A stretch of DNA of 64,000 nt, from assembly GCA_963674945.2 (NCBI GenBank), contig CAXXWQ010000003.1:1184001-1248000 (forward strand), given 5' to 3'. Below the pieces are notes generated by a model. That model was not told the origin of the DNA and ran no database searches. It worked only from the letters and a program-made list of their open reading frames with translations. Below are positions 1-64,000 of the stretch, one piece after another (positions within the stretch are counted from its first letter, which is position 1; each line of letters opens with the position of its first letter). Position numbers and translations under genes: made by a program. Origin of the DNA: an uncultured Desulfosarcina sp. (lineage in GTDB: Bacteria > Desulfobacterota > Desulfobacteria > Desulfobacterales > Desulfosarcinaceae).

Positions 1-38
1 CGTCCAAACTGTTTCATCTCAGAAAAAAAACCGGATCT

Positions 39-53
39 TGGCAATGAAATTGC
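39..53 (+). promoter_or_regulatory. sigma54 (-24/-12) promoter upstream of RND operon
   Basis: TGGCAATGAAATTGC has GG-N10-GC spacing; the same 19-mer occurs before groEL. Confidence 0.7.
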
Positions 54-256
54 GTTACAAGAAAGCAATATTTTTTCATTTTACATAATCGCATTGCAAC
101 GAAGACCCTCAGGATTTTACTACAGTACGTTCGATAAACGATTATATCGGAAGAATTGATGAGAAAAGAGAAGTTACATCCCCTCGCCGTTCTTATTTTC
201 CATGGGGGGGGTAACCTGATAACGTTCATCTTACTCGCACCGCATCCGTCAAAGGT

Positions 257-1387
257 ATGAAAAAATCCATCATTGTAACAATTTTTGGCTTGAGCCTCCT
301 GATCGGCGCGCTCGGCGGCATCAAATGGTTGCAAATTGGGCGGATGATCGCCCAGAGCAAGCAATACTCGCCGCCGCCCGAGACCGTCACCACGGCCGAG
401 GTGCAGTCGACTACATGGCCGTCGGTTCTGACCGCCGTGGGGTCCCTGGAGGCGGTGGAGGGTGTGACGGTCACGGCTGAACTAACCGGAAAGGTGGTAC
501 GCATCGCCTTCGAGCCGGGCAGCGCGGTTAAAGCCGGTGATCTGCTGGTCCAGCAGGATACGACCTCCGAGGAAGCTCAGCTGAGATCGGCCGAGGCGTC
601 TTTGGAACTGGCTCGCCAGAACCTTGTACGCGCCAAGGAACTGCTGCCCGAAAACGTGATCACCCGATCCGACTACGACAACGTGGCAGCCGTCCATAAA
701 CAGGCGGTGGCGCAGGTGGACGCCATCCGGGCGACCATCGCCAAAAAAACCATCCGAGCGCCGTTTGCCGGACGTCTCGGAATCAGGTTGGTCAATCTGG
801 GCCAGACCCTCAACGACGGCGACCCCATCGTCTCTCTGCAGTCCCTGGATCCCATATTCGTCAATTTCCAGCTGCCTCAGCAGGAGGTGGCCAAAATCAA
901 ACCCCATCTCCCCGTTACGCTCACCAGCGACGCCCTTCCCGGCCAAGTCGTAGCGGGGACCGTCACCGCCATAAATCCACAAGTGGACAGCGCCACGCGT
1001 AACATTCGCATACAAGCCACGGTTTCGAACCAAGGCGAGCGAATGCACCCCGGAATGTTCGTAAATGTTGAGGTTTTGCTGCCGGAAACCCGGACAATTC
1101 TGGTCATTCCAGCCACCGCCGTGCTTAATGCGCCTTACAGCGATTCGGTGTTCATCGTGGAGGAAAAACCCGACGACGACGGAAAACCGCCGGGCAGTTT
1201 CGTGCGCCAGCAGTTCGTTCGCCTGGGAGAGAAACGGGGCGACTATATCGCCGTCCTTTCGGGCCTTTCCGAAGGCGAAACCGTGGTGAGCACCGGCGTG
1301 TTCAAACTGCGCAACGGGCAAGCCGTGGTGGTCGACAATACCCTGGCGCCGGATTTCAAGATGGCGCCACAACCGACGGAAGAGTGA
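257..1387 (+). CDS. RND efflux periplasmic adaptor (MFP) subunit
   Basis: N-terminal TM anchor, lipoyl-like GxxVKAGDLLV, IRAPFAG, PGMFV motifs; directly upstream of RND permease. Confidence 0.93.
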   Translation: MKKSIIVTIFGLSLLIGALGGIKWLQIGRMIAQSKQYSPPPETVTTAEVQSTTWPSVLTAVGSLEAVEGVTVTAELTGKVVRIAFEPGSAVKAGDLLVQQDTTSEEAQLRSAEASLELARQNLVRAKELLPENVITRSDYDNVAAVHKQAVAQVDAIRATIAKKTIRAPFAGRLGIRLVNLGQTLNDGDPIVSLQSLDPIFVNFQLPQQEVAKIKPHLPVTLTSDALPGQVVAGTVTAINPQVDSATRNIRIQATVSNQGERMHPGMFVNVEVLLPETRTILVIPATAVLNAPYSDSVFIVEEKPDDDGKPPGSFVRQQFVRLGEKRGDYIAVLSGLSEGETVVSTGVFKLRNGQAVVVDNTLAPDFKMAPQPTEE

Positions 1388-1406
1388 CCACCGGAAGCAA
1401 CCATCC

Positions 1407-4400
1407 ATGAATATCACCGACCCGTTTATCCGCCGGCCCGTGCTCGCCCTAGTGGTCAACCTGCTGATCGTTATCGCCGGAATTCAGGCCGTGCGTTCGC
1501 TCAATGTGCGCCAGTATCCACGTAACGACAACGCCTCTGTGACGGTCACCACGGTATATGTGGGCGCCGGTGCCGAACTGGTGCGCGGGTTTGTCACAAT
1601 CCCGCTGGAGCGTGCCATCGCGGCCGCCGACGGCATCGATTACATCCAGTCCGAGAGCGCCCTGGGGCTTTCCACCATCAATGCGCGCCTGAAGCTCAAC
1701 TACGATCCCATTAAGGCCCTTTCGGAAATCAGCTCCAAGGTCGATCAGGTACGCAACGAACTTCCGCCGGAAGCCGAAGTGCCCACGATCAACATCGAAT
1801 CGGCGGACAGCCAGGTTGCCTCGGCCTACCTGAGTTTTACTTCCGACATCCTGCATCAGAACGAAATTACCGACTACCTCGTGCGCATCGTGCAACCGAG
1901 GCTGTCGGCCATCGAGGGCGTGCAGCGGGCCGATGTTCTTGGTGCACGCACCTTTGCCATGCGTATCTGGCTCAAACCCGAACGCATGGCCGCCTTCAAT
2001 ATCAGCCCCAGCCAGGTGCGCCGGGCCCTGGCGGCCAACAATTTCCTGGCGGCCGTGGGGCGTACCAAAGGGGCATTGATCCAGGTCAACCTGACGGCCA
2101 ACACGGATCTGCGCTCCGTTGAGGAATTCAAACGATTGGTGGTGCGGAAGGAAGACGGCGCCGTCATCCGTCTCGAGGACATTGCCGACGTAGTCCTCGG
2201 TGCAGAGGACTACGACACGGAGGTGCATTTCTCCGGACAGACAGCCGTTTTCATGGGCATCTGGCCACTACCCAACGCCAATTCGCTGGACGTAATCAGC
2301 CGAGTGAACAATGAGTTGGACGCCATCGCCGGGCAGCTTCCAGAAGGCCTGCATGCGAAGGTGGCCTATGACGCCACCGACTACATCCGCAATGCCATCC
2401 ACGAGATCATCAAGACACTTTCCGAAACGCTGTTGATTGTCGTTTTCATCATCTTCATGTTTCTCGGCTCCCTTCGGTCGGTGATCGTCCCCGTGGTGGC
2501 GATCCCCCTTTCTCTCATCGGCGCCGTGTTTATCATGCAGGTGATGGGCTTCACTATCAACTTGCTAACCCTGCTGGCCGTCGTGCTGTCAGTGGGTCTG
2601 GTGGTGGACGATGCCATCGTGGTGGTGGAGAATGTGGAGCGTCACATGGGCGAGGGAAAGTCGCCCATGGATGCTGCCCTGATCGGCGCGCGCGAACTGG
2701 TGGGGCCGCTGATTGCCATGACTATCACCCTTGCGGCGGTTTACGCGCCAATCGGACTGCAGGGAGGACTCACCGGATCATTGTTCCGTGAATTCGCCTT
2801 TACCCTGGCCGGTGCGGTGATCATTTCAGGAATCGTGGCATTGACCCTGTCCCCAATGATGTCCTCCAAGCTGCTGAAGCCAGGCCATTTTGAACGCGGT
2901 TTCGCCGGAAAAATATCGCGGGACTTCAAGCGCTTTACCGCCTTCTACGGCCGACTTCTCGATCATACCCTGGACGCCCGGCCGTCGGTCTACACGGTCT
3001 GGATCGTCATCAGCCTTATGACCGTTCCCATGTTCATCATGTCGCCCAAGGAATTGGCCCCGAACGAGGACCAGGGCGTGATCTTCAGCATCATCGACGC
3101 CGCGGCCAACTCCACGCTGGACCTCAACAGCCGCTATGCCGCGGCGGTCAACGACGTTTACATGAGTTTTCCGGAAACGAAATTCACCTTTCAGCTCACC
3201 TTTCCCAACTCCGGCATCGCCGGCATGGTGGTCAAATCCTGGGATGAACGGAAGACCACCGTTGCGCAGTTGCTGCCTGCGGTGCAGCACAAACTCGGGA
3301 CTATTCCCGCCGTCCGGGCTTTTGCAGTAACACCACCGGCGCTGCCGGGTGGCGGCAGTTTTCCGGTGGAATTCGTGCTGGCCTCTACGGCAGATCCGGC
3401 CGAGATCCTCGAGTTTGCCCAAAAGCTGCAACTTAAGGCCATCGAAAGCGGAATGTTCGCCTTCCCACCCACCATCGATGTCAAAATCGACCAGCCCCAA
3501 TCGGAAATCATCATCGACCGGGACAAGGCAGCCGACATGGGCCTCGATCTTCAACAGGTGGGCGGGGACATCCAGTCCATGATGGGCAGCAACTACGTGA
3601 ACCGGTTCAGTATCGCTGGTCGAAGTTATAAGGTGGTTCCCCAGATCAGCCGTGCCGACCGCATGAACCCGGAACAGTTGAACAGGATCTATGTCACCGG
3701 GCCAAACAAGCAGCTGGTAGCGCTGAGCACCATTGCCACCATCCGCAATTCAACGGTTCCACGATCCCTGAACCGTTTCCAGCAGCTAAATGCCGTAAAA
3801 ATAAGTGGCGTTGCCGTACGTCCGCTGGACGAGGCCCTGGGCTTTCTGGAAGATGAGGCCGCCAACATCCTGCCCCAGGGCTATGTCATCGATTATACGG
3901 GCGAGTCGCGCCAGCTGCGCAACGAGGGAAATACCTTCATCCAGGCCTTCGGACTGGCGGTGGTGCTGATCTTTCTCGTCCTGGCGGCCCAATTCAACAG
4001 TTTCCGGGATCCTTTCGTGATTCTGGCCGGATCGGTACCCCTGGCGATGTTCGGCGCCATGATCTTTACCTTCCTGAAAATGCCCAATCCCAACGTGCCC
4101 TTCTGGACCCACGGCTGGACCACCACCTTGAACATCTACAGCCAGGTTGGGCTGGTGACCCTGATAGGTCTGGTTTCCAAAAACGGCATCCTGATCGTGG
4201 AGTTCGCCAATGCCTTGCAGCGCCGGGGCCGAACCAAGCAAGACGCGGTGCGCGAAGCCGCCATGACCCGCCTGCGCCCGATCCTGATGACCACCGCCGC
4301 CACCATCGCCGGCCACTTTCCCTTGACCCTGGTGACCGGTGCCGGCGCTCAGGCCAGGAATTCCATCGGTCTGGTGCTGGTGGGCGGCATGGCCATAGGA

Positions 4401-4490
4401 ACGCTTTTTACCCTTTTCGTGGTGCCGTCCATCTACATGCTGGTGGCCCGGGACCATTCAAGGGATACAAGCGTGCCGGTGCAAAAATAA
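1407..4490 (+). CDS. RND efflux permease (AcrB/MexI/MexW-like)
   Basis: 1027 aa; FIRRPV, VGLVVDDAIVVVEN, KNGILIVEFA, RLRPILMT motifs. Confidence 0.96.
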   Translation: MNITDPFIRRPVLALVVNLLIVIAGIQAVRSLNVRQYPRNDNASVTVTTVYVGAGAELVRGFVTIPLERAIAAADGIDYIQSESALGLSTINARLKLNYDPIKALSEISSKVDQVRNELPPEAEVPTINIESADSQVASAYLSFTSDILHQNEITDYLVRIVQPRLSAIEGVQRADVLGARTFAMRIWLKPERMAAFNISPSQVRRALAANNFLAAVGRTKGALIQVNLTANTDLRSVEEFKRLVVRKEDGAVIRLEDIADVVLGAEDYDTEVHFSGQTAVFMGIWPLPNANSLDVISRVNNELDAIAGQLPEGLHAKVAYDATDYIRNAIHEIIKTLSETLLIVVFIIFMFLGSLRSVIVPVVAIPLSLIGAVFIMQVMGFTINLLTLLAVVLSVGLVVDDAIVVVENVERHMGEGKSPMDAALIGARELVGPLIAMTITLAAVYAPIGLQGGLTGSLFREFAFTLAGAVIISGIVALTLSPMMSSKLLKPGHFERGFAGKISRDFKRFTAFYGRLLDHTLDARPSVYTVWIVISLMTVPMFIMSPKELAPNEDQGVIFSIIDAAANSTLDLNSRYAAAVNDVYMSFPETKFTFQLTFPNSGIAGMVVKSWDERKTTVAQLLPAVQHKLGTIPAVRAFAVTPPALPGGGSFPVEFVLASTADPAEILEFAQKLQLKAIESGMFAFPPTIDVKIDQPQSEIIIDRDKAADMGLDLQQVGGDIQSMMGSNYVNRFSIAGRSYKVVPQISRADRMNPEQLNRIYVTGPNKQLVALSTIATIRNSTVPRSLNRFQQLNAVKISGVAVRPLDEALGFLEDEAANILPQGYVIDYTGESRQLRNEGNTFIQAFGLAVVLIFLVLAAQFNSFRDPFVILAGSVPLAMFGAMIFTFLKMPNPNVPFWTHGWTTTLNIYSQVGLVTLIGLVSKNGILIVEFANALQRRGRTKQDAVREAAMTRLRPILMTTAATIAGHFPLTLVTGAGAQARNSIGLVLVGGMAIGTLFTLFVVPSIYMLVARDHSRDTSVPVQK

Positions 4491-4662
4491 GACAAGACCC
4501 GAATGTGTTCGGTTGACGCAACAGATATGCCTTTTATCCTTTTGTCCCGCAACGCAATGGACGTCGCCTTGTACTGTGACATCTCTGCAGAACAGGTGAA
4601 TGAAATCGGCGTTCAGATCGAGTTTTAGGGTGACCTCCTTCAACCAAGGGAGAACATAACAG

Positions 4663-5466
4663 ATGGTTTCCCCAACCAGACCTTTAAACCCGATTGCCGT
4701 CCTCGGGGATCGCGTTCTCGCCCTGATCCGAAATCTCGGACGCTGGGCCGTTTTCTTCGCCGACGGAGTGCGCCACATCTTCACCCTGCCCTGGCAGATC
4801 GATAAGATCCTGCAGCAGGTTTATTTCATCGGTTTTCAATCCATGTCGATCATCTTGCTGACCAGCGCCTTCACCGGAATGGTTCTGGGACTGCAGGGCT
4901 ATTACACCCTTGTCAAATTCGGTTCCGAAGGCATGCTGGGCGCGGCGGTTGCCCTTTCCCTGATCCGGGAGATGGGACCGGTGTTCACGGCCATCATGGT
5001 AGTGGCCCGGGCTGGTTCCGCCATGACGGCGGAAATCGGCATCATGCGCATCTCCGAGCAAATCGACGCCTTGGAAACCATGGATATACTGCCGGTTCGA
5101 TTCCTGTTCAGTCCGCGGTTGGCGGCGGCTCTGATCAGTTTCCCCCTGCTCACCGCCCTGTTCGATGTCATCGGAATCCTGGGCGGCTATCTGACCGGTT
5201 CCCTATTGCTCGGCATCAACCCGGGAACCTATTTCGCGCGTGTCGAATCCAGCGTGGAGATTCATGACGTTTATGGCGGCTTTCTCAAAGCTGTCTGCTT
5301 CGCCGCACTGGTGACCACGATCTGCTGCTACCAGGGTTACCATACCCATCTGCGCAAAGAAGGATTCGGGGCCAAGGGGGTCGGCATGTCCACGACATCG
5401 GCGGTGGTGACGTCCTGTGTGGTCGTGCTGGTCACCGATTACATCCTGACCTCTTATTTGATATGA
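4663..5466 (+). CDS. mlaE: MlaE family lipid ABC permease
   Basis: REMGPV...ARAGSAMTAEIGIMRISEQIDALE; GAKGVG..TTSAVV. Confidence 0.92.
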   Translation: MVSPTRPLNPIAVLGDRVLALIRNLGRWAVFFADGVRHIFTLPWQIDKILQQVYFIGFQSMSIILLTSAFTGMVLGLQGYYTLVKFGSEGMLGAAVALSLIREMGPVFTAIMVVARAGSAMTAEIGIMRISEQIDALETMDILPVRFLFSPRLAAALISFPLLTALFDVIGILGGYLTGSLLLGINPGTYFARVESSVEIHDVYGGFLKAVCFAALVTTICCYQGYHTHLRKEGFGAKGVGMSTTSAVVTSCVVVLVTDYILTSYLI

Positions 5467-6227
5467 CGGCAATGCAAACCCCTTTGATTCAATTCGACAA
5501 TGTTTATAAAGCCTTTGGCGCCAACGAGGTCCTTAAAGGGATCTTTCTGGATATCTTCGCCGGGCAGGTGACCACCATCATCGGTAAAAGCGGCATCGGC
5601 AAAAGCGTTTTGCTCAAACACATCATCGGCCTGATGGAGCCCGACAGCGGCCGTATCCTGTTCGAGGGGCTGCCTCTTACCGGGACGGACGGCAGCCGGC
5701 GCAAAACCTTCAAGGCCAAGTGCAGCTATATGTTCCAGAGCACGGCTCTGTTCGATTCCATGACCGTCGTTGAAAACATCGCCCTGCCACTCAAAGAACG
5801 ACGCCTAGCCAAGAAGACCGAAATTGCCGAACGCGTAAGAGCCAAAACGGAACAGCTGGATCTATCCGGCATCGAGAATAGCTACCCCTCCCAGCTGTCC
5901 GGTGGTATGCGCAAAAGGGTGGCGCTTGCTCGGGCTCTTGTCACCGAGCCTGAAATCGTCCTTTTCGACGAACCGACCACCGGCCTGGATCCTTTGCGAA
6001 AAAACGCCGTGCACCGAATCATCGCCGACTACCAGCAGCGCTTCGGCTTCACGGCCGTATTGGTCAGCCATGATATTCCCGATGTTCTTGGTATCTCCCA
6101 GCGCGTTGCCATGCTTGATCAGGGTCGTATCATCTTTCAGGGCAGCCGCAGGGAGATCCAGTCCAGCAGCGAGCCGGCCATAAGAGCTTTCATTCATGGC
6201 CGTTCCAATGAAGAGGAGACACCATGA
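5463..6227 (+). CDS. mlaF: MlaF-type ABC ATP-binding protein
   Basis: Walker A GKSGIGKS, LSGGMRKRVALARA, DEPTTGLDP; lies between mlaE and mlaD. Confidence 0.9.
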   Translation: MTAMQTPLIQFDNVYKAFGANEVLKGIFLDIFAGQVTTIIGKSGIGKSVLLKHIIGLMEPDSGRILFEGLPLTGTDGSRRKTFKAKCSYMFQSTALFDSMTVVENIALPLKERRLAKKTEIAERVRAKTEQLDLSGIENSYPSQLSGGMRKRVALARALVTEPEIVLFDEPTTGLDPLRKNAVHRIIADYQQRFGFTAVLVSHDIPDVLGISQRVAMLDQGRIIFQGSRREIQSSSEPAIRAFIHGRSNEEETP

Positions 6228-6673
6228 AAAAAGGAATCACGGAAACCGCGGTGGGAATTTTCGTCCTCGTCGGGATACTCTGCTCAGCCTACCTTGCCCT
6301 CAAACTGGGACGCATGGAGTGGTTGGGCGACAATTACTACACCATTGAAGCCCGATTCACTTCGGTATCAGGGCTCAAAACCGGTGCTGTGGTCGAGCTG
6401 GCCGGGGTACAGGTGGGACAGGTGGCCGCCATCGACTTGGATCCCGAGTCCAACGTGGCCCGCGTCCGGCTCAAAATCCAGAACAGCGTCACTTTATATG
6501 ACGATGTCATTGCCTCGGTCAAAACAGAAGGGTTGATCGGCGACAAATATATCAAGATGACACCCGGTGGCTCGGGGCAAAGGCTTGAACCCGGTGGCAC
6601 TATCATGGACACCGAATCGGCCCTGGACATCGAGGAACTCATCAGCAACTACATCTTCGGAAAAGTCAAATAA
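6224..6673 (+). CDS. mlaD: MlaD/MCE-domain protein
   Basis: ETAVGIFV, FTSVSGLK.GA.VE.AGVQVG, TEGLIGDKYI. Confidence 0.92.
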   Translation: MKKGITETAVGIFVLVGILCSAYLALKLGRMEWLGDNYYTIEARFTSVSGLKTGAVVELAGVQVGQVAAIDLDPESNVARVRLKIQNSVTLYDDVIASVKTEGLIGDKYIKMTPGGSGQRLEPGGTIMDTESALDIEELISNYIFGKVK

Positions 6674-6729
6674 CGGTTTTGCACTGCGTGCGAAACAGGA
6701 GCCTCCAATTCATGGCCTTGCAAAAAAAA

Positions 6730-6987
6730 ATGAAATTATGGGTGGTCAACGTCGTATCGTTCATCGTCTTTGTGCTGCTGTCCGTCACCGGTTTAATCAA
6801 TTGGCTGGTACTGCCGCGCGGCGTTGGACGTGGATCATGGTTGATGGAAATCCGACACTTGTTGATCGATGTGCATACTTTTCTGGCCGTGGTTTTTATT
6901 CTGGTTATCGGTGCCCATCTGTGGTTACATGCGGCATACGTAAAGGCCAACCTCAACCTTTCCGGCTGGCGGAACAAGAAAGAATAA
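6730..6987 (+). CDS. small membrane protein, DUF4405-like (cytochrome b-like His pattern)
   Basis: Two TM segments, DVH...AHLWLH His spacing; start placed at ATG 6730. Confidence 0.65.
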   Translation: MKLWVVNVVSFIVFVLLSVTGLINWLVLPRGVGRGSWLMEIRHLLIDVHTFLAVVFILVIGAHLWLHAAYVKANLNLSGWRNKKE

Positions 6988-7011
6988 ACATCCAAGCCAA
7001 GAAGTATCGTT

Positions 7012-8955
7012 ATGCAAAATATCAGATCTGATAAATTGCAGGAATATTTGAGTGAAGTACGAACGATTATCGAAACCAACCGAAAGCCGTTCGTTATATT
7101 GGATTCCAAGTATAACGTGCTTATCACCAACCAAAAATTTTTCAAAACGTTCGACGTTTCCTCAGAACAGGTTTTGGGAAGCAACTTCTACTCAATCGAC
7201 AATGGCGATTGGGATATAGAGGGGCTTCATGCCCTGATTGAAATCAATTTGCCCGGAGGCACGGCGCTGGACGATTTTGAAATCGACCACACCTTCAAAA
7301 GGTTGGGGAGAAAAATATTACGGATAAACGCACAATCTTATTACCATGCGAAGATCGGTGAACAGCTGACACTTCTTTCCATTGAAGACTTCACCAAACG
7401 AAAGCTGTTGGAAGAACAATTGAAGGAATCCGAAGAGCGCTTTCGGCGCATGTTCGAGACATCTCGGGACGGACTGATGTTGGTCAACAAGATCAGCGGA
7501 AACATTAAGTATTCGAACCAATCAATTGCAGATATGCTGGGGGTAGTCCCCGATGAAATTGTGGAAAAGTCCTTTTTCGATATCGGGATATGGGATAAAG
7601 GGATTGATTTCCCGGAAATGTTGAAGGCACTCGACGTGAATGGCTTTTTGAAGCGTCAAGCAAAACTATTGAATATACGGACGAACAGAGAATTCGATGC
7701 AGAAATATTTCTTATCGACAGGGCCGCCTTACTTCAATGCAATGTGCGCGATATCACCGAACGCGTGAAAACCGAAGAAGCGCACCATACGCTTCAAAAA
7801 CAGTTGCTGCAAGCTCAACGATTGGAGTCCATTGGAAGGTTGGCTGGTGGTATCGCTCACGATTTCAACAATATGTTATCCATCATCATGGGACACAGCG
7901 AACTGATGATCGATGAGCTTCGCATGGACCATCCTCACCGTGTTGTACTTGAAGAAGTCATAAAAGCAACATCACGGGCCAGGGACCTAACCAGGCAACT
8001 GCTGGCCTTTGGCCGCAAACAGGTTCTGGAAATAAAAAAGGAAGATATCAATGATATCATTGCCGGTTTCGAGAAGTTGATCCGAAGGGTGATCGGCGAA
8101 GATATCGAACTTAAAATATCCCTTTTATCCAAAGAGGTTGTCGTTGAAGTCGATACGACCCACATTGAACAGGTGTTAATGAACCTGGCGGTAAATGCCC
8201 GGGATGCAATGCCGGAGGGAGGTCAATTTTCAATTGAAACAGGTATTGTAAACCTGGATGCGAGTTACACGGACAGACATCCGGGTGTCAGCCCCGGTTC
8301 ATATGCCATGATCGCTGTGAGTGACACCGGTATTGGTATGGACCCGGAGACGCTGACGCAAATATTCGAACCCTTTTTTACTACAAAGGGAAAGGACAAG
8401 GGAACAGGCTTGGGGCTGGCCACATGTTACGGTATTGTCAAACAGCATGGGGGCAATATCTGGGTGTACAGCGAACCCGGACACGGAACGACTTTCAAAA
8501 TTTACCTCCCCCTTGCCACAGGATCGGCGAAAATTTCAAGGCAACAGCCTTTCGATGATGAGACAGTCGGGGGAGGTGAAACCGTGTTGGTAATCGAGGA
8601 TGACGAGTCTGTCCGCAAATTGACTTGTAAGATGCTGATGCGATTCGGTTACAGGGTAATTGAATCGAAGAACGTGACGGATGCCATTGAACGAGCCCAT
8701 AATCGCGAACCGTCCATAGACCTGGTGCTAACAGATGTGGTTATGCCCGGTTTAAAGGGGCCCGAGGTTTTTCAGCGTATTTGTGAACATCATCCTACCG
8801 CCAAGGTGCTTTACATGTCGGGATATGCAGACGATGTGATCGTACATAAGGGTATTTTGGATGATGGGGTACAATTTCTTCAAAAACCCTTTAGCCTTCA
8901 CTCACTCTTAAAAAAGGTAAAAGAGACACTGCATAAGTCTTTTAAAGGGAACTGA
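7012..8955 (+). CDS. PAS-PAS hybrid sensor histidine kinase with receiver domain
   Basis: AGGIAHDFNN H-box, NLAVNARDAM, PFFTTKGKDKGTGLGL, C-terminal LTDVVMP..KPF. Confidence 0.95.
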   Translation: MQNIRSDKLQEYLSEVRTIIETNRKPFVILDSKYNVLITNQKFFKTFDVSSEQVLGSNFYSIDNGDWDIEGLHALIEINLPGGTALDDFEIDHTFKRLGRKILRINAQSYYHAKIGEQLTLLSIEDFTKRKLLEEQLKESEERFRRMFETSRDGLMLVNKISGNIKYSNQSIADMLGVVPDEIVEKSFFDIGIWDKGIDFPEMLKALDVNGFLKRQAKLLNIRTNREFDAEIFLIDRAALLQCNVRDITERVKTEEAHHTLQKQLLQAQRLESIGRLAGGIAHDFNNMLSIIMGHSELMIDELRMDHPHRVVLEEVIKATSRARDLTRQLLAFGRKQVLEIKKEDINDIIAGFEKLIRRVIGEDIELKISLLSKEVVVEVDTTHIEQVLMNLAVNARDAMPEGGQFSIETGIVNLDASYTDRHPGVSPGSYAMIAVSDTGIGMDPETLTQIFEPFFTTKGKDKGTGLGLATCYGIVKQHGGNIWVYSEPGHGTTFKIYLPLATGSAKISRQQPFDDETVGGGETVLVIEDDESVRKLTCKMLMRFGYRVIESKNVTDAIERAHNREPSIDLVLTDVVMPGLKGPEVFQRICEHHPTAKVLYMSGYADDVIVHKGILDDGVQFLQKPFSLHSLLKKVKETLHKSFKGN

Positions 8956-8999
8956 GCTTGTCGTTCCTCGTCGTGGGCAATTAACATTCGAGGAAATAA

Positions 9000-9509
9000 A
9001 TGATGAATTTTCTCCTGCCGGCCATGGGGCTGGTGATTCTTTTCGCGGGCCGGCGGCTTTTCTGGCTTTTCGTCTGCGTTGCGGGGTTTGCTTCAGGCTT
9101 GCAGGCCGCGCCGCTTCTACTCGGCACTCAGCCGTTCTGGATGGTATGGGGCGTTGGCCTGGTCTGCGGTCTCATCGGTGCACTGCTGGCCTTTTTTTAC
9201 CAGAAGGCGGCCATTATCGTTGGCGGATTTCTGGCCGGGGTGTTCCTCAGCCTCCATCTGTTGCCCGTAACGACCACTGAAACGGTCGCACTGATCCGCA
9301 TTGGGTGTGGAATCGCCGGTGCCATCGCACTGTTTCTGGTTTTCGACTGGACCCTGATTGTCCTTTCGGCAATGATCGGCGCCGGTTTGGTCATCGACGG
9401 CGTGGGCCGCCCATTGCCCTATGCCCTGCTTTTCTACATCGTGCTGTGCGCCGTCGGTATCGTCGTCCAGGGCCGCTGGTTGAAGACTTCCAGAAAACAG
9501 ACACCCTGA
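9000..9509 (+). CDS. DUF4203-like multi-pass membrane protein
   Basis: Very hydrophobic and Gly-rich; GRRLFWLFV start; SD GAGG. Confidence 0.7.
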   Translation: MMNFLLPAMGLVILFAGRRLFWLFVCVAGFASGLQAAPLLLGTQPFWMVWGVGLVCGLIGALLAFFYQKAAIIVGGFLAGVFLSLHLLPVTTTETVALIRIGCGIAGAIALFLVFDWTLIVLSAMIGAGLVIDGVGRPLPYALLFYIVLCAVGIVVQGRWLKTSRKQTP

Positions 9510-9699
9510 CGTGCGGATGGAGGATATGCCTCGACTTCTCATGAGAAAAACCCTGCCGCGGACATAGCCCGTCCGATCGGAGACGTTCGTTGGAAACATT
9601 GTTTCAATCCAATGGGTACCTGGCCGCAGTGCTGGGCACGTTCTTGGAAGGGAAACCATTCTGATCCTGGCGGGCTTGGCCGCCCATCAGATGGTTATG

Positions 9700-11265
9700 G
9701 TACGCATTCACAGGGTAACACCCATTGGATTAAATCCAGGAAAGGTTTGGCTCTAAATTTCGAAAATAGGAAGTAATGCACTCCACGAGAAAAGGAAAAG
9801 TCTGCTTTGCTTGTAAGCGACAGGTTTCTTTCAGTGACAATATCCGCTCAACCCAACGGTTTCCTTTCTCGCTTTGGGTGCCAAGGCTTCGTTTCCGCCA
9901 CAATACACCAAAGCGTAGCGCTCTTTCGGCACGATTGTTTGTGGGATCGACGCCCTTGTGATCCATAAACACCCATAGGTTGTTCATTTCCCGGATGATC
10001 TGCCGAGCGAGTTTTCCTGCATCCGTTTTATCGGGTTCCCAAAGGGACACGGTAAACAAGAAGAATGTATAAAAATCCGACCATTGCTTTGGGTCGGGTG
10101 GCTCTTTGGCAAACGATACCAGTTGTCTCAACCAAGCGGCGACGATTTCTCCGAAGCGACGTAAATCCGGCTTCTTTCTCTCCGCCAGAGAATCGGCCTT
10201 ACGGATTAGATGAGCCAGGCACGTCTGGCGGTGAACCCATTTTTGATACAGGCCGTAACCGTCGCTGACCAGAATGCCGTTCCAGTCCTGGATGAGTGCT
10301 TCGAAAGCCACCTTGGAGCGATGCGGGTCTATGCGATAGAAAGCAACCCGCTCGTTGACCATGGCCCACAGCCAGTGCAGATCGTTTTCTGTAAACCAGG
10401 AGGTCTCATCGATATAATTGCACCAGAAACTTCTGGCGATACCCCCGATACGTTCATACACAGGCAAAATCGCCATTGAAGTGCGGTCAACGATTTTTTG
10501 GATCGTCCCCGTAGCAATGGGAATGTCTAACACAGAGTCGCATAACTGCTTTACGTCCATTCGGCTCATCCCTTTAATACCGCTTAATTCACCAACAAAT
10601 GCGGTAAATCGGGGACCGTATCCGCTCGACAGGGCAGATGGCAGCTTGGCTTTGACAACCTTCCCGCAATTGGGGCAATCGCACTTGTGCAGAATATAGT
10701 GGCTGACTTCCATTTCGATTTTGGGAAGTTCGATCTGTTGATGGGTGTAAAAAGGCTTCATCTTTTCCTGATCGAACACCGAATGACCACAACTGCAGCA
10801 TTTTGGCATCAACGAATGTTGCTTTGTCGGCTCGAGCAGTTGTTGCTGGTGCGGTTTGTGTCCTTTTTGTCCGCCTTTGGATCGCTTGCTCTTTTTCTGT
10901 TTTCTTTTCTGCTTGCTAAAAGGCGGATCGGATGAGGGCGGTTTACTGGAATTACGAGAATTCATTTTGGTCTGGACTTCAAGTTTCTCTATGCGTTTTT
11001 CATGGGTCTCAACCCATTTTTGCATATCATGAAGCGCCTGTTCCAGATATAGGATGTAATTTCTCACCGCCTCTGGTGTCAGTTGCCAATCGAGTTCTGA
11101 AAATGGTCTTTTGAGTGCCATGAAAAGCACTCTAACATAGTTAAAAGAAAAAATCTAGATTTATTTTAAATTATTTCAGGCAGTTACGGTGCACACAATT
11201 TATGCTTTGTTTTCAATGGGTTAAAGGCCATGATGTCAGCCCTAAAATGCCCCGTGAACGGTTAC
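9700..11265 (-). mobile_element. IS66-family insertion sequence (single-ORF, ISBst12-like), 1566 bp
   Basis: Imperfect terminal IRs GTACGCATTCACAGGG / GTAACCGTTCACGGGG (12/16); 8-bp direct repeat TGGTTATG at 9692-9699 and 11266-11273. Confidence 0.9.
9730..11121 (-). CDS. IS66 family transposase
   Basis: NSRNSSKPPSSD, CxC...CPNCG zinc ribbon, IDETSW, LVSDGY, QTCLAHLIR, TNNRAERALR. Confidence 0.93.
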   Translation of the reverse strand: MALKRPFSELDWQLTPEAVRNYILYLEQALHDMQKWVETHEKRIEKLEVQTKMNSRNSSKPPSSDPPFSKQKRKQKKSKRSKGGQKGHKPHQQQLLEPTKQHSLMPKCCSCGHSVFDQEKMKPFYTHQQIELPKIEMEVSHYILHKCDCPNCGKVVKAKLPSALSSGYGPRFTAFVGELSGIKGMSRMDVKQLCDSVLDIPIATGTIQKIVDRTSMAILPVYERIGGIARSFWCNYIDETSWFTENDLHWLWAMVNERVAFYRIDPHRSKVAFEALIQDWNGILVSDGYGLYQKWVHRQTCLAHLIRKADSLAERKKPDLRRFGEIVAAWLRQLVSFAKEPPDPKQWSDFYTFFLFTVSLWEPDKTDAGKLARQIIREMNNLWVFMDHKGVDPTNNRAERALRFGVLWRKRSLGTQSEKGNRWVERILSLKETCRLQAKQTFPFLVECITSYFRNLEPNLSWI

Positions 11266-11416
11266 TGGTTATGAAAGGATGTTGTTCATCCTGGTGGCCG
11301 CCGCCGGTTCCGTGGTGTGAATCGTCTCTCTTTATCGTCGAAACCGTAACCGAGTGCACCGACTGTGAATGGATAATATGATGCAGACGCAAAAAGAGAA
11401 CCGACGGGAAGCATCG

Positions 11417-13975
11417 ATGAAAACGAAGCTGACGGCATGGATGGGTCCGTTTCTCGGAGCAGTCCTGTTCTCCGTGGCCGTCTGGGTTCTGCACCGGGAA
11501 CTGGCGGCCTATCACTTCAAGGATATTGTCCATCAGATCAGCCTCATCCCCGTCTCGCGCGTGGCCGTTGCCCTGTTGTTGACCATTGTGGGCTACGGCA
11601 TCATGACCCTTTACGATCTTCTGGCCCTGCGATACCTGAAACATATGCTGGAATATGCCAAGATCGCCCTGGCCGCATTTGTCGGCGCCGCCTTCAGCAA
11701 CAACATCGGGTTCTCCATGATCGCCGGTGCGTCGGTGCGCTATCGGTTGTATACCAACTGGGGGCTCTCTTCCCTGGAAATCACCAAGGTGGTCTTTTTC
11801 TGCTCCCTGACCTTGTGGTTGGGATTTTTGAGCCTCGGCGGGGTGGTCTTTTTCCTGGTCCCCCTGACCCTGCCGGACCAGCTACATCTGCACGCTCTTT
11901 CCACTCACTTTATCGGACTATTGATGGCGCTTCCCGTGGCAGCATATCTGGTGGCGGGATTTTTTATAAAGACACCCCTGCACCTGCGCGATTGGCAACT
12001 CAACGTGCCTGGCTGGCGGACCGGTCTTCTGCAGGTTTTCGTGGGCGCGGCGGACTGGCTGCTCGCCGGCAGCGTACTGATCGCCTTGCTGCCACCGTCC
12101 GACCGTTTATCCCTGCCGCTGGTTCTGGGAATGTACCTTTTGGCCCAGTTGGCCGGACTGGTCAGCCAGGTTCCGGGGGGCGTAGGTGTGTTCGAAACGG
12201 CCTTCCTGCTCCTGATCGGCGACCGCTTGCCCGCTGAAACGGTCATGGGCGCATTGTTTACCTTCAGAATCATCTACTACCTCACCCCCCTTGCACTTTC
12301 GGCCCTGCTGCTGGGCGGCACCGAGATCCTTTTGCACCGGGAATCGGCGAAAAAGCTGGCCGCGAGTTATCATCGTTGGAGCGGCCCGTTGGTACCGCCG
12401 GTTCTGGCCTTTAGCACCTTCATCGCCGGGGCGGTCCTGCTCTTCTCCGGAGCGACTCCGGCCCTGGACTACCGTCTGGAATGGCTCAAGCAGGCGATCC
12501 CGCTTTCCCTGCTGGAAGTCTCACACCTTTCGGGCAGTATCATCGGCATGGGCCTGTTGCTGCTGGCCCGGGGACTCCAGCGCCGTCTCAACGGTGCCTA
12601 TTGGGTCACGGTAATCCTGCTGGGCGCGGGAATGGCCGCCTCCCTGTGCAAAGGCCTGGATTTCGAAGAGGCGCTTTTACTGGTGATCCTGTTGGCGGCC
12701 CTTTTGCCAAACCGGCGTTATTTTTACCGGCACACCTCCCTGCTCTACCAGCGCTTTACACCGGCCTGGATGGCAGCCATTGGTATGGTCGTCGTCGGTT
12801 CCCTCTGGCTGGGCATATTCTCTTACAAACACGTGGAATACCAGGGAGAATTATGGTGGCAATTCGCTTTTTATGCCCATGCGCCCCGTTTCCTGCGGGC
12901 CTCGGCCGGAGCCGCGGCCGTGCTGCTGCTCTTTGCCGTGGGCAGGCTGCTGCGGCCTGCCCGCCCCCGGCCCGGCCCTGTCAGTGCCGAAGATATGGAA
13001 ACCGTGGTCCGCATCGTCAAGAGCGATGCGGCAACCACCGCCAATCTGGCCCTGTTGGGAGACAAAGCATTTCTTCTCAATCCGGAAAACAGTGCCTTTA
13101 TCATGTATGCGGTGCAGGGCCGCAGCTGGGTGGCCATGGGAGATCCCGTGGGGCCCCAGGACGCTTGGCAAGAGCTGATCTGGCGGTTCCGCGAACAATC
13201 GGACCGGTTCGGCGGGTGGGCACTGTTCTATCAGGTGGCGCCGGAGGGACTGTCCTATTACCTGGATCTGGGACTCACCCTGACCAAACTGGGAGAAACC
13301 GCCCGCGTTCCGATAGACAGCTTTTCATTGGAGGGCAGCCATCGCAAGGGACTGCGATACACCCAACGCAAGATGGAAAAGGAGGGACTCTCCATGGAAG
13401 TGCTGCCCGCCGATCAAGCCATGGCGCAGTTCGATTCCCTCGAGCGGATTTCCGATGCCTGGCTGACCGAAAAAAACACACATGAAAAAGGATTCTCCCT
13501 CGGTCGTTTCAGTAGGGATTATTTACGCCATTTTGACGTGGCGATTGTCAAAAAACGCGATGCCGTCGTCGCTTTCGCAAATCTCTGGAAGGGAGCGGAC
13601 AACGCCGAACTCTCCATGGACCTGATGCGCTATGATCCAACCGCGGCACCGGGTGGCGTGATGGATTATCTTTTCATCGAACTGATGCTATGGGGCAGGG
13701 AAAAGGGGTATGGATGGTTCGATCTGGGCATGGCGCCGCTCTCCGGTCTGGCCGATCGCTCCCTGGCGCCGCTGTGGAACCGCCTGGGCGGGTTTCTATC
13801 GCGCCACGCCGGTCATTTCTACAATTTCGAGGGATTGCGCCAGTACAAGGATAAATTCGATCCGGTGTGGGAGCCACGCTATCTGGCGTCTCCCGGGGGC
13901 CTGGCACTGCCGGTGATTATTGCCCAACTGGTCCAGTTGATTTCCGGTGGAATCAAGGCAACCATCGCCAAATGA
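11417..13975 (+). CDS. mprF: bifunctional aminoacyl-phosphatidylglycerol flippase/synthase MprF
   Basis: Large TM domain (SQVPGGVGVFE), C-terminal EKGFSLG, DLMRY, LGMAPLSG, YNFEGLRQYKDKF. Confidence 0.93.
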   Translation: MKTKLTAWMGPFLGAVLFSVAVWVLHRELAAYHFKDIVHQISLIPVSRVAVALLLTIVGYGIMTLYDLLALRYLKHMLEYAKIALAAFVGAAFSNNIGFSMIAGASVRYRLYTNWGLSSLEITKVVFFCSLTLWLGFLSLGGVVFFLVPLTLPDQLHLHALSTHFIGLLMALPVAAYLVAGFFIKTPLHLRDWQLNVPGWRTGLLQVFVGAADWLLAGSVLIALLPPSDRLSLPLVLGMYLLAQLAGLVSQVPGGVGVFETAFLLLIGDRLPAETVMGALFTFRIIYYLTPLALSALLLGGTEILLHRESAKKLAASYHRWSGPLVPPVLAFSTFIAGAVLLFSGATPALDYRLEWLKQAIPLSLLEVSHLSGSIIGMGLLLLARGLQRRLNGAYWVTVILLGAGMAASLCKGLDFEEALLLVILLAALLPNRRYFYRHTSLLYQRFTPAWMAAIGMVVVGSLWLGIFSYKHVEYQGELWWQFAFYAHAPRFLRASAGAAAVLLLFAVGRLLRPARPRPGPVSAEDMETVVRIVKSDAATTANLALLGDKAFLLNPENSAFIMYAVQGRSWVAMGDPVGPQDAWQELIWRFREQSDRFGGWALFYQVAPEGLSYYLDLGLTLTKLGETARVPIDSFSLEGSHRKGLRYTQRKMEKEGLSMEVLPADQAMAQFDSLERISDAWLTEKNTHEKGFSLGRFSRDYLRHFDVAIVKKRDAVVAFANLWKGADNAELSMDLMRYDPTAAPGGVMDYLFIELMLWGREKGYGWFDLGMAPLSGLADRSLAPLWNRLGGFLSRHAGHFYNFEGLRQYKDKFDPVWEPRYLASPGGLALPVIIAQLVQLISGGIKATIAK

Positions 13976-14030
13976 AATAATGGGTAATCGAGATGATGAA
14001 CAATCCAATGATTAAGTATTTCTTTTTGGC

Positions 14031-14153
14031 GCTGGTGGCGATATCCCCGAACACCACTCCCAACGCCGCGACGGCAAGCTTGACCAGTCGGCCGTCGGTT
14101 TTGTTTGGGGACTTTTCTCCTGCGGTCTTCTCCGGATTGGGAGTATTATTCAT
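14031..14153 (-). pseudogene. kup: KUP/HAK K+ transporter 5' remnant
   Basis: LAVAALGVVFGDIATS is the Kup N-terminal signature; similarity stops before the expected PLY. Confidence 0.75.
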
Positions 14154-14625
14154 TTCGGTTCGCTGATAACTGTTTTATCAGATTCAATATCTCTTGATTG
14201 GAAGGTATATCGGCCATCGAATGGCCGTAATGCACATATCGGAGCATGCCGGATGTATCAACGAGCATCTGTGCCGGCATTCTCCCCAGCTTGAAAATTG
14301 CGACCTTCTGGCCATATAACTTCAGAACAACGTGTTCCGGGTCTGGCAGCCCGATAAACGGCAAATCTTCATTTATCCAGTATTTTTCAAATGACTCGGC
14401 ATTTTCCGGTCCAACAACAACGATTTCCGTATTCAATTTGACGAAACGTTTATAGTCCTGGCGCAACTGCGCCATATGCCTTTGGCAAAACGGTCAGAAA
14501 AAACCACGGTTCAGGACCACCAGAACATTTTTTCTCTTTCTATAATCAGAGAGTGATACGCGGTTTCCATGAAAATCCGGCAGCGTAAATTCCGGAGCAT
14601 GGGTGTTCAGTTCGACTCTGGGCAT
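14146..14625 (-). CDS. peroxiredoxin-like (AhpC/TSA) selenoprotein with UxxC motif
   Basis: MPRVELNTHAPEFTLPD...RGFF-TGA-PFCQRHMAQL; in-frame TGA at 14494-14496 followed by a SECIS-like hairpin; SD AGGGGA. Confidence 0.88.
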
Positions 14626-14859
14626 GATCGTCCCCTTTCCCTGGATGCCGTTGAAGGACCATCGTTAATGTAACAATTTCTTCGAAAAACAACCAGCATC
14701 ACAAATGGAAACCGGAACTTCTTAAAAGGAGGCAACCAACGGATCTTACGTGTACAATAAAATTTTGAAACCCTTTGCGCATCTCCTGGTGACGATTGGG
14801 ATTGTTGCAGGCCGTAAAGCCGATCATCAGAAAACCAATTGATAGGATTTGGTAGAAAA

Positions 14860-15108
14860 TTAATCGAATACAGCTAAACCACATACCGGAGACCCATAGC
14901 GTAAAATACAGTTTTTGTCTTCAGCCATCGCCTGTTGCCATTTGACTTCCGCCAGACAGATAGACCGCGGCTGATCTTCATGGAGTGTATCTGTTGTTGC
15001 CGGAGGATAGCGTAAAATCCGCATAAAAATAATGGCTCCCGGGTGAAACGGCCGGGTTGTCTCGATATATGACCCGTTCCTGCAAAAGTTACGCATAACT
15101 TCCTTCAC
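14860..15108 (-). pseudogene. PilZ-like domain fragment
   Basis: NFCRNGSYIET..., LAEVKW...RYG; N-terminal RxxxR and a clear start are missing. Confidence 0.45.
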
Positions 15109-15199
15109 GCAACGCGCGTCGCCGCTGCTGGTATGGATGGTTAAAATTCCGGTTCTATACAGTGTAAGGAGCAGGTTGGGGAACCGAAAAATTCTAAGA

Positions 15200-15214
15200 G
15201 CAAGCCTTGTGCCA
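15200..15214 (-). promoter_or_regulatory. sigma54 promoter toward PilZ remnant and Prx selenoprotein
   Basis: Minus strand TGGCACAAGGCTTGC, full consensus. Confidence 0.75.
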
Positions 15215-15384
15215 TGCTATCAGTGTAATAGTCATCGATTCATCGACGTCGGCAAATGAATTGATTGTGGATATGACTTGAACACCTTTTGCATTTCAAA
15301 AAAAAGTGATCGGATCCGGACCCGAAAGGCACAATTGCCCTGAAGGAACATTACTGGGGACAGACAGCAAAAAGCGGTAATGGT

Positions 15385-15406
15385 ATGTCCGATTTTATTC
15401 GGACAT
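15385..15406. promoter_or_regulatory. palindromic putative enhancer (bEBP binding site)
   Basis: ATGTCCGA-N6-TCGGACAT between two divergent sigma54 promoters; degenerate copy near 15418. Confidence 0.55.
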
Positions 15407-15562
15407 CGAGACGTTATATGTCCAGTTTTATCCGAATTTTCGTTAGAGTTTTACAGACTGTAAAACTTCATGACAAGAAATCATGCTTTTCGATATTTTC
15501 ACCACGCATGTAAGGGATAAAGGAATAGCGAACCGTTGCGTTCATTTAGTACTTTCTCAAGG

Positions 15563-15577
15563 TGGCATTTTTCTTGC
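15563..15577 (+). promoter_or_regulatory. sigma54 promoter upstream of ferritin
   Basis: TGGCATTTTTCTTGC. Confidence 0.7.
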
Positions 15578-15821
15578 TTTTTCTTTCCTGATTTATATAA
15601 TACGGACCTACCAAAATCATTATACGGCAGCTTTCGAGAGTCCGGAACAATAACTGCAATGCATTTCGAATCGATCTTCCCATCGTCAGATACGGTCGTG
15701 ACCGATTGTGTGGATTTCTAAACACATGGCCATTCGGATTCTCAATCAACAGCCGTTTGGATAGAGATGTCAATCACCCGACCTTATCTATTCCATCCCA
15801 AGCATTTGAAAGGAGACGCCA

Positions 15822-16379
15822 ATGATTAGCGAAAAAATGAACCAGGTCTTGAACGAGCAGATCAACCGGGAGATGTATTCGGCCTACCTGTACATGGCCA
15901 TGTCTGCCCACTGCACCCGGATTGGCCTCAAGGGGTTTGCCAACTGGTTTATGGTCCAGTACCATGAGGAAATGTTGCATGCCATGAAGATATTCGAGTA
16001 CGTCCAGCGCCAGGGCGCACGCGTCACCCTGGCCGCCATTCAGGAACCGCCTGCGGACTTCGAATCCCCTCTGGACATGTTCTCCAAGACCCTGACCCAC
16101 GAACAGTTTATCACAAAGTCCATCAACGATCTCATGGAGGTGGCCATTTCCGAAAAGGATCACGCAACCCAGATCTTTCTGGAATGGTATGTGACCGAAC
16201 AGGTGGAAGAGGAGGAGAACGACAACGATATCATCGCGCAACTCAAATTCATCAAGGACAATCCCCAGGCGCTGATGATGCTGGACCGGGAACTGGCCGG
16301 CCGTATGACCACGGTGCCCACGGATTTCAGCAAAGGCGTCCAGGCGGCCATGGATGCCGCGGCCGCACCGGCTCCTTAA
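15822..16379 (+). CDS. ftnA: non-heme ferritin
   Basis: LNEQINREMYSAYLY, EEMLHA, HEQFIT, WYVTEQVEEE ferroxidase residues. Confidence 0.95.
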   Translation: MISEKMNQVLNEQINREMYSAYLYMAMSAHCTRIGLKGFANWFMVQYHEEMLHAMKIFEYVQRQGARVTLAAIQEPPADFESPLDMFSKTLTHEQFITKSINDLMEVAISEKDHATQIFLEWYVTEQVEEEENDNDIIAQLKFIKDNPQALMMLDRELAGRMTTVPTDFSKGVQAAMDAAAAPAP

Positions 16380-16401
16380 TAAGGAAAAAGGGGCAACCAC
16401 G

Positions 16402-18120
16402 ATGATGCCGAAGCGGAAACGAACCGGTGTGCTTTTCCTCTTGCTGCTTTTATTTTCGGCGAGACCGTCACTTTTGGAAGCCGGCGTCGCCGACGCGCTC
16501 AATGCCGAGCATCTCTATGTATCGGGTCGTATCACCAATACCCACGGCGAGGGGATTGAGAGGGCCGTGGTGTCGGTTGCCGTGAACGGAAACGGGATGC
16601 CCGTCGAGGAAAGTGTCACGACCGATGAGAACGGCCGCTTTGAAATCAAAATGCTTTTTCCGACAGGGCGTCTGCCCGGCGCCAGGATTCTTCTGGAGGC
16701 CAGGAAGCCTTCCTATGCGCCATCCGTTCGGTTTGCATTGAGTCCCGTGCGGGCGGAGATTCGTGAACTCGGCAGCGCTGTATTTCTTGCCGAGGCGAAT
16801 TTCAGCTTGCGAAGAGTGGCCTCGCCGGCGCTCTGGGTTTCCGCCATCGTCCTGCTGATGGTTTACGTGATGATCGGGTTCGAACTGGTCCACCGTTCCC
16901 TGGCCGCCCTGGCCGGCGCCGCCCTCCTTTTGGGATGCACGTACCTCGTGGGACCCTTTTTCCCTGAATTCAGGATTATCACCTTCGAGACCGCGGCGCG
17001 GGCAGTGGATATGAATGTGATCCTTCTGCTTTTTTCCATGATGATCATCGTCGGCATCAGCGAAAGGACCGGCATGTTCCAATGGATGGCCCATCAGTGC
17101 TACCGCCTTGCCGGCGGTCGGGTGTGGCTTTTATCCGCCATGTTGATGACCGCAACGGCCGTCACCTCCGCTTTTCTGGACAATGTCACCACCATGCTGC
17201 TTATCGTCCCCGTCACACTTCAGATTGCGCAAGCCCTTGCAATCAAACCCGTTTCCCTGCTTTTGCCACAGGTGTTCGCATCCAATGTCGGCGGTACGGC
17301 CACCCTCATCGGTGATCCGCCGAATATCATGATCGGATCCTACACCGGTCTTACCTTTCTCGACTTCGGCAAGAATCTGGGACTCCCTATCCTGATCGTT
17401 TTTGGAGCCACCGTTGCCTTTTTCCTGTTCTATTACCGAAAGGACTATCGTTTTGCCGGCGCTGGCAACGGCAAACTTGCCGGCAGCTTTTCCATACTGG
17501 ACCGTCGGCTCTTGCTCCTATCGATGATTTTCCTGGCGATGACCATCTTGCTGTTTGTTTTGCACGGTACCCTCAAGATGGAACCGAGCATCGCCGCACT
17601 CATCGGTGCAGCGATGCTGCTCATCACCAGCCGGGTGAATCTGGCCGAATTGCTGGAAACCAAGATCGAATGGTCCGCCCTGGTTTTTTTTGCCGCACTC
17701 TTCACGGTCATCGCCGCGGCACAGGAGAGCGGTCTGATCCAATTGATCGCCGACGGCGTCAAATCCGTCTCCGGTGATTCCCTGGTCATCGCCGTTCTCA
17801 TGGTGTTATGGGTATCGGCCATCGCTTCCGCGATCATCGACAACATTCCCTATACGGCAACCATGCTTCCGGTTGTGGCCTATCTTTCATCCACCGTTCC
17901 GGGAGCCAGACACGGTATTCTTTGGTGGGCACTGGCCATGGGGGCCTGCCTGGGGGGAAACGGCACCATGATCGGCGCCAGCGCCAACGTGGTCACCGTA
18001 GGACTGGCCGAAAAGGCCGGCCACCGGATTACCTTCATGGCATACCTGAGAGTCTGTCTGGTCCCCATGGTGATTTCCATTGGAATCAGCACAATCTGGC
18101 TGCTGGTCATGATCCGATAA
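16402..18120 (+). CDS. ArsB/NhaD/SLC13-type ion permease with N-terminal periplasmic beta-sandwich
   Basis: SAFLDNVTT, SNVGGTATLIGDPPNI, GGNGTMIGASAN; signal peptide and carboxypeptidase-regulatory-like N-domain. Confidence 0.88.
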   Translation: MMPKRKRTGVLFLLLLLFSARPSLLEAGVADALNAEHLYVSGRITNTHGEGIERAVVSVAVNGNGMPVEESVTTDENGRFEIKMLFPTGRLPGARILLEARKPSYAPSVRFALSPVRAEIRELGSAVFLAEANFSLRRVASPALWVSAIVLLMVYVMIGFELVHRSLAALAGAALLLGCTYLVGPFFPEFRIITFETAARAVDMNVILLLFSMMIIVGISERTGMFQWMAHQCYRLAGGRVWLLSAMLMTATAVTSAFLDNVTTMLLIVPVTLQIAQALAIKPVSLLLPQVFASNVGGTATLIGDPPNIMIGSYTGLTFLDFGKNLGLPILIVFGATVAFFLFYYRKDYRFAGAGNGKLAGSFSILDRRLLLLSMIFLAMTILLFVLHGTLKMEPSIAALIGAAMLLITSRVNLAELLETKIEWSALVFFAALFTVIAAAQESGLIQLIADGVKSVSGDSLVIAVLMVLWVSAIASAIIDNIPYTATMLPVVAYLSSTVPGARHGILWWALAMGACLGGNGTMIGASANVVTVGLAEKAGHRITFMAYLRVCLVPMVISIGISTIWLLVMIR

Positions 18121-18316
18121 ACACTTCACACCCGACATGAAGGCACCAACCGAGGCCATCGCTTGAGTAAGAGAATGAAATTTCAATATTTTACTTCTTT
18201 GTTTTTTACGTTTCCCTTGGTAATTTTTATTGCACGTTTCCAAAAGCCGCCACCACTAATGGAGAAACTGTAAAAAGAAATTATTTCGATATTGTTCGGA
18301 AGATAAAGGTGATGAA

Positions 18317-18592
18317 TTGGGTTCATTGGTGATCATCAAAGAGCTGCTGACATGGCGGGCTGCCGTTGACATCCTGCTGATTACGGCACTGCTGTTCTTT
18401 TTGTACCACACATTGCTTCGCTTGGGAACATGGGCCATATTCACCGGTATTTTGCTGGCCATGGCCTTTTTTTCGTTGCCAATTTTCTCGACCACCGTGT
18501 TTTGCAAGATCATCGCACCACCGGCAATTCAACCGGTGGACAAACGCTGGCCGGATGTCCAGGTCACGGTCGAAGTTTCACCCATCCCGTGA
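18317..18592 (+). pseudogene. internally deleted diadenylate cyclase (CdaA-like) remnant
   Basis: WRAAVDILLI..LFFLY..L..GTW resembles the CdaA TM N-terminus; frameshift, then a short soluble tail; no DGA/RHR catalytic domain. Confidence 0.55.
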
Positions 18593-18643
18593 TTTGCGGT
18601 AAATCAAACATTTGTTGTTGTCCAACACAAAGGGAGACGAATC

Positions 18644-19090
18644 ATGTTTACGAAAATCCTTTTCCCCACCGACTTTTCAGACAATGCGCAGCGGGCGGTA
18701 GCGTATATCAAACAATTGAAGGAGGCGGGAAGCCAGGAGGTGGTGCTGCTGCACGTCATCAACCAGCGCATTATCGACGGGTTGACCCGCCATGGCGTGT
18801 TGGAAACCGACGCTGAGAAGTGGAAAAAAGGCGTCAAGGCCGTTGCCGAGGAATCCCTGGGTGAGATCGGTAATTCCTTGGAGAAAGTCGGTTTCTCGGT
18901 CAAACGCATTATCAAAACCGGTTATCCCTCGAGCGTTATTCTTGATTTTGAAAAGCAGGAGAAGCCGTCGATTATCGTCGTCGGTTCCCATGGCCGCTCG
19001 AATCTCACCGACATGCTGTTGGGATCCGTATCCGATCGGGTGATTCGAAAATCCAAGTGTCCGGTGCTGGTGGTCAAACGAGACGACTAA
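18644..19090 (+). CDS. universal stress protein
   Basis: KILFPTDFS...IVVGSHGRS...LGSVSDRVIR. Confidence 0.93.
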   Translation: MFTKILFPTDFSDNAQRAVAYIKQLKEAGSQEVVLLHVINQRIIDGLTRHGVLETDAEKWKKGVKAVAEESLGEIGNSLEKVGFSVKRIIKTGYPSSVILDFEKQEKPSIIVVGSHGRSNLTDMLLGSVSDRVIRKSKCPVLVVKRDD

Positions 19091-19095
19091 AAAAA

Positions 19096-22029
19096 ATGAA
19101 ACGCTGTATCTCACGTTGCTGTTACAAACTCGTGCTGGTTCCCTGGCTTGTGTTCGCCCTGCCATGTATCTCCTTTTCCCAGAGCCACACACCTGAATCC
19201 CTTACCGCCATGATCCGGCAGTTCAAACTCGATCCCAAAGGACCGTACAGCGCCATCGGCTGGTTCTGCCCGGACGGCACCATCCTTGCCGCCCAGCTGC
19301 GTTGCAACGGTCCGGGCGGACACCAGCATGCCGTCTTGAAACCGGCAGTAAAGCAATTGGCCGAAGCCGAAGGGCTCTATTGGGGACAGATACTTGCAGG
19401 GACACCCCATGGGGATTTCCTTGATGTCGAAAGACAATTCGACCGTCTCAAACAGTACCAGATGGAGCGGTATCTTCAACGGGTGGACGACGGATGGATA
19501 CTGCGCCAGGCCCGCTATTATCGCGGCGCCATCCAGTTCGAGGACGAATCCGCCTGGGGCGTCGAATTTTTCAAGGCGATCCTCGCAGACGATCACCTGG
19601 TGACGTCTCAGTTTTTTCTCATGCGTCAATGCGCCAGAGATATTCCCCATTTTGCCGATGACGGAAGGTGGAAGAAAATCCGTGCGGACGCCCAGGCCAT
19701 CGCAGAGGCCGAGCCCTCGTTCACCCCCCTTCGGATCAAGCTTCACGGTCAACCCGACCCCAAAGACACAAATTTGCTGGGACGTTTTCTGGCCGATCAT
19801 GACGACCTGCCTTCTCCTCTCAAAGATAAGATTCGGCAACTGATTCTCGATGTCGACGATGCCTTTGGCACCGGAAGGAATAAGGTGCTGGAAAGCTTCG
19901 CTCCACGACTTTCCAAGGAGAGCGAAAGCCTGCGGATGCTTGCCGATCTTATCAATATCATCGGCTCTTCGAAAACCGGTGAATCAAACGACAGCCGGAG
20001 AATGAGAAGAAAGGAACTGGCCGCACTCCTGGAACAACTCCGTGCGGATATCCTCATACAGGATTCTCCCGTCAAGCGATTGGCCATGTTTGACCTCTCC
20101 ACAACCGTGGAAACGGAATTGTTCATGGAGAGCGTCGCCTGGCATCCCGCCACCGTGAAGGAATTGCTTGAAAAAATCGCACTTCTGACAAAGGCTTGCA
20201 TGGGGGCCGGTTACCTGGAACAGTGGGAGTGGATGCAGGTGGCGCCGTTTCTCGCCGATCCGTCCGGAACCAATCCGATGGATCTGAAGCAGCTGACGGC
20301 CATCGGGGAGACCGCCCGCCGGATAACCGACTGGGGTGCGGCCATGGTGCGGGCCCACTACGCGGCCCTGACGAAGCGGTATCGGGAATTCGAGCCCAAG
20401 GCCGCCGGATTCATGGACGACCGGATCAGGGATTCGCTGCTTTTGCCCCTGGGTGATGCCGTCTCCCGTCTGCATGCATTGATTGCCACGTTGGGCGTCG
20501 GCTCCTCCCGAGTCATGGATCTGACCGACACCTCCGGGATTCGGGGGGTGAATCCGGGTGTCGCCACGGGCACCCTGGTAGTAATGGACAATGCCCTTCT
20601 GGATAGCGCCTGGTCTGCCAGGGATATCGTCGTGATGCGACATGCGCCGCCGGATCTCAAACCGGTGGCCGGTATCGCAACGGTCGGCGAAGGTAACATC
20701 GTCTCCCACGTTCAACTGCTGGCCCGCAACCTGGGCATTCCCAACGCCGTCATCGCCGAAGCCGACTTGGAGCGACTCCGTTCCCACGCCGGAAAAACGG
20801 TGTTTCTTGCCGTCTCTCCGGGGGGAACGGTGGTCATGAAGACGTCCGAAACCATGACTTCGGAGGAAAAATTCTTATTCGAAAGCCGCCGCCCATCCGA
20901 AGAGCGTATCCATGTGCCCATGGATCGAATCGATCTTGAACGGGTCATGCCGGTCCCCCTGGTGGAACTCACAGCATCGGATTCCGGACGTTGGTGCGGT
21001 CCCAAGGCCGCCAACCTGGGTCAACTCAAACACGATTTTCCCGACCATGTGGTCAACGGGTTCGTCATTCCCTTCGGCGTCTTTCGGCGGCATATGGATC
21101 AGACGATGCCGGAAACCGGCATCTCCTATTGGGACTTCTTGCAGCAGACCTTCGTGAACAATCCGGAGAAGAAGTTGGAATCGGCCGGTCGGGAATCCGA
21201 AATTCTGGCACGTCTCGGCTATCTTCGTCAGACAATGAATCGCATGCCCCTCATGCCGGATTTTGTGGAGGCCGTCCGATCCTGTTTCATCGATCTTTTG
21301 GGGGCGCCCATGGGACAGTTGCCGGTGTTCGTGCGTAGCGACACCAACATGGAGGACCTCAAGGACTTTACCGGTGCCGGGCTGAACCTGACCGTCTTCA
21401 ATGTCAGGGACGAAGACCGTATTTTTCAGGCCATCCGGGACGTGTGGGCATCGGCCTATTCCGAACGCAGCTTTCTCTGGCGACAGCGATTGTTGACCAA
21501 TCCGGAAGCCGTCTATCCATCCATCCTCATCATACCCTCCGTAAGGGTCGACAAATCCGGCGTGATCATCACCACCGGTCTCTCCGGCGGCTGCCCGGAC
21601 GATCTTACGGTGGCATTTTGCCGCGGTGCGGGAGGTGCCGTCGAGGGACAGATGGCCGAAACGTACCGGCTGTCACCGGGCGAACGGACGCTGCTGCTCT
21701 CTCCGGCCCGGGAAATCATGTACACCGTGCTGCCCGAAACCGGAGGCGTGGACAAGGCAATGACCGGTTTCGACAAGCCCGTTTTGAGCGAGACGGAACG
21801 GATTGCATTGCATGAGATGGCGCAAACCATCCGGCGGCGACTCGCCGAACCGCATGGCGGCGCAAACGGTCCCTGGGACATCGAGTTGGGTTTTCAGGAC
21901 GGTCGCATCTGGCTGTTTCAGGTCAGGCCGTTCGTGGCGAACAAACTGGCGAAATCAATGACCTATCTGGACAGCCTGGATCCACCCCTGCAGAACCGAA
22001 AAATCGCCATGGATATGGCCTTGCCATGA
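19096..22029 (+). CDS. exported PEP-utiliser/PPDK_N (dikinase-like) protein
   Basis: Signal-peptide-like N-terminus; phospho-His motif SHVQLLARNLGIPNA; ATP-grasp motifs GPKAANLGQL, VRSDTNMEDL..FTGAG, DIELG...LFQVRP. Confidence 0.85.
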   Translation: MKRCISRCCYKLVLVPWLVFALPCISFSQSHTPESLTAMIRQFKLDPKGPYSAIGWFCPDGTILAAQLRCNGPGGHQHAVLKPAVKQLAEAEGLYWGQILAGTPHGDFLDVERQFDRLKQYQMERYLQRVDDGWILRQARYYRGAIQFEDESAWGVEFFKAILADDHLVTSQFFLMRQCARDIPHFADDGRWKKIRADAQAIAEAEPSFTPLRIKLHGQPDPKDTNLLGRFLADHDDLPSPLKDKIRQLILDVDDAFGTGRNKVLESFAPRLSKESESLRMLADLINIIGSSKTGESNDSRRMRRKELAALLEQLRADILIQDSPVKRLAMFDLSTTVETELFMESVAWHPATVKELLEKIALLTKACMGAGYLEQWEWMQVAPFLADPSGTNPMDLKQLTAIGETARRITDWGAAMVRAHYAALTKRYREFEPKAAGFMDDRIRDSLLLPLGDAVSRLHALIATLGVGSSRVMDLTDTSGIRGVNPGVATGTLVVMDNALLDSAWSARDIVVMRHAPPDLKPVAGIATVGEGNIVSHVQLLARNLGIPNAVIAEADLERLRSHAGKTVFLAVSPGGTVVMKTSETMTSEEKFLFESRRPSEERIHVPMDRIDLERVMPVPLVELTASDSGRWCGPKAANLGQLKHDFPDHVVNGFVIPFGVFRRHMDQTMPETGISYWDFLQQTFVNNPEKKLESAGRESEILARLGYLRQTMNRMPLMPDFVEAVRSCFIDLLGAPMGQLPVFVRSDTNMEDLKDFTGAGLNLTVFNVRDEDRIFQAIRDVWASAYSERSFLWRQRLLTNPEAVYPSILIIPSVRVDKSGVIITTGLSGGCPDDLTVAFCRGAGGAVEGQMAETYRLSPGERTLLLSPAREIMYTVLPETGGVDKAMTGFDKPVLSETERIALHEMAQTIRRRLAEPHGGANGPWDIELGFQDGRIWLFQVRPFVANKLAKSMTYLDSLDPPLQNRKIAMDMALP

Positions 22030-22163
22030 TCCGTCCATGACCCGGATTCGTTGTATTCAAAGACCTGCTTTTGGATATCCGGCCCATGATCGGATATCCA
22101 GACCGCCTGCTTTGCGGGTGGTCGTTGACCGGACCGGTTGCCAACCTCGAAGGAGTAGATTCC

Positions 22164-23450
22164 ATGGTGCCTGCCTTTTCCATAAATCGATACTTTTGCA
22201 CATTTTGCATTCTCTTTGCCATTTTGGTCGTCGTGGGAAACAAATTCCCGGCACATGCCTACCCCATGGATGGTTACGAGACTACCGGAATTCGCCGACT
22301 GGTCTATCTGCAGCGGGTCCAGAGCGGTCAGATCAACGGTCCCGTAAGGCCCGCCGGCGCCTTGAAGGGCATGGCGGAGATCCGGTTGAATCTGACCGAC
22401 GCCCCAAACAACCTGCTCGATAGATTGCCTTCACCGGATGTCCAACTACAGGCCCGGCTGGAGGCCCTGTTTCCAAACCGGGACGAAAGTTATTCGGTGA
22501 TGGTGCTGGACATCACCCCGGGAAAGCCCTGGCGCCTGGCCGGCCGCCAGGCCGACCGCTCCTTTTCACCGGGAAGCGTCGGAAAACTGGCCATCGCCGC
22601 CGGCATCTTCACGGAACTGGCACGTATTTTTCCCGACGATCCTTCACGGCGTCAGGCCCTGTTAAAAGAGCGCCAGGTGGCCGGCGGCCCCTGGATCCAC
22701 ACCGACAGTCACCCGGTGCCCATCTTCGATCCGGATTCCAATCAACTGACATCGAGACCGGCCGAGGAGACGGATGTCTTCTCTTTATACGAGTGGATGG
22801 ACCACATGCTTTCGGCAAGCGCCAACGCGGCGGCCAGCGTGGTGTGGAAAGAGCTGTTGCTCATGCGTCAATTCGGGCAGAATTATCCGCCGACAATGGA
22901 ATTGGAACGCCGGTTTTTCGATCAAACGCCGAAAGGGTATCTGCGGGACACGGCCATGTCCACGGTCAATGACCCATTGCGGGCCATGGGCATCGACCAG
23001 GCCCAGTGGCAGCTGGGCAGCTTTTTTACCTCGGGAGGGAAAAAACGGGTGCCGTCCGGTGGAAAGAGCTATGCAACGCCCGAAGGGTTGATGCGCTATC
23101 TGGTAGCCATGGAACAGGGCCGGATCGTGGATCCTTGGTCCAGCCTGGAGATCAAACGTCTCATGTACATGACGGCCAAACGGATCCGCTACGCCTCCTC
23201 ACCGGCGCTGAACAATGCGGCGGTGTATTACAAGTCCGGCAGTCTGTACCGCTGCAAGCCCGAACCGAATTTCAAGTGCATGAAATATCATGGGAATGTG
23301 GAAAATGTGATGAATTCCGTGGCAATCGTGGAGCAGCCGGACGGTCGCGTCTACCTGGTGACCCTCATGTCCGACGTGAGATATAAAAACTCCGCCGTGG
23401 AGCACCAGAGCCTGGCCACATTTATCGATGGAATTCTCAAATCACCATAG
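22164..23450 (+). CDS. exported serine hydrolase (class A beta-lactamase/PBP fold)
   Basis: SD AAGGAG, signal ending AHA-YP; SVGK, SAN, KSG motifs. Confidence 0.82.
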   Translation: MVPAFSINRYFCTFCILFAILVVVGNKFPAHAYPMDGYETTGIRRLVYLQRVQSGQINGPVRPAGALKGMAEIRLNLTDAPNNLLDRLPSPDVQLQARLEALFPNRDESYSVMVLDITPGKPWRLAGRQADRSFSPGSVGKLAIAAGIFTELARIFPDDPSRRQALLKERQVAGGPWIHTDSHPVPIFDPDSNQLTSRPAEETDVFSLYEWMDHMLSASANAAASVVWKELLLMRQFGQNYPPTMELERRFFDQTPKGYLRDTAMSTVNDPLRAMGIDQAQWQLGSFFTSGGKKRVPSGGKSYATPEGLMRYLVAMEQGRIVDPWSSLEIKRLMYMTAKRIRYASSPALNNAAVYYKSGSLYRCKPEPNFKCMKYHGNVENVMNSVAIVEQPDGRVYLVTLMSDVRYKNSAVEHQSLATFIDGILKSP

Positions 23451-23458
23451 ATAGCGGC

Positions 23459-26287
23459 TTACGCAATGTAGCCGAATTTTCTCAGCAGCCGACCGGCGAC
23501 AATTCGAACCGGGGGATGGGCAACGGCCATCAGTTCGGCGACAAGACCGGCATACGCATCGGATTGGAGTCGTTCGATGAGGGAAAGGGCCGTAAGTTGA
23601 AGATCTGCATCGGACTCCGGAAGCATCTGGGAAAAGGCATCGAGTTGCGAAGGGACCTGACCACCGACCCGTAAAATGGTTTGTTCGATCAGAGGGTTCA
23701 CCAACGCCGTTTCCACGATGGGAATCAAGGTATGCTTCAGATCGGCTTCCAGGAGATTGTCCAGAAACTCCACGGCATTGGCGCGAAGGTCTGGCTGGTC
23801 GCTCACCACGCCGTTATAAGCCCGGGAAATATCCCCGATGGGATATTTTAATCCCAATAGTCTGAATATCCGATCCAGGTTGACATCCAGCCTCTTTTCG
23901 ATTTTTCGGGCCAGTTCAAGGCGCAGGTGGTGAAGTGCCGGATCAGACGCCGACGAGACGTTTGTCTGATGATACAATGCGGCCAGCATGTGGATATGGC
24001 ATCGAGCTTCTTGTAAAATCGCGTGAACCACTGCTTGATGGTCGAATCGAAGATCCCTGTTATGGATGCGCATATGATAGAGAACGCGGATGATTTCGTG
24101 CCGGATACATGGATCCGTTTGATTCAGATTGTCGAGCAGCACCGCCGCGGCGGCCTGGGAGTCGAATGATTCCAGGACGTCCGGGACCAGGCACCGAATC
24201 TCATGGTCCACCAGCGGATTGGCCAGACAGTTGGCCAGCAGCGGATAGATTTCGGGACCGAACTGCCGTAAGGCTTCGCCGCAATGGCCCTTCAGATCCG
24301 GTATCTTGATTGTTTCGAGGATCATCGGCACAAAGGATTCGTGGCGGGTCTCGCCTGCTGCTTTGACGGCCGCCTTGACGACATCGGAAGCCGTATCGTG
24401 CAAAAAAACGTGTAAATAGGGAAACAGCGAGGGAATGTTGGCGGCACCGATGGCGGCAACACAGATGCGCTTTTGTACCACTGTTTGATCGGGGTTCTTC
24501 TCCAGGCAAATCTGTTTGAGCAGGCCGCCGATGACATCATGGACCCGCAAGGATTCCCGTAATCGATGATTTCGCCGGCTCTCCCTGGCGGCGCAGATCA
24601 GGGCGCCGCCGCTGATGGCCATGTCAGGGCTCTTCATGAATTCCCCCAGCATGGTCTGCCGGTTCTTGCCTCCATGCCGGAAGAGGTAGTGCATGGCTTC
24701 GGTCAAAACAGCGATGTCGCTTTCGGCACCATTATCGGCGACCAATTGGCGGACCGCCGTTTGGATCCTTTGGTCATGGTACGAATAGCCGCATTTGAGC
24801 GCCTCCAATCGGACTTCGGCAGACGGATGGCCGACCAGACGGCAAAGGCTGGGCACCAGCCGTTTGTTATGGAAATTTCGGATCATCTTCAATGTCAGAA
24901 GGATCTGCTCGACATTGTCGCCGTCCAGGACCCGGATGATGTCGCCGACGATGGAGGCGTTGGGGAGAAGTGGCGGGGCTGCCGGTTCATCCGTTTCATT
25001 TTTCTCGGTCAGCGAGAAGAGAAACGCTTCGATATAAGCCTTTCTGATCTTCGTGATGAGAAAGCACCAGAGGCCGACCAGAACGATGGTTAAAATGGCG
25101 GCCGGTCTCACCGAAAGGCCGTACAGGGCGGATATGGCCAAAAGCAGAAGGCCGCCAATACCGGTGGCCGTGCTGTCCACGATGACATCGATGAAGGTCT
25201 TGGCCTGGTTTTTGATTTCCCTGGGGACCGGTAGCATGATCAGTTCCAGGGCGGCCTTGTTGACTGAATTTTTTAGGCTGCCGTCTCCCACCTTGATAAA
25301 GATCGCCGCCCACAAGGCTGGCTGAATGAGAATCAAAACAGCCCCGACGGCAATGGTCATGGGCAGGAAAAAGAGGGAGACACCCACACCGATCATTCCC
25401 ACCACGCGGCGGGTGACGAAGACCTGAATTACCAGGGAGAACAAGTTCAGGGTGGAGAGCCAGAAGCCGAAAAAGGCGGCCAACTGGTCGGCTTCTGGGA
25501 TCTGTGACGTGGCCACCACACTGAATTGGTACTCCACCAGTTTGGCCACGATCACGCTCAGCCCAATGATTCCGGCAAGAAGGCTCAGGTGACGGGAACG
25601 GGCGATGGCCACCAGAGGATGATGGGGTTCCTTGACGGCCTGCTCCTGTTGCCGGATGCGCTGAAGATGCTGGTCGTCGATGGTGTTTTGATAGAGGCGC
25701 TTTGCCAATAGAATGCAGGTGGACAGGCAGCCGGCGCCGACGAGGATCAAGTTTTCGCTTCCCACCCAATGGGCCAGCACATTGGTCAGATACCCGCCGA
25801 AAATTCCTCCTGCAATGGCACCGGCACCGACCACGCTGAACAGGCGGCGGGCTTCCCGGGGGTTGAAGATGGTGTTGGCCAGAATCCAGAACTGGGAAAC
25901 GATGATCAGTCCGGTGATGGCGGTCCAGATGTAGAGGATGAAAACCGTGTAGGACCTGAGGGAAATCGTCAGCAGCCCCGCCCACATGAGCGTCATGGCG
26001 AAAATGGAGGCCTGCAAGGTCCTTATGATCAGCCGGAAAAAATCGATGCGGTGCAACCATTTCGAATACAATGAGAGTGCCGCGGCGGCAAATACGGACA
26101 CGGCAATGAAGGCAAAGGGAAGACGCCCCGCCCCGAAAGTGGAGAGAAAAAGGGCGTTGGTCACCGGCTTGACGATCATCAAGGTGGTGATCACCAAAAA
26201 GATATAGGCGAACATGAGGGAGACCCGCAATCCCTCGCCCTGGCGGATATCCATGGACCTGCCGATCCAGTTTTTATCGATGCGCAT
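23459..26287 (-). CDS. Npt/TLC-family nucleotide (ATP/ADP) translocase fused to HEAT repeats
   Basis: N-terminal ~430-aa TM domain (KPVTNALFL, QFWILAN.IFNPREARRLF, AKTFID); C-terminal HEAT-like helices (VRLEAL, LRANAVEFLDN). Confidence 0.85.
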   Translation of the reverse strand: MRIDKNWIGRSMDIRQGEGLRVSLMFAYIFLVITTLMIVKPVTNALFLSTFGAGRLPFAFIAVSVFAAAALSLYSKWLHRIDFFRLIIRTLQASIFAMTLMWAGLLTISLRSYTVFILYIWTAITGLIIVSQFWILANTIFNPREARRLFSVVGAGAIAGGIFGGYLTNVLAHWVGSENLILVGAGCLSTCILLAKRLYQNTIDDQHLQRIRQQEQAVKEPHHPLVAIARSRHLSLLAGIIGLSVIVAKLVEYQFSVVATSQIPEADQLAAFFGFWLSTLNLFSLVIQVFVTRRVVGMIGVGVSLFFLPMTIAVGAVLILIQPALWAAIFIKVGDGSLKNSVNKAALELIMLPVPREIKNQAKTFIDVIVDSTATGIGGLLLLAISALYGLSVRPAAILTIVLVGLWCFLITKIRKAYIEAFLFSLTEKNETDEPAAPPLLPNASIVGDIIRVLDGDNVEQILLTLKMIRNFHNKRLVPSLCRLVGHPSAEVRLEALKCGYSYHDQRIQTAVRQLVADNGAESDIAVLTEAMHYLFRHGGKNRQTMLGEFMKSPDMAISGGALICAARESRRNHRLRESLRVHDVIGGLLKQICLEKNPDQTVVQKRICVAAIGAANIPSLFPYLHVFLHDTASDVVKAAVKAAGETRHESFVPMILETIKIPDLKGHCGEALRQFGPEIYPLLANCLANPLVDHEIRCLVPDVLESFDSQAAAAVLLDNLNQTDPCIRHEIIRVLYHMRIHNRDLRFDHQAVVHAILQEARCHIHMLAALYHQTNVSSASDPALHHLRLELARKIEKRLDVNLDRIFRLLGLKYPIGDISRAYNGVVSDQPDLRANAVEFLDNLLEADLKHTLIPIVETALVNPLIEQTILRVGGQVPSQLDAFSQMLPESDADLQLTALSLIERLQSDAYAGLVAELMAVAHPPVRIVAGRLLRKFGYIA

Positions 26288-26372
26288 GTGTCCGATTTTC
26301 CTGTCGCTGGTAAGGGTGGGGAATATTATCCGGCAAAGCAATTTCAGCGCACACACTGCTACCAGATGAAAT

Positions 26373-26642
26373 TCACAATGAATAACTCCGGTAATAATCC
26401 CCCCCGCCCTTGACCTTCAGATTGATGGCGACGGTGGACAGCGAAACACTGGTCAGCACGGAGATGAGGCTGGCGATGCCGATGATCACCAGCGCGCGGG
26501 CCAGGCCGGCACTGCCCACCACATATCCGGTTCGCAGGAAAAGGATGATTCCCAGGATGGTTAATATGCTCGGTGTGAAAACACCTGTAAAAGTACTCAG
26601 GGTGCCGGTGGTACTGTTACCATTCGTATTTTTTTCGTCCAT
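26373..26642 (-). pseudogene. APC/SLC12-type permease 5' remnant
   Basis: TFTGVFTPSILTILGIILFLR...KVKGGGDYY, then abrupt stop at 89 aa. Confidence 0.8.
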
Positions 26643-26704
26643 AACATCACCAGTTAAAAATCACGCTCTATTGTAAAATGAACCGTTGACTCCGTTGTTT
26701 AGAA

Positions 26705-28420
26705 TCATTCCGTGATTTTCTTTTTTTTCTCTTCCATGATTTCCTTGGTATCCAAGGCGCGGTCGAAATTATTGATTTGCTCATGGGTAAGCAGCAGATC
26801 TTTCATGCCGTAGATCTGCATCCGGCAAGATTGCGTGAACAACCGGTTTACCAAAAGAAGAGATGCGATTTCCATCTCCTGTACTTTTTCCTCGGCCACG
26901 GCGGCGAGGGTGTTTTGAATAAAACGTTTATCGGCCTCTTCGATATGCACGAAAACCGTCAACAGACTCCGGTACTGGCCTTCCTTATCCGTCATGGCCA
27001 GAATCCGGCCCATATTGTGGTAAAGTTCCACCAGGCGTTTGCGAAATAATTTATACTGGGTATTCAGATAAACATTGTCCGAACCGTCGAACTCATCCAT
27101 GTTATGCCTCACGCCTTTAAAATTTTTAATTGAATTCATCATGTTACGCGAGGCATAGATCAATCGCTCCATCTCCTTGGTTTCCGTTTCCGTTACCTTT
27201 TGGACCTGTACTTTCGAATAAAATGTAAAGATGGCGGCATGTAATAGTTTGATACTCTCATAGAGTTCTTCAAGTGTATATTTCTTCTTCCTATTGTTTT
27301 CAAACGGCAAGTCCGTGTCGAATATCAGTTTTTCATCTATTCGCAGCAATCGGAGATTGTAGAGCTGGCATTCCTGCAGCAGATGACCGATTTCTTTTCG
27401 CAGCGCGGCAATCGCCGCATCGGTGATTTCGGGAGGCGTCTGGTCAAGATATACGGTCAGAATGGTTTTGTGATCCGGATAGATCCGCGTGAGCAATCGG
27501 GAAAAGAAACTCAGAAAGGGAAAAAACAGCAGTACGCCCAGCATATTGAAAAGCGTGTGGAAGAGTGCCAGTCCCATCAGGCTGTCGGATTGAATGCCCA
27601 CGAACCACCCGATTATCCTTACAAAAACAGGAAGTCCGATAAAAGCAACCGCGCCGGTGGCGGTATTGAACACCAAATGGCTTAGGCTGACTCTTTTTTT
27701 TACGGGTACTCCGCCGATGGCTCCGAGCAAAACGGTTATGGTGGTACCGATGTTGGCTCCAATGACCATAACCGCGCCGATTTCGAAGGTTATCAGCCCA
27801 CTGTGTAGCGCAGTCAATACAATGGCGATGGTGGCGGCACTGGCCTGCATCAAAGCAGTAAAAAAAGTGCCGGCCAACAGGTAAAACCAGAGCCCGTAGT
27901 CGGGCAATTGATCCAGGCTGAAGGTTTTTGCAAAGGTCTCCACGCTGCCTTTCATGAAATCCAAACCCAGAAATAGAAAACCGAAACCGATGAACAACCT
28001 CGTAACGAGAAACGGTTTGGAAGAGGGTCTGAAAAGAATCAGGCCGACGGCCCCCAATCCGATAAACGGCAGCGCCATGCTCTCGATTTTAATCTTGAAG
28101 CCAATGGTGGCGATTATCCAGGCGGTCAGGGTCGTGCCGATGTTGGAACCCATGATCACGCCGATGGCGTTTTCCATGTTCATGACGCCGGCTCCCACAA
28201 ACGCGAGTACCATGAGCGAAACCGCCGAACTGCTTTGTAGCAGCGCGGTGACAAGGGTTCCGCTGCCGATGGCCCGCAGTCTGCCGTCCGTGTAGGTCCG
28301 GATGATGCGCCTGAAAGCCCTGCCGGATAATAATTTGACCGACTCCTCGATTAAAAACATGCCGAACAGAAATATACCGAGTCCGGCCAGCATTTTCCAA
28401 AAATCGAAATCAGCCGTCAT
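26705..28420 (-). CDS. Na+/Pi cotransporter family protein
   Basis: Duplicated QSSSA/QASAA and G(S/A)NIGTT repeats; helical C-domain. Confidence 0.92.
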   Translation of the reverse strand: MTADFDFWKMLAGLGIFLFGMFLIEESVKLLSGRAFRRIIRTYTDGRLRAIGSGTLVTALLQSSSAVSLMVLAFVGAGVMNMENAIGVIMGSNIGTTLTAWIIATIGFKIKIESMALPFIGLGAVGLILFRPSSKPFLVTRLFIGFGFLFLGLDFMKGSVETFAKTFSLDQLPDYGLWFYLLAGTFFTALMQASAATIAIVLTALHSGLITFEIGAVMVIGANIGTTITVLLGAIGGVPVKKRVSLSHLVFNTATGAVAFIGLPVFVRIIGWFVGIQSDSLMGLALFHTLFNMLGVLLFFPFLSFFSRLLTRIYPDHKTILTVYLDQTPPEITDAAIAALRKEIGHLLQECQLYNLRLLRIDEKLIFDTDLPFENNRKKKYTLEELYESIKLLHAAIFTFYSKVQVQKVTETETKEMERLIYASRNMMNSIKNFKGVRHNMDEFDGSDNVYLNTQYKLFRKRLVELYHNMGRILAMTDKEGQYRSLLTVFVHIEEADKRFIQNTLAAVAEEKVQEMEIASLLLVNRLFTQSCRMQIYGMKDLLLTHEQINNFDRALDTKEIMEEKKKKITE

Positions 28421-28476
28421 ATTGGTACCTGCCGATCCGGTTTACATCGATTCTCATACGTCCGATTTTCCTGCCG

Positions 28477-29589
28477 CTATGGGGCGGTGGGTACAGATGA
28501 TACCGGGGAACCTGGCCCCGGCCGGCTTTGCATGAGAGCGGGCGCGGTTTCGAGCGCTTTACCCGATCCTGATTTGGGTCTGCCCGTTCGTTCCATCAGG
28601 CTGTCAATGACATCGATCAGCTGTTTCATGATTTCCTCCCCCTGGGGATCTTCGATCAGGGCCACGGCGATGTATCGTCGCCAGACCGGCCCCCATATCA
28701 ACACCGAGTCGCTGTGCCATATCTTCCAAGTACCGGATTTTCTGAACAGCGCCGCTCCCGGCACGCGTTTTTCCAACGCGCCGACGAATTTGTGATGCAA
28801 TTTGGGATCGGCCAGCATTTCCAACATCTGTCCACTCCGCTCGTGACTCACCAGCTTTCCCATGGCAAGCAGATAATAGAACCGGCAAACCTGAGTGGCG
28901 GTGGCAGCATGGGAGAGCCCTTGCATCGCTTCGGGATGGCGTTCACCCGTAGCCGCATACCGTTTTCCCACCCACAATCCACCGCCCCGTTCCGGGTTGT
29001 AGAGCCGGTATTTGGGCGATTTCAATACCTTTTCAATGTAATCGAATTCCAGGCGATCGATCATGCGGGTCGCCGCCTGATTGTCCGATTTGCTGATCAT
29101 TTGTTGCATATCGTTCAGGACCTCGGGCGTCTCCTGTATATGGCCATCTTCCAACGCATGGGCAGATGCCAGGAGTACGGCGATTTTTGGAAGGCTGGCC
29201 GCATACATCATCACCCTGCCATTGATTCGCGCGAAACGCACATTTTCCGGATCACTGATATCGACGACGCCGATGGCCATTTTCTTTTCACGAATCAGCC
29301 TTCGCCATTTGGGATCGGCTTCGACCGTTTTTTTCAGGTCGGATTCCATCCGCTTATCGACGAGGTTGTACAGGGAAATGACTTCCTTTCCACGGCGGTC
29401 ATAGGGCAAGGGGACCTTGTTTGCACAATAACCGGGGGAAACCTTCGCAACAATCACAAAAAGGACGATAAAGGTGGTCTTGATGGCTGCGTTCAATGCA
29501 ATACCGGATGACACGAATTCTTCTCTTTTCGTAATGAGACCGAAATAAAAGCATCTCGTATGAAACGTGATCATGGACTTCGTTTCCAT
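28477..29589 (-). CDS. serine hydrolase (class A beta-lactamase/PBP fold)
   Basis: YAASLPK, SDN, RKSG motifs; hydrophobic N-terminal segment; start uncertain. Confidence 0.85.
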   Translation of the reverse strand: METKSMITFHTRCFYFGLITKREEFVSSGIALNAAIKTTFIVLFVIVAKVSPGYCANKVPLPYDRRGKEVISLYNLVDKRMESDLKKTVEADPKWRRLIREKKMAIGVVDISDPENVRFARINGRVMMYAASLPKIAVLLASAHALEDGHIQETPEVLNDMQQMISKSDNQAATRMIDRLEFDYIEKVLKSPKYRLYNPERGGGLWVGKRYAATGERHPEAMQGLSHAATATQVCRFYYLLAMGKLVSHERSGQMLEMLADPKLHHKFVGALEKRVPGAALFRKSGTWKIWHSDSVLIWGPVWRRYIAVALIEDPQGEEIMKQLIDVIDSLMERTGRPKSGSGKALETAPALMQSRPGPGSPVSSVPTAP

Positions 29590-29617
29590 TTTTCATGAAT
29601 CGTCATGTGTTTTGGTA

Positions 29618-29632
29618 GCAGTTTGTATGCCA
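29618..29632 (-). promoter_or_regulatory. sigma54 promoter for serine hydrolase-Na/Pi-Npt operon
   Basis: Minus strand TGGCATACAAACTGC (GG-N10-GC). Confidence 0.6.
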
Positions 29633-29847
29633 TTCTAACATCCTATCATTTATCGAAAAAATTGAGAAAACAGACATTCGAGTTCTGTTTTCCTAAAAAA
29701 ACATGACATCGCATGTCGTGAATTGGCAAAGCGGTGTGAAACGTTTTTTCGCATCTCTATCCAAACAGGTCTGTTTTTTGAACCGTGCTCAAATAATCAG
29801 TTATAATTTCAGATACAAAAACATTATTGCGCCATCATCCTCGCTGA

Positions 29848-31680
<1,833 letters not shown>

Positions 31681-31712
31681 TACTTGATCTTCACAGACAG
31701 CCTGGCAATGAA

Positions 31713-31755
31713 AAACCATGCCTTCCGATAGATTTCGGTAGGCATGGTTTGTTTT
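31713..31755 (+). terminator. intrinsic terminator after groEL
   Basis: AAACCATGCCT...AGGCATGGTTT followed by GTTTT. Confidence 0.75.
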
Positions 31756-32003
31756 GGCTACCCAATGGCCGGCTGGAAGCATAGAGCGTTCTGAATTCGG
31801 AGTTTCGAATGCAAAAAAACTTTGACAATCATAAGGATCCGAGAAAACATGAGATTGACTTGAACGATGAGCGGGCAACAACACGATAATCGCCTTGCAC
31901 CGGCCGTCATACTTGTCATCTTGTTTCTTCCAATGTAATCTCCATTTCACTCAAGGTTGATGAAATCGATTCGAAACCTACAGATAGAGGGAGAAACACA
32001 TTC

Positions 32004-33683
32004 ATGTGGCGACTTTTAATGGAAATCGTTTTATTGCTTGCAACTGCTTTCGCGATAGGCACCGTCGCCCAGCGGCTAAAACAAAGCGCGATCATCGGCT
32101 ACCTGGTGGCGGGTGCCATCGTCGGTCCGATTCTGTTCAATGCCCAGGCTGTCGAGCAGGTAGCCGAGCTGGGCGTGGCGCTGCTGCTTTTTTCCATCGG
32201 GCTGGAATTTTCTTTTTCACGCCTGCGCCAACTCGGCACCATCGCGCTGGTTGGCGGAACTTCCCAGGTTATCATTACACTGGCTGTGTATGCGCTGGCG
32301 GCGAGTACTGCCATGAATGCATCCGCAGCGGTGGTATTGGGCGCTATGGTCGCGCTGAGTTCGACCGCCGTCGTGCTGAGAATCCTGGTGGATAACGCCG
32401 CGATCGATTCGGTTCACGGACGCAACGCACTGGGAATTTTATTGCTGCAGGATGTTGCGGTCGTCCCGCTGGTATTGCTGGTAACCATCTTGACCAAAGG
32501 CGGCAGTGGTCAGGCCATCGCAATTCACATTGCCAAAACGGTGGCAGGGGCAACACTTTTGGTGATCGCCTTTTATTTTCTCTTTTACCACCTGGCACCC
32601 AGGATTCTCATGACGCGCGGTGTATTTGCCAATCGGGAATTGGTGGTCATGCTGGCGATCATTTCAGCGCTGGGCTCCATCTGGGCGGGGCATGCGATGG
32701 GTTTGTCTCCCGCGTTGGGAGCCTTTCTGGCAGGTATGCTTCTGGCCGAATCACCGTTTGCCACCCAGATACGCTCCGACATCGTCGGTATCCGCACCCT
32801 GTTCGTAACACTTTTTTTCACGACAGTGGGCATGCTGGCCAATCCCTTGTGGTTTATAAAACATCTGCACCTTGTTGCCATCGCCCTGGCTGTGGTAGTT
32901 TGTGGTAAAACAGCGATCATTTACGTCATCGTCCGAATATTGAAACATAAACCGGTCCAGGCATTGGCGACGGGTTTGACGCTGGCGCAAATCGGGGAGT
33001 TTGCTTTCGTATTGGCCAGTGCAGCGCGTGAAGGACGCATTATCGATGACAGCCAGTTTGCGCTGGTGGTTTCTGTAACCATTGTATCCATGTTTCTTGC
33101 TCCCTATCTGGTGACCAATGCCGAAGCATGGTCGACGTGGTTGTTGAAAAAACTCTTCCGCCTTCATATAACCGCTTCCGACCGGGTCTTACCCATAGGC
33201 ACCGCCGGCGGCGGAACTATTCTTATCGTCGGTTTCGGACCGGCCGGTCAGCGAGTGGCACAAACGCTGATAGATCGCCAGGTCAAGCCCCATGTTATCG
33301 AGCTTAACCCCGAAAGTGCCCAAAAGGCCCAAGCCCTTAAGTTGCCGGTATACATCGGTGATGCCACCAGTATTGAGGTGCTCGAACACGCAGGCATACA
33401 TTCGATTTGCGCCGTTGTTGTGACCCTCCCGGATCCGGCCACCGGTAGAAGTGTTATCGCCAACTGTAAGACGCTCATTCCGGAGGTGCCGGTTATCGTT
33501 CGAGCGCGTTACCACCGCCACGCAACCGATTTGAAAAAAGCCGGTGCCACAATCGTTATCGACGAGGAAGTAAAAGTGGGGGAAGCAATAGATCGGGAAC
33601 TGCAAAACCTGCTTCAGCAGCCGCAACAGGCGGCGATGGCTTGTGCCCTGGCGGGGCAGAAACCGGCCCCCGCCGTGCCATAG
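32004..33683 (+). CDS. CPA2 (KefC-like) cation:proton antiporter with TrkA-N domain
   Basis: LLFSIGLEFS, SSTAVV, QDVAVVP, LAQIGEFAF; IVGFGPAG Rossmann motif. Confidence 0.92.
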   Translation: MWRLLMEIVLLLATAFAIGTVAQRLKQSAIIGYLVAGAIVGPILFNAQAVEQVAELGVALLLFSIGLEFSFSRLRQLGTIALVGGTSQVIITLAVYALAASTAMNASAAVVLGAMVALSSTAVVLRILVDNAAIDSVHGRNALGILLLQDVAVVPLVLLVTILTKGGSGQAIAIHIAKTVAGATLLVIAFYFLFYHLAPRILMTRGVFANRELVVMLAIISALGSIWAGHAMGLSPALGAFLAGMLLAESPFATQIRSDIVGIRTLFVTLFFTTVGMLANPLWFIKHLHLVAIALAVVVCGKTAIIYVIVRILKHKPVQALATGLTLAQIGEFAFVLASAAREGRIIDDSQFALVVSVTIVSMFLAPYLVTNAEAWSTWLLKKLFRLHITASDRVLPIGTAGGGTILIVGFGPAGQRVAQTLIDRQVKPHVIELNPESAQKAQALKLPVYIGDATSIEVLEHAGIHSICAVVVTLPDPATGRSVIANCKTLIPEVPVIVRARYHRHATDLKKAGATIVIDEEVKVGEAIDRELQNLLQQPQQAAMACALAGQKPAPAVP

Positions 33684-33748
33684 TCAAATAGAACAGATTG
33701 ATGATACAAACCATTTGCTTTTGACTGAAGCAAAAAAGGCTAAATACG

Positions 33749-34708
33749 ATGAATTTTTACCGACAATTTCGCCAAAGACAGTATTGGCGGAACGCTTTGA
33801 AAACGCGCAGAAACCGCAAAAAAAATCAGGCTTTGGATCTAATTGAACAAATGGTGGAAATTTTTGGGAAAAGACTGCCATACCTGCAAAACAACCGTTT
33901 TAAATTAATCCCGCTTGTGCATCATGCCGGTCGCTATATTAATTCCCTGGTGAAATCCATTCCCGGACCCGTGACTCTCGATCCGGCCGACTGGAGTCAC
34001 TCTCACCTTATTCATTCCATATTCCTATCGGAAAACCACGTACGACAACTTCTCAATTCCAGTTCTTCATTGCGAAGGTTTTTTAATAATTCCGACATGG
34101 AAATTGCTTATGCACTGCTCACGGCCCAAAAAAAAGAAAAGACAGTTACCGGAACGGAAAGGACGGGAGAAATCGTTCGCCGAGACGTGATTCAAAAGGC
34201 AATTTATTTTGAGGAACAAAAAATAACAATGCCCGCTGGCGAATTGGCAGAAAGTCGCCGGATGGGGAGAGTAAAATTGTTTACTGTGCTGTTTTCAGCA
34301 GCCGCTGAAAGAATATCATCCCTAAAAGAACTGAAATCACAACTTGAAATCCAACACGATGAGGTAACCGCAAAGAAAAACCTTTTAAAAGAAGATGATC
34401 ACAGGTTGAAAGAAATAAACGAACTCCATGATAGTATCGAAACAGAAATGAATGAGATCGGATCCGCACTAGATTCTTCTGATGATTATGTAGCGCCTTT
34501 GAAAGAGTTGCTCCAGAATCCAGAAAAGCATTTGTGGATTGAATCGCTTTCACTCAAGCTGAACTCAATGAACGTCGTTATAAGCGATTCAACAGCCGAA
34601 AAGACGGATCCGTTTTTCTTGGCGGAAATCCATTATAGTGGCGGGAGAAAGCAAGTGGCAACCTGGATTCGTGTGGAACGAGACGCCGTTCTTCGAGAAC
34701 CGAGATAG
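33749..34708 (+). CDS. hypothetical protein with central coiled coil
   Basis: 319-aa ORF, AT-richer than neighbours; no recognised motif. Confidence 0.65.
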   Translation: MNFYRQFRQRQYWRNALKTRRNRKKNQALDLIEQMVEIFGKRLPYLQNNRFKLIPLVHHAGRYINSLVKSIPGPVTLDPADWSHSHLIHSIFLSENHVRQLLNSSSSLRRFFNNSDMEIAYALLTAQKKEKTVTGTERTGEIVRRDVIQKAIYFEEQKITMPAGELAESRRMGRVKLFTVLFSAAAERISSLKELKSQLEIQHDEVTAKKNLLKEDDHRLKEINELHDSIETEMNEIGSALDSSDDYVAPLKELLQNPEKHLWIESLSLKLNSMNVVISDSTAEKTDPFFLAEIHYSGGRKQVATWIRVERDAVLREPR

Positions 34709-34756
34709 TAAAAAAGGTCACGCCATCGAGTTCGCGATGAACAAAAAAATGCCTTC

Positions 34757-35266
34757 ATGTTCGTGGACGAACCGGGATTACAATTCTTATTTTCAGCAAT
34801 GTCCGGCTACGGAGATCTGAAAGCCAGGGGCGATCTGGATCTGTTTTTCTCTCATGTCGACCGGCCGCGTGGCATCCATTTGTGCGGCAATCCAGATTGG
34901 GACTTTTTATTGAACCTGGATTTAGATGTACTCTCCCTTGATGTTTACACCAATGCTGAAATTTTCTCACCCTACGCATCTTCCATTAAAAAATTTATTG
35001 AACGGGATGGTGTCATTGTCTGGGGAATCGTGCCAACGGGATTCGAAACCTTCCAAAATGAAGATATGCCCTCCATGATGAAACGGCTGGAAACTGTCTG
35101 GCAAATCCTGTGGGGAAAAGGAATAGAAAGAGAACGTCTCATCGCCAAGAGTATGATTTCACCGGCAACGTGCTGTCTGGTCAATCCGGACAAGGAACTT
35201 ACGGTTGAAAGAGCTTTTGCTGCCGTGAAACAGATGTCGCATCTGTTACGGCAAAAATACCTATAG
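34757..35266 (+). pseudogene. C-terminal part of a MetE/UroD-like (cobalamin-independent methionine synthase-like) protein
   Basis: FVDEPG, GIHLCGNPDW, VWGIVPT, ISPATCC; N-terminal half absent. Confidence 0.6.
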
Positions 35267-35560
35267 CAGCCTAAAACCAGGAAGGGCGCCCATATTTTGC
35301 TTTCAATGCCAGGATACGGCAAAAAAATCAGGGATGCACGGTAAGGGGCGTTTGCGGTAAACCGGAGGAGACGGTTGATCTTCAAGATCTGCTGATTTAC
35401 GCGTGCGAGGGTATTTTGGTCTGCCGGCATCTTTCCCGGATGGTTCCCGCTTTTCCTTACGCCGCTTGTTGAGGAGTTGGCATGGCATCTCAAATAATTG
35501 AGATTCACTAAAAAATGATTACGTTGTCTCATATACTTGAGATTGCCAACAGGGGGAACG

Positions 35561-36841
35561 ATGAACACACGAAAGGAAAAGGCGAACCTGATGGTTTTGG
35601 AGAAGAAATGCAAATTCCTCGAGAACCAATGCAATACGTATATCGAAGCGCTGGAACAAACCAACCAACGATTGGAAAAGGAAATATCCGAACGCAAACG
35701 AATCGAAAAAGAAATTATTCAATCCAGGAACGATCTGGAAGGTATTGTCGCCAAGCGGACCAGAGAGATTCGCTTGCTCAAGGACCGGCTGCAGGCGGAA
35801 AACATAATTCTTAAGCGGGAGTTGGCCGAATCTCAATCATACGGCACAATAATTGGCGACAGCTATCCCATAAAGACTGTCATTTCACAGATCGAACTGG
35901 TTGCCCCAACCGATGCGAATGTTTTGATTCATGGTGAATCCGGCACCGGAAAAGAATTGGTGGCGCGCGAGATCCATCGACACAGCCAGAGAAAAGACAA
36001 ACCCATGGTCAAGGTTAACTGCGCCACCATCCCAAAAGAACTGTATGAAAGCGAGTTCTTCGGCCATGCCAAAGGAGCCTTCACCGGTGCTGTCAAGGAC
36101 CGCATCGGTAGGTTTGAAGCAGCCGACGGAGGTACTATCTTTTTGGATGAAGTTGGCGAGATTCCACTCGATCTGCAAAGCAAACTGCTGAGAATCCTGC
36201 AAGAAGGCGAATATGAACGCGTAGGAGAGGAAAAGACCAGACGTGTGGATGTACGCATCATTGCCGCCACCAACAAGAAGCTGTTAAAGGAAGTGAGGGC
36301 CAATCGATTTCGGGACGATCTGTTTTATCGACTGAACGTATTTCCCATTGAGATCGACCCCTTACGGGAACGCAAGGACGACATCCAGCTCCTGGCAACC
36401 CATTTCGTCGACAAGCTGTCAAAAAAGCTAAATGTTCCTGGGCCACCGCTAACCAAGGCCAATGTGTTGGATCTGCAATCGTATGACTGGCCGGGAAACG
36501 TGCGCGAGTTGGAAAATGCGGTAGAACGGGCGATCATTCTTACGCGAACAAACAACCTGGATTTTTCCTCGATTCAGGATAAGTCCATGCCCAATTCAAT
36601 CTTTCCTGTTGAACGTAAAGTGCAAAAGAGTATTGATCAGTCTGTACTGTCGGCAACAGAAATGAAGCAGCTCGAGAGGCAAAACACGATAAACGCACTG
36701 CAGGAATGCAACTGGAAAATTTATGGAAATGACGGTGCAGCCAGCCTGATGGACATTAAACCGACTACCCTGATTGAACGCATGAAACGGATGCAGATTA
36801 ACAAACCTTCTAAAAATACAAAATTATCACCGCGTCAATGA
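35561..36841 (+). CDS. sigma54-dependent transcriptional activator (FhlA/NtrC-type AAA+ with Fis HTH)
   Basis: GESGTGKE, ESEFFGH, GAFTGA, FLDEVGE, WPGNVRELEN; coiled-coil N-terminus. Confidence 0.95.
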   Translation: MNTRKEKANLMVLEKKCKFLENQCNTYIEALEQTNQRLEKEISERKRIEKEIIQSRNDLEGIVAKRTREIRLLKDRLQAENIILKRELAESQSYGTIIGDSYPIKTVISQIELVAPTDANVLIHGESGTGKELVAREIHRHSQRKDKPMVKVNCATIPKELYESEFFGHAKGAFTGAVKDRIGRFEAADGGTIFLDEVGEIPLDLQSKLLRILQEGEYERVGEEKTRRVDVRIIAATNKKLLKEVRANRFRDDLFYRLNVFPIEIDPLRERKDDIQLLATHFVDKLSKKLNVPGPPLTKANVLDLQSYDWPGNVRELENAVERAIILTRTNNLDFSSIQDKSMPNSIFPVERKVQKSIDQSVLSATEMKQLERQNTINALQECNWKIYGNDGAASLMDIKPTTLIERMKRMQINKPSKNTKLSPRQ

Positions 36842-37025
36842 TACAACAGGGTACTGAACACGAACCGAATCCAACCCTGTTCGGGCCAAGGCTTTTCGAT
36901 TCAATATATACCGTGATATCTCCTGGCTTCGGACAACTATCTTGCGTTACGGTGCGTCCGTGCCTTCATGGAAATGGTTTGGAACTTCTTATGGCCGCCG
37001 TTTTTGCTTTAAAACAGTGCCGGAG

Positions 37026-38372
37026 TCAGTTCATGCATGGGTTACTGATCCCGGAACCGCCCGATTGTCTGGATAGCAATTCATATTTGGCTGAAATCAA
37101 GTCGAAATATGATTTCTGTGAAAGTTCTTGCAGGTAAAGATTTGACAGGTACCACCGTTTCGCATAGATGCCGACGGTCCGGAAAATATCACAATGCCTG
37201 GCGACCATCATATCGAACGCCTTGCGCCGCATTCCGAGCGCGGTGGGAGCCATTTCGAAAGGGGTCAGCCCATTATACCGGTTTGCGTACACGTCGCGTG
37301 AGCGTGTGGGTGCAAGAATGCGCTTTTCGAAGACGATGCCTTCCTGTCTGGATAGCAGTTGGGCGAGCCGCCCAACCATGGCCTTGATCAGCATTTGCGC
37401 CCATTGTCGCTGCCAGTTTCGCGGCAGGGCGGAAAAGGGTATATCCGGGCGCGCACGGATGAACCGGTCACAGTCGCTTATGATCTTGCGAGCCCTCCAG
37501 TCGGCTATCCGCTTGGCCCTTCCGGTTTCGTACGTCCAGATGCTCCGCCCCAGATAGTGCCGGGCGCTTTTCTTTGTGTGTATGCGCAGAAAGCGGAGCT
37601 CTTCCCGGATGTCGAGATACGGTGTGTACCCGGATTTACCACCCGATATGGATTCCTTGAGCCTTTCGATCTCTCTTGCATCTTTGGTGGCCAGTGCTTT
37701 TTCGGTCCTGCGCTTGAGGTTTCGTGCGTGATCATAGATATCTCTGGAGACCCGCTTGAGTTCGCCAGATACATACCGGTCGAGAGTCTGGTTCAAAATG
37801 GACGTCGGGTGAACCCCCAGATGATTCCACAGGTACGCAAGGACGGGCTGGATCCGGCTGTAAGATACCATGACGCTATGAGGAAACTCGTCAAACTCAT
37901 CCAGCCACTGATCAAGAAGCAATTCGTCGATGCCTGCATCGGTGAATTTTTTGCGCATGAACCGCTCCAGTCCTGCGTCAATCATACGGGTTTTGCCGCT
38001 GAATATTCTGAGGTCGGGTTTCCGGGGATGCTCGGTTCCATAAAATTCCCGGTAAAGGTCCGACCGTGTGAGTTCTTCGTTGAGAAAGAGCCAAAGGCGA
38101 ACCATTCGTCGAAACAGACCACCGTCCACTTTTTTGAGATAACGGTGTGGCGGCGGTTCTCGGAACAACATCCGGTAGTGACGGTCCGAAACCGATGCAA
38201 CCCGGCCGTGAACCACATTGTAGACCAGCATGTAGGGCAGGCCCGTGCGTTTCGCCAACATCGGCACGGTGCTCCCTCCCTGTATTTCGGCAAGACGGTC
38301 AAGGTCCCGGTCGTTCAGCGGAATGCGAGGTTTTTTTACTCGTTTTTGGTGATCCGTATTTTTCATGTGCAT
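37026..38372 (-). CDS. basic hypothetical protein with repeated HTH-like modules
   Basis: Long Arg-rich ORF; LAKRTGLPYMLVYNVVHG resembles a cro/C1 HTH; start uncertain. Confidence 0.7.
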   Translation of the reverse strand: MHMKNTDHQKRVKKPRIPLNDRDLDRLAEIQGGSTVPMLAKRTGLPYMLVYNVVHGRVASVSDRHYRMLFREPPPHRYLKKVDGGLFRRMVRLWLFLNEELTRSDLYREFYGTEHPRKPDLRIFSGKTRMIDAGLERFMRKKFTDAGIDELLLDQWLDEFDEFPHSVMVSYSRIQPVLAYLWNHLGVHPTSILNQTLDRYVSGELKRVSRDIYDHARNLKRRTEKALATKDAREIERLKESISGGKSGYTPYLDIREELRFLRIHTKKSARHYLGRSIWTYETGRAKRIADWRARKIISDCDRFIRARPDIPFSALPRNWQRQWAQMLIKAMVGRLAQLLSRQEGIVFEKRILAPTRSRDVYANRYNGLTPFEMAPTALGMRRKAFDMMVARHCDIFRTVGIYAKRWYLSNLYLQELSQKSYFDLISAKYELLSRQSGGSGISNPCMN

Positions 38373-38712
38373 CACCTTACAGGAACCGTGGGGGAGATGG
38401 ATGCGCCTCGGCGGAAAGCGAACAATCAACTCACCTTACGAGTGCCTGCCCGCTGACCGCTTTTCCTGTCGGCATCCCGGTAGCATTGATCAAATGTTAC
38501 ATAACCGACAGTACATAAAACACCGAATTGGGATTCAACATTAGCGCGGCAATGTAGCGGTCTTCTCGTCAATATACCTCGAAATCGGCTAAACCCTGCC
38601 GCCCATGGCACCGGTCGGATCATTCCCCCGGGATATTCAGGATGGCGGGCGTTCGGCAGGTATATCATAATCTTTATCGAAACAGAGAAAGCCTGCTTCA
38701 GCTCATTGGTCC

Positions 38713-39180
38713 TCAAGATGCCTTCTTCATTTCTACAGGCTCTCCGCTTGTCGGAACCATCATCACCGGCACGGGGGAATCTTTGAGAATTTTCTCTGCG
38801 ACGGTACCAATTTGAAAAGCCTCTCCAGTACCCCGTGTTGCCAGAACCACAAGGTCGACCTTCTCCTGTAAGGCCGTTTTAATGATTTCCTCGGCAGGAT
38901 CACCCGCGGCTATGTGCTTAACGTAAAGCGGACACCCCTCAAGCTCCTGTGAACAGATTTGGTCCAGACGTTCCGCAGCCTTTTTGTGTTCCCATTCGAA
39001 TATCCGATCTATATGATCCTGTTCGAAATTTCCATAAAGCCCACGATGGTGGGCTATATCTGTAATCACATAAAGGACGTGGATTTCGGCATCATGTATT
39101 TCAGTCAGCGTTTTTACGGTTTCCAATGCGTGCTTTGCTCTACCTGAAAAATCGGTCGGCCAAAGTATCTTTTTTTTCAT
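38713..39180 (-). CDS. universal stress protein
   Basis: KILWPTDFS...GDPAEEII..VDLVVLATRG..GTVAEKIL. Confidence 0.92.
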   Translation of the reverse strand: MKKKILWPTDFSGRAKHALETVKTLTEIHDAEIHVLYVITDIAHHRGLYGNFEQDHIDRIFEWEHKKAAERLDQICSQELEGCPLYVKHIAAGDPAEEIIKTALQEKVDLVVLATRGTGEAFQIGTVAEKILKDSPVPVMMVPTSGEPVEMKKAS

Positions 39181-39215
39181 GGTAATATCCTCAAATTAAT
39201 CGCTCAATAAACCGG

Positions 39216-39599
39216 TTAAAAGTCGCTGAGAATCTGTATTTCAGAACCCATGCCATAGCGAGGCGAGATAGTGTTGCCTTCAAGCCTTACAGACCGCTGG
39301 ACCTTGGCAAGGACATGCGACCTGAACAGCGTACAGACCTCGGCGTCGCTGTTCGAAATTGAAAATGAAGGAACATTGAATACAGTCTCGTTATCCAAGA
39401 AGTCGGCAGCACCCAAAGTTCTGAGCACGATCGTGTTACCCGGCGGGATCTTACGATTCGATTCGAAGTAAATACCGCGAGAACTGTAATTGCGGATAAG
39501 CACAAGCTGATTTTCATTTCCATTCAATGAGGTGCAATGTATGCCAACATCTTTGGTACAGCGGTATTGTGATCGTCTGTCTTTGACTTCGGCCGCCAT
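39216..39599 (-). CDS. PilZ domain protein
   Basis: DRRSQYR (RxxxR) and NYSSRG (D/NxSxxG). Confidence 0.8.
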   Translation of the reverse strand: MAAEVKDRRSQYRCTKDVGIHCTSLNGNENQLVLIRNYSSRGIYFESNRKIPPGNTIVLRTLGAADFLDNETVFNVPSFSISNSDAEVCTLFRSHVLAKVQRSVRLEGNTISPRYGMGSEIQILSDF

Positions 39600-39726
39600 C
39601 TGTTCGACTCCTTATTAGTGGCTAAAGGATATACAGCCCGGCCAGGTGTTTCCATGTATTGATGTCCTAACTTTTCAGGCTAACTGACAGTACTGAAGCC
39701 GCAAACCTGACACTGCCTGCTCACCA

Positions 39727-39888
39727 TCAACAGCAGTAAACCAAACTGGACGAGCAGCAGCATGGATCTACGTAACAACCACAACTGTCAACGACGTAGC
39801 AACAACTGCGGTCTTTTCTGCCAGATTCATTGGAAACATCTTTTTTGGTTTCTTTTTGGATTTCCTTTTTTTTATCTTTTTTACTTAT
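39727..39888 (-). CDS. small Lys-rich / Cys-rich peptide (metallothionein-like)
   Basis: SD GGAGG 6 nt before an ATA codon; 9 Cys in the last 25 residues. Confidence 0.5.
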   Translation of the reverse strand: MSKKDKKKEIQKETKKDVSNESGRKDRSCCYVVDSCGCYVDPCCCSSSLVYCC

Positions 39889-40482
39889 GGTCGACCTCCA
39901 AAAATATGAAAATTGATGATTTTGCATAGGACATTGATATTCATCATCATCCCTTCCTCTTGAATTTCAATTGTCATGCCGGTTTGCCATTGCTAACTAA
40001 GCTCTTGAGCCTATTCATAATTTCACATTCGTTTCCCCATATCGCCTCTCAATTCTTTGATTATATCAATATTTTGAGTATTATCATCAAACTGTTGATC
40101 AATATTTCTGCTTTCTTGCAGAGACCATAATTGAATTGATGGGTATCTCAACGGATACATTCCCGCGGCATCATAAGTTATGACGTAAACGATATTCCCA
40201 AATGCTTTGTTACAGGTGTTTTTGGACTTTGCTTCCAAAAATCATGGATACGTTTCAGGTGTAAAAAGTATTCATCTGCTTGAAACAAATTTTTGGAATG
40301 TAGCTTGCAGAATATGGTTGTCGTTAGGGCATCTGCAGTTAAAATGAGGCAACTCTCTCGGAGGGAAAATGAACAACTACCAATGGCTGCTATCTAACGA
40401 GAACGTGATCCAAAGCGTATTTTGAGTTTCGATGCAAATATACAGTTTTGGATCCATAGAACGAGAATCAAGGAGGAATTTC

Positions 40483-40713
40483 ATGCTGACCAACAAGCAA
40501 ATATGTGATCGACTTTCTTCGTTATATCCGGATTTCGGAACCTGTGGTGAAAACTTGGACATTCACTGGGATGAGAAAAACGAATCCTGGAAGGTCGATT
40601 TTGAGTATGAGGGCAACAGGATCCGCCACTATCTTGACAACAAGGATGCCGCTGCCTGTGTGATTAACGATCAATGCGTGGGATTAGGAATCGAATTTGG
40701 ACAATTTCGATAA
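40483..40713 (+). CDS. small hypothetical protein
   Basis: SD AAGGAGG; 76 aa with 4 Cys. Confidence 0.7.
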   Translation: MLTNKQICDRLSSLYPDFGTCGENLDIHWDEKNESWKVDFEYEGNRIRHYLDNKDAAACVINDQCVGLGIEFGQFR

Positions 40714-40719
40714 GCGATT

Positions 40720-41007
40720 ATGAGAATTCGAAACCTGAAAATAAACATTCTCTATTTTTTATGCAATCCGATGAGCGGCCGAGATGAGGACGGTACTGCA
40801 ATTGACAAGGACTTGATGGACGAATTTTCCGGTATTCCAGAGGAAGCCATCCAATCGGCTGTTGAAACGATGATTGCCGACGACTTGATCCGGCGGGATT
40901 CGTCAAAAGCGCATCTGACAATCACTGCAAAGGGAATCAATCAACTGAAATCATCCGTCGCTTATCGCATGCAAAACTTCGAATGCGTATTTTTTAACCA
41001 CAATTAG
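40720..41007 (+). CDS. small winged-helix-like hypothetical protein
   Basis: AIQSAVETMIADDLI...LTITAKG pattern. Confidence 0.55.
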   Translation: MRIRNLKINILYFLCNPMSGRDEDGTAIDKDLMDEFSGIPEEAIQSAVETMIADDLIRRDSSKAHLTITAKGINQLKSSVAYRMQNFECVFFNHN

Positions 41008-41228
41008 GTCAACCGACGCAATAATTGTAAGGACGGAAGGAAACATAATACTATGGAAGATAACCAAACCCAAAAAGATCTCAGCGCTAACGAACCAACC
41101 ATTACCTCCCAATCCCAGTGGGAGGATGAAGAGCAATGCTCAGAAATTACAGATGAGGATGAATGTTATGGCGAAACGTGCTGTGAAGCATGTTGCTGCT
41201 GTTGGTAAATTATGAAGATCGCTTTAAC

Positions 41229-41726
41229 ATGCAACCTAACATAGCCACAGACGATTCAACCACCAACATCTCGGAAGAAAGCTTTGATTTCGGCGGCCTG
41301 GGCGTCGATTGGAAGATTGACGGTCCGATCACGCAATCCCGTTTTGCCGTCGTCCATCATCCCATGGCCCCTCATGCACTGGCGGCGCCATTGCACCGAC
41401 ATACACATGAAGATGAATACTCATTTGTTCTCCGCGGAACACTCGGCGCTCTTCTGGGAGACGAAGTGGTCACCGCCAACCCAGGCACATGGGTGATCAA
41501 ACCGCGTGGGCAGTGGCATACGTTTTGGAACGCCGGAGACATCCCCTGTGAAATCATCGAAATCATTTCACCGGCCGGGTTCGAAAACTACTTCCGTGAG
41601 GTTGCGGCTGCCTGGGGGGATTTGGATCAATTTGCCAGGATCAATGACAAATATGACCTGGATATGGATTTTGACAGCGTTCCGGGCCTTTGCGACCGAT
41701 TTGGGCTGACATTTCCAACCCTGTAG
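41229..41726 (+). CDS. cupin domain protein
   Basis: PLHRHTHEDEYSFVLRG...PRGQWHTFWN. Confidence 0.88.
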   Translation: MQPNIATDDSTTNISEESFDFGGLGVDWKIDGPITQSRFAVVHHPMAPHALAAPLHRHTHEDEYSFVLRGTLGALLGDEVVTANPGTWVIKPRGQWHTFWNAGDIPCEIIEIISPAGFENYFREVAAAWGDLDQFARINDKYDLDMDFDSVPGLCDRFGLTFPTL

Positions 41727-41769
41727 TAATCCCCCCCTTGATAGAAAGGAATCTGTAATGAATATTTAC

Positions 41770-41867
41770 AGCGTTTGTGCCTTTGCCTTCTTCAAAGCGC
41801 GATGCAAATGTAAAAGGCCCCTCAACTTGTCCATACATCATAACTCCGTTGCCTTTCTTGTCGTCAT
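41770..41867 (-). pseudogene. OsmC-family peroxiredoxin 5' remnant
   Basis: SD AGGAGG, MTTRKATEL*, then EGPFTFASRFEEGKGTN. Confidence 0.6.
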
Positions 41868-41898
41868 GGCTTCCTCCTTTTAAGGTTCTATTGATGCT

Positions 41899-42215
41899 TT
41901 ACGATTCACTGCTTTCACCCGCCTTGTATTTTTCAATCATCTTTTTGGTCTGATTGATGCGTTTGGTGATCAGGATCGAACGCGGGCAGCATTTGGTGCA
42001 TTCAAAATGGTTTTCACAATCCCATACCCCCTCGGGTCGATCCAGGACCGGAAGGCGCAGCTCGAAACCAGAATCGCGACTGTCTGCGAGGAAACGGAAT
42101 GCCTGGGATAGAGCTTGGACAGGACTGCTGTGCGGGACCGGCCACTGGCTTCCAGAGCGGCGTAGAGGCCTGCTCCACCGGACCCCACAATCACAGTGTC
42201 AAATTGATGGATCAC
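41899..42215 (-). pseudogene. sdhA 5' end fused to sdhB 3' end
   Basis: HQFDTVIVGSGGAGL...VLSKLYP, then in another frame AFRFLADSRD...GVWDCENHFECTKCCPR. Confidence 0.85.
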
Positions 42216-42738
42216 AGATCGCCTCCTTTTCGTCTTCAAACACTATCGTGTTTCGCTTTTATCAGAAAGATAGCCGGTAACTCCTTTTCTTCGCGCCACA
42301 TTGCGACGATCTCGGCGAAGGCCCGGCGCCTGTTGGCAACGTTATTCAGTAATAGAACGGGGAGTAATTTTACCTAAAGAGTTCATCCCGCCCCTATCTG
42401 TGGCTGCTTTTCGCGAAAGCGTGACGGATGCTGCTAAAGTAGATCGTTGTGGACGCGTATTCGACTTTAATACCATACCCATGGAATTCAGAAATACCTG
42501 CTATCATGTATTCTTCGGATAAAGAGCTGGGATTTAGGTGCAAGTTTTAAAATTGCTCAATTGCATTAAACAAGTTCGGCCCTGAAATTTTTCAACTATG
42601 AGAGTGAAAATACTGGCTCGCGGTAAGCTTGAAATCATTCCCCCAAATGTGGCCGACCGTGATGAATTGGCTTGGTGCCGAGGTACTCGGTTGGGGCATC
42701 AGGCAAAATGCTGTGGATCTTTAATCTGAGGGTCTTCT

Positions 42739-43098
42739 TCAGGCAGGACACCAGAATTCGATACGCGTACCTTCCGGATCAAAAAGATAAAATACGTCAG
42801 CACCCATCACCTGAGAACAAACATCCGTTGGCGCCAATCCATCTAAGGCAAAAAGATTATGCGCTGCCTGGAGATCGTCGATTTGAAATGACAGGGTAAT
42901 ACCATTTCCACCCGCACTTGCTATCGTTGCCCGTGACTGATCTGCAATGCTTAAAAATGCCGTTCGGGACAAGAAAAATTCAACCATCCAATCATTTTGA
43001 AAGGCAATGTCAAGGCCGAGTCGGTCGCGATAAAATGCAACTGTCTCTTTCCAGAGGCTGCAGTATAGAATTGTGTTTGTTCTTTTGATCAACGGCAT
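42739..43098 (-). CDS. VOC/glyoxalase family protein
   Basis: TVAFYRDRLGL...FYLFDPEGTRIE. Confidence 0.85.
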   Translation of the reverse strand: MPLIKRTNTILYCSLWKETVAFYRDRLGLDIAFQNDWMVEFFLSRTAFLSIADQSRATIASAGGNGITLSFQIDDLQAAHNLFALDGLAPTDVCSQVMGADVFYLFDPEGTRIEFWCPA

Positions 43099-43131
43099 GG
43101 CCACATCACTTACTGAAAATGTATGAAAACT

Positions 43132-43161
43132 AAAGGGGTTGCCAGATAAGGCAACCCCTTT
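43132..43161 (-). terminator. intrinsic terminator after hcp
   Basis: AAAGGGGTTGCC-loop-GGCAACCCCTTT. Confidence 0.75.
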
Positions 43162-43179
43162 CTGTTTGTTAACCATCAA

Positions 43180-44808
43180 TTATCCCAAAATCGCTCTTAG
43201 ATCTTCGTCTGCGGTGCCAATCGGCTTGATGTCAAAATTTTTGACCAGTGTATCGAGTACATTGGGTGTCAGAAAAGCGGGCAAGGAGGGTCCCAGACGA
43301 ATACCCTTTATCCCCAAATGAAGCAACGCAAGTAATACACAAACTGCCTTTTGCTCATACCATGAAATAATCAGCGACAAAGGCAGGTCGTTCACGCCGA
43401 CTCCGAATGCATCAGATAGCGCGTTGGCAATTTGAATCGCAGAATAGGCATCATTGCACTGGCCTGCATCCAGAAGCCTGGGGATGCCCCCGATATCCCC
43501 CAATTTTTTGTCGTAGAAACGAAATTTACCGCAAGCCAGGGTGAGTACGATACAATCTTCGGGAACTTTCTCGACGAATTCCGTGTAGTAGTTCCGACCG
43601 GGTTTGGCGCCGTCGCAACCGGCCACCAGGAAGAAGTGGCGGATGTCCTTGTTCTTCACTGCTTCGATCACCTTGTCGGCAACCCCCAGCACCGCATTAC
43701 GGGCAAAGCCCACGGTCACTTCGTCGTTGTCAACATCATCTTCGAATCCTGGTAATGCAAGAGCCCTTTCAATTACCGGCTTGAAATTCTGATCTGCCAT
43801 ATGGGTGACACCGGGCCATCCTACCAGACCACTGGTAAAAATGTTGTCCTTGTAGTCGTTTCTCGGTCGCTGAATGCAGTTGGTGGTCATCAGAATTGCA
43901 CCGGGAAAATTTGGAAATTCTTTTATCTGGTTTTGCCAGGCGGTCCCGTAGTGGCCGTAAAAGTGAGCATACTGTTTGAGTTTCGGATAGCCATGGGTGG
44001 GCAGCATTTCGCCGTGTGTATAGATATTGATGCCTGTTCCTTCGGTTTGTTGAAGCAGTTTTTCCAGATCCTGGAGGTCGTGACCGGAGATCAGAATCGC
44101 TTTTCCCTTTTTATGACCCAGAGGTACTTTGGTCGGGACAGGATGACCATAGGTTTCGGTATTGCCCTTGTCCAGCAGTTCCATGGCTTTGACAGCTGCA
44201 CCACCACATCTCAACGTCATGTCGACCCATTGATCCAGAGACAGGTCGTCTCGCTGTATGGCTGCCAACCCTTCATGGATATAAGCGTAAACGCTGTCGT
44301 CTTCCTGGCCGAGAATCTGCGCGTGATCGCTGTATGCAGAAACCCCTTTGATGCCGAACAGCACAGTGTGTTTGAGCGACAAGATGTCCGGATCGTCGCC
44401 CGGGTAGGATTTGAGGCCGACGGATTCGGCCTGTTTTACCAATCCTTCGACGGTTTCTTCGGGTATGAAGTGCGAGGTTTTTCCCAACGAGGTGATGTCA
44501 CCTCCTGCGTCTTTTACCATAACCTTGAGACGGTCTCGTTTATAAACGGCCTGATTGATTAATTCAACAAAACGGTCAGGATCAAAGTCGACATTGGTCA
44601 GCGTTGAAAATGACGCTTGCACGGTAAACACATTTACATCACCATCTATGACACCATGTTTACGGCCTTCGACAGCCACTTGGGACAAGCCCATGAGCGT
44701 GTAAAGCAATAAATCCTGCAACGCCGCAACATCCGGCTGCTTCCCGCAAACCCCCTGAACGGTGCACCCGGTTCCTTTGGCTGTTTGCTCGCATTGGTAA
44801 CAAAACAT
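43180..44808 (-). CDS. hcp: hybrid cluster protein (hydroxylamine reductase / NO reductase)
   Basis: MFCYQCEQT..GC...GVCGK, SGHDL, THGEMLP, GCDG, LACG, GQCNDAY, WYEQKA. Confidence 0.97.
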   Translation of the reverse strand: MFCYQCEQTAKGTGCTVQGVCGKQPDVAALQDLLLYTLMGLSQVAVEGRKHGVIDGDVNVFTVQASFSTLTNVDFDPDRFVELINQAVYKRDRLKVMVKDAGGDITSLGKTSHFIPEETVEGLVKQAESVGLKSYPGDDPDILSLKHTVLFGIKGVSAYSDHAQILGQEDDSVYAYIHEGLAAIQRDDLSLDQWVDMTLRCGGAAVKAMELLDKGNTETYGHPVPTKVPLGHKKGKAILISGHDLQDLEKLLQQTEGTGINIYTHGEMLPTHGYPKLKQYAHFYGHYGTAWQNQIKEFPNFPGAILMTTNCIQRPRNDYKDNIFTSGLVGWPGVTHMADQNFKPVIERALALPGFEDDVDNDEVTVGFARNAVLGVADKVIEAVKNKDIRHFFLVAGCDGAKPGRNYYTEFVEKVPEDCIVLTLACGKFRFYDKKLGDIGGIPRLLDAGQCNDAYSAIQIANALSDAFGVGVNDLPLSLIISWYEQKAVCVLLALLHLGIKGIRLGPSLPAFLTPNVLDTLVKNFDIKPIGTADEDLRAILG

Positions 44809-44891
44809 AGGCACCTCCCTATTGGCTTGGGTGTTAAAAACCTAATTTAATGTAGATCAACATGACAGCCTGATCATAAAAGGAAAAAAAT

Positions 44892-45227
44892 CTATTCGCT
44901 TCGGATCATGACCAACAGCATCTTGAATCGTTTTTCGGCGTGAAGTGCATGAGATATGTTTGCAGGCATGATCAGCATTTCACCGGTCTTTACGGTCTGT
45001 GACTGACCGCCAATTGTGATTTCTGCTGTTCCGTCTATAATGTGGACGACTGCATCGAAAGGCGCAGTGTGCTCGCTGAGCCCCTGACCTTCATCAAAGG
45101 CAAACAGTGTGATGGTGCCGATTTCTTTTTTGATTAACGTTTTACTTACCACAGAACCTGCTGCGTATTCAATGTGGTTTTCCAGGTTAAAAGCATTGCC
45201 TTTTGGGGCAGTGGATTCTTGGTTCAT
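44892..45227 (-). CDS. cupin domain protein (hcp-associated)
   Basis: GSVVSKTL..TLFAFDEGQGLSEHTAPFDA..MPAN..HAL. Confidence 0.9.
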   Translation of the reverse strand: MNQESTAPKGNAFNLENHIEYAAGSVVSKTLIKKEIGTITLFAFDEGQGLSEHTAPFDAVVHIIDGTAEITIGGQSQTVKTGEMLIMPANISHALHAEKRFKMLLVMIRSE

Positions 45228-45329
45228 ATGATCCTCCTTTGTAACGATGCTGGAAATGCCCATTTGACTGGTTCCTCCGACACGTCAACCAGATTTGTCG
45301 ATTTGTTTATGTTCTATCGAGTCCATGTT

Positions 45330-45700
45330 TCATCTCAGCCATACGATTTCCCGGTTCATGCCCGGTTCCATCTCGTAACTCACCTTGAATGGCCTTTGCG
45401 CCGATTCGGTTTGATAGGTGAGAAATGAGAAATCTGCCAATTGCCTTACGATCTCGTTTCGATGTCACTTGGCCGAAATGTGTGTTTCCCATTATTTGCC
45501 GTAATGACAGTGTTCGCCGTAGTAAATTTCCGAACCCGCCGACGCGATGATCACAGCCGTAGCGAGTGCATTGAATCGTCGCAGTTTCTCTCGGGTCGAT
45601 TCGATATCACGGCCCGTCGCCACACCAAACAAGACGACATCCCGATATTGCTCCAGCAAACGGAGCAATGCATCCAATCCATCATTCATCTTTCGGTGCA
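45330..45700 (-). pseudogene. sucrose-phosphate synthase C-terminal HAD (SPP-like) domain remnant
   Basis: FGVATGRDIES...IIASAGSEIYYG..*WETHISAK*...QRPFKVSY with two in-frame stops. Confidence 0.7.
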
Positions 45701-46102
45701 ATGATGGGCAGTCCACATGCGGCAGCCTCGATGATTGTTTTCCAGATTGTATTTCCCATCCATAGGTATGGGAAATAGGGTGGTTCTCCTAATTGTAGAG
45801 GAAAAAACCCGTATTTTGCCTGTTTCCATTATTGGTATGGTCCATCATGGGACAGGCATATTTGATATTATCCCGAAAATGTCTGAAAACCGATAAATGC
45901 CGTTTCCTATTCGTATGCACGCCGACGGGATAGCAATCGCCTTTGCCCCCTATACCTCAAACACAAAGATTCCAATATTGCGTGTTGAATGAAAGGAAGA
46001 ATCTGCACGTCTACTTGTTGATCTGGGATTTTTCCATGATCTACACCTTTGAACGAGAATTTTTCCCCCGCTACAAATTGAAATGCCGATCGCCATGATC
46101 GG

Positions 46103-47335
46103 TTGCGCGTATACTACCCCCGGCTGACTGTGGACCCGCATCAGGCACTCATGATTCACGCCAAATTAATGGTGATTGACGATGATTTCTTGCGTGTGGG
46201 ATCTTCCAACTTGAGCAACCGGTCCATGGGACTCGATTCGGAGTGTGATCTTGCCATCGCCGACGACGAAGACGACGAAGACCTAAGGAGAGCCATCGTC
46301 CGCCTCCGCAATCAATTGCTCGCCGAGCACCTGGATACGGATGTGAACCGGGTGACCGATACCATCGAAAAAACGGGTTCAATCATAAGGACCGTCGAGG
46401 CACTCGGTGGCAAGGAGAGGTCACTCGTCCCGTTAGGCGGCGAAGTGCCGCCGGAAGTCGACGAATGGGTTCCCGAGTCCGAACTGCTGGATCCTGAAAA
46501 ACCCGTGGAACCGGATGAACTTTTCGATTATGTGGTGAGCCCGGATGACCAACCCTTTGCCTATCGCCATTTGTTGAAGGTCATTCTCCTCATCATTGGT
46601 GTTCTTCTCCTGGCCGCCCTTTGGCGGTGGACGCCAATGGGTGAGTGGATCGACATTGAAAGCGCCACGGTGGCGGGAGAATGGATTCGCAGCCAGCCCA
46701 TGACTCCCGTGTTGGTCATCGCCGTCTATGTGATCGGCGGTTTTATGGCCTTTCCCGTCACCCTTCAGGAGGTAGCCTTCGACACCAGCGGTCCGCTCAA
46801 CATTCTCGACAATCTGGCCCAATCAACCGGGACTACGGCGATCCCCGGACCGACACTCGTGGAAGAAAAAGGACTGTATGGCAATGCCCTGCTGACCCGG
46901 ATCCTGCCATTGTCCATAGAGCGCATGGACATCAGTGTACCCGGCAGAGAGGCCCGTGGCGCCATAAAGGTGTTGCTGGAGGTGAATGGACAAACAGTCG
47001 AAATCGTAGCCACCCATCTGGGGCTTCGCACAAAAGAACGCCGATACCAGTTTCGAAGACTATTGCCCCTGTTCGAACCCCGTAAAACGGCTGTCAGCAT
47101 TCTTTTGGGGGATTTCAACGAGTGATTGACATGGTCGCGCTCTCTTCAATGGGTGAACCGACGGCTGGGGGAATATCGTTCACCGGCAACGTTTCCCAGT
47201 CACCGTCCGGTATTGGCGTTGGATCGCATATGGGTCGCCCCGTCGCGACGTCTGGACAGAGTTTACCCTCACCGATCCCCGATGGCCGACATCGCTTCCG
47301 ACCACCTGCCCCTGGTTGCAGAGATAAACATCTGA
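46103..47335 (+). pseudogene. chimera: phospholipase D C-terminus/VTT start fused to endonuclease/exonuclease/phosphatase
   Basis: IHAKLMVIDD..GSSN (HKD), TM segment to FPVTL, then QEV..GNALL..THLG..GDFNE*..DRIW..SDHLP. Confidence 0.8.
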
Positions 47336-47369
47336 TGGAGGGTCACTTTTTTCGATCCCCGGCTGGTGA

Positions 47370-47585
47370 TCAACGGAAAAACTGGGTGTACACATCGTAT
47401 TGAACGCGGTTGACCTTGCCCTGGGTTACGGCTCTCTCATCATCAATATCGACTGATTCGGTAAACAGTTTGCATTCCAAGTTCTTTACCGCACCCTGGG
47501 GAGTAATCATCAACGATTGATCCGCCTCCGGTCCCTCGAGTTGAATAAACGTCTGTCCAGTTTTTTTATTTCTGCATATCTCCAT
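47370..47585 (-). CDS. small hypothetical protein
   Basis: 71-aa ORF with upstream AGGA. Confidence 0.5.
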   Translation of the reverse strand: MEICRNKKTGQTFIQLEGPEADQSLMITPQGAVKNLECKLFTESVDIDDERAVTQGKVNRVQYDVYTQFFR

Positions 47586-47699
47586 ACGTAATTCCTATTT
47601 TTGCTTACATTTTTTTGAAAAACCGTTTGGGATGATTTACGCAGTCAATCCAGTTACACGATTGGCCTCGGTTCTAACGATTTTCCATGGTTGAGCACT

Positions 47700-48689
47700 C
47701 TATTTCTTATCATGGGAGGTGTCGTTTGAATGTTGGAAAGTGGCGTTCTCGGGACCGCGAACAGGCCATGCGAAAAAATCACGACCCGATTTATATCCCA
47801 CACCGATGATACCATCTTGTGTGTAGAGGGACCATGCGTACCGTGGCTCATAAACGCTGGTTGTCGATGACCAATACACGTCCTGAACATTGACAAACGG
47901 ATGGCCAAAAGGCAGGGAGGGAGAATGTGCGTGTAGATCAACCAAACTTTCCAGCTCCCTGATGTTGGGTATTCGCCAATCACCATATCCTCCCGGTAAA
48001 CTTTCGTTAAACGCCTGTATAACCGAAAATGCTTCCGACCAGGAAAGCACATGACCGAAAGGATTGGCGTCGATATACCAGATTAAATCGGTACGGGTGT
48101 CCTTGGCATATTTTCCTTCGATGATAAAACGCTCCGATGACAGTAAGTGAGATATTTTGCTGTCATTATCATCACGATTTCTCCCCGGCGAGACCGGCCA
48201 AAGCATATAAGATCCGTGTTTCATGCCCCGATGGAGGCGGCCACCCCCCAAATGAACATACCAGGCCTGATCGGGAAGACGAGCACATGCATCGCCACTC
48301 CAGTAGTAGCCGTCGAAAATGTTTTCAAACGGATGATCGTCGGCGATCGCCGGATTGACGCATTGATGGCTGAGCAAGGCAAACAGATGGAATCGCGTGG
48401 GAAGTTGCCAATCCCCGCGTCCGTAGGCTCGGCGTTCCCGCATCTCAGAAACGAACCGTTGCGCCTCCAACCACGAAAGGGGAAAGTCTGCCAAATTCGC
48501 ATCTTTCGTCCATGTCGCGCCCGTCAAGTTATCTTGAACGACCCGATCCATCACTCGAAACCGTTTCTTTCGGACATATTGAAAATTCTTTTCCTGCGCC
48601 GCATCCTGTCCGGTTCCCTTGCAGGAAACAAGGCTTCCTGTCTCGGTGTAACAGCTCGTTTGATCGGTTTCCACGAGGTGCTTTTCCAT
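47700..48689 (-). CDS. tandem DUF1566 (Lcl C-terminal) domain protein
   Basis: CKGTGQDA; two repeats of D..TG/DL.W...W..A...DWR/QLP..YWS. Confidence 0.88.
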   Translation of the reverse strand: MEKHLVETDQTSCYTETGSLVSCKGTGQDAAQEKNFQYVRKKRFRVMDRVVQDNLTGATWTKDANLADFPLSWLEAQRFVSEMRERRAYGRGDWQLPTRFHLFALLSHQCVNPAIADDHPFENIFDGYYWSGDACARLPDQAWYVHLGGGRLHRGMKHGSYMLWPVSPGRNRDDNDSKISHLLSSERFIIEGKYAKDTRTDLIWYIDANPFGHVLSWSEAFSVIQAFNESLPGGYGDWRIPNIRELESLVDLHAHSPSLPFGHPFVNVQDVYWSSTTSVYEPRYAWSLYTQDGIIGVGYKSGRDFFAWPVRGPENATFQHSNDTSHDKK

Positions 48690-48770
48690 CGCGTTCGGTA
48701 TCTTTCATCTTTTTGGGTTTGGGACCATTGTCTCCGATCGTTGTGAATGGGCAACGGTATTGAAACGAAG

Positions 48771-48807
48771 GACGGCGTTGCCGATTCCTGCCGACAGCAA
48801 CGCCGTC
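48771..48807. terminator. hairpin, possible terminator
   Basis: GACGGCGTTGC...GCAACGCCGTC. Confidence 0.5.
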
Positions 48808-49399
48808 TTACTGTAAGGGAATGCTTCAGGATGTATTACCGTGTTTTCTCTTTGGTTTGTCTTTCCTTTCCGGAGCAGCCGGAACCCTTTCCGTTCCTCT
48901 TATCATAGGTATAGGCGCGGCCACCGTTGATGGAGAGTTTGTCCATCGTTCGTTGGCGTTCTTGCTTGCCTTCGATTACCCGATCCTTGCCGGACATGTT
49001 CATTTCACCTCCTTTGCAAAATAGGCCGAACCGTTCGTTCAAACCTTTCGGCGCTTTTGGTTTCATTTTAGTCGATGATGGCGCGTCCGGGTATGGGGTG
49101 CCACAAGTAGTTCCGCTCCAGATCCGCCTGATTTCGGACCGCATACCGATGAAAATGATTATACTGATTTCCCGGGTGCCCGAAAGCCCTCCCTTCCATC
49201 AAATCGAATCGGATTACATTTGGCATGAAACCGAAATCAGTTCTCAGCCCTATTTTATTCGATCACAGATTCATCTATTGTTTGGACATGGTCGACGGAC
49301 ATGAGACGGATCAATAATAATTTGGGGTAGACAGCGAAAACGGGCATTTCTGACACCCACCTGCCCCCTACCCCCATAACAGGGAAAGGAGCCAGTACA

Positions 49400-49861
49400 A
49401 TGAAAAATATAGACAAAATACTTTGCCCGATCGACTTTAGTGATCCTTCCCGCGCTGCCCTGGCACATGCCGTGGATTTGGCGGAACATTTTTCAGCCCG
49501 GATCATTCTGTTTCATGCAATTTCGGAAATCGACCATACCCCTTCGCCGTCATATACGCTGACCCCGCAACTCATGGACCAGATGGTGCAAATAAGCCAT
49601 CAGATGAAGGAAAATGCAGAAAAGGCCATGAAAGAGATGGTCGATAATATCGTTCCAGAGGGGATTGACACCCGACAGCAGGTGGCGATCGGCAATCCGG
49701 CGGATCGCATTGTCCAGGCCGCCGAGGATGAGCAGGTGGATTTGATCGTGATGGCCACTCACGGAAGAAGCGGTATCAAGGGGTTGATATTCGGTTCCGT
49801 TGCCGAAAAAGTGGTTCGCAGTGCACAATGTCCGGTGCTCACAATGAAACACCAGTCATGA
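49400..49861 (+). CDS. universal stress protein
   Basis: KILCPIDFS...DLIVMATHGRSG..FGSVAEKVVR. Confidence 0.94.
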   Translation: MKNIDKILCPIDFSDPSRAALAHAVDLAEHFSARIILFHAISEIDHTPSPSYTLTPQLMDQMVQISHQMKENAEKAMKEMVDNIVPEGIDTRQQVAIGNPADRIVQAAEDEQVDLIVMATHGRSGIKGLIFGSVAEKVVRSAQCPVLTMKHQS

Positions 49862-49888
49862 CGTTTTTTGTGTACTGTCCTGAAAGGC

Positions 49889-49920
49889 AAAGGGCGGGCC
49901 GTAGTTACGGCTCGCCCTTT
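49889..49920 (+). terminator. intrinsic terminator after USP gene
   Basis: AAAGGGCGGGCCGTA-GT-TACGGCTCGCCCTTT. Confidence 0.75.
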
Positions 49921-50291
49921 GTCCATTTCCCCTGTCGATTGTTGAACAATGGTTATCGTTGTGCCGCAAAGCATTTGCGCTCGACATAGGCAGAATTCCG
50001 TGCATCCCACACGGTCTCATTTTCGTGAATCAATTTCGGCGGACCATGCCAGGCACCACATGCCAGAACCACTGGATTCAATCGACGTTTCTATTGGCCA
50101 CGGCGTTGACGATTGTTTTACTCTGGTGGTAATATGGTCCGCTGGAATGATTGTGCTGGAAGGGCATCGTGTAACGAACAGCCGAAATAAATACTCATTC
50201 CCGGCTAAATACATCGTTGCACTCATTTTCGGCTTACGTGATTCCTCCTATGCTTCCAAAGGTAGTACATCAGCAAAAAGAGATATAAAAA

Positions 50292-52256
50292 ATGCAACAT
50301 GATTGGAGACCCGAACAAGCACACAAATCGTTAAACCGCATCCTGCCTGATGTAGAGTGGAAATTCGCCGCCCAGCTAACCGGCAATTCGGAAGATTGGC
50401 AGATGTTCAAACTTCGTCTGGACAGTCAGTGGGAGCGTCTCTTTACTTCCTTGCACGCGCTATATGGTTGGCAGTACGACTTTTTTTACACATTGCAACG
50501 CCTGGCTCATATCATGGCGAAATACTGGCTTGAGCGCCCCCGAGAGTTGCGGCAGCTGGACGCGAAGCGACTGGCGGAACCAGACTGGTTCCATTCCGAA
50601 AAGGTCGTTGGAATCGTCCTGTACGTGGACCTGTTCAGCGACAACCTGGCCAAATTGAAGGACCATATTCCTTACTTTCGAAAGCTTGGCCTGAACTACC
50701 TGCACCTCATGCCGTTGTTCGCCGTACCAAAAGGGGAGAACGACGGTGGCTATGCGGTAAGCGACTATCGGGCCATCAACCCGGATATCGGTTCCATGGA
50801 GGAGTTGTCCGATCTTGCCACCCGTCTTCGCAATGAAGGCATCAGCCTGGTGCTGGACTTTGTTCTCAACCATACATCCGACGATCACGCGTGGGCACGG
50901 AAGGCCCGGGAGGGAGACGCAAAGCATCTGCAGTACTATTTGACCTATCCGGACCGGGAGCTTCCGGACCAGTTCCAGAAACAGCTGCGGGACATCTTTC
51001 CGACGGTGCGCCGGGGTAGCTTCACCTGGAACGAAGAGTTGAATCGGTGGGTATGGACGACTTTCAACAGCTGCCAGTGGGATTTGAACTATGCCAACCC
51101 CGAAGTAATGCGGGCCATGGCGAAGGAAATGTTCTTTCTGGCCAATCAGGGCGTGGAAATCTTTCGGCTGGACGCCGTTCCCTTCATTTGGAAGCGGCTG
51201 GGAACCAACTGCGAAAACCTGTCCGAGGCACACACCATCCTCCGTGCATTGAACGCAATGGCCAAGGTCGTGGCACCGTGCGTTCTGTTCAAGTCGGAGG
51301 CCATCGTTCACCCCGACGAGGTGGTCCGGTACATTCACCCGGACGAGTGCCAGCTCTCCTACAACCCCTTGAAAATGGCACTGCTATGGGAGGCGCTGGC
51401 CACCAAGGAGGTGAAGCTTCTCGCGCATTCCATGCGCCATCGAAGCCGCATCCCCGCGGGCTGTTCTTGGGTGAACTATCTTCGCTGCCATGATGACATC
51501 GGCTGGTCTTTTGACGATGCGGATGCGTGGCATGTCGGCATCGACCCGGCAGGACATCGTCGCTTCCTGAACGACTTTTACACCGGCAAGTTCCCGGGAT
51601 CTTTCGCAAGAGGCGTTCCTTTTCAATACAATCCCGATACGGGAGACGTGCGCATTTCCGGAACGCTTTCCTCTCTGGCGGGACTCGAGGATGCGGTGGA
51701 AAAACAGGATGACACACTCATCGAGCTGGCAGTGCGCCGGATCAATATGCTGTGGGCGATCCAGATGAGCATCGGCGGTATTCCACTTTTGTACGCCGGA
51801 GACGAGTTTGGACAGATGAACGACTATACGTACCTCACCGACCCGAGGAAGGTCAACGACAGCAGATGGGTACACCGTGCGAAACGCCGCTGGGAGGCCC
51901 AGGACGACCTTGCCGATCAGGACACTCTGGAGTGGCGTTTTTTCCGGGAAATGGTCAAGCTGTTCCGCCTTCGCAAAAAGATTTTAGCGTTTCGCAATGG
52001 TGGCATGGACGTCGTCGAAACGGACAGTCCGCACCTGTTCGGCTACCTGCGGTCGTTCGACAACCAGCGGATTCTAGTCGTCACAAACTTTTCCGACGAC
52101 ACCCAAACGATGCCGGTGGAACGACTTCGGGCCCGTGACGCCAGCGGCAAGGCGGTCAATCTACTGGGACAAGACGAAATCGTCTCGCTGGATGAAGACC
52201 TTGTGCTGGAGGCATACCGCGCCGTATGGCTCGACCTCCAACCAATGGGAACGTGA
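50292..52256 (+). CDS. amylosucrase-like GH13 enzyme
   Basis: DGGYAVSDY, NHTS, FRLDAVPFIWKRLGTNCENL, FKSEAIVHP, YLRCHDDIGW, RISGT. Confidence 0.92.
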   Translation: MQHDWRPEQAHKSLNRILPDVEWKFAAQLTGNSEDWQMFKLRLDSQWERLFTSLHALYGWQYDFFYTLQRLAHIMAKYWLERPRELRQLDAKRLAEPDWFHSEKVVGIVLYVDLFSDNLAKLKDHIPYFRKLGLNYLHLMPLFAVPKGENDGGYAVSDYRAINPDIGSMEELSDLATRLRNEGISLVLDFVLNHTSDDHAWARKAREGDAKHLQYYLTYPDRELPDQFQKQLRDIFPTVRRGSFTWNEELNRWVWTTFNSCQWDLNYANPEVMRAMAKEMFFLANQGVEIFRLDAVPFIWKRLGTNCENLSEAHTILRALNAMAKVVAPCVLFKSEAIVHPDEVVRYIHPDECQLSYNPLKMALLWEALATKEVKLLAHSMRHRSRIPAGCSWVNYLRCHDDIGWSFDDADAWHVGIDPAGHRRFLNDFYTGKFPGSFARGVPFQYNPDTGDVRISGTLSSLAGLEDAVEKQDDTLIELAVRRINMLWAIQMSIGGIPLLYAGDEFGQMNDYTYLTDPRKVNDSRWVHRAKRRWEAQDDLADQDTLEWRFFREMVKLFRLRKKILAFRNGGMDVVETDSPHLFGYLRSFDNQRILVVTNFSDDTQTMPVERLRARDASGKAVNLLGQDEIVSLDEDLVLEAYRAVWLDLQPMGT

Positions 52257-52404
52257 AGCCCCTGGTAATAGGAACTCATTGGTATCTTCACCAATGTCGC
52301 CGTGATCATTGCAACGGTTACAAGGATGGAACGATAAACTGCAAATCGGCGATATCGCGATTCGCAGTTTATCGGGTTGAGCAAAGCGACGACGATCCGG
52401 CCGT

Positions 52405-52782
52405 CTAACTGTTTTTCCAAAGCCCATGCAAATTGCAATACTCCCTCGCCGTCAGTGAGGTTGCCTTGACGGCGAAAAAGGCTTCGGGCGCGGTGTCGGG
52501 TTTTAAAAATTTCTTGTACACTTCACCATCGGCGATCACTTCGATCCATTGAATGTAATGTTTTTCTTCCATGGGATGGGGAACGTCGCCGACCTTTACG
52601 TTGACCCCACCGTCGACGCGTTCGATCACGGGTACGTGCTTTTCCTTTGCGGCATCCACCGTGTTTTCGGTCATGAGTTTCATGGGGTCGCCGCAACACA
52701 CCAGTTCCCCTTCTCCACCATTGACCACCTCTACGATGTTTCCACATGCTTCACACTTGTATATTTCCAATCTTTCGGCCAA
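52405..52782 (-). CDS. dfx: desulfoferrodoxin (superoxide reductase)
   Basis: [40 protein letters not shown] start after AGGAG. Confidence 0.95.
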
Positions 52783-52865
52783 AACAGACTCCTTTCTCTT
52801 GGTTATGGTAAGGTTCGTTCATTGGAAAAGTGCAATCGGCTTCCTCTTTTTATCGGTGAAGCCGA

Positions 52866-53891
52866 TTATCCGATCTCCGCTTCTATGGACGCATTGTAAC
52901 TGCCTTTCCGTGCGGTACTATTGCACAACGAACGATGATAAAATACCTGTTGTGCCTCCTGTGAATTGGCTTCATCACCCCGCCACACCTTGAGGGTATG
53001 CTCCTGCAGGGCCCGTCCGAAGGAGAAGCTGAGTTCCCATGGCTGCGTTTTCCCCGTTGCATTGATGGCGTTGAGGTTGGCGGTGGCCTCTACGGCGCTC
53101 TGTCCGCCGGAGAGGAATACGATTCCGGGTACGGCGGCCGGCACCACCTGGTGGAAACAGTTCAGCGTGGCTTCGGCAACCTCTTCGGGTGTCGAGCGAA
53201 CCGGATACTCTTTTCCCGGCAGGACCATATTGGGCTTCAACAATGTCCCTTCCAAATATACACAATGTTCAAAAAGGGCATCGTACACATATTTGAGCGC
53301 GGCTGCGGTCACATCCCGGCAGCGCCCAATGTCGTGATCGCCATCCATCAGAACCTCCGGTTCCACGATGGGGACCATGTCTGCTTCCTGGCACAGGGCC
53401 GCATATCTGGCCAGTGCATGGGCGTTGGCTTTCAGTCCGAAACGGGTCGGGATCTCGTGTCCGATGGGGATCACAGCCCGCCATTTGGCAAATCGGGCTC
53501 CCATCTCCCGGTATGCCGACAGCCGATGCCGCAGGCCATCCAACCCTTCGGTGATTTTCTCACCTTCGAACCCGGCGAGCGGTTTTGCCCCCTCGTCAAC
53601 CTTAATACCGGGCAAGATGCCGCGTTGGGTCAGGTACTGGGGAAAGCGGACGTCTGCTGACGTCGATTGACGCATGGTTTCATCGAAGAGGATGACCCCG
53701 CCGATGAACGCATCGATGCCCGGGGTGGTAAAAAGCAAGTCGCGGTATGCGCGCCGATTGACTTCAGTGGATTCGACGTCGATACTGGCGAATCGTTTTT
53801 CGATGGTTGGCGTGCTTTCATCTGCTGCGAGAATCCCCTTACCCGGTGCGACAATGGCCCGTGCGACGGTTTCGAGTTCTTGTTTGTTCAT
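52866..53891 (-). CDS. fructose-bisphosphate aldolase class I
   Basis: GKGILAADES, FAKWRAV, VPIVEPEV, LLKPNMV, FLSGGQS, FSFGRALQ. Confidence 0.95.
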   Translation of the reverse strand: MNKQELETVARAIVAPGKGILAADESTPTIEKRFASIDVESTEVNRRAYRDLLFTTPGIDAFIGGVILFDETMRQSTSADVRFPQYLTQRGILPGIKVDEGAKPLAGFEGEKITEGLDGLRHRLSAYREMGARFAKWRAVIPIGHEIPTRFGLKANAHALARYAALCQEADMVPIVEPEVLMDGDHDIGRCRDVTAAALKYVYDALFEHCVYLEGTLLKPNMVLPGKEYPVRSTPEEVAEATLNCFHQVVPAAVPGIVFLSGGQSAVEATANLNAINATGKTQPWELSFSFGRALQEHTLKVWRGDEANSQEAQQVFYHRSLCNSTARKGSYNASIEAEIG

Positions 53892-54058
53892 AGGTATCTC
53901 CTTATGATGCAGACGTGGTCTGCCCAGATCATAGACAAACGGTTACATGGTTCTCTACGGAATTCCGCCCCTGGATCGCACCGGGTGCCGGATGCGGCGG
54001 GAACACGTTCGCTGAATTCCCATTGCCCTTCGCCATTATTCTGGATTGAGATGAACCG

Positions 54059-54436
54059 TTACGCTTCCCGGATCCACTGGCGGGCATCGTTGATGGACTT
54101 CATGTCGAAATAGCGGACAGCAGCGGCAGTAAAAGGCTTAAAAAATAGCGTTACGCCTTGCTGCCATCGAGATTCCCCCACGACAGCCATTCGCTCGATA
54201 TTCCTGAAATGCCTGGCGGTAAACTTCGTGTCTTCCCACAATGCGCCGGTGGTCCATCCCCTGAAATCATACAACTCGATCAGTAAGCGCACCGGCATAC
54301 CGTTTTTCATCTGGCTTTCGATCATCGGAACGAATTGATCATAATCGTTTTTATCAAGTTTCTCCTTGATTTTCAGCGTCACGATGGTGGCCGCGGGAAC
54401 TTCTTCCACCTGAATTTCATCGAACCCGATGGGCAT
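54059..54436 (-). CDS. SpoIIAA-like (STAS/SEC14) protein
   Basis: FRGWTTGALWED.KF..H...ERMAVVGE..W. Confidence 0.85.
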   Translation of the reverse strand: MPIGFDEIQVEEVPAATIVTLKIKEKLDKNDYDQFVPMIESQMKNGMPVRLLIELYDFRGWTTGALWEDTKFTARHFRNIERMAVVGESRWQQGVTLFFKPFTAAAVRYFDMKSINDARQWIREA

Positions 54437-55076
54437 TGTAACCTCCCTTCCGGAAAGGTCCTCATTGTTTCTCCGTTGTTAACGGGGCTCCAAATATGAA
54501 TTGGAAACAGTGTTATTGTAACGGCGAGCCATGGAATGACAATGGGGGAAAACCTCTATTTCAAGGCTGTCGTACCAGTATATCTGCAACCGGCGGCATG
54601 GTCAACACACCTTCCCCTTTGCTTCGATAGGTCCTTGATCGGCTCGGAATCTATGCTGTGATAATCAATCAGAGGAATCATGTCATCCCAAATGCATCGT
54701 GTAGGCAGCCAAAATATGAGATAGACCCTATTTTTCCATCACATCCAGGAAGTAATATAGATCGGAAGACGGACTAAGCTGTAAGATGTTGATCGGCAAG
54801 GGGGTAACATCTGGAAAGTCTCCAAGCGAATTCCGGTACCTTTGAGCACTTTGCTTGAAAGTGACCATGCGATTGTCATTCGCAGTGTTCTCATGGACGG
54901 AAACCGCGAGTTATTCTGCGGAGATATTCGGTAAGAAGGAGGAGAATTCGTCAGTTTGAAAAGCGCATCATCGACAATCTGCGCACATACGCTTTTTTAG
55001 GGATTGTCGGACATGTGGCAGATGGTCTTCCATTAAAATGACAAGGCGTGATCCGACAACAGAAATGATTGTGCCA

Positions 55077-56420
55077 TCAAATGGGAAGAAGGGCCTTGAT
55101 TCGTGTACCATCGCCAATACACGATTCGATGGTAAAGACCCCGCCAAAAATCTCGCATCGTTCGCGCATGGCGGTCAGGCCATATCCACTCAGAGGGTCC
55201 TTGCTGGAAAGCACTTCTTGGACATCGAAGCCTCTTCCATCATCTTCGATGAGAAGGGAAATCGATTTCTTGTCGTCTGAAAAAGCCATAACCAAACGGA
55301 TAGATTGGGCCTCGCCATGCTTACCAACATTACTCAATCCCTCCTGAACAATACGATAAATGATGATTTTCATCGACTCAGGAATATCGGCTTCGTGAAC
55401 GGTCGTCCGGTAGTCGACATGAATGTTGCCATACATTCGCTGAAACTGGCGAAGGTACCATTGAATGGTGGCCATCAACCCAAGGTCGTCCAAGGTGGTG
55501 GGTCGCAGGTTGGCGGAAATACGCTTGGTTTCCTTGATGGTGGCCAAAAGATAGACGATTTCCTGTTCCAGCGATTCTTCCAGACGGCCATCATGTTGCT
55601 CCCGTTTCAATTCCTTCTCTTCCAGACTGAACTTGATGGCCGCCAGACTGGCCCCGATACTATCGTGCAGTTCCTTTGAAACCGTGCGTCGATCAGCCTC
55701 GAGAACATCCAGCGTTCGCCTGGACATGTGCTTGAGCCGCTCCTGGGACAAAGCCAACGCATCCCCCATCCGCTTGCGTTCGGAGACCTCTTTTTCCAGT
55801 GCACGGATCGTGTCGTTGAGATCCTCTGTACGTCGTGAAACCTCCTTTTCCAATCGGTTCATCACGCCTTTCATCTGGCGCCGATCTTCGATTTTGGCCG
55901 TAATGTCCGATGCGATACTGATTACGATCCGTTGCCCGTCAAGCGTTCGTCCAAGGGGGGCATTAAATATCTCCCAGATGAGTGAATGGCCATTTTCCGT
56001 ATGCACCGATACCCGAAAAGGAGATATGGTTCGCTCCGGATCGAAAAGATCCATGAACGGGTTGCAGGATTTTCCGGTAGTCTCTTCCGCCGTCAGGTGC
56101 TCGGCCAAGTCATGGATCGTAGGGAGCTGATCGGCACAAGCACCCATTGTCTTCTCGACAGCACGGTTGACCAGCAGAAGACGGCCATCCTCACGTGCGA
56201 TCAGAACAGGTACAGGAGCGTGATAGAGCGCCTGAAAATATGGGGCTTCCAGTTCGAAATGAATGATATCGCAATCATCCAACGATTCATCAGGCTTGGG
56301 GATGCGCATGAGTATTCCTTGTATCCTTGGGAGGAAATCGCAGGAAATGAAACCGGCAATTACCGGAAAGGAGGTGGTCGCTTCCACGTGACGTTCATGG
56401 TTGCGGCGTATCGTCGGCAT
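55077..56420 (-). CDS. PAS sensor histidine kinase (HisKA_3, NarX/UhpB-type)
   Basis: ELHDSIG, LRPTTLDDLGL, QEGLSNVGKH, DDGRGF, GLTAMRER; start uncertain. Confidence 0.92.
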   Translation of the reverse strand: MPTIRRNHERHVEATTSFPVIAGFISCDFLPRIQGILMRIPKPDESLDDCDIIHFELEAPYFQALYHAPVPVLIAREDGRLLLVNRAVEKTMGACADQLPTIHDLAEHLTAEETTGKSCNPFMDLFDPERTISPFRVSVHTENGHSLIWEIFNAPLGRTLDGQRIVISIASDITAKIEDRRQMKGVMNRLEKEVSRRTEDLNDTIRALEKEVSERKRMGDALALSQERLKHMSRRTLDVLEADRRTVSKELHDSIGASLAAIKFSLEEKELKREQHDGRLEESLEQEIVYLLATIKETKRISANLRPTTLDDLGLMATIQWYLRQFQRMYGNIHVDYRTTVHEADIPESMKIIIYRIVQEGLSNVGKHGEAQSIRLVMAFSDDKKSISLLIEDDGRGFDVQEVLSSKDPLSGYGLTAMRERCEIFGGVFTIESCIGDGTRIKALLPI

Positions 56421-56423
56421 CGG

Positions 56424-57086
56424 TCAGATTTTCGGTTCTACCAGTCCCTTCTCGATAGCATAGGCGGTCAATTGGGCAACGTTGTGCAAATCGAGTTTGC
56501 CAATCAAATTGGCACGGTGCTTTTCGACTGTCTTTGCACTGATGCTGAGAAAATCAGCGATCTCGTTGTTTTTATAGCCCTCGGCAAGCAGCTTCAACAC
56601 CTCTCGTTCCCGCTGGGTCACCGTGTCCCATCGAGAGTTTTTCTTCATTTCCTGTCGGCCGGACAAATAGCCCACCATAACCTGGTCCGAGATTCCCGGA
56701 CTGATGTAGGTCTTGCCTTGCAGCACGCTGTCCACGGCCAGCATCAACTCTTCCCTGCTTGCGTCCTTGATGCAGTAGCCGTCGGTACCGGCTTCGAACG
56801 CTTCCAGCACGTATTGGTCCGACTCGTGTATGGTCAATGCCAGAATGCGCGACGCAGGCGAATCCCGTTTCGCCTCTTTCATCACAGAGATGCCACCCAT
56901 CTTCGGCATGGAAAGGTCCAACAGCACCAAATCCGGTTTGAGCCGTCGAATCTGCTTTATGGCCTCCAGGCCGTCCTCCGCCTCTCCGACGATCTCGATA
57001 TCCTTACGGCTGTTCAGCATGGATTTCAGCCCCTCCCGGAACAGTTGATGATCCTCTGCAATGAAAATTTGGTATTTCCTTTCCAA
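56424..57086 (-). CDS. NarL/LuxR-family response regulator
   Basis: AEDHQLFREGL, LLDLSMP, REREVLKL..ISAKTVEKHRAN. Confidence 0.95.
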   Translation of the reverse strand: MERKYQIFIAEDHQLFREGLKSMLNSRKDIEIVGEAEDGLEAIKQIRRLKPDLVLLDLSMPKMGGISVMKEAKRDSPASRILALTIHESDQYVLEAFEAGTDGYCIKDASREELMLAVDSVLQGKTYISPGISDQVMVGYLSGRQEMKKNSRWDTVTQREREVLKLLAEGYKNNEIADFLSISAKTVEKHRANLIGKLDLHNVAQLTAYAIEKGLVEPKI

Positions 57087-57226
57087 TGTTCGGCCTTTCC
57101 GTTCGTGATCGAGTGAATGTTCGGGAATATTTTACAGCAAAATGATAACGCGCAAAATCCATTAATGCAATGGATGTAAGTTTTTTCCGGGATAGCACGG
57201 CCATGCAACTATCGTAAATGATGAAT

Positions 57227-57634
57227 TCAGGCCGAACAAAAACCATAGTCGCATTCGTCGCCTCGGAGGGCCGTTTGAATCACATCCAAAAGACGAAGCC
57301 CGCCGGAGCGCTCTTTGGAAAGAAAAAAGTCCGCCCCCTCCCGCATCGAGGCTTCTTTATACTCCACCGAATCGTAGCTGCTGAGAACAACGATACGGGC
57401 ATCCGGTGCCATACGCCGGATAACTGCGATGAACTTGGTTCCATTTTCCTGGGGAATTGCAATATCCAGAAAGACGACATCCAAGGAATCGCGTTGTAAA
57501 ACGCGCTGTGCCTGGTCCGTTCCGGTGACTTCTGTCACCTCCACGTGCATTTCGATATCTTCGATTACCTCTTTCAGCGTATTGCTGAAAATCGGCGAAG
57601 GATCGAGGATTAATATTTTCTTACGATTCACCAT
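57227..57634 (-). CDS. stand-alone receiver domain protein
   Basis: VVFLDI, IVVLSSYD..EGADFFLSK. Confidence 0.85.
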   Translation of the reverse strand: MVNRKKILILDPSPIFSNTLKEVIEDIEMHVEVTEVTGTDQAQRVLQRDSLDVVFLDIAIPQENGTKFIAVIRRMAPDARIVVLSSYDSVEYKEASMREGADFFLSKERSGGLRLLDVIQTALRGDECDYGFCSA

Positions 57635-57784
57635 GAAAACGCCCCATCCTTGTCACCCTGCCCTGCCATTGTTACCATCCAAATCGGCTTTGATCATGAC
57701 AGTCTGCTGTTTTTGTCAATTCCGGCCATTCCCGTTGCCCATGGCCCGCAGAAACGATCATAGAATGTCGGCGATGGGTTCTGA

Positions 57785-58075
57785 TCAGCCCTTGAATTGA
57801 TCCCTGACCTGTCTGATCTGTGCTTCGATGTCATGAAAGTCGGCCTCCACCCGCAGCTTCAACGATTTCCAGGTGTCCGGCGTAAGATGATTGTCAACGA
57901 CGAATTGTTTCTCAACACGCTGAATCCTGGCGATGATATCTTGCACTGCCTTGCTGTAGTTTCCCATGTCACGACTGTCGATACGGTCCGCATCGACCTG
58001 CAAATGCTCGACCTCACGCTTACAAGTATCCAATTTGCGTTTGACCGACTCTATAAATCGTCTTTTGACGGACAT
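57785..58075 (-). CDS. small coiled-coil hypothetical protein
   Basis: SD AGGAG; amphipathic helical 96 aa. Confidence 0.6.
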   Translation of the reverse strand: MSVKRRFIESVKRKLDTCKREVEHLQVDADRIDSRDMGNYSKAVQDIIARIQRVEKQFVVDNHLTPDTWKSLKLRVEADFHDIEAQIRQVRDQFKG

Positions 58076-58375
58076 TCGAAACTCCTTTCAAGATGGCGAA
58101 GCGCTGGTGATGATCGATGATGACCTGATCGTTCCGGCGAAACCATCCTACTGACCGTAATATATAGACTATCATGCCGCATAAAAAAATGGGTATCATC
58201 ATTGATTCTTATCATGGAAAGGATTGTATCGCCATCGTTGAAATTTTCGAAAAAGGCATCTTTTGGGATAAATACATTCTTTTCCGCAATCAACTACAGT
58301 CCACATCCAATACCATCGAACGCCGATCTGTGATTTACTTGTGAACATCAAACAAACACAGACAGGAGGTCACGA

Positions 58376-58774
58376 ATGCTCTTTATCGGCCATTTTTCCT
58401 TTGATGAAATTGGATCGGACGACAGGCAAAAACATGGGTATTTCAGCAGTATTGTAGACGCCAAAAATCCCGACGAAGCGGTTGCCCAATTTGAAGCGCA
58501 CATCAGAGAAATGAAGCACAGATTTCCTGAAATGAGCGACATCGTAAAGGTGTATATCGAGGAGATTCTAAAGTTTACCAAGCTCCCGGAAAAGCCGATC
58601 ATCACCCGTCTGCAGTTTTCCGAAGGCGCATTCCCGAACTCCATCAGCCATTCGCTTCCCGGTGTCTTCGGCGAAAAAATAGAAGTGTTTGGTTATGCGC
58701 CGGATGTTGAAAATCAGGAAATACTCAATGACGGGGGGCATATCGAGGCAAAACCGTTTATCTCCTTTGGTTAG
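58376..58774 (+). CDS. hypothetical protein
   Basis: SD AGGAGG; 132 aa. Confidence 0.7.
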   Translation: MLFIGHFSFDEIGSDDRQKHGYFSSIVDAKNPDEAVAQFEAHIREMKHRFPEMSDIVKVYIEEILKFTKLPEKPIITRLQFSEGAFPNSISHSLPGVFGEKIEVFGYAPDVENQEILNDGGHIEAKPFISFG

Positions 58775-58917
58775 TGATCCATCCTTTTCGACCCTCTGGC
58801 ATCGGATAGGCAGGAGAAAAAATAGGGTCTTCACCCCATGGAAGTTTCAGCAGCCGGGAGTATAATGAGTGTTTTCACTCCTACGCTCGGCAACATACCG
58901 TTGGCGGTAAACGAAAA

Positions 58918-58961
58918 GCAATGGGGCTGTGAAGAACTCGCAATGGGGCTGTGAAGAACTC
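58918..58961. repeat. perfect 22-bp tandem duplication
   Basis: GCAATGGGGCTGTGAAGAACTC x2. Confidence 0.9.
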
Positions 58962-59011
58962 CCAGTAGAAAGTGCCGAGGGTCGATAATATGACAACACT
59001 TCGAATGTATC

Positions 59012-59370
59012 ATGAGAAAAAAGATGGACAAAAGAACCTTACCGAAAATCCCACTGAATGGTGACGAAGCCATCGAACGTTCAAAGTCATTGATGAGAAG
59101 ATGCGTGAGCAATCACGGTTTTCTGGCCAGCATCAGCAACAGTGACAACTATCGTCGTGGACAAGGGACGGCATCATCATCGGCTTGGCGGCGCTGATGA
59201 CCGACGATGATGAGATGGTCGGCACATTTCGCAGGACCCTGGAGACACTCGCCGACAATCAGGGGCCCCACGGCGAAATCCCCAGTAACGTCGACCCAGA
59301 AAGCGGTCGTGTCAGCTACGGCGGGATGACCGGTCGCGTCGGTGCCGACCTGTGGTTCATCATCGGATGG
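59012..59370 (+). pseudogene. GH100 (neutral/alkaline invertase)-like 5' remnant
   Basis: GFLAS...NYRR/(frameshift)WTRDG..GLAAL...QGPHGEIPSNV...ADLWFIIG, then similarity ends. Confidence 0.7.
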
Positions 59371-59409
59371 GGCATTGTGCACTGGAAGGCAAAAGGATAT
59401 TTCGGTTTT

Positions 59410-60288
59410 ATGAAGACGATACTCTTGTGCAGTGATTTAGATCGAACCCTGATTCCCAATGGGGATGCGCCGGAATCACCCAAGGCAAGACATGCCTTCA
59501 GGCATCTGGCCGCCCATCCCAAAATCAGGTTGGCCTATGTAAGCGGCCGAGACAAAAAACTGGTCCAAGATGCCATAAAGGCATTCGACCTGCCGGAACC
59601 CGATTTTGTTATCGGCGATGTGGGGACCTCGCTGTATCATATCGTTGGCGGTCGTTGGCTGCCAAGCGAGGCATGGCAAGATGAGATCGGTAGGGATTGG
59701 AAAATCCACGATCGTGACTCCATTGCCGATCTTCTGGCGGCGCTGGATGGCAACCTGCTGAAACCTCAGCCCGAGGAGAAACAAGGTCGGTACAAGATCA
59801 GTTTCTTTACCCCCCCGGATGTCCATTGGCAACCGTTGAAAGCAAAGATAACGGATATCTTCGATGAACAGGGAATATGGGCCAATCTGATCTGGAGCCG
59901 GGACGACGAAACGAACCAGGGACTGCTTGATATCCTTCCCCCGCGCGCAAACAAACAACAGTCCATCCGTTTTTTATTGGACTCGGAAAACATCGATCCG
60001 TCCCATACCGTATTTGCGGGCGACAGTGGAAACGATATGGACGCGCTCACCAGCGGGCTCAATGCCATCCTCGTAAAAAATGCCGACGACGACGTGATCG
60101 AAACCGCCAAGGACCAGCTTTTCCGTAAGGGGAAAGCCGACATGCTCTATGTAGCAACGGGTATGTGGGGAGAGATGAACGGCAACTATGCGGCGGGTGT
60201 CGTAGAGGGTATGATTCATTTTTTTCCCGAAACCGTCCAGTGGATGCGTTCCGGAATGAACAGACAATTCCTTGGCGATCACCAGTAA
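59410..60288 (+). CDS. HAD-IIB sucrose-phosphatase-like hydrolase
   Basis: CSDLDRTL, YVSGR, DVGT, LLDILP, FAGDSGND, NYAAGVVEG. Confidence 0.9.
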   Translation: MKTILLCSDLDRTLIPNGDAPESPKARHAFRHLAAHPKIRLAYVSGRDKKLVQDAIKAFDLPEPDFVIGDVGTSLYHIVGGRWLPSEAWQDEIGRDWKIHDRDSIADLLAALDGNLLKPQPEEKQGRYKISFFTPPDVHWQPLKAKITDIFDEQGIWANLIWSRDDETNQGLLDILPPRANKQQSIRFLLDSENIDPSHTVFAGDSGNDMDALTSGLNAILVKNADDDVIETAKDQLFRKGKADMLYVATGMWGEMNGNYAAGVVEGMIHFFPETVQWMRSGMNRQFLGDHQ

Positions 60289-60307
60289 TAGGAGGGATCC
60301 AACAACC

Positions 60308-60787
60308 ATGTGTGGCATTTGCGGCCAGATCAGTTTCAACGGACAAGGGCCAGATCTTGAAAAGGTCATCAAGATGACAAAAACGCTGAAAAGGCGCGGC
60401 CCCGACGCCATGGGCATGTACGTGCATGGCCAAAACGCGCTGGGCCATCGGCGTCTGAAAATCATCGACTTGAGTGAACGCGCCCATCAACCCATGGTGG
60501 ATAATACAGTGGGACTCTCAATCGTGTTTAACGGCGCCATATATAACTACAAAGAAATTCGGTTGGCGTTGGAGAAAAAAAGATATCGCTTTTTTTCTCA
60601 AGGAGACACCGAAGTCATCGTAAAGGCATATCACGCTTGGGGAGAAGATTGTGTAAACCACTTCAACGGTATGTTTGCTTTTGCCATCGTCCACCGGGAC
60701 AGCGGCAAGACGTTTATTGCGCGGGACCGACTGGGCATCAAACCGCTGTACTACACCATAGATTACATCGATAATATCGATAATTGA
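60308..60787 (+). pseudogene. AsnB-like / NAGGN amidotransferase, glutaminase domain only
   Basis: MCGICG, RGPD, HRRLKIIDLS, FNGAIYNY, ARDRLGIKPLYY, then stop; no synthetase domain. Confidence 0.82.
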
Positions 60788-61326
60788 AGTGGATACTGCT
60801 TGTCATAGAAAATTAATTTTGATCCTTGGATAAAATCATCCTCCACAATAAAAAGCTCCTTATCTTCTCCCTGGAAATGCGGGGGTAGGGTTCTACTGGT
60901 ATAATAGTCCCAAATCAGTTTGGAAGGACTGGAATCATAACTGGTACTATACACCATCTCTGCAGACGAGCCGGAACGATCAATCAAAACAAACTCGGAT
61001 CTTTTTAGCCTTGCTTCTATTGCCAAAGGATTTTTGATACCATATGAAACAATGACAAAAGAATAGCCTATGTTTGGTGCACACTTTCTCATAATAGGTC
61101 TAAAATTTTCTAGATCGAATCCTTGAACAAAGTGCTGCGCTTCCTTGGTAACCTCCACATGCTGAATAGTAAATATAATTGAGCATGACTGCAACTTTTC
61201 GACAACCGGCTCTTGTTTTGCCGGCTCAGGGTTTACTGTAATTTTTGTGGGTGTGCTACAGCCGTATGCAACGATAACAACAATCAAAGAAAACAACGCA
61301 TTTTGGAATAAGCTGTTCCTTTTCAT
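60763..61326 (-). CDS. putative lipoprotein, AT-rich
   Basis: MKRN + hydrophobic stretch + lipobox-like AYGC. Confidence 0.7.
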   Translation of the reverse strand: MKRNSLFQNALFSLIVVIVAYGCSTPTKITVNPEPAKQEPVVEKLQSCSIIFTIQHVEVTKEAQHFVQGFDLENFRPIMRKCAPNIGYSFVIVSYGIKNPLAIEARLKRSEFVLIDRSGSSAEMVYSTSYDSSPSKLIWDYYTSRTLPPHFQGEDKELFIVEDDFIQGSKLIFYDKQYPLQLSILSM

Positions 61327-61468
61327 TGCCTGATCTCCTGTGTTCGTTTCTCAGTAGGTTATTTGCACGAATGGCCGCCAACAGTTCCCTTCTCTATGTT
61401 TTTGTTAAGCCCCAGATAGGAATGTCGCATAAACGTCTTGATAGCATCCCAAACAAAGATAAAATATT

Positions 61469-61861
61469 CTACTTCATGCGTTCCCACATCTGTCGAAATC
61501 CGATGTTTACCGTCTCTACCCGAGGATCTTGTGTGATCGGGAGTTCACGTTGGCAAAAAGTGCAGACGGCAGCAGGGACCTTGATCGTCTCGGCGCAATA
61601 GGGACAGCTTTTTGTTCTACCGTATGCCGGCGCGCAATTTATTGAGGTAGAAGTACGATCGATATTTGCCCAGATCAAGCACGCCACCCAAACCAACAAT
61701 GTCCAGCCGAGGAAGATGTTTAGGAATACGATTGCCGGGGTTTTGCTGTGCTTTTTGTTTGATGCCATGACTGACGGCAAAAGGTAAAGAAACAGGCCAA
61801 CGATGAAACCAATTGCAAGAATTACGACTTTCGACATTCCGAGTCCAAACATCGCTTTCAC
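61469..61861 (-). CDS. superinfection immunity (T4 Imm-like) membrane protein with zinc ribbon
   Basis: LYLLPS..A..KKH...IVFLNIFLGWT..WV.CLIWA; CPYCAE...CTFC. Confidence 0.8.
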   Translation of the reverse strand: MKAMFGLGMSKVVILAIGFIVGLFLYLLPSVMASNKKHSKTPAIVFLNIFLGWTLLVWVACLIWANIDRTSTSINCAPAYGRTKSCPYCAETIKVPAAVCTFCQRELPITQDPRVETVNIGFRQMWERMK

Positions 61862-62345
61862 CTTTCATCATATTCCATTCTTACTGGTTTTTCACATGCT
61901 GCCAAAACATTGCACTTTTGTTGCGCCTACGATTGATTGCAGTCCATCAATATTCGTACCATCGTCCAGTACATGACGAGCCAATGCGTATTTCAGTTCC
62001 AGGCGGCCATTTTGGGAGAGCCCAATGGGCAGCAGTATGGCCGAAACAACCGGATAAATGAATCACCAGATCGAAAGATCCGTCGGAAAATTACGACAAG
62101 CTGACGCGCAGGTCTCAGTGGAAAATCTTACATTTACATCACTTTACAACGCAGATATATCCTATCCCGATGAATGAATACTTGTCAATGTCTGAATATT
62201 CTTCAAGTCCGGGCAATGGACGCCAGGAAGATGGAAACGACGAACAAACCCATCCAACGCGGCCTTTTTGATCGAACGCCCTTGCTCGCGTTTGCCCATT
62301 TTTATTGATGGAAAGAAAGAGCGCGCGGGTTTGATGACATGCGCT

Positions 62346-62810
62346 TCAGCGCTTCAGTATTTTTGTTATCAACTCACTACGCTCGCGTTCGGATAGGTAA
62401 GGCTTTGTTCTGGCCTCGAAGAGTTTGGCCTCACGGTCTTTTTTTCGTTGTGCCGCCTGTCGGGCCTTGGCGATGAGGTCTTCCAGGTCGCAGGGCTTTT
62501 CAAGATAATCCAAAGCGCCGTGTTTTACCGCTTCGACAGCGGATTGAATCGTTGCCTGCCCCGTAAGCATGATGACCTCCACGAGGGGATGATTCCTTCT
62601 GATCCGCTGGACGGTCTGGATTCCGTCAAGGCCGGGCATTTTCACATCCAGGACCACGACATCGACAATGCCTCCCGTTTCCAACCGGTCCAGGGCCGCT
62701 TGACCTGAAAAAGCGCATTCCACTTCGTAACCCCGTTGCCGAAGGCGTCGGGCAATGGTTTCAATAAAAGCCTGTTCGTCATCAACCAGAAGAAATGATA
62801 TCGGGGTCAT
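62346..62810 (-). CDS. receiver-domain response regulator
   Basis: LLVDDE, VVLDVKMPGLDG, MLTG, DYLEKP. Confidence 0.92.
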   Translation of the reverse strand: MTPISFLLVDDEQAFIETIARRLRQRGYEVECAFSGQAALDRLETGGIVDVVVLDVKMPGLDGIQTVQRIRRNHPLVEVIMLTGQATIQSAVEAVKHGALDYLEKPCDLEDLIAKARQAAQRKKDREAKLFEARTKPYLSERERSELITKILKR

Positions 62811-63207
62811 CGTCTTGTCCTGATGTTTTCGGGTTTTATCAATTGAAGGTTCGATTCGATCGTGACCGTAGGCGAAAAATACACATTTTACCCTATCGGA
62901 GAAAAATGAAACACGCAACGCCGGTCATCTATTTCGCATTGTAATGCCAACGGCATCGCACCACGGAAGGTCGTTACAGTACGGAACGACAGCACCCAGT
63001 CGACCAAAGTAACGGATTCGACAATCAATTTACTAAATTATCGTTAAAAGTTGCCGATATTGATCCTGAAATACCAAAATAAGAGGCTTCCGGTACGGTT
63101 TCGGGCCAACATGATGAAATATTGTAGCATTTTGCATGTAGCGGCCCCGATTCCCCGTAGCAACGGTTTTTTGATAAAAAAGAGTAAGGATAACAAGGAG
63201 ATGGAAC

Positions 63208-63576
63208 ATGAACATAATCGTAGCTGATGATTCCATGGTCGTTCGTTCGATTGTCACAGGCGCGGTCAAGACACTTGGTCATAGTCCCATTCAGGCCACC
63301 CATGGTGGCGAAGTGCTTGATATTTTAGAAAAAAATGGTGTGTCTATCGGCTTAATCCTGATGGATTGGAATATGCCCACCATGGATGGTTACGAAGCAC
63401 TGAAAGCCATTAAAAGCGACACGCGGTTTTCTTCGATACCGGTGGTTATGTTAACCTCCGAATCCGACGAAGATCGGATCAAAATGGCTTTTGACGCCGG
63501 CGTTGATGGGTATGTCGAAAAGCCCTTCACCCCGGAAGAGTTGGTTGAAAATCTGGAAAAGGTTATAAAATTATAA
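63208..63576 (+). CDS. CheY-like response regulator
   Basis: VADDS, LMDWNMP, MLTSE, YVEKPF. Confidence 0.92.
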   Translation: MNIIVADDSMVVRSIVTGAVKTLGHSPIQATHGGEVLDILEKNGVSIGLILMDWNMPTMDGYEALKAIKSDTRFSSIPVVMLTSESDEDRIKMAFDAGVDGYVEKPFTPEELVENLEKVIKL

Positions 63577-63604
63577 TTCGCTTTGATGAACAGGGAGTAA
63601 TATA

Positions 63605-64000
63605 ATGACCACTGTTTTAGTTAACAATTGCCCCCCCGAAGCTCATCGCCTACTCATGGACGTTCTTCAGGACAGCGCCACCATTATTGAAGAGCCATAT
63701 GATGAGGAAAAAGAAATAACGGGTTACGATTTAGTTATTCTCTATTCCAATGGAGAGAATGACCAGAGCGTATTACCCAAAATCAAAAACCTGCATTCAC
63801 GCACAAAGTTTCGGAATATTCCCATCATCTTGTTGAAAGACAAAGCCGAACAATTCACCGAACAGCCATATATCAACTTTGGGGTCTCCGAATTCATGGC
63901 GATGGATGATCCCCCACCGGTATTTCGGCAAATTCTGCAAGGCTATTTGAATCCCAGTCGACAGCCTCTCGAGGAGGAATTGGTTTACCTGGAGCCGTTT
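63605..64000 (+). CDS. degenerate receiver-like protein, runs off window (possibly a CheX fusion)
   Basis: SD GGGAG; open frame to the window end, with FRNIPIILL and ending YLEPF. Confidence 0.6.
   Translation, partial: MTTVLVNNCPPEAHRLLMDVLQDSATIIEEPYDEEKEITGYDLVILYSNGENDQSVLPKIKNLHSRTKFRNIPIILLKDKAEQFTEQPYINFGVSEFMAMDDPPPVFRQILQGYLNPSRQPLEEELVYLEPF

Follow-up and report, generated by a model that had tools for sequence, protein, structure and literature searches.

Gram-negative bacteria usually carry out their envelope chemistry with no periplasmic ATP to drive it. The locus analysed here poses the question of what a predicted-exported dikinase (DIK), two predicted-exported serine hydrolases (SH1 and SH2) and a member of the ATP/ADP-carrier family (NTT) accomplish together. 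The window, the whole 64,000-nucleotide stretch of uncultured Desulfosarcina sp. DNA that was analysed, had been interpreted in a sequence-only reading as encoding a periplasmic ATP-driven phosphorylation system that also included a Na/Pi cotransporter. The five open reading frames do lie in two convergent runs (Table 1), and the interpretation stood in its export signals and in the co-occurrence of four genes, but not in the membership of the Na/Pi gene. Positions 18000-30500 are covered by overlapping contigs of one DNA run with 0 differences, although the window itself may derive from this run. The Rfam search returned no match, no RNA run was listed as containing the locus, and promoter and terminator counts were close to chance level.

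Table 1. Genes and DIK domains of the locus, in window coordinates.
Feature	Positions	Strand	Description
DIK	19096..22029	+	GWD/PWD-like phospho-His dikinase, export predicted; 977 aa; core gene 1; single copy in genome
DIK signal peptide (predicted)	19096..19179	+	residues ~1-28; putative cleavage site from family A/S-Q pattern
DIK N-terminal subdomain	19180..19566	+	~29-157; family-specific; conserved C58, C70; YRGAxQxEDE motif
DIK central domain	19567..20505	+	158-470; remote homologue of GWD/PWD central acceptor domain
DIK phospho-histidine swivel domain	20533..20895	+	~480-600; H538 at 20707-20709
DIK PPDK-type ATP-grasp domain	20998..21948	+	635-951; K637, R747, E930, Q942, R944 conserved
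SH1	22164..23450	+	class-A-beta-lactamase/PBP-fold enzyme, export predicted; 428 aa; core gene 2
NTT-HEAT carrier	23459..26356	-	TLC domain + HEAT repeats; likely start ATG 26287, 942 aa; core gene 3
Permease fragment	26373..26642	-	amino-acid/cation-chloride permease N-terminus, 89 codons; local insert outside module
Na/Pi cotransporter	26705..28420	-	local insert between SH2 and NTT, outside module
SH2	28477..29589	-	PBP-A-like enzyme, export predicted; SH1 paralogue; core gene 4; ATG 29589, GTG 29514 likelier start

DIK, SH1, SH2 and NTT form one co-inherited unit, a conclusion that we regard as nearly certain. Among 201 Flavobacteriaceae genomes, all four genes are present in 45 and none in 155, the single exception being a DIK gene cut by a contig end that stands alone, and SH1 and SH2 occur solely alongside DIK. 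In three genomes the cluster is split, yet all four genes persist on a single contig, separated by 73 kb to 3.3 Mb. Where at least 6 kb of sequence lies downstream of DIK, the full set is found at 52/62 near and 24/28 distant loci; four genomes without a partner at the DIK locus all hold a strong NTT elsewhere, and the distant DIK subfamily has the same partners with NTTs of other clades. The sequence-only reading had named signal peptides and co-occurrence with NTT and SxxK genes among its tests, and it came through both, because export signals are family-wide and the four genes are all-or-none. Neighbours of near and distant loci contained no fifth core gene. The commonest extra neighbours are ABC ATPases (15/80 distant loci) and an exported acid phosphatase (PF03767; 11/80 distant and 0/80 near loci), and sensor-kinase-like ORFs, so labelled from a reading of their sequences, accompany 14/80 near loci.

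The Na/Pi cotransporter is well identified (E 3e-49), but we reject it as a component of the system, as it is found in 0/160 related loci and, in the closest relative, SH2 directly adjoins NTT with no Na/Pi gene at that place. Its GC content is 0.485, as compared to 0.545-0.578 in the four core genes, and it adjoins a broken permease fragment that lies between it and NTT and had been overlooked.

Export of DIK, SH1 and SH2 was assessed by hydropathy rather than by SignalP. A hydrophobic N-terminal stretch is present in 213/238 full-length DIK homologues versus 93/1904 internal windows, in 89/93 SH1 proteins versus 59/930 windows and in 28/30 SH2 proteins versus 0/214 windows. The N-terminal DIK subdomain matched no family; it contains two cysteines, kept in 160/163 (C58) and 160/162 (C70) alignment rows, that likely form a disulfide. 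The proposed PPDK-type ATP-grasp is borne out by a PPDK_N match (E 2e-26), and the proposed phospho-His domain by a match to the His mobile domain at residues 520-563 (E 0.01, below the Pfam cut-off), whose phospho-site histidine is present in 166/173 rows. The His domain precedes the ATP-grasp, and conserved residues of the central domain are R196, K215, H217, P220, D224 and R445.

This order of central domain, histidine domain and ATP-grasp is described in PMC13553574 and shared by plant and algal alpha-glucan, water dikinase (GWD; StGWD1 in potato), phosphoglucan, water dikinase (PWD) and their bacterial homologues. Profile comparison of DIK residues 30-470 with six PWD-like central domains gave an hhalign score of 48.6 (E 1e-5, probability 82, 287 columns), as compared to a maximum of 26.3 in 30 column shuffles and 14.0 for the reversed profile. 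A deeper DIK alignment scored lower (E 1e-4, probability 57), and comparisons with a GWD-only profile were not significant (E 0.13 and 0.056). The PWD-like central domain in turn matches bacterial GWD central domains (E 7e-12), and these match the StGWD1 crystal structure 9HA9 (E 2e-90), which was not reached in an HMM search of the PDB with DIK profiles. The StGWD1 residues E900 and R904, proposed to aid phosphate transfer (PMC13553574), correspond to D441 and R445 in DIK; the arginine is kept in 160/173 rows and the aspartate in just 104/173. The GWD1_pHisD family (PF22973) scored 11.3 bits against a cut-off of 27 and reached E <1 in 2/33 DIK members, and ESM Atlas clusters labelled GWD, at 0.80-0.81, serve as a lead only, another query having returned only unnamed PEP-utilizer clusters. 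PWD-like searches of viral contigs, plasmids and one family gained nothing. DIK resembles GWD and PWD in domain order, in a central domain remotely homologous to their helical acceptor domain, in a KxH-x2/3-P-D motif and in the R904-equivalent arginine, whereas it differs in its predicted signal peptide, likely disulfides, extra 130-aa N-terminal subdomain and obligatory PBP-fold partners, and 33 DIK members matched neither a carbohydrate-binding module nor the Ig-like domain Ig_N_CWD1. Plastid GWD and PWD depend on an NTT-type ATP supply, as is proposed for DIK.

DIK also shares an ATP-grasp and swivel domain with PEP synthase, PPDK, rifampin phosphotransferase and the condensing enzymes PigC and RedH (PDB matches with E 6e-26 to 1e-8), but it differs from these enzymes in its predicted export and C-terminal ATP-grasp, and falls far below every NCBIfam cut-off. 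Domain searches found no PEP-binding barrel, and DIK lacks the combination of a PEP/pyruvate-binding barrel and N-terminal ATP-grasp seen in PEP synthase and PPDK. Nor does it have the rifampin-binding domain or the ATP-grasp, rifampin-binding, histidine order of rifampin phosphotransferase, against which it scores 52.7 bits as compared to an NCBIfam cut-off of 999. Similarity of the ATP-grasp domain does not settle which family is nearest to DIK, as scores were 45-79 bits for PWD-like, 29-56 for GWD-like and 41-48 for own PEPS-like sequences, with archaeal PEPS reaching 72 bits for that domain with a different profile.

The carrier was correctly read as a TLC translocase fused to HEAT repeats (TLC, E 4e-7, 29.7 bits against a Pfam cut-off of 21; HEAT_2, E 1e-14), and its TLC domain matches the solved plant and chlamydial carriers (PDB 9j3n and 9j3j; profile E 4e-11). 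We take residues K155, E245, E385 and K527 of AtNTT1 to be the charged positions needed for ATP/ADP exchange; the window's clade keeps two of them (those like E385 and K527), with T/V in place of K155 and A in place of E245, and the pattern differs among the four NTT clades (~950, 720, 480 and 430 aa) that adjoin the same core. Since the NTTs of most distant loci are single-domain proteins, the HEAT repeats are dispensable. In its TLC domain and C-terminal HEAT repeats the protein resembles known NTT-HEAT fusions, none of which had been characterised as of 2017 (PMC5381601); the accessible text of that paper links them to neither a dikinase nor serine hydrolases. It differs from known NTTs in that export rather than import is proposed, and its clade has no cNMP-binding domain.

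Both hydrolases match Beta-lactamase2 (SH1, E 1e-8; SH2, E 2e-14), in agreement with their assignment as SxxK enzymes, and SxxK, SxN and K[ST]G motifs occur in order in 98/98 aligned SH1 and 30/30 aligned SH2 sequences. In the window these are S138-V-G-K141, S219-A-N221 and K357-S-G in SH1, and S132-L-P-K135, S168-D-N170 and K284-S-G in SH2 (numbered from ATG 29589). The top PDB match of SH2 is PBP-A (E 0.001), a DD-peptidase acting on peptidoglycan according to the accessible part of PMC11189452; SH1 had no significant match in the PDB. The fold and motifs are shared with Thermosynechococcus PBP-A and class A beta-lactamases, although similarity is weak, the omega-loop region that carries the catalytic glutamate did not align with solved enzymes, and no NCBIfam beta-lactamase was matched. 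SH1 further differs in its large insertions, in a YPxD extension at the N-terminus and in a pair of invariant cysteines. In 12/80 distant loci SH1 is fused to PG_binding_1, a domain absent from the window's SH1, and the fusion represents one event because it is confined to one clade (7/7 in the tree, support 0.90). The closest pairing is that of DIK and SH1, which share orientation in 75/80 near loci and frequently overlap. A DIK-SH1 fusion was rejected, as both long hits (P0266 and P0267) proved to be artefacts of a wrong frame or of read-through.

Our leading interpretation, held tentatively at a little under an even chance, is that the carrier supplies ATP, that DIK phosphorylates an envelope glycan in the periplasm, likeliest peptidoglycan, and that SH1 and SH2 process peptide stems. 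Its basis is the four-gene unit, the export-type N-termini, the intact catalytic motifs, the central-His-ATP-grasp order and the remote central-domain homology. NTT would export ATP, and DIK would transfer its beta-phosphate through His538 onto a sugar hydroxyl of the glycan; GWD-type enzymes phosphorylate a C6 or C3 hydroxyl and release AMP and Pi (PMC13553574). AMP and Pi may return through the same carrier; exchange of ATP4- for AMP2- plus HPO4 2- would be charge-neutral and would require no Na/Pi gene. Were MurNAc C6 the site, its phosphorylation would act like O-acetylation and stop lytic transglycosylases and lysozyme. The parts of this interpretation differ in strength: DIK is probably an ATP-fed exported dikinase, a glycan is slightly favoured as its acceptor, and the choice of peptidoglycan specifically stays somewhat below even. 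The earlier premise of an ATP-free periplasm was too strong, as the accessible part of PMC7432876 reports ~24 uM periplasmic ATP per 10^10 E. coli cells and states the route of ATP across the inner membrane as open.

Several points count against the leading interpretation: NTT-HEAT proteins were uncharacterised as of 2017 and NTT substrates vary, two of the four charged carrier residues are replaced, the GWD-only comparisons are not significant and the deeper DIK alignment scores lower, D441 varies, DIK has no carbohydrate-binding module, the PG_binding_1 fusion is a single event missing from the window's SH1, SH1 lacks a significant PDB match, and esters and amides outside the wall are also substrates of SxxK enzymes. 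With the same ATP export and dikinase, the acceptor might instead be another glycan or polyol (a periplasmic glucan, an exopolysaccharide, part of LPS or an imported oligosaccharide) whose substituents SH1 and SH2 remove as esterases or amidases. This is unlikely: characterised relatives of the DIK central domain do act on glucans (PMC13553574), and the peptidoglycan-binding fusion of SH1 arose only once, but the module neighbourhoods show no recurring gene for a glycosyltransferase, a glycosidase or polysaccharide export, the three PBP motifs are intact in both hydrolases, and SH2 comes closest to PBP-A. It is more doubtful that DIK converts a carboxylate, such as the end of a tetrapeptide stem, to an acyl-phosphate, from which the SH1 or SH2 serine would take the acyl group and join it to an amine, making an ATP-driven periplasmic ligase or re-cross-linker. 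Two obligatory acyl-serine enzymes do require a role, the close DIK-SH1 pairing would suit such an enzyme, and PigC and RedH share the DIK superfamily (E 4e-18); however, their matches span the ATP-grasp domain only, the acceptor domain of DIK is like that of GWD and PWD, which phosphorylate hydroxyls, and no true fusion of the pair was found.

Two other readings, each a little less probable again, concern the carrier. The system might run inward, with DIK harvesting periplasmic phosphoryl groups or outside nucleotides and NTT importing ATP or AMP. In three loci the module is followed by genes for nucleoside salvage, and the exported acid phosphatase of some distant loci would suit such a role, but its absence from near loci counts against this reading and AMP clean-up fits equally; with a sugar-phosphate as donor the water-dikinase reaction is effectively irreversible, the PEP-binding barrel is missing from DIK, and SH1 and SH2 are left unexplained. 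Import is the main direction of characterised NTTs, and their substrates vary, one member outside the main clade carrying NAD and another having moved no nucleotide in assays (PMC5381601). Such variety, along with the differing charged residues and the paired NTT genes of four loci (L154, L158, L159 and L168), would also agree with a carrier that moves NAD, the product that DIK phosphorylates or a signal sensed through the HEAT repeats, DIK then relying on ATP that enters the periplasm by leakage or uptake; without any NTT, E. coli is reported to contain periplasmic ATP (PMC7432876), but dispensable HEAT repeats argue against this reading. ATP supply is the simplest role for NTT, given that the ATP-consuming, predicted-exported DIK invariably has a partner from the ATP/ADP-carrier family.

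A search of mainly open-access literature returned no description of a DIK-SH1-SH2-NTT module. It is possible, at rather less than an even chance, that the module is a widespread system dedicated to exporting ATP, and that this ATP drives a periplasmic relative of the plant starch dikinases to phosphorylate Gram-negative peptidoglycan, which would constitute a new wall modification, a bacterial branch of GWD/PWD and a first function, run outward, for the NTTs of free-living bacteria. If so, the NTT-HEAT family gains a function, the glucan-dikinase fold extends to a new acceptor, and phosphorylated peptidoglycan may exist in roughly one in five of the sampled Flavobacteriaceae (45/201). The question of how ATP crosses the inner membrane becomes testable, because the module supplies candidates for both the carrier and the consumer, along with hosts in culture, namely Maribacter, Flagellimonas, Aquimarina and Arenibacter. 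The four-gene set is kept or lost jointly in many marine and sediment bacteria.

All five open reading frames claimed by the sequence-only reading, namely a dikinase (DIK), two SxxK enzymes (SH1 and SH2), a TLC/HEAT carrier (NTT) and a Na/Pi cotransporter, were found as described, each in its expected family. DIK, a single-copy gene in this genome, encodes 977 residues with the His domain preceding a C-terminal ATP-grasp, and scores far under every NCBIfam cut-off. The region is tiled by contigs from one DNA run with zero differences. DIK starts 5 bases past the Usp stop; in the compared loci, the genes 5' of DIK are not conserved beside it.

Features in the window, its genome (G000) and compared loci (L)
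Feature	Location	Strand	Remark
Stress/envelope genes	window 11369-19090		5' of DIK: MprF-type lipid aminoacylase, ferritin, CitMHS-type permease with periplasmic N-terminal domain, Usp
DIK	window 19096-22029	+	dikinase
SH1	window 22164-23450	+	SxxK enzyme
NTT	window 23459-26356	-	TLC/HEAT carrier
Permease fragment	window 26373-26642	-	89 codons, between Na/Pi and NTT
Na/Pi	window 26705-28420	-	cotransporter
SH2	window 28477-29589	-	SxxK enzyme
GroEL, Kef-type exchanger	window 29875-33683		next after module
Intact long frame	G000:C4 near 2556200		matches permease fragment
Second NTT	G000:C1 near 234266		about 1085 aa, unlinked
GWD-like/PWD-like tandem	L203:2548-9109		window's phylum; also L204-L207, L181-L186
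SH2 tandem duplication	L016:13509-15413		Lutibacter
SH2 tandem duplication	L079:7483-9379		Lutibacter
Nucleoside-salvage genes	L097:8978-15116		downstream of module; also L101, L105

The proposed association of the dikinase with NTT and SxxK genes holds as a four-gene set in near and distant loci alike. In the near set, the best 80 of 567 relatives from the genome scan, SH1 accompanies DIK in 75 loci, NTT in 59 and SH2 in 54; where a host is named, it belongs to Bacteroidota, Rhodothermia, Calditrichota, KSB1 or Deltaproteobacteria/Desulfobacterales. A distant subfamily (31-34% identity; 80 kept of 577 metagenome loci) is accompanied by SH1 in 66 loci, by SH2 in 49 and by an NTT in 45. Where at least 6 kb lies downstream of DIK, all four genes are present in 52/62 near and 24/28 distant loci. 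In 201 Flavobacteriaceae genomes, which are related and hence give counts that are not independent, DIK occurs in 46, and SH1, SH2 and the DIK-associated NTT clade occur in an identical 45; 5 further genomes have only weak, other NTTs (E 1e-23 to 1e-32), and in the sole DIK-only genome DIK is partial and lies at a contig end. Three genomes (G436, G475, G407) retain all four genes though they are far apart on one contig, and in each of four genomes where DIK stands alone at its locus, a strong NTT is present elsewhere. DIK is rare in the window's own phylum (2/301 genomes, the window's included), a distribution suggestive of patchy transfer or loss.

The Na/Pi cotransporter, which had been counted as part of the system, is present in 0/160 related loci (0/80 near) and is a passenger. 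With the permease fragment, which is 80% identical over 61 aa to the intact frame elsewhere in the genome, it forms a lower-GC insert separating SH2 from NTT (Na/Pi GC 0.485 versus 0.545-0.578 for the four module genes). SH2 directly adjoins NTT in the closest relative, whose identity to the window's proteins is 78% for SH1, 67% for NTT and 68% for SH2. In this genome Na/Pi could serve phosphate recovery, dispensable to the system.

Of 7999 candidates scored, 2116 are DIK relatives at E 0.001 or less, and 554 representatives pass a stricter limit of E 1e-30. Export was judged by a ten-residue hydropathy test, with which an uncleaved anchor would also agree, implying the same sidedness. By this test the signal-peptide-like N-terminus first noticed in DIK, and the export ascribed to SH1 and SH2, correspond to family-wide hydrophobic N-termini: 213/238 full-length DIK homologues versus 93/1904 internal windows, 89/93 versus 59/930 for SH1 (5/98 rows with an unusable N-terminus left out) and 28/30 versus 0/214 for SH2. 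Two cysteines are conserved in each of DIK (C58, C70) and SH1 (C364, C372), the pattern that would be expected of disulfides. By eye, five rows of SH2 alignment A4 (L007, L010, L063, L070, L076) have a lipoprotein-like Cys past the hydrophobic stretch.

SH1 and SH2 match each other at E 1e-14 with all three penicillin-binding protein (PBP) motifs complete, and from their sequences are paralogues. The solved protein nearest to SH2 is PBP-A, described in PMC11189452 as a DD-carboxy/endopeptidase. SH1 is fused to PG_binding_1 in 12/80 distant loci, and the seven of these included in the tree form a single clade. An exported HAD acid phosphatase occurs in 11/80 distant versus 0/80 near loci. The salvage genes of three loci comprise two PNP_UDP_1 phosphorylases, an acid phosphatase, a phosphopentomutase-like metalloenzyme and a pyrimidine-nucleoside phosphorylase.

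Homology of DIK to the glucan and phosphoglucan, water dikinases (GWD and PWD) is taken as real but remote. The domain order of glucan water dikinase, as outlined in PMC13553574, is the same as that of DIK. Bacterial GWD/PWD proteins were those above the PF22973 cut-off (6/301 and 8/401 genomes). One type matches the central-domain crystal of potato GWD1 (StGWD1) at E 2e-90 (L184); a second, which we take to be PWD-like because of a motif, is related to the first at E 7e-12. When the full-length DIK profile is compared with a PWD-like protein, 730 columns align (E 3e-22). DIK 30-470, which excludes the His domain and ATP-grasp, still shares 287 aligned columns with a set of six PWD-like central domains (score 48.6, E 1e-5, probability 82). 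The controls score at most 26.3 in 30 shuffles, 14.0 for the reversed profile, and, on that template, 20.4 for a HEAT profile and 13.9 for an SH1 profile. With a deeper alignment of DIK the value is E 1e-4; the central domain has no significant match to a GWD-only profile. The alignment places DIK K215-L-H217...P220...D224 on the KLH motif, and D441/R445 on StGWD1 E900/R904 (chain positions 440 and 444; offset worked out from the named R923 and W931). DIK is thus taken as GWD/PWD-like in its probable working, outside GWD/PWD membership.

Most likely, NTT would supply ATP, and DIK would form phospho-His538, release AMP and Pi, and phosphorylate a glycan hydroxyl. Periplasmic ATP has been reported in E. 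coli, according to a review (PMC7432876) that describes how it gets there as unknown. Our best guess for the putative acceptor is peptidoglycan, because the obligatory partners SH1 and SH2 are both PBP-like; the same dikinase chemistry could act on another glycan, or activate an acyl phosphate that supplies the two serine enzymes. The literature search did not find a description of the DIK/SH1/SH2/NTT module.

Outward ATP supply has its own rivals, in which DIK and NTT would harvest inward or NTT would carry another solute. Compared with solved carriers, in numbering we take to be K155, E245, E385 and K527, the window NTT keeps the E385-like and K527-like residues and lacks the K155-like and E245-like ones. 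The NTTs linked to DIK make up four clades, with proteins of about 950, 720, 480 and 430 aa, and two of these clades lack HEAT repeats; in a tree without a wider outgroup, either repeated recruitment or one old linked lineage could account for this. The genome's second NTT clusters with unlinked NTTs, not with the window NTT's clade. NTT-HEAT fusions are described as widespread and uncharacterised by Major et al. (PMC5381601). Four loci (L154, L158, L159, L168) have two NTT genes side by side in the module, from the clades of about 720 and 430 aa, which could be separate ATP and AMP carriers.

In the bacterial tandems, the GWD-like gene contains Ig_N_CWD1, PF22973 and PPDK_N, and the PWD-like gene is fused with a xylose-isomerase-like TIM barrel. 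Close bacterial homologues number at least 120. These tandem genes bear on how starch phosphorylation in plants arose.
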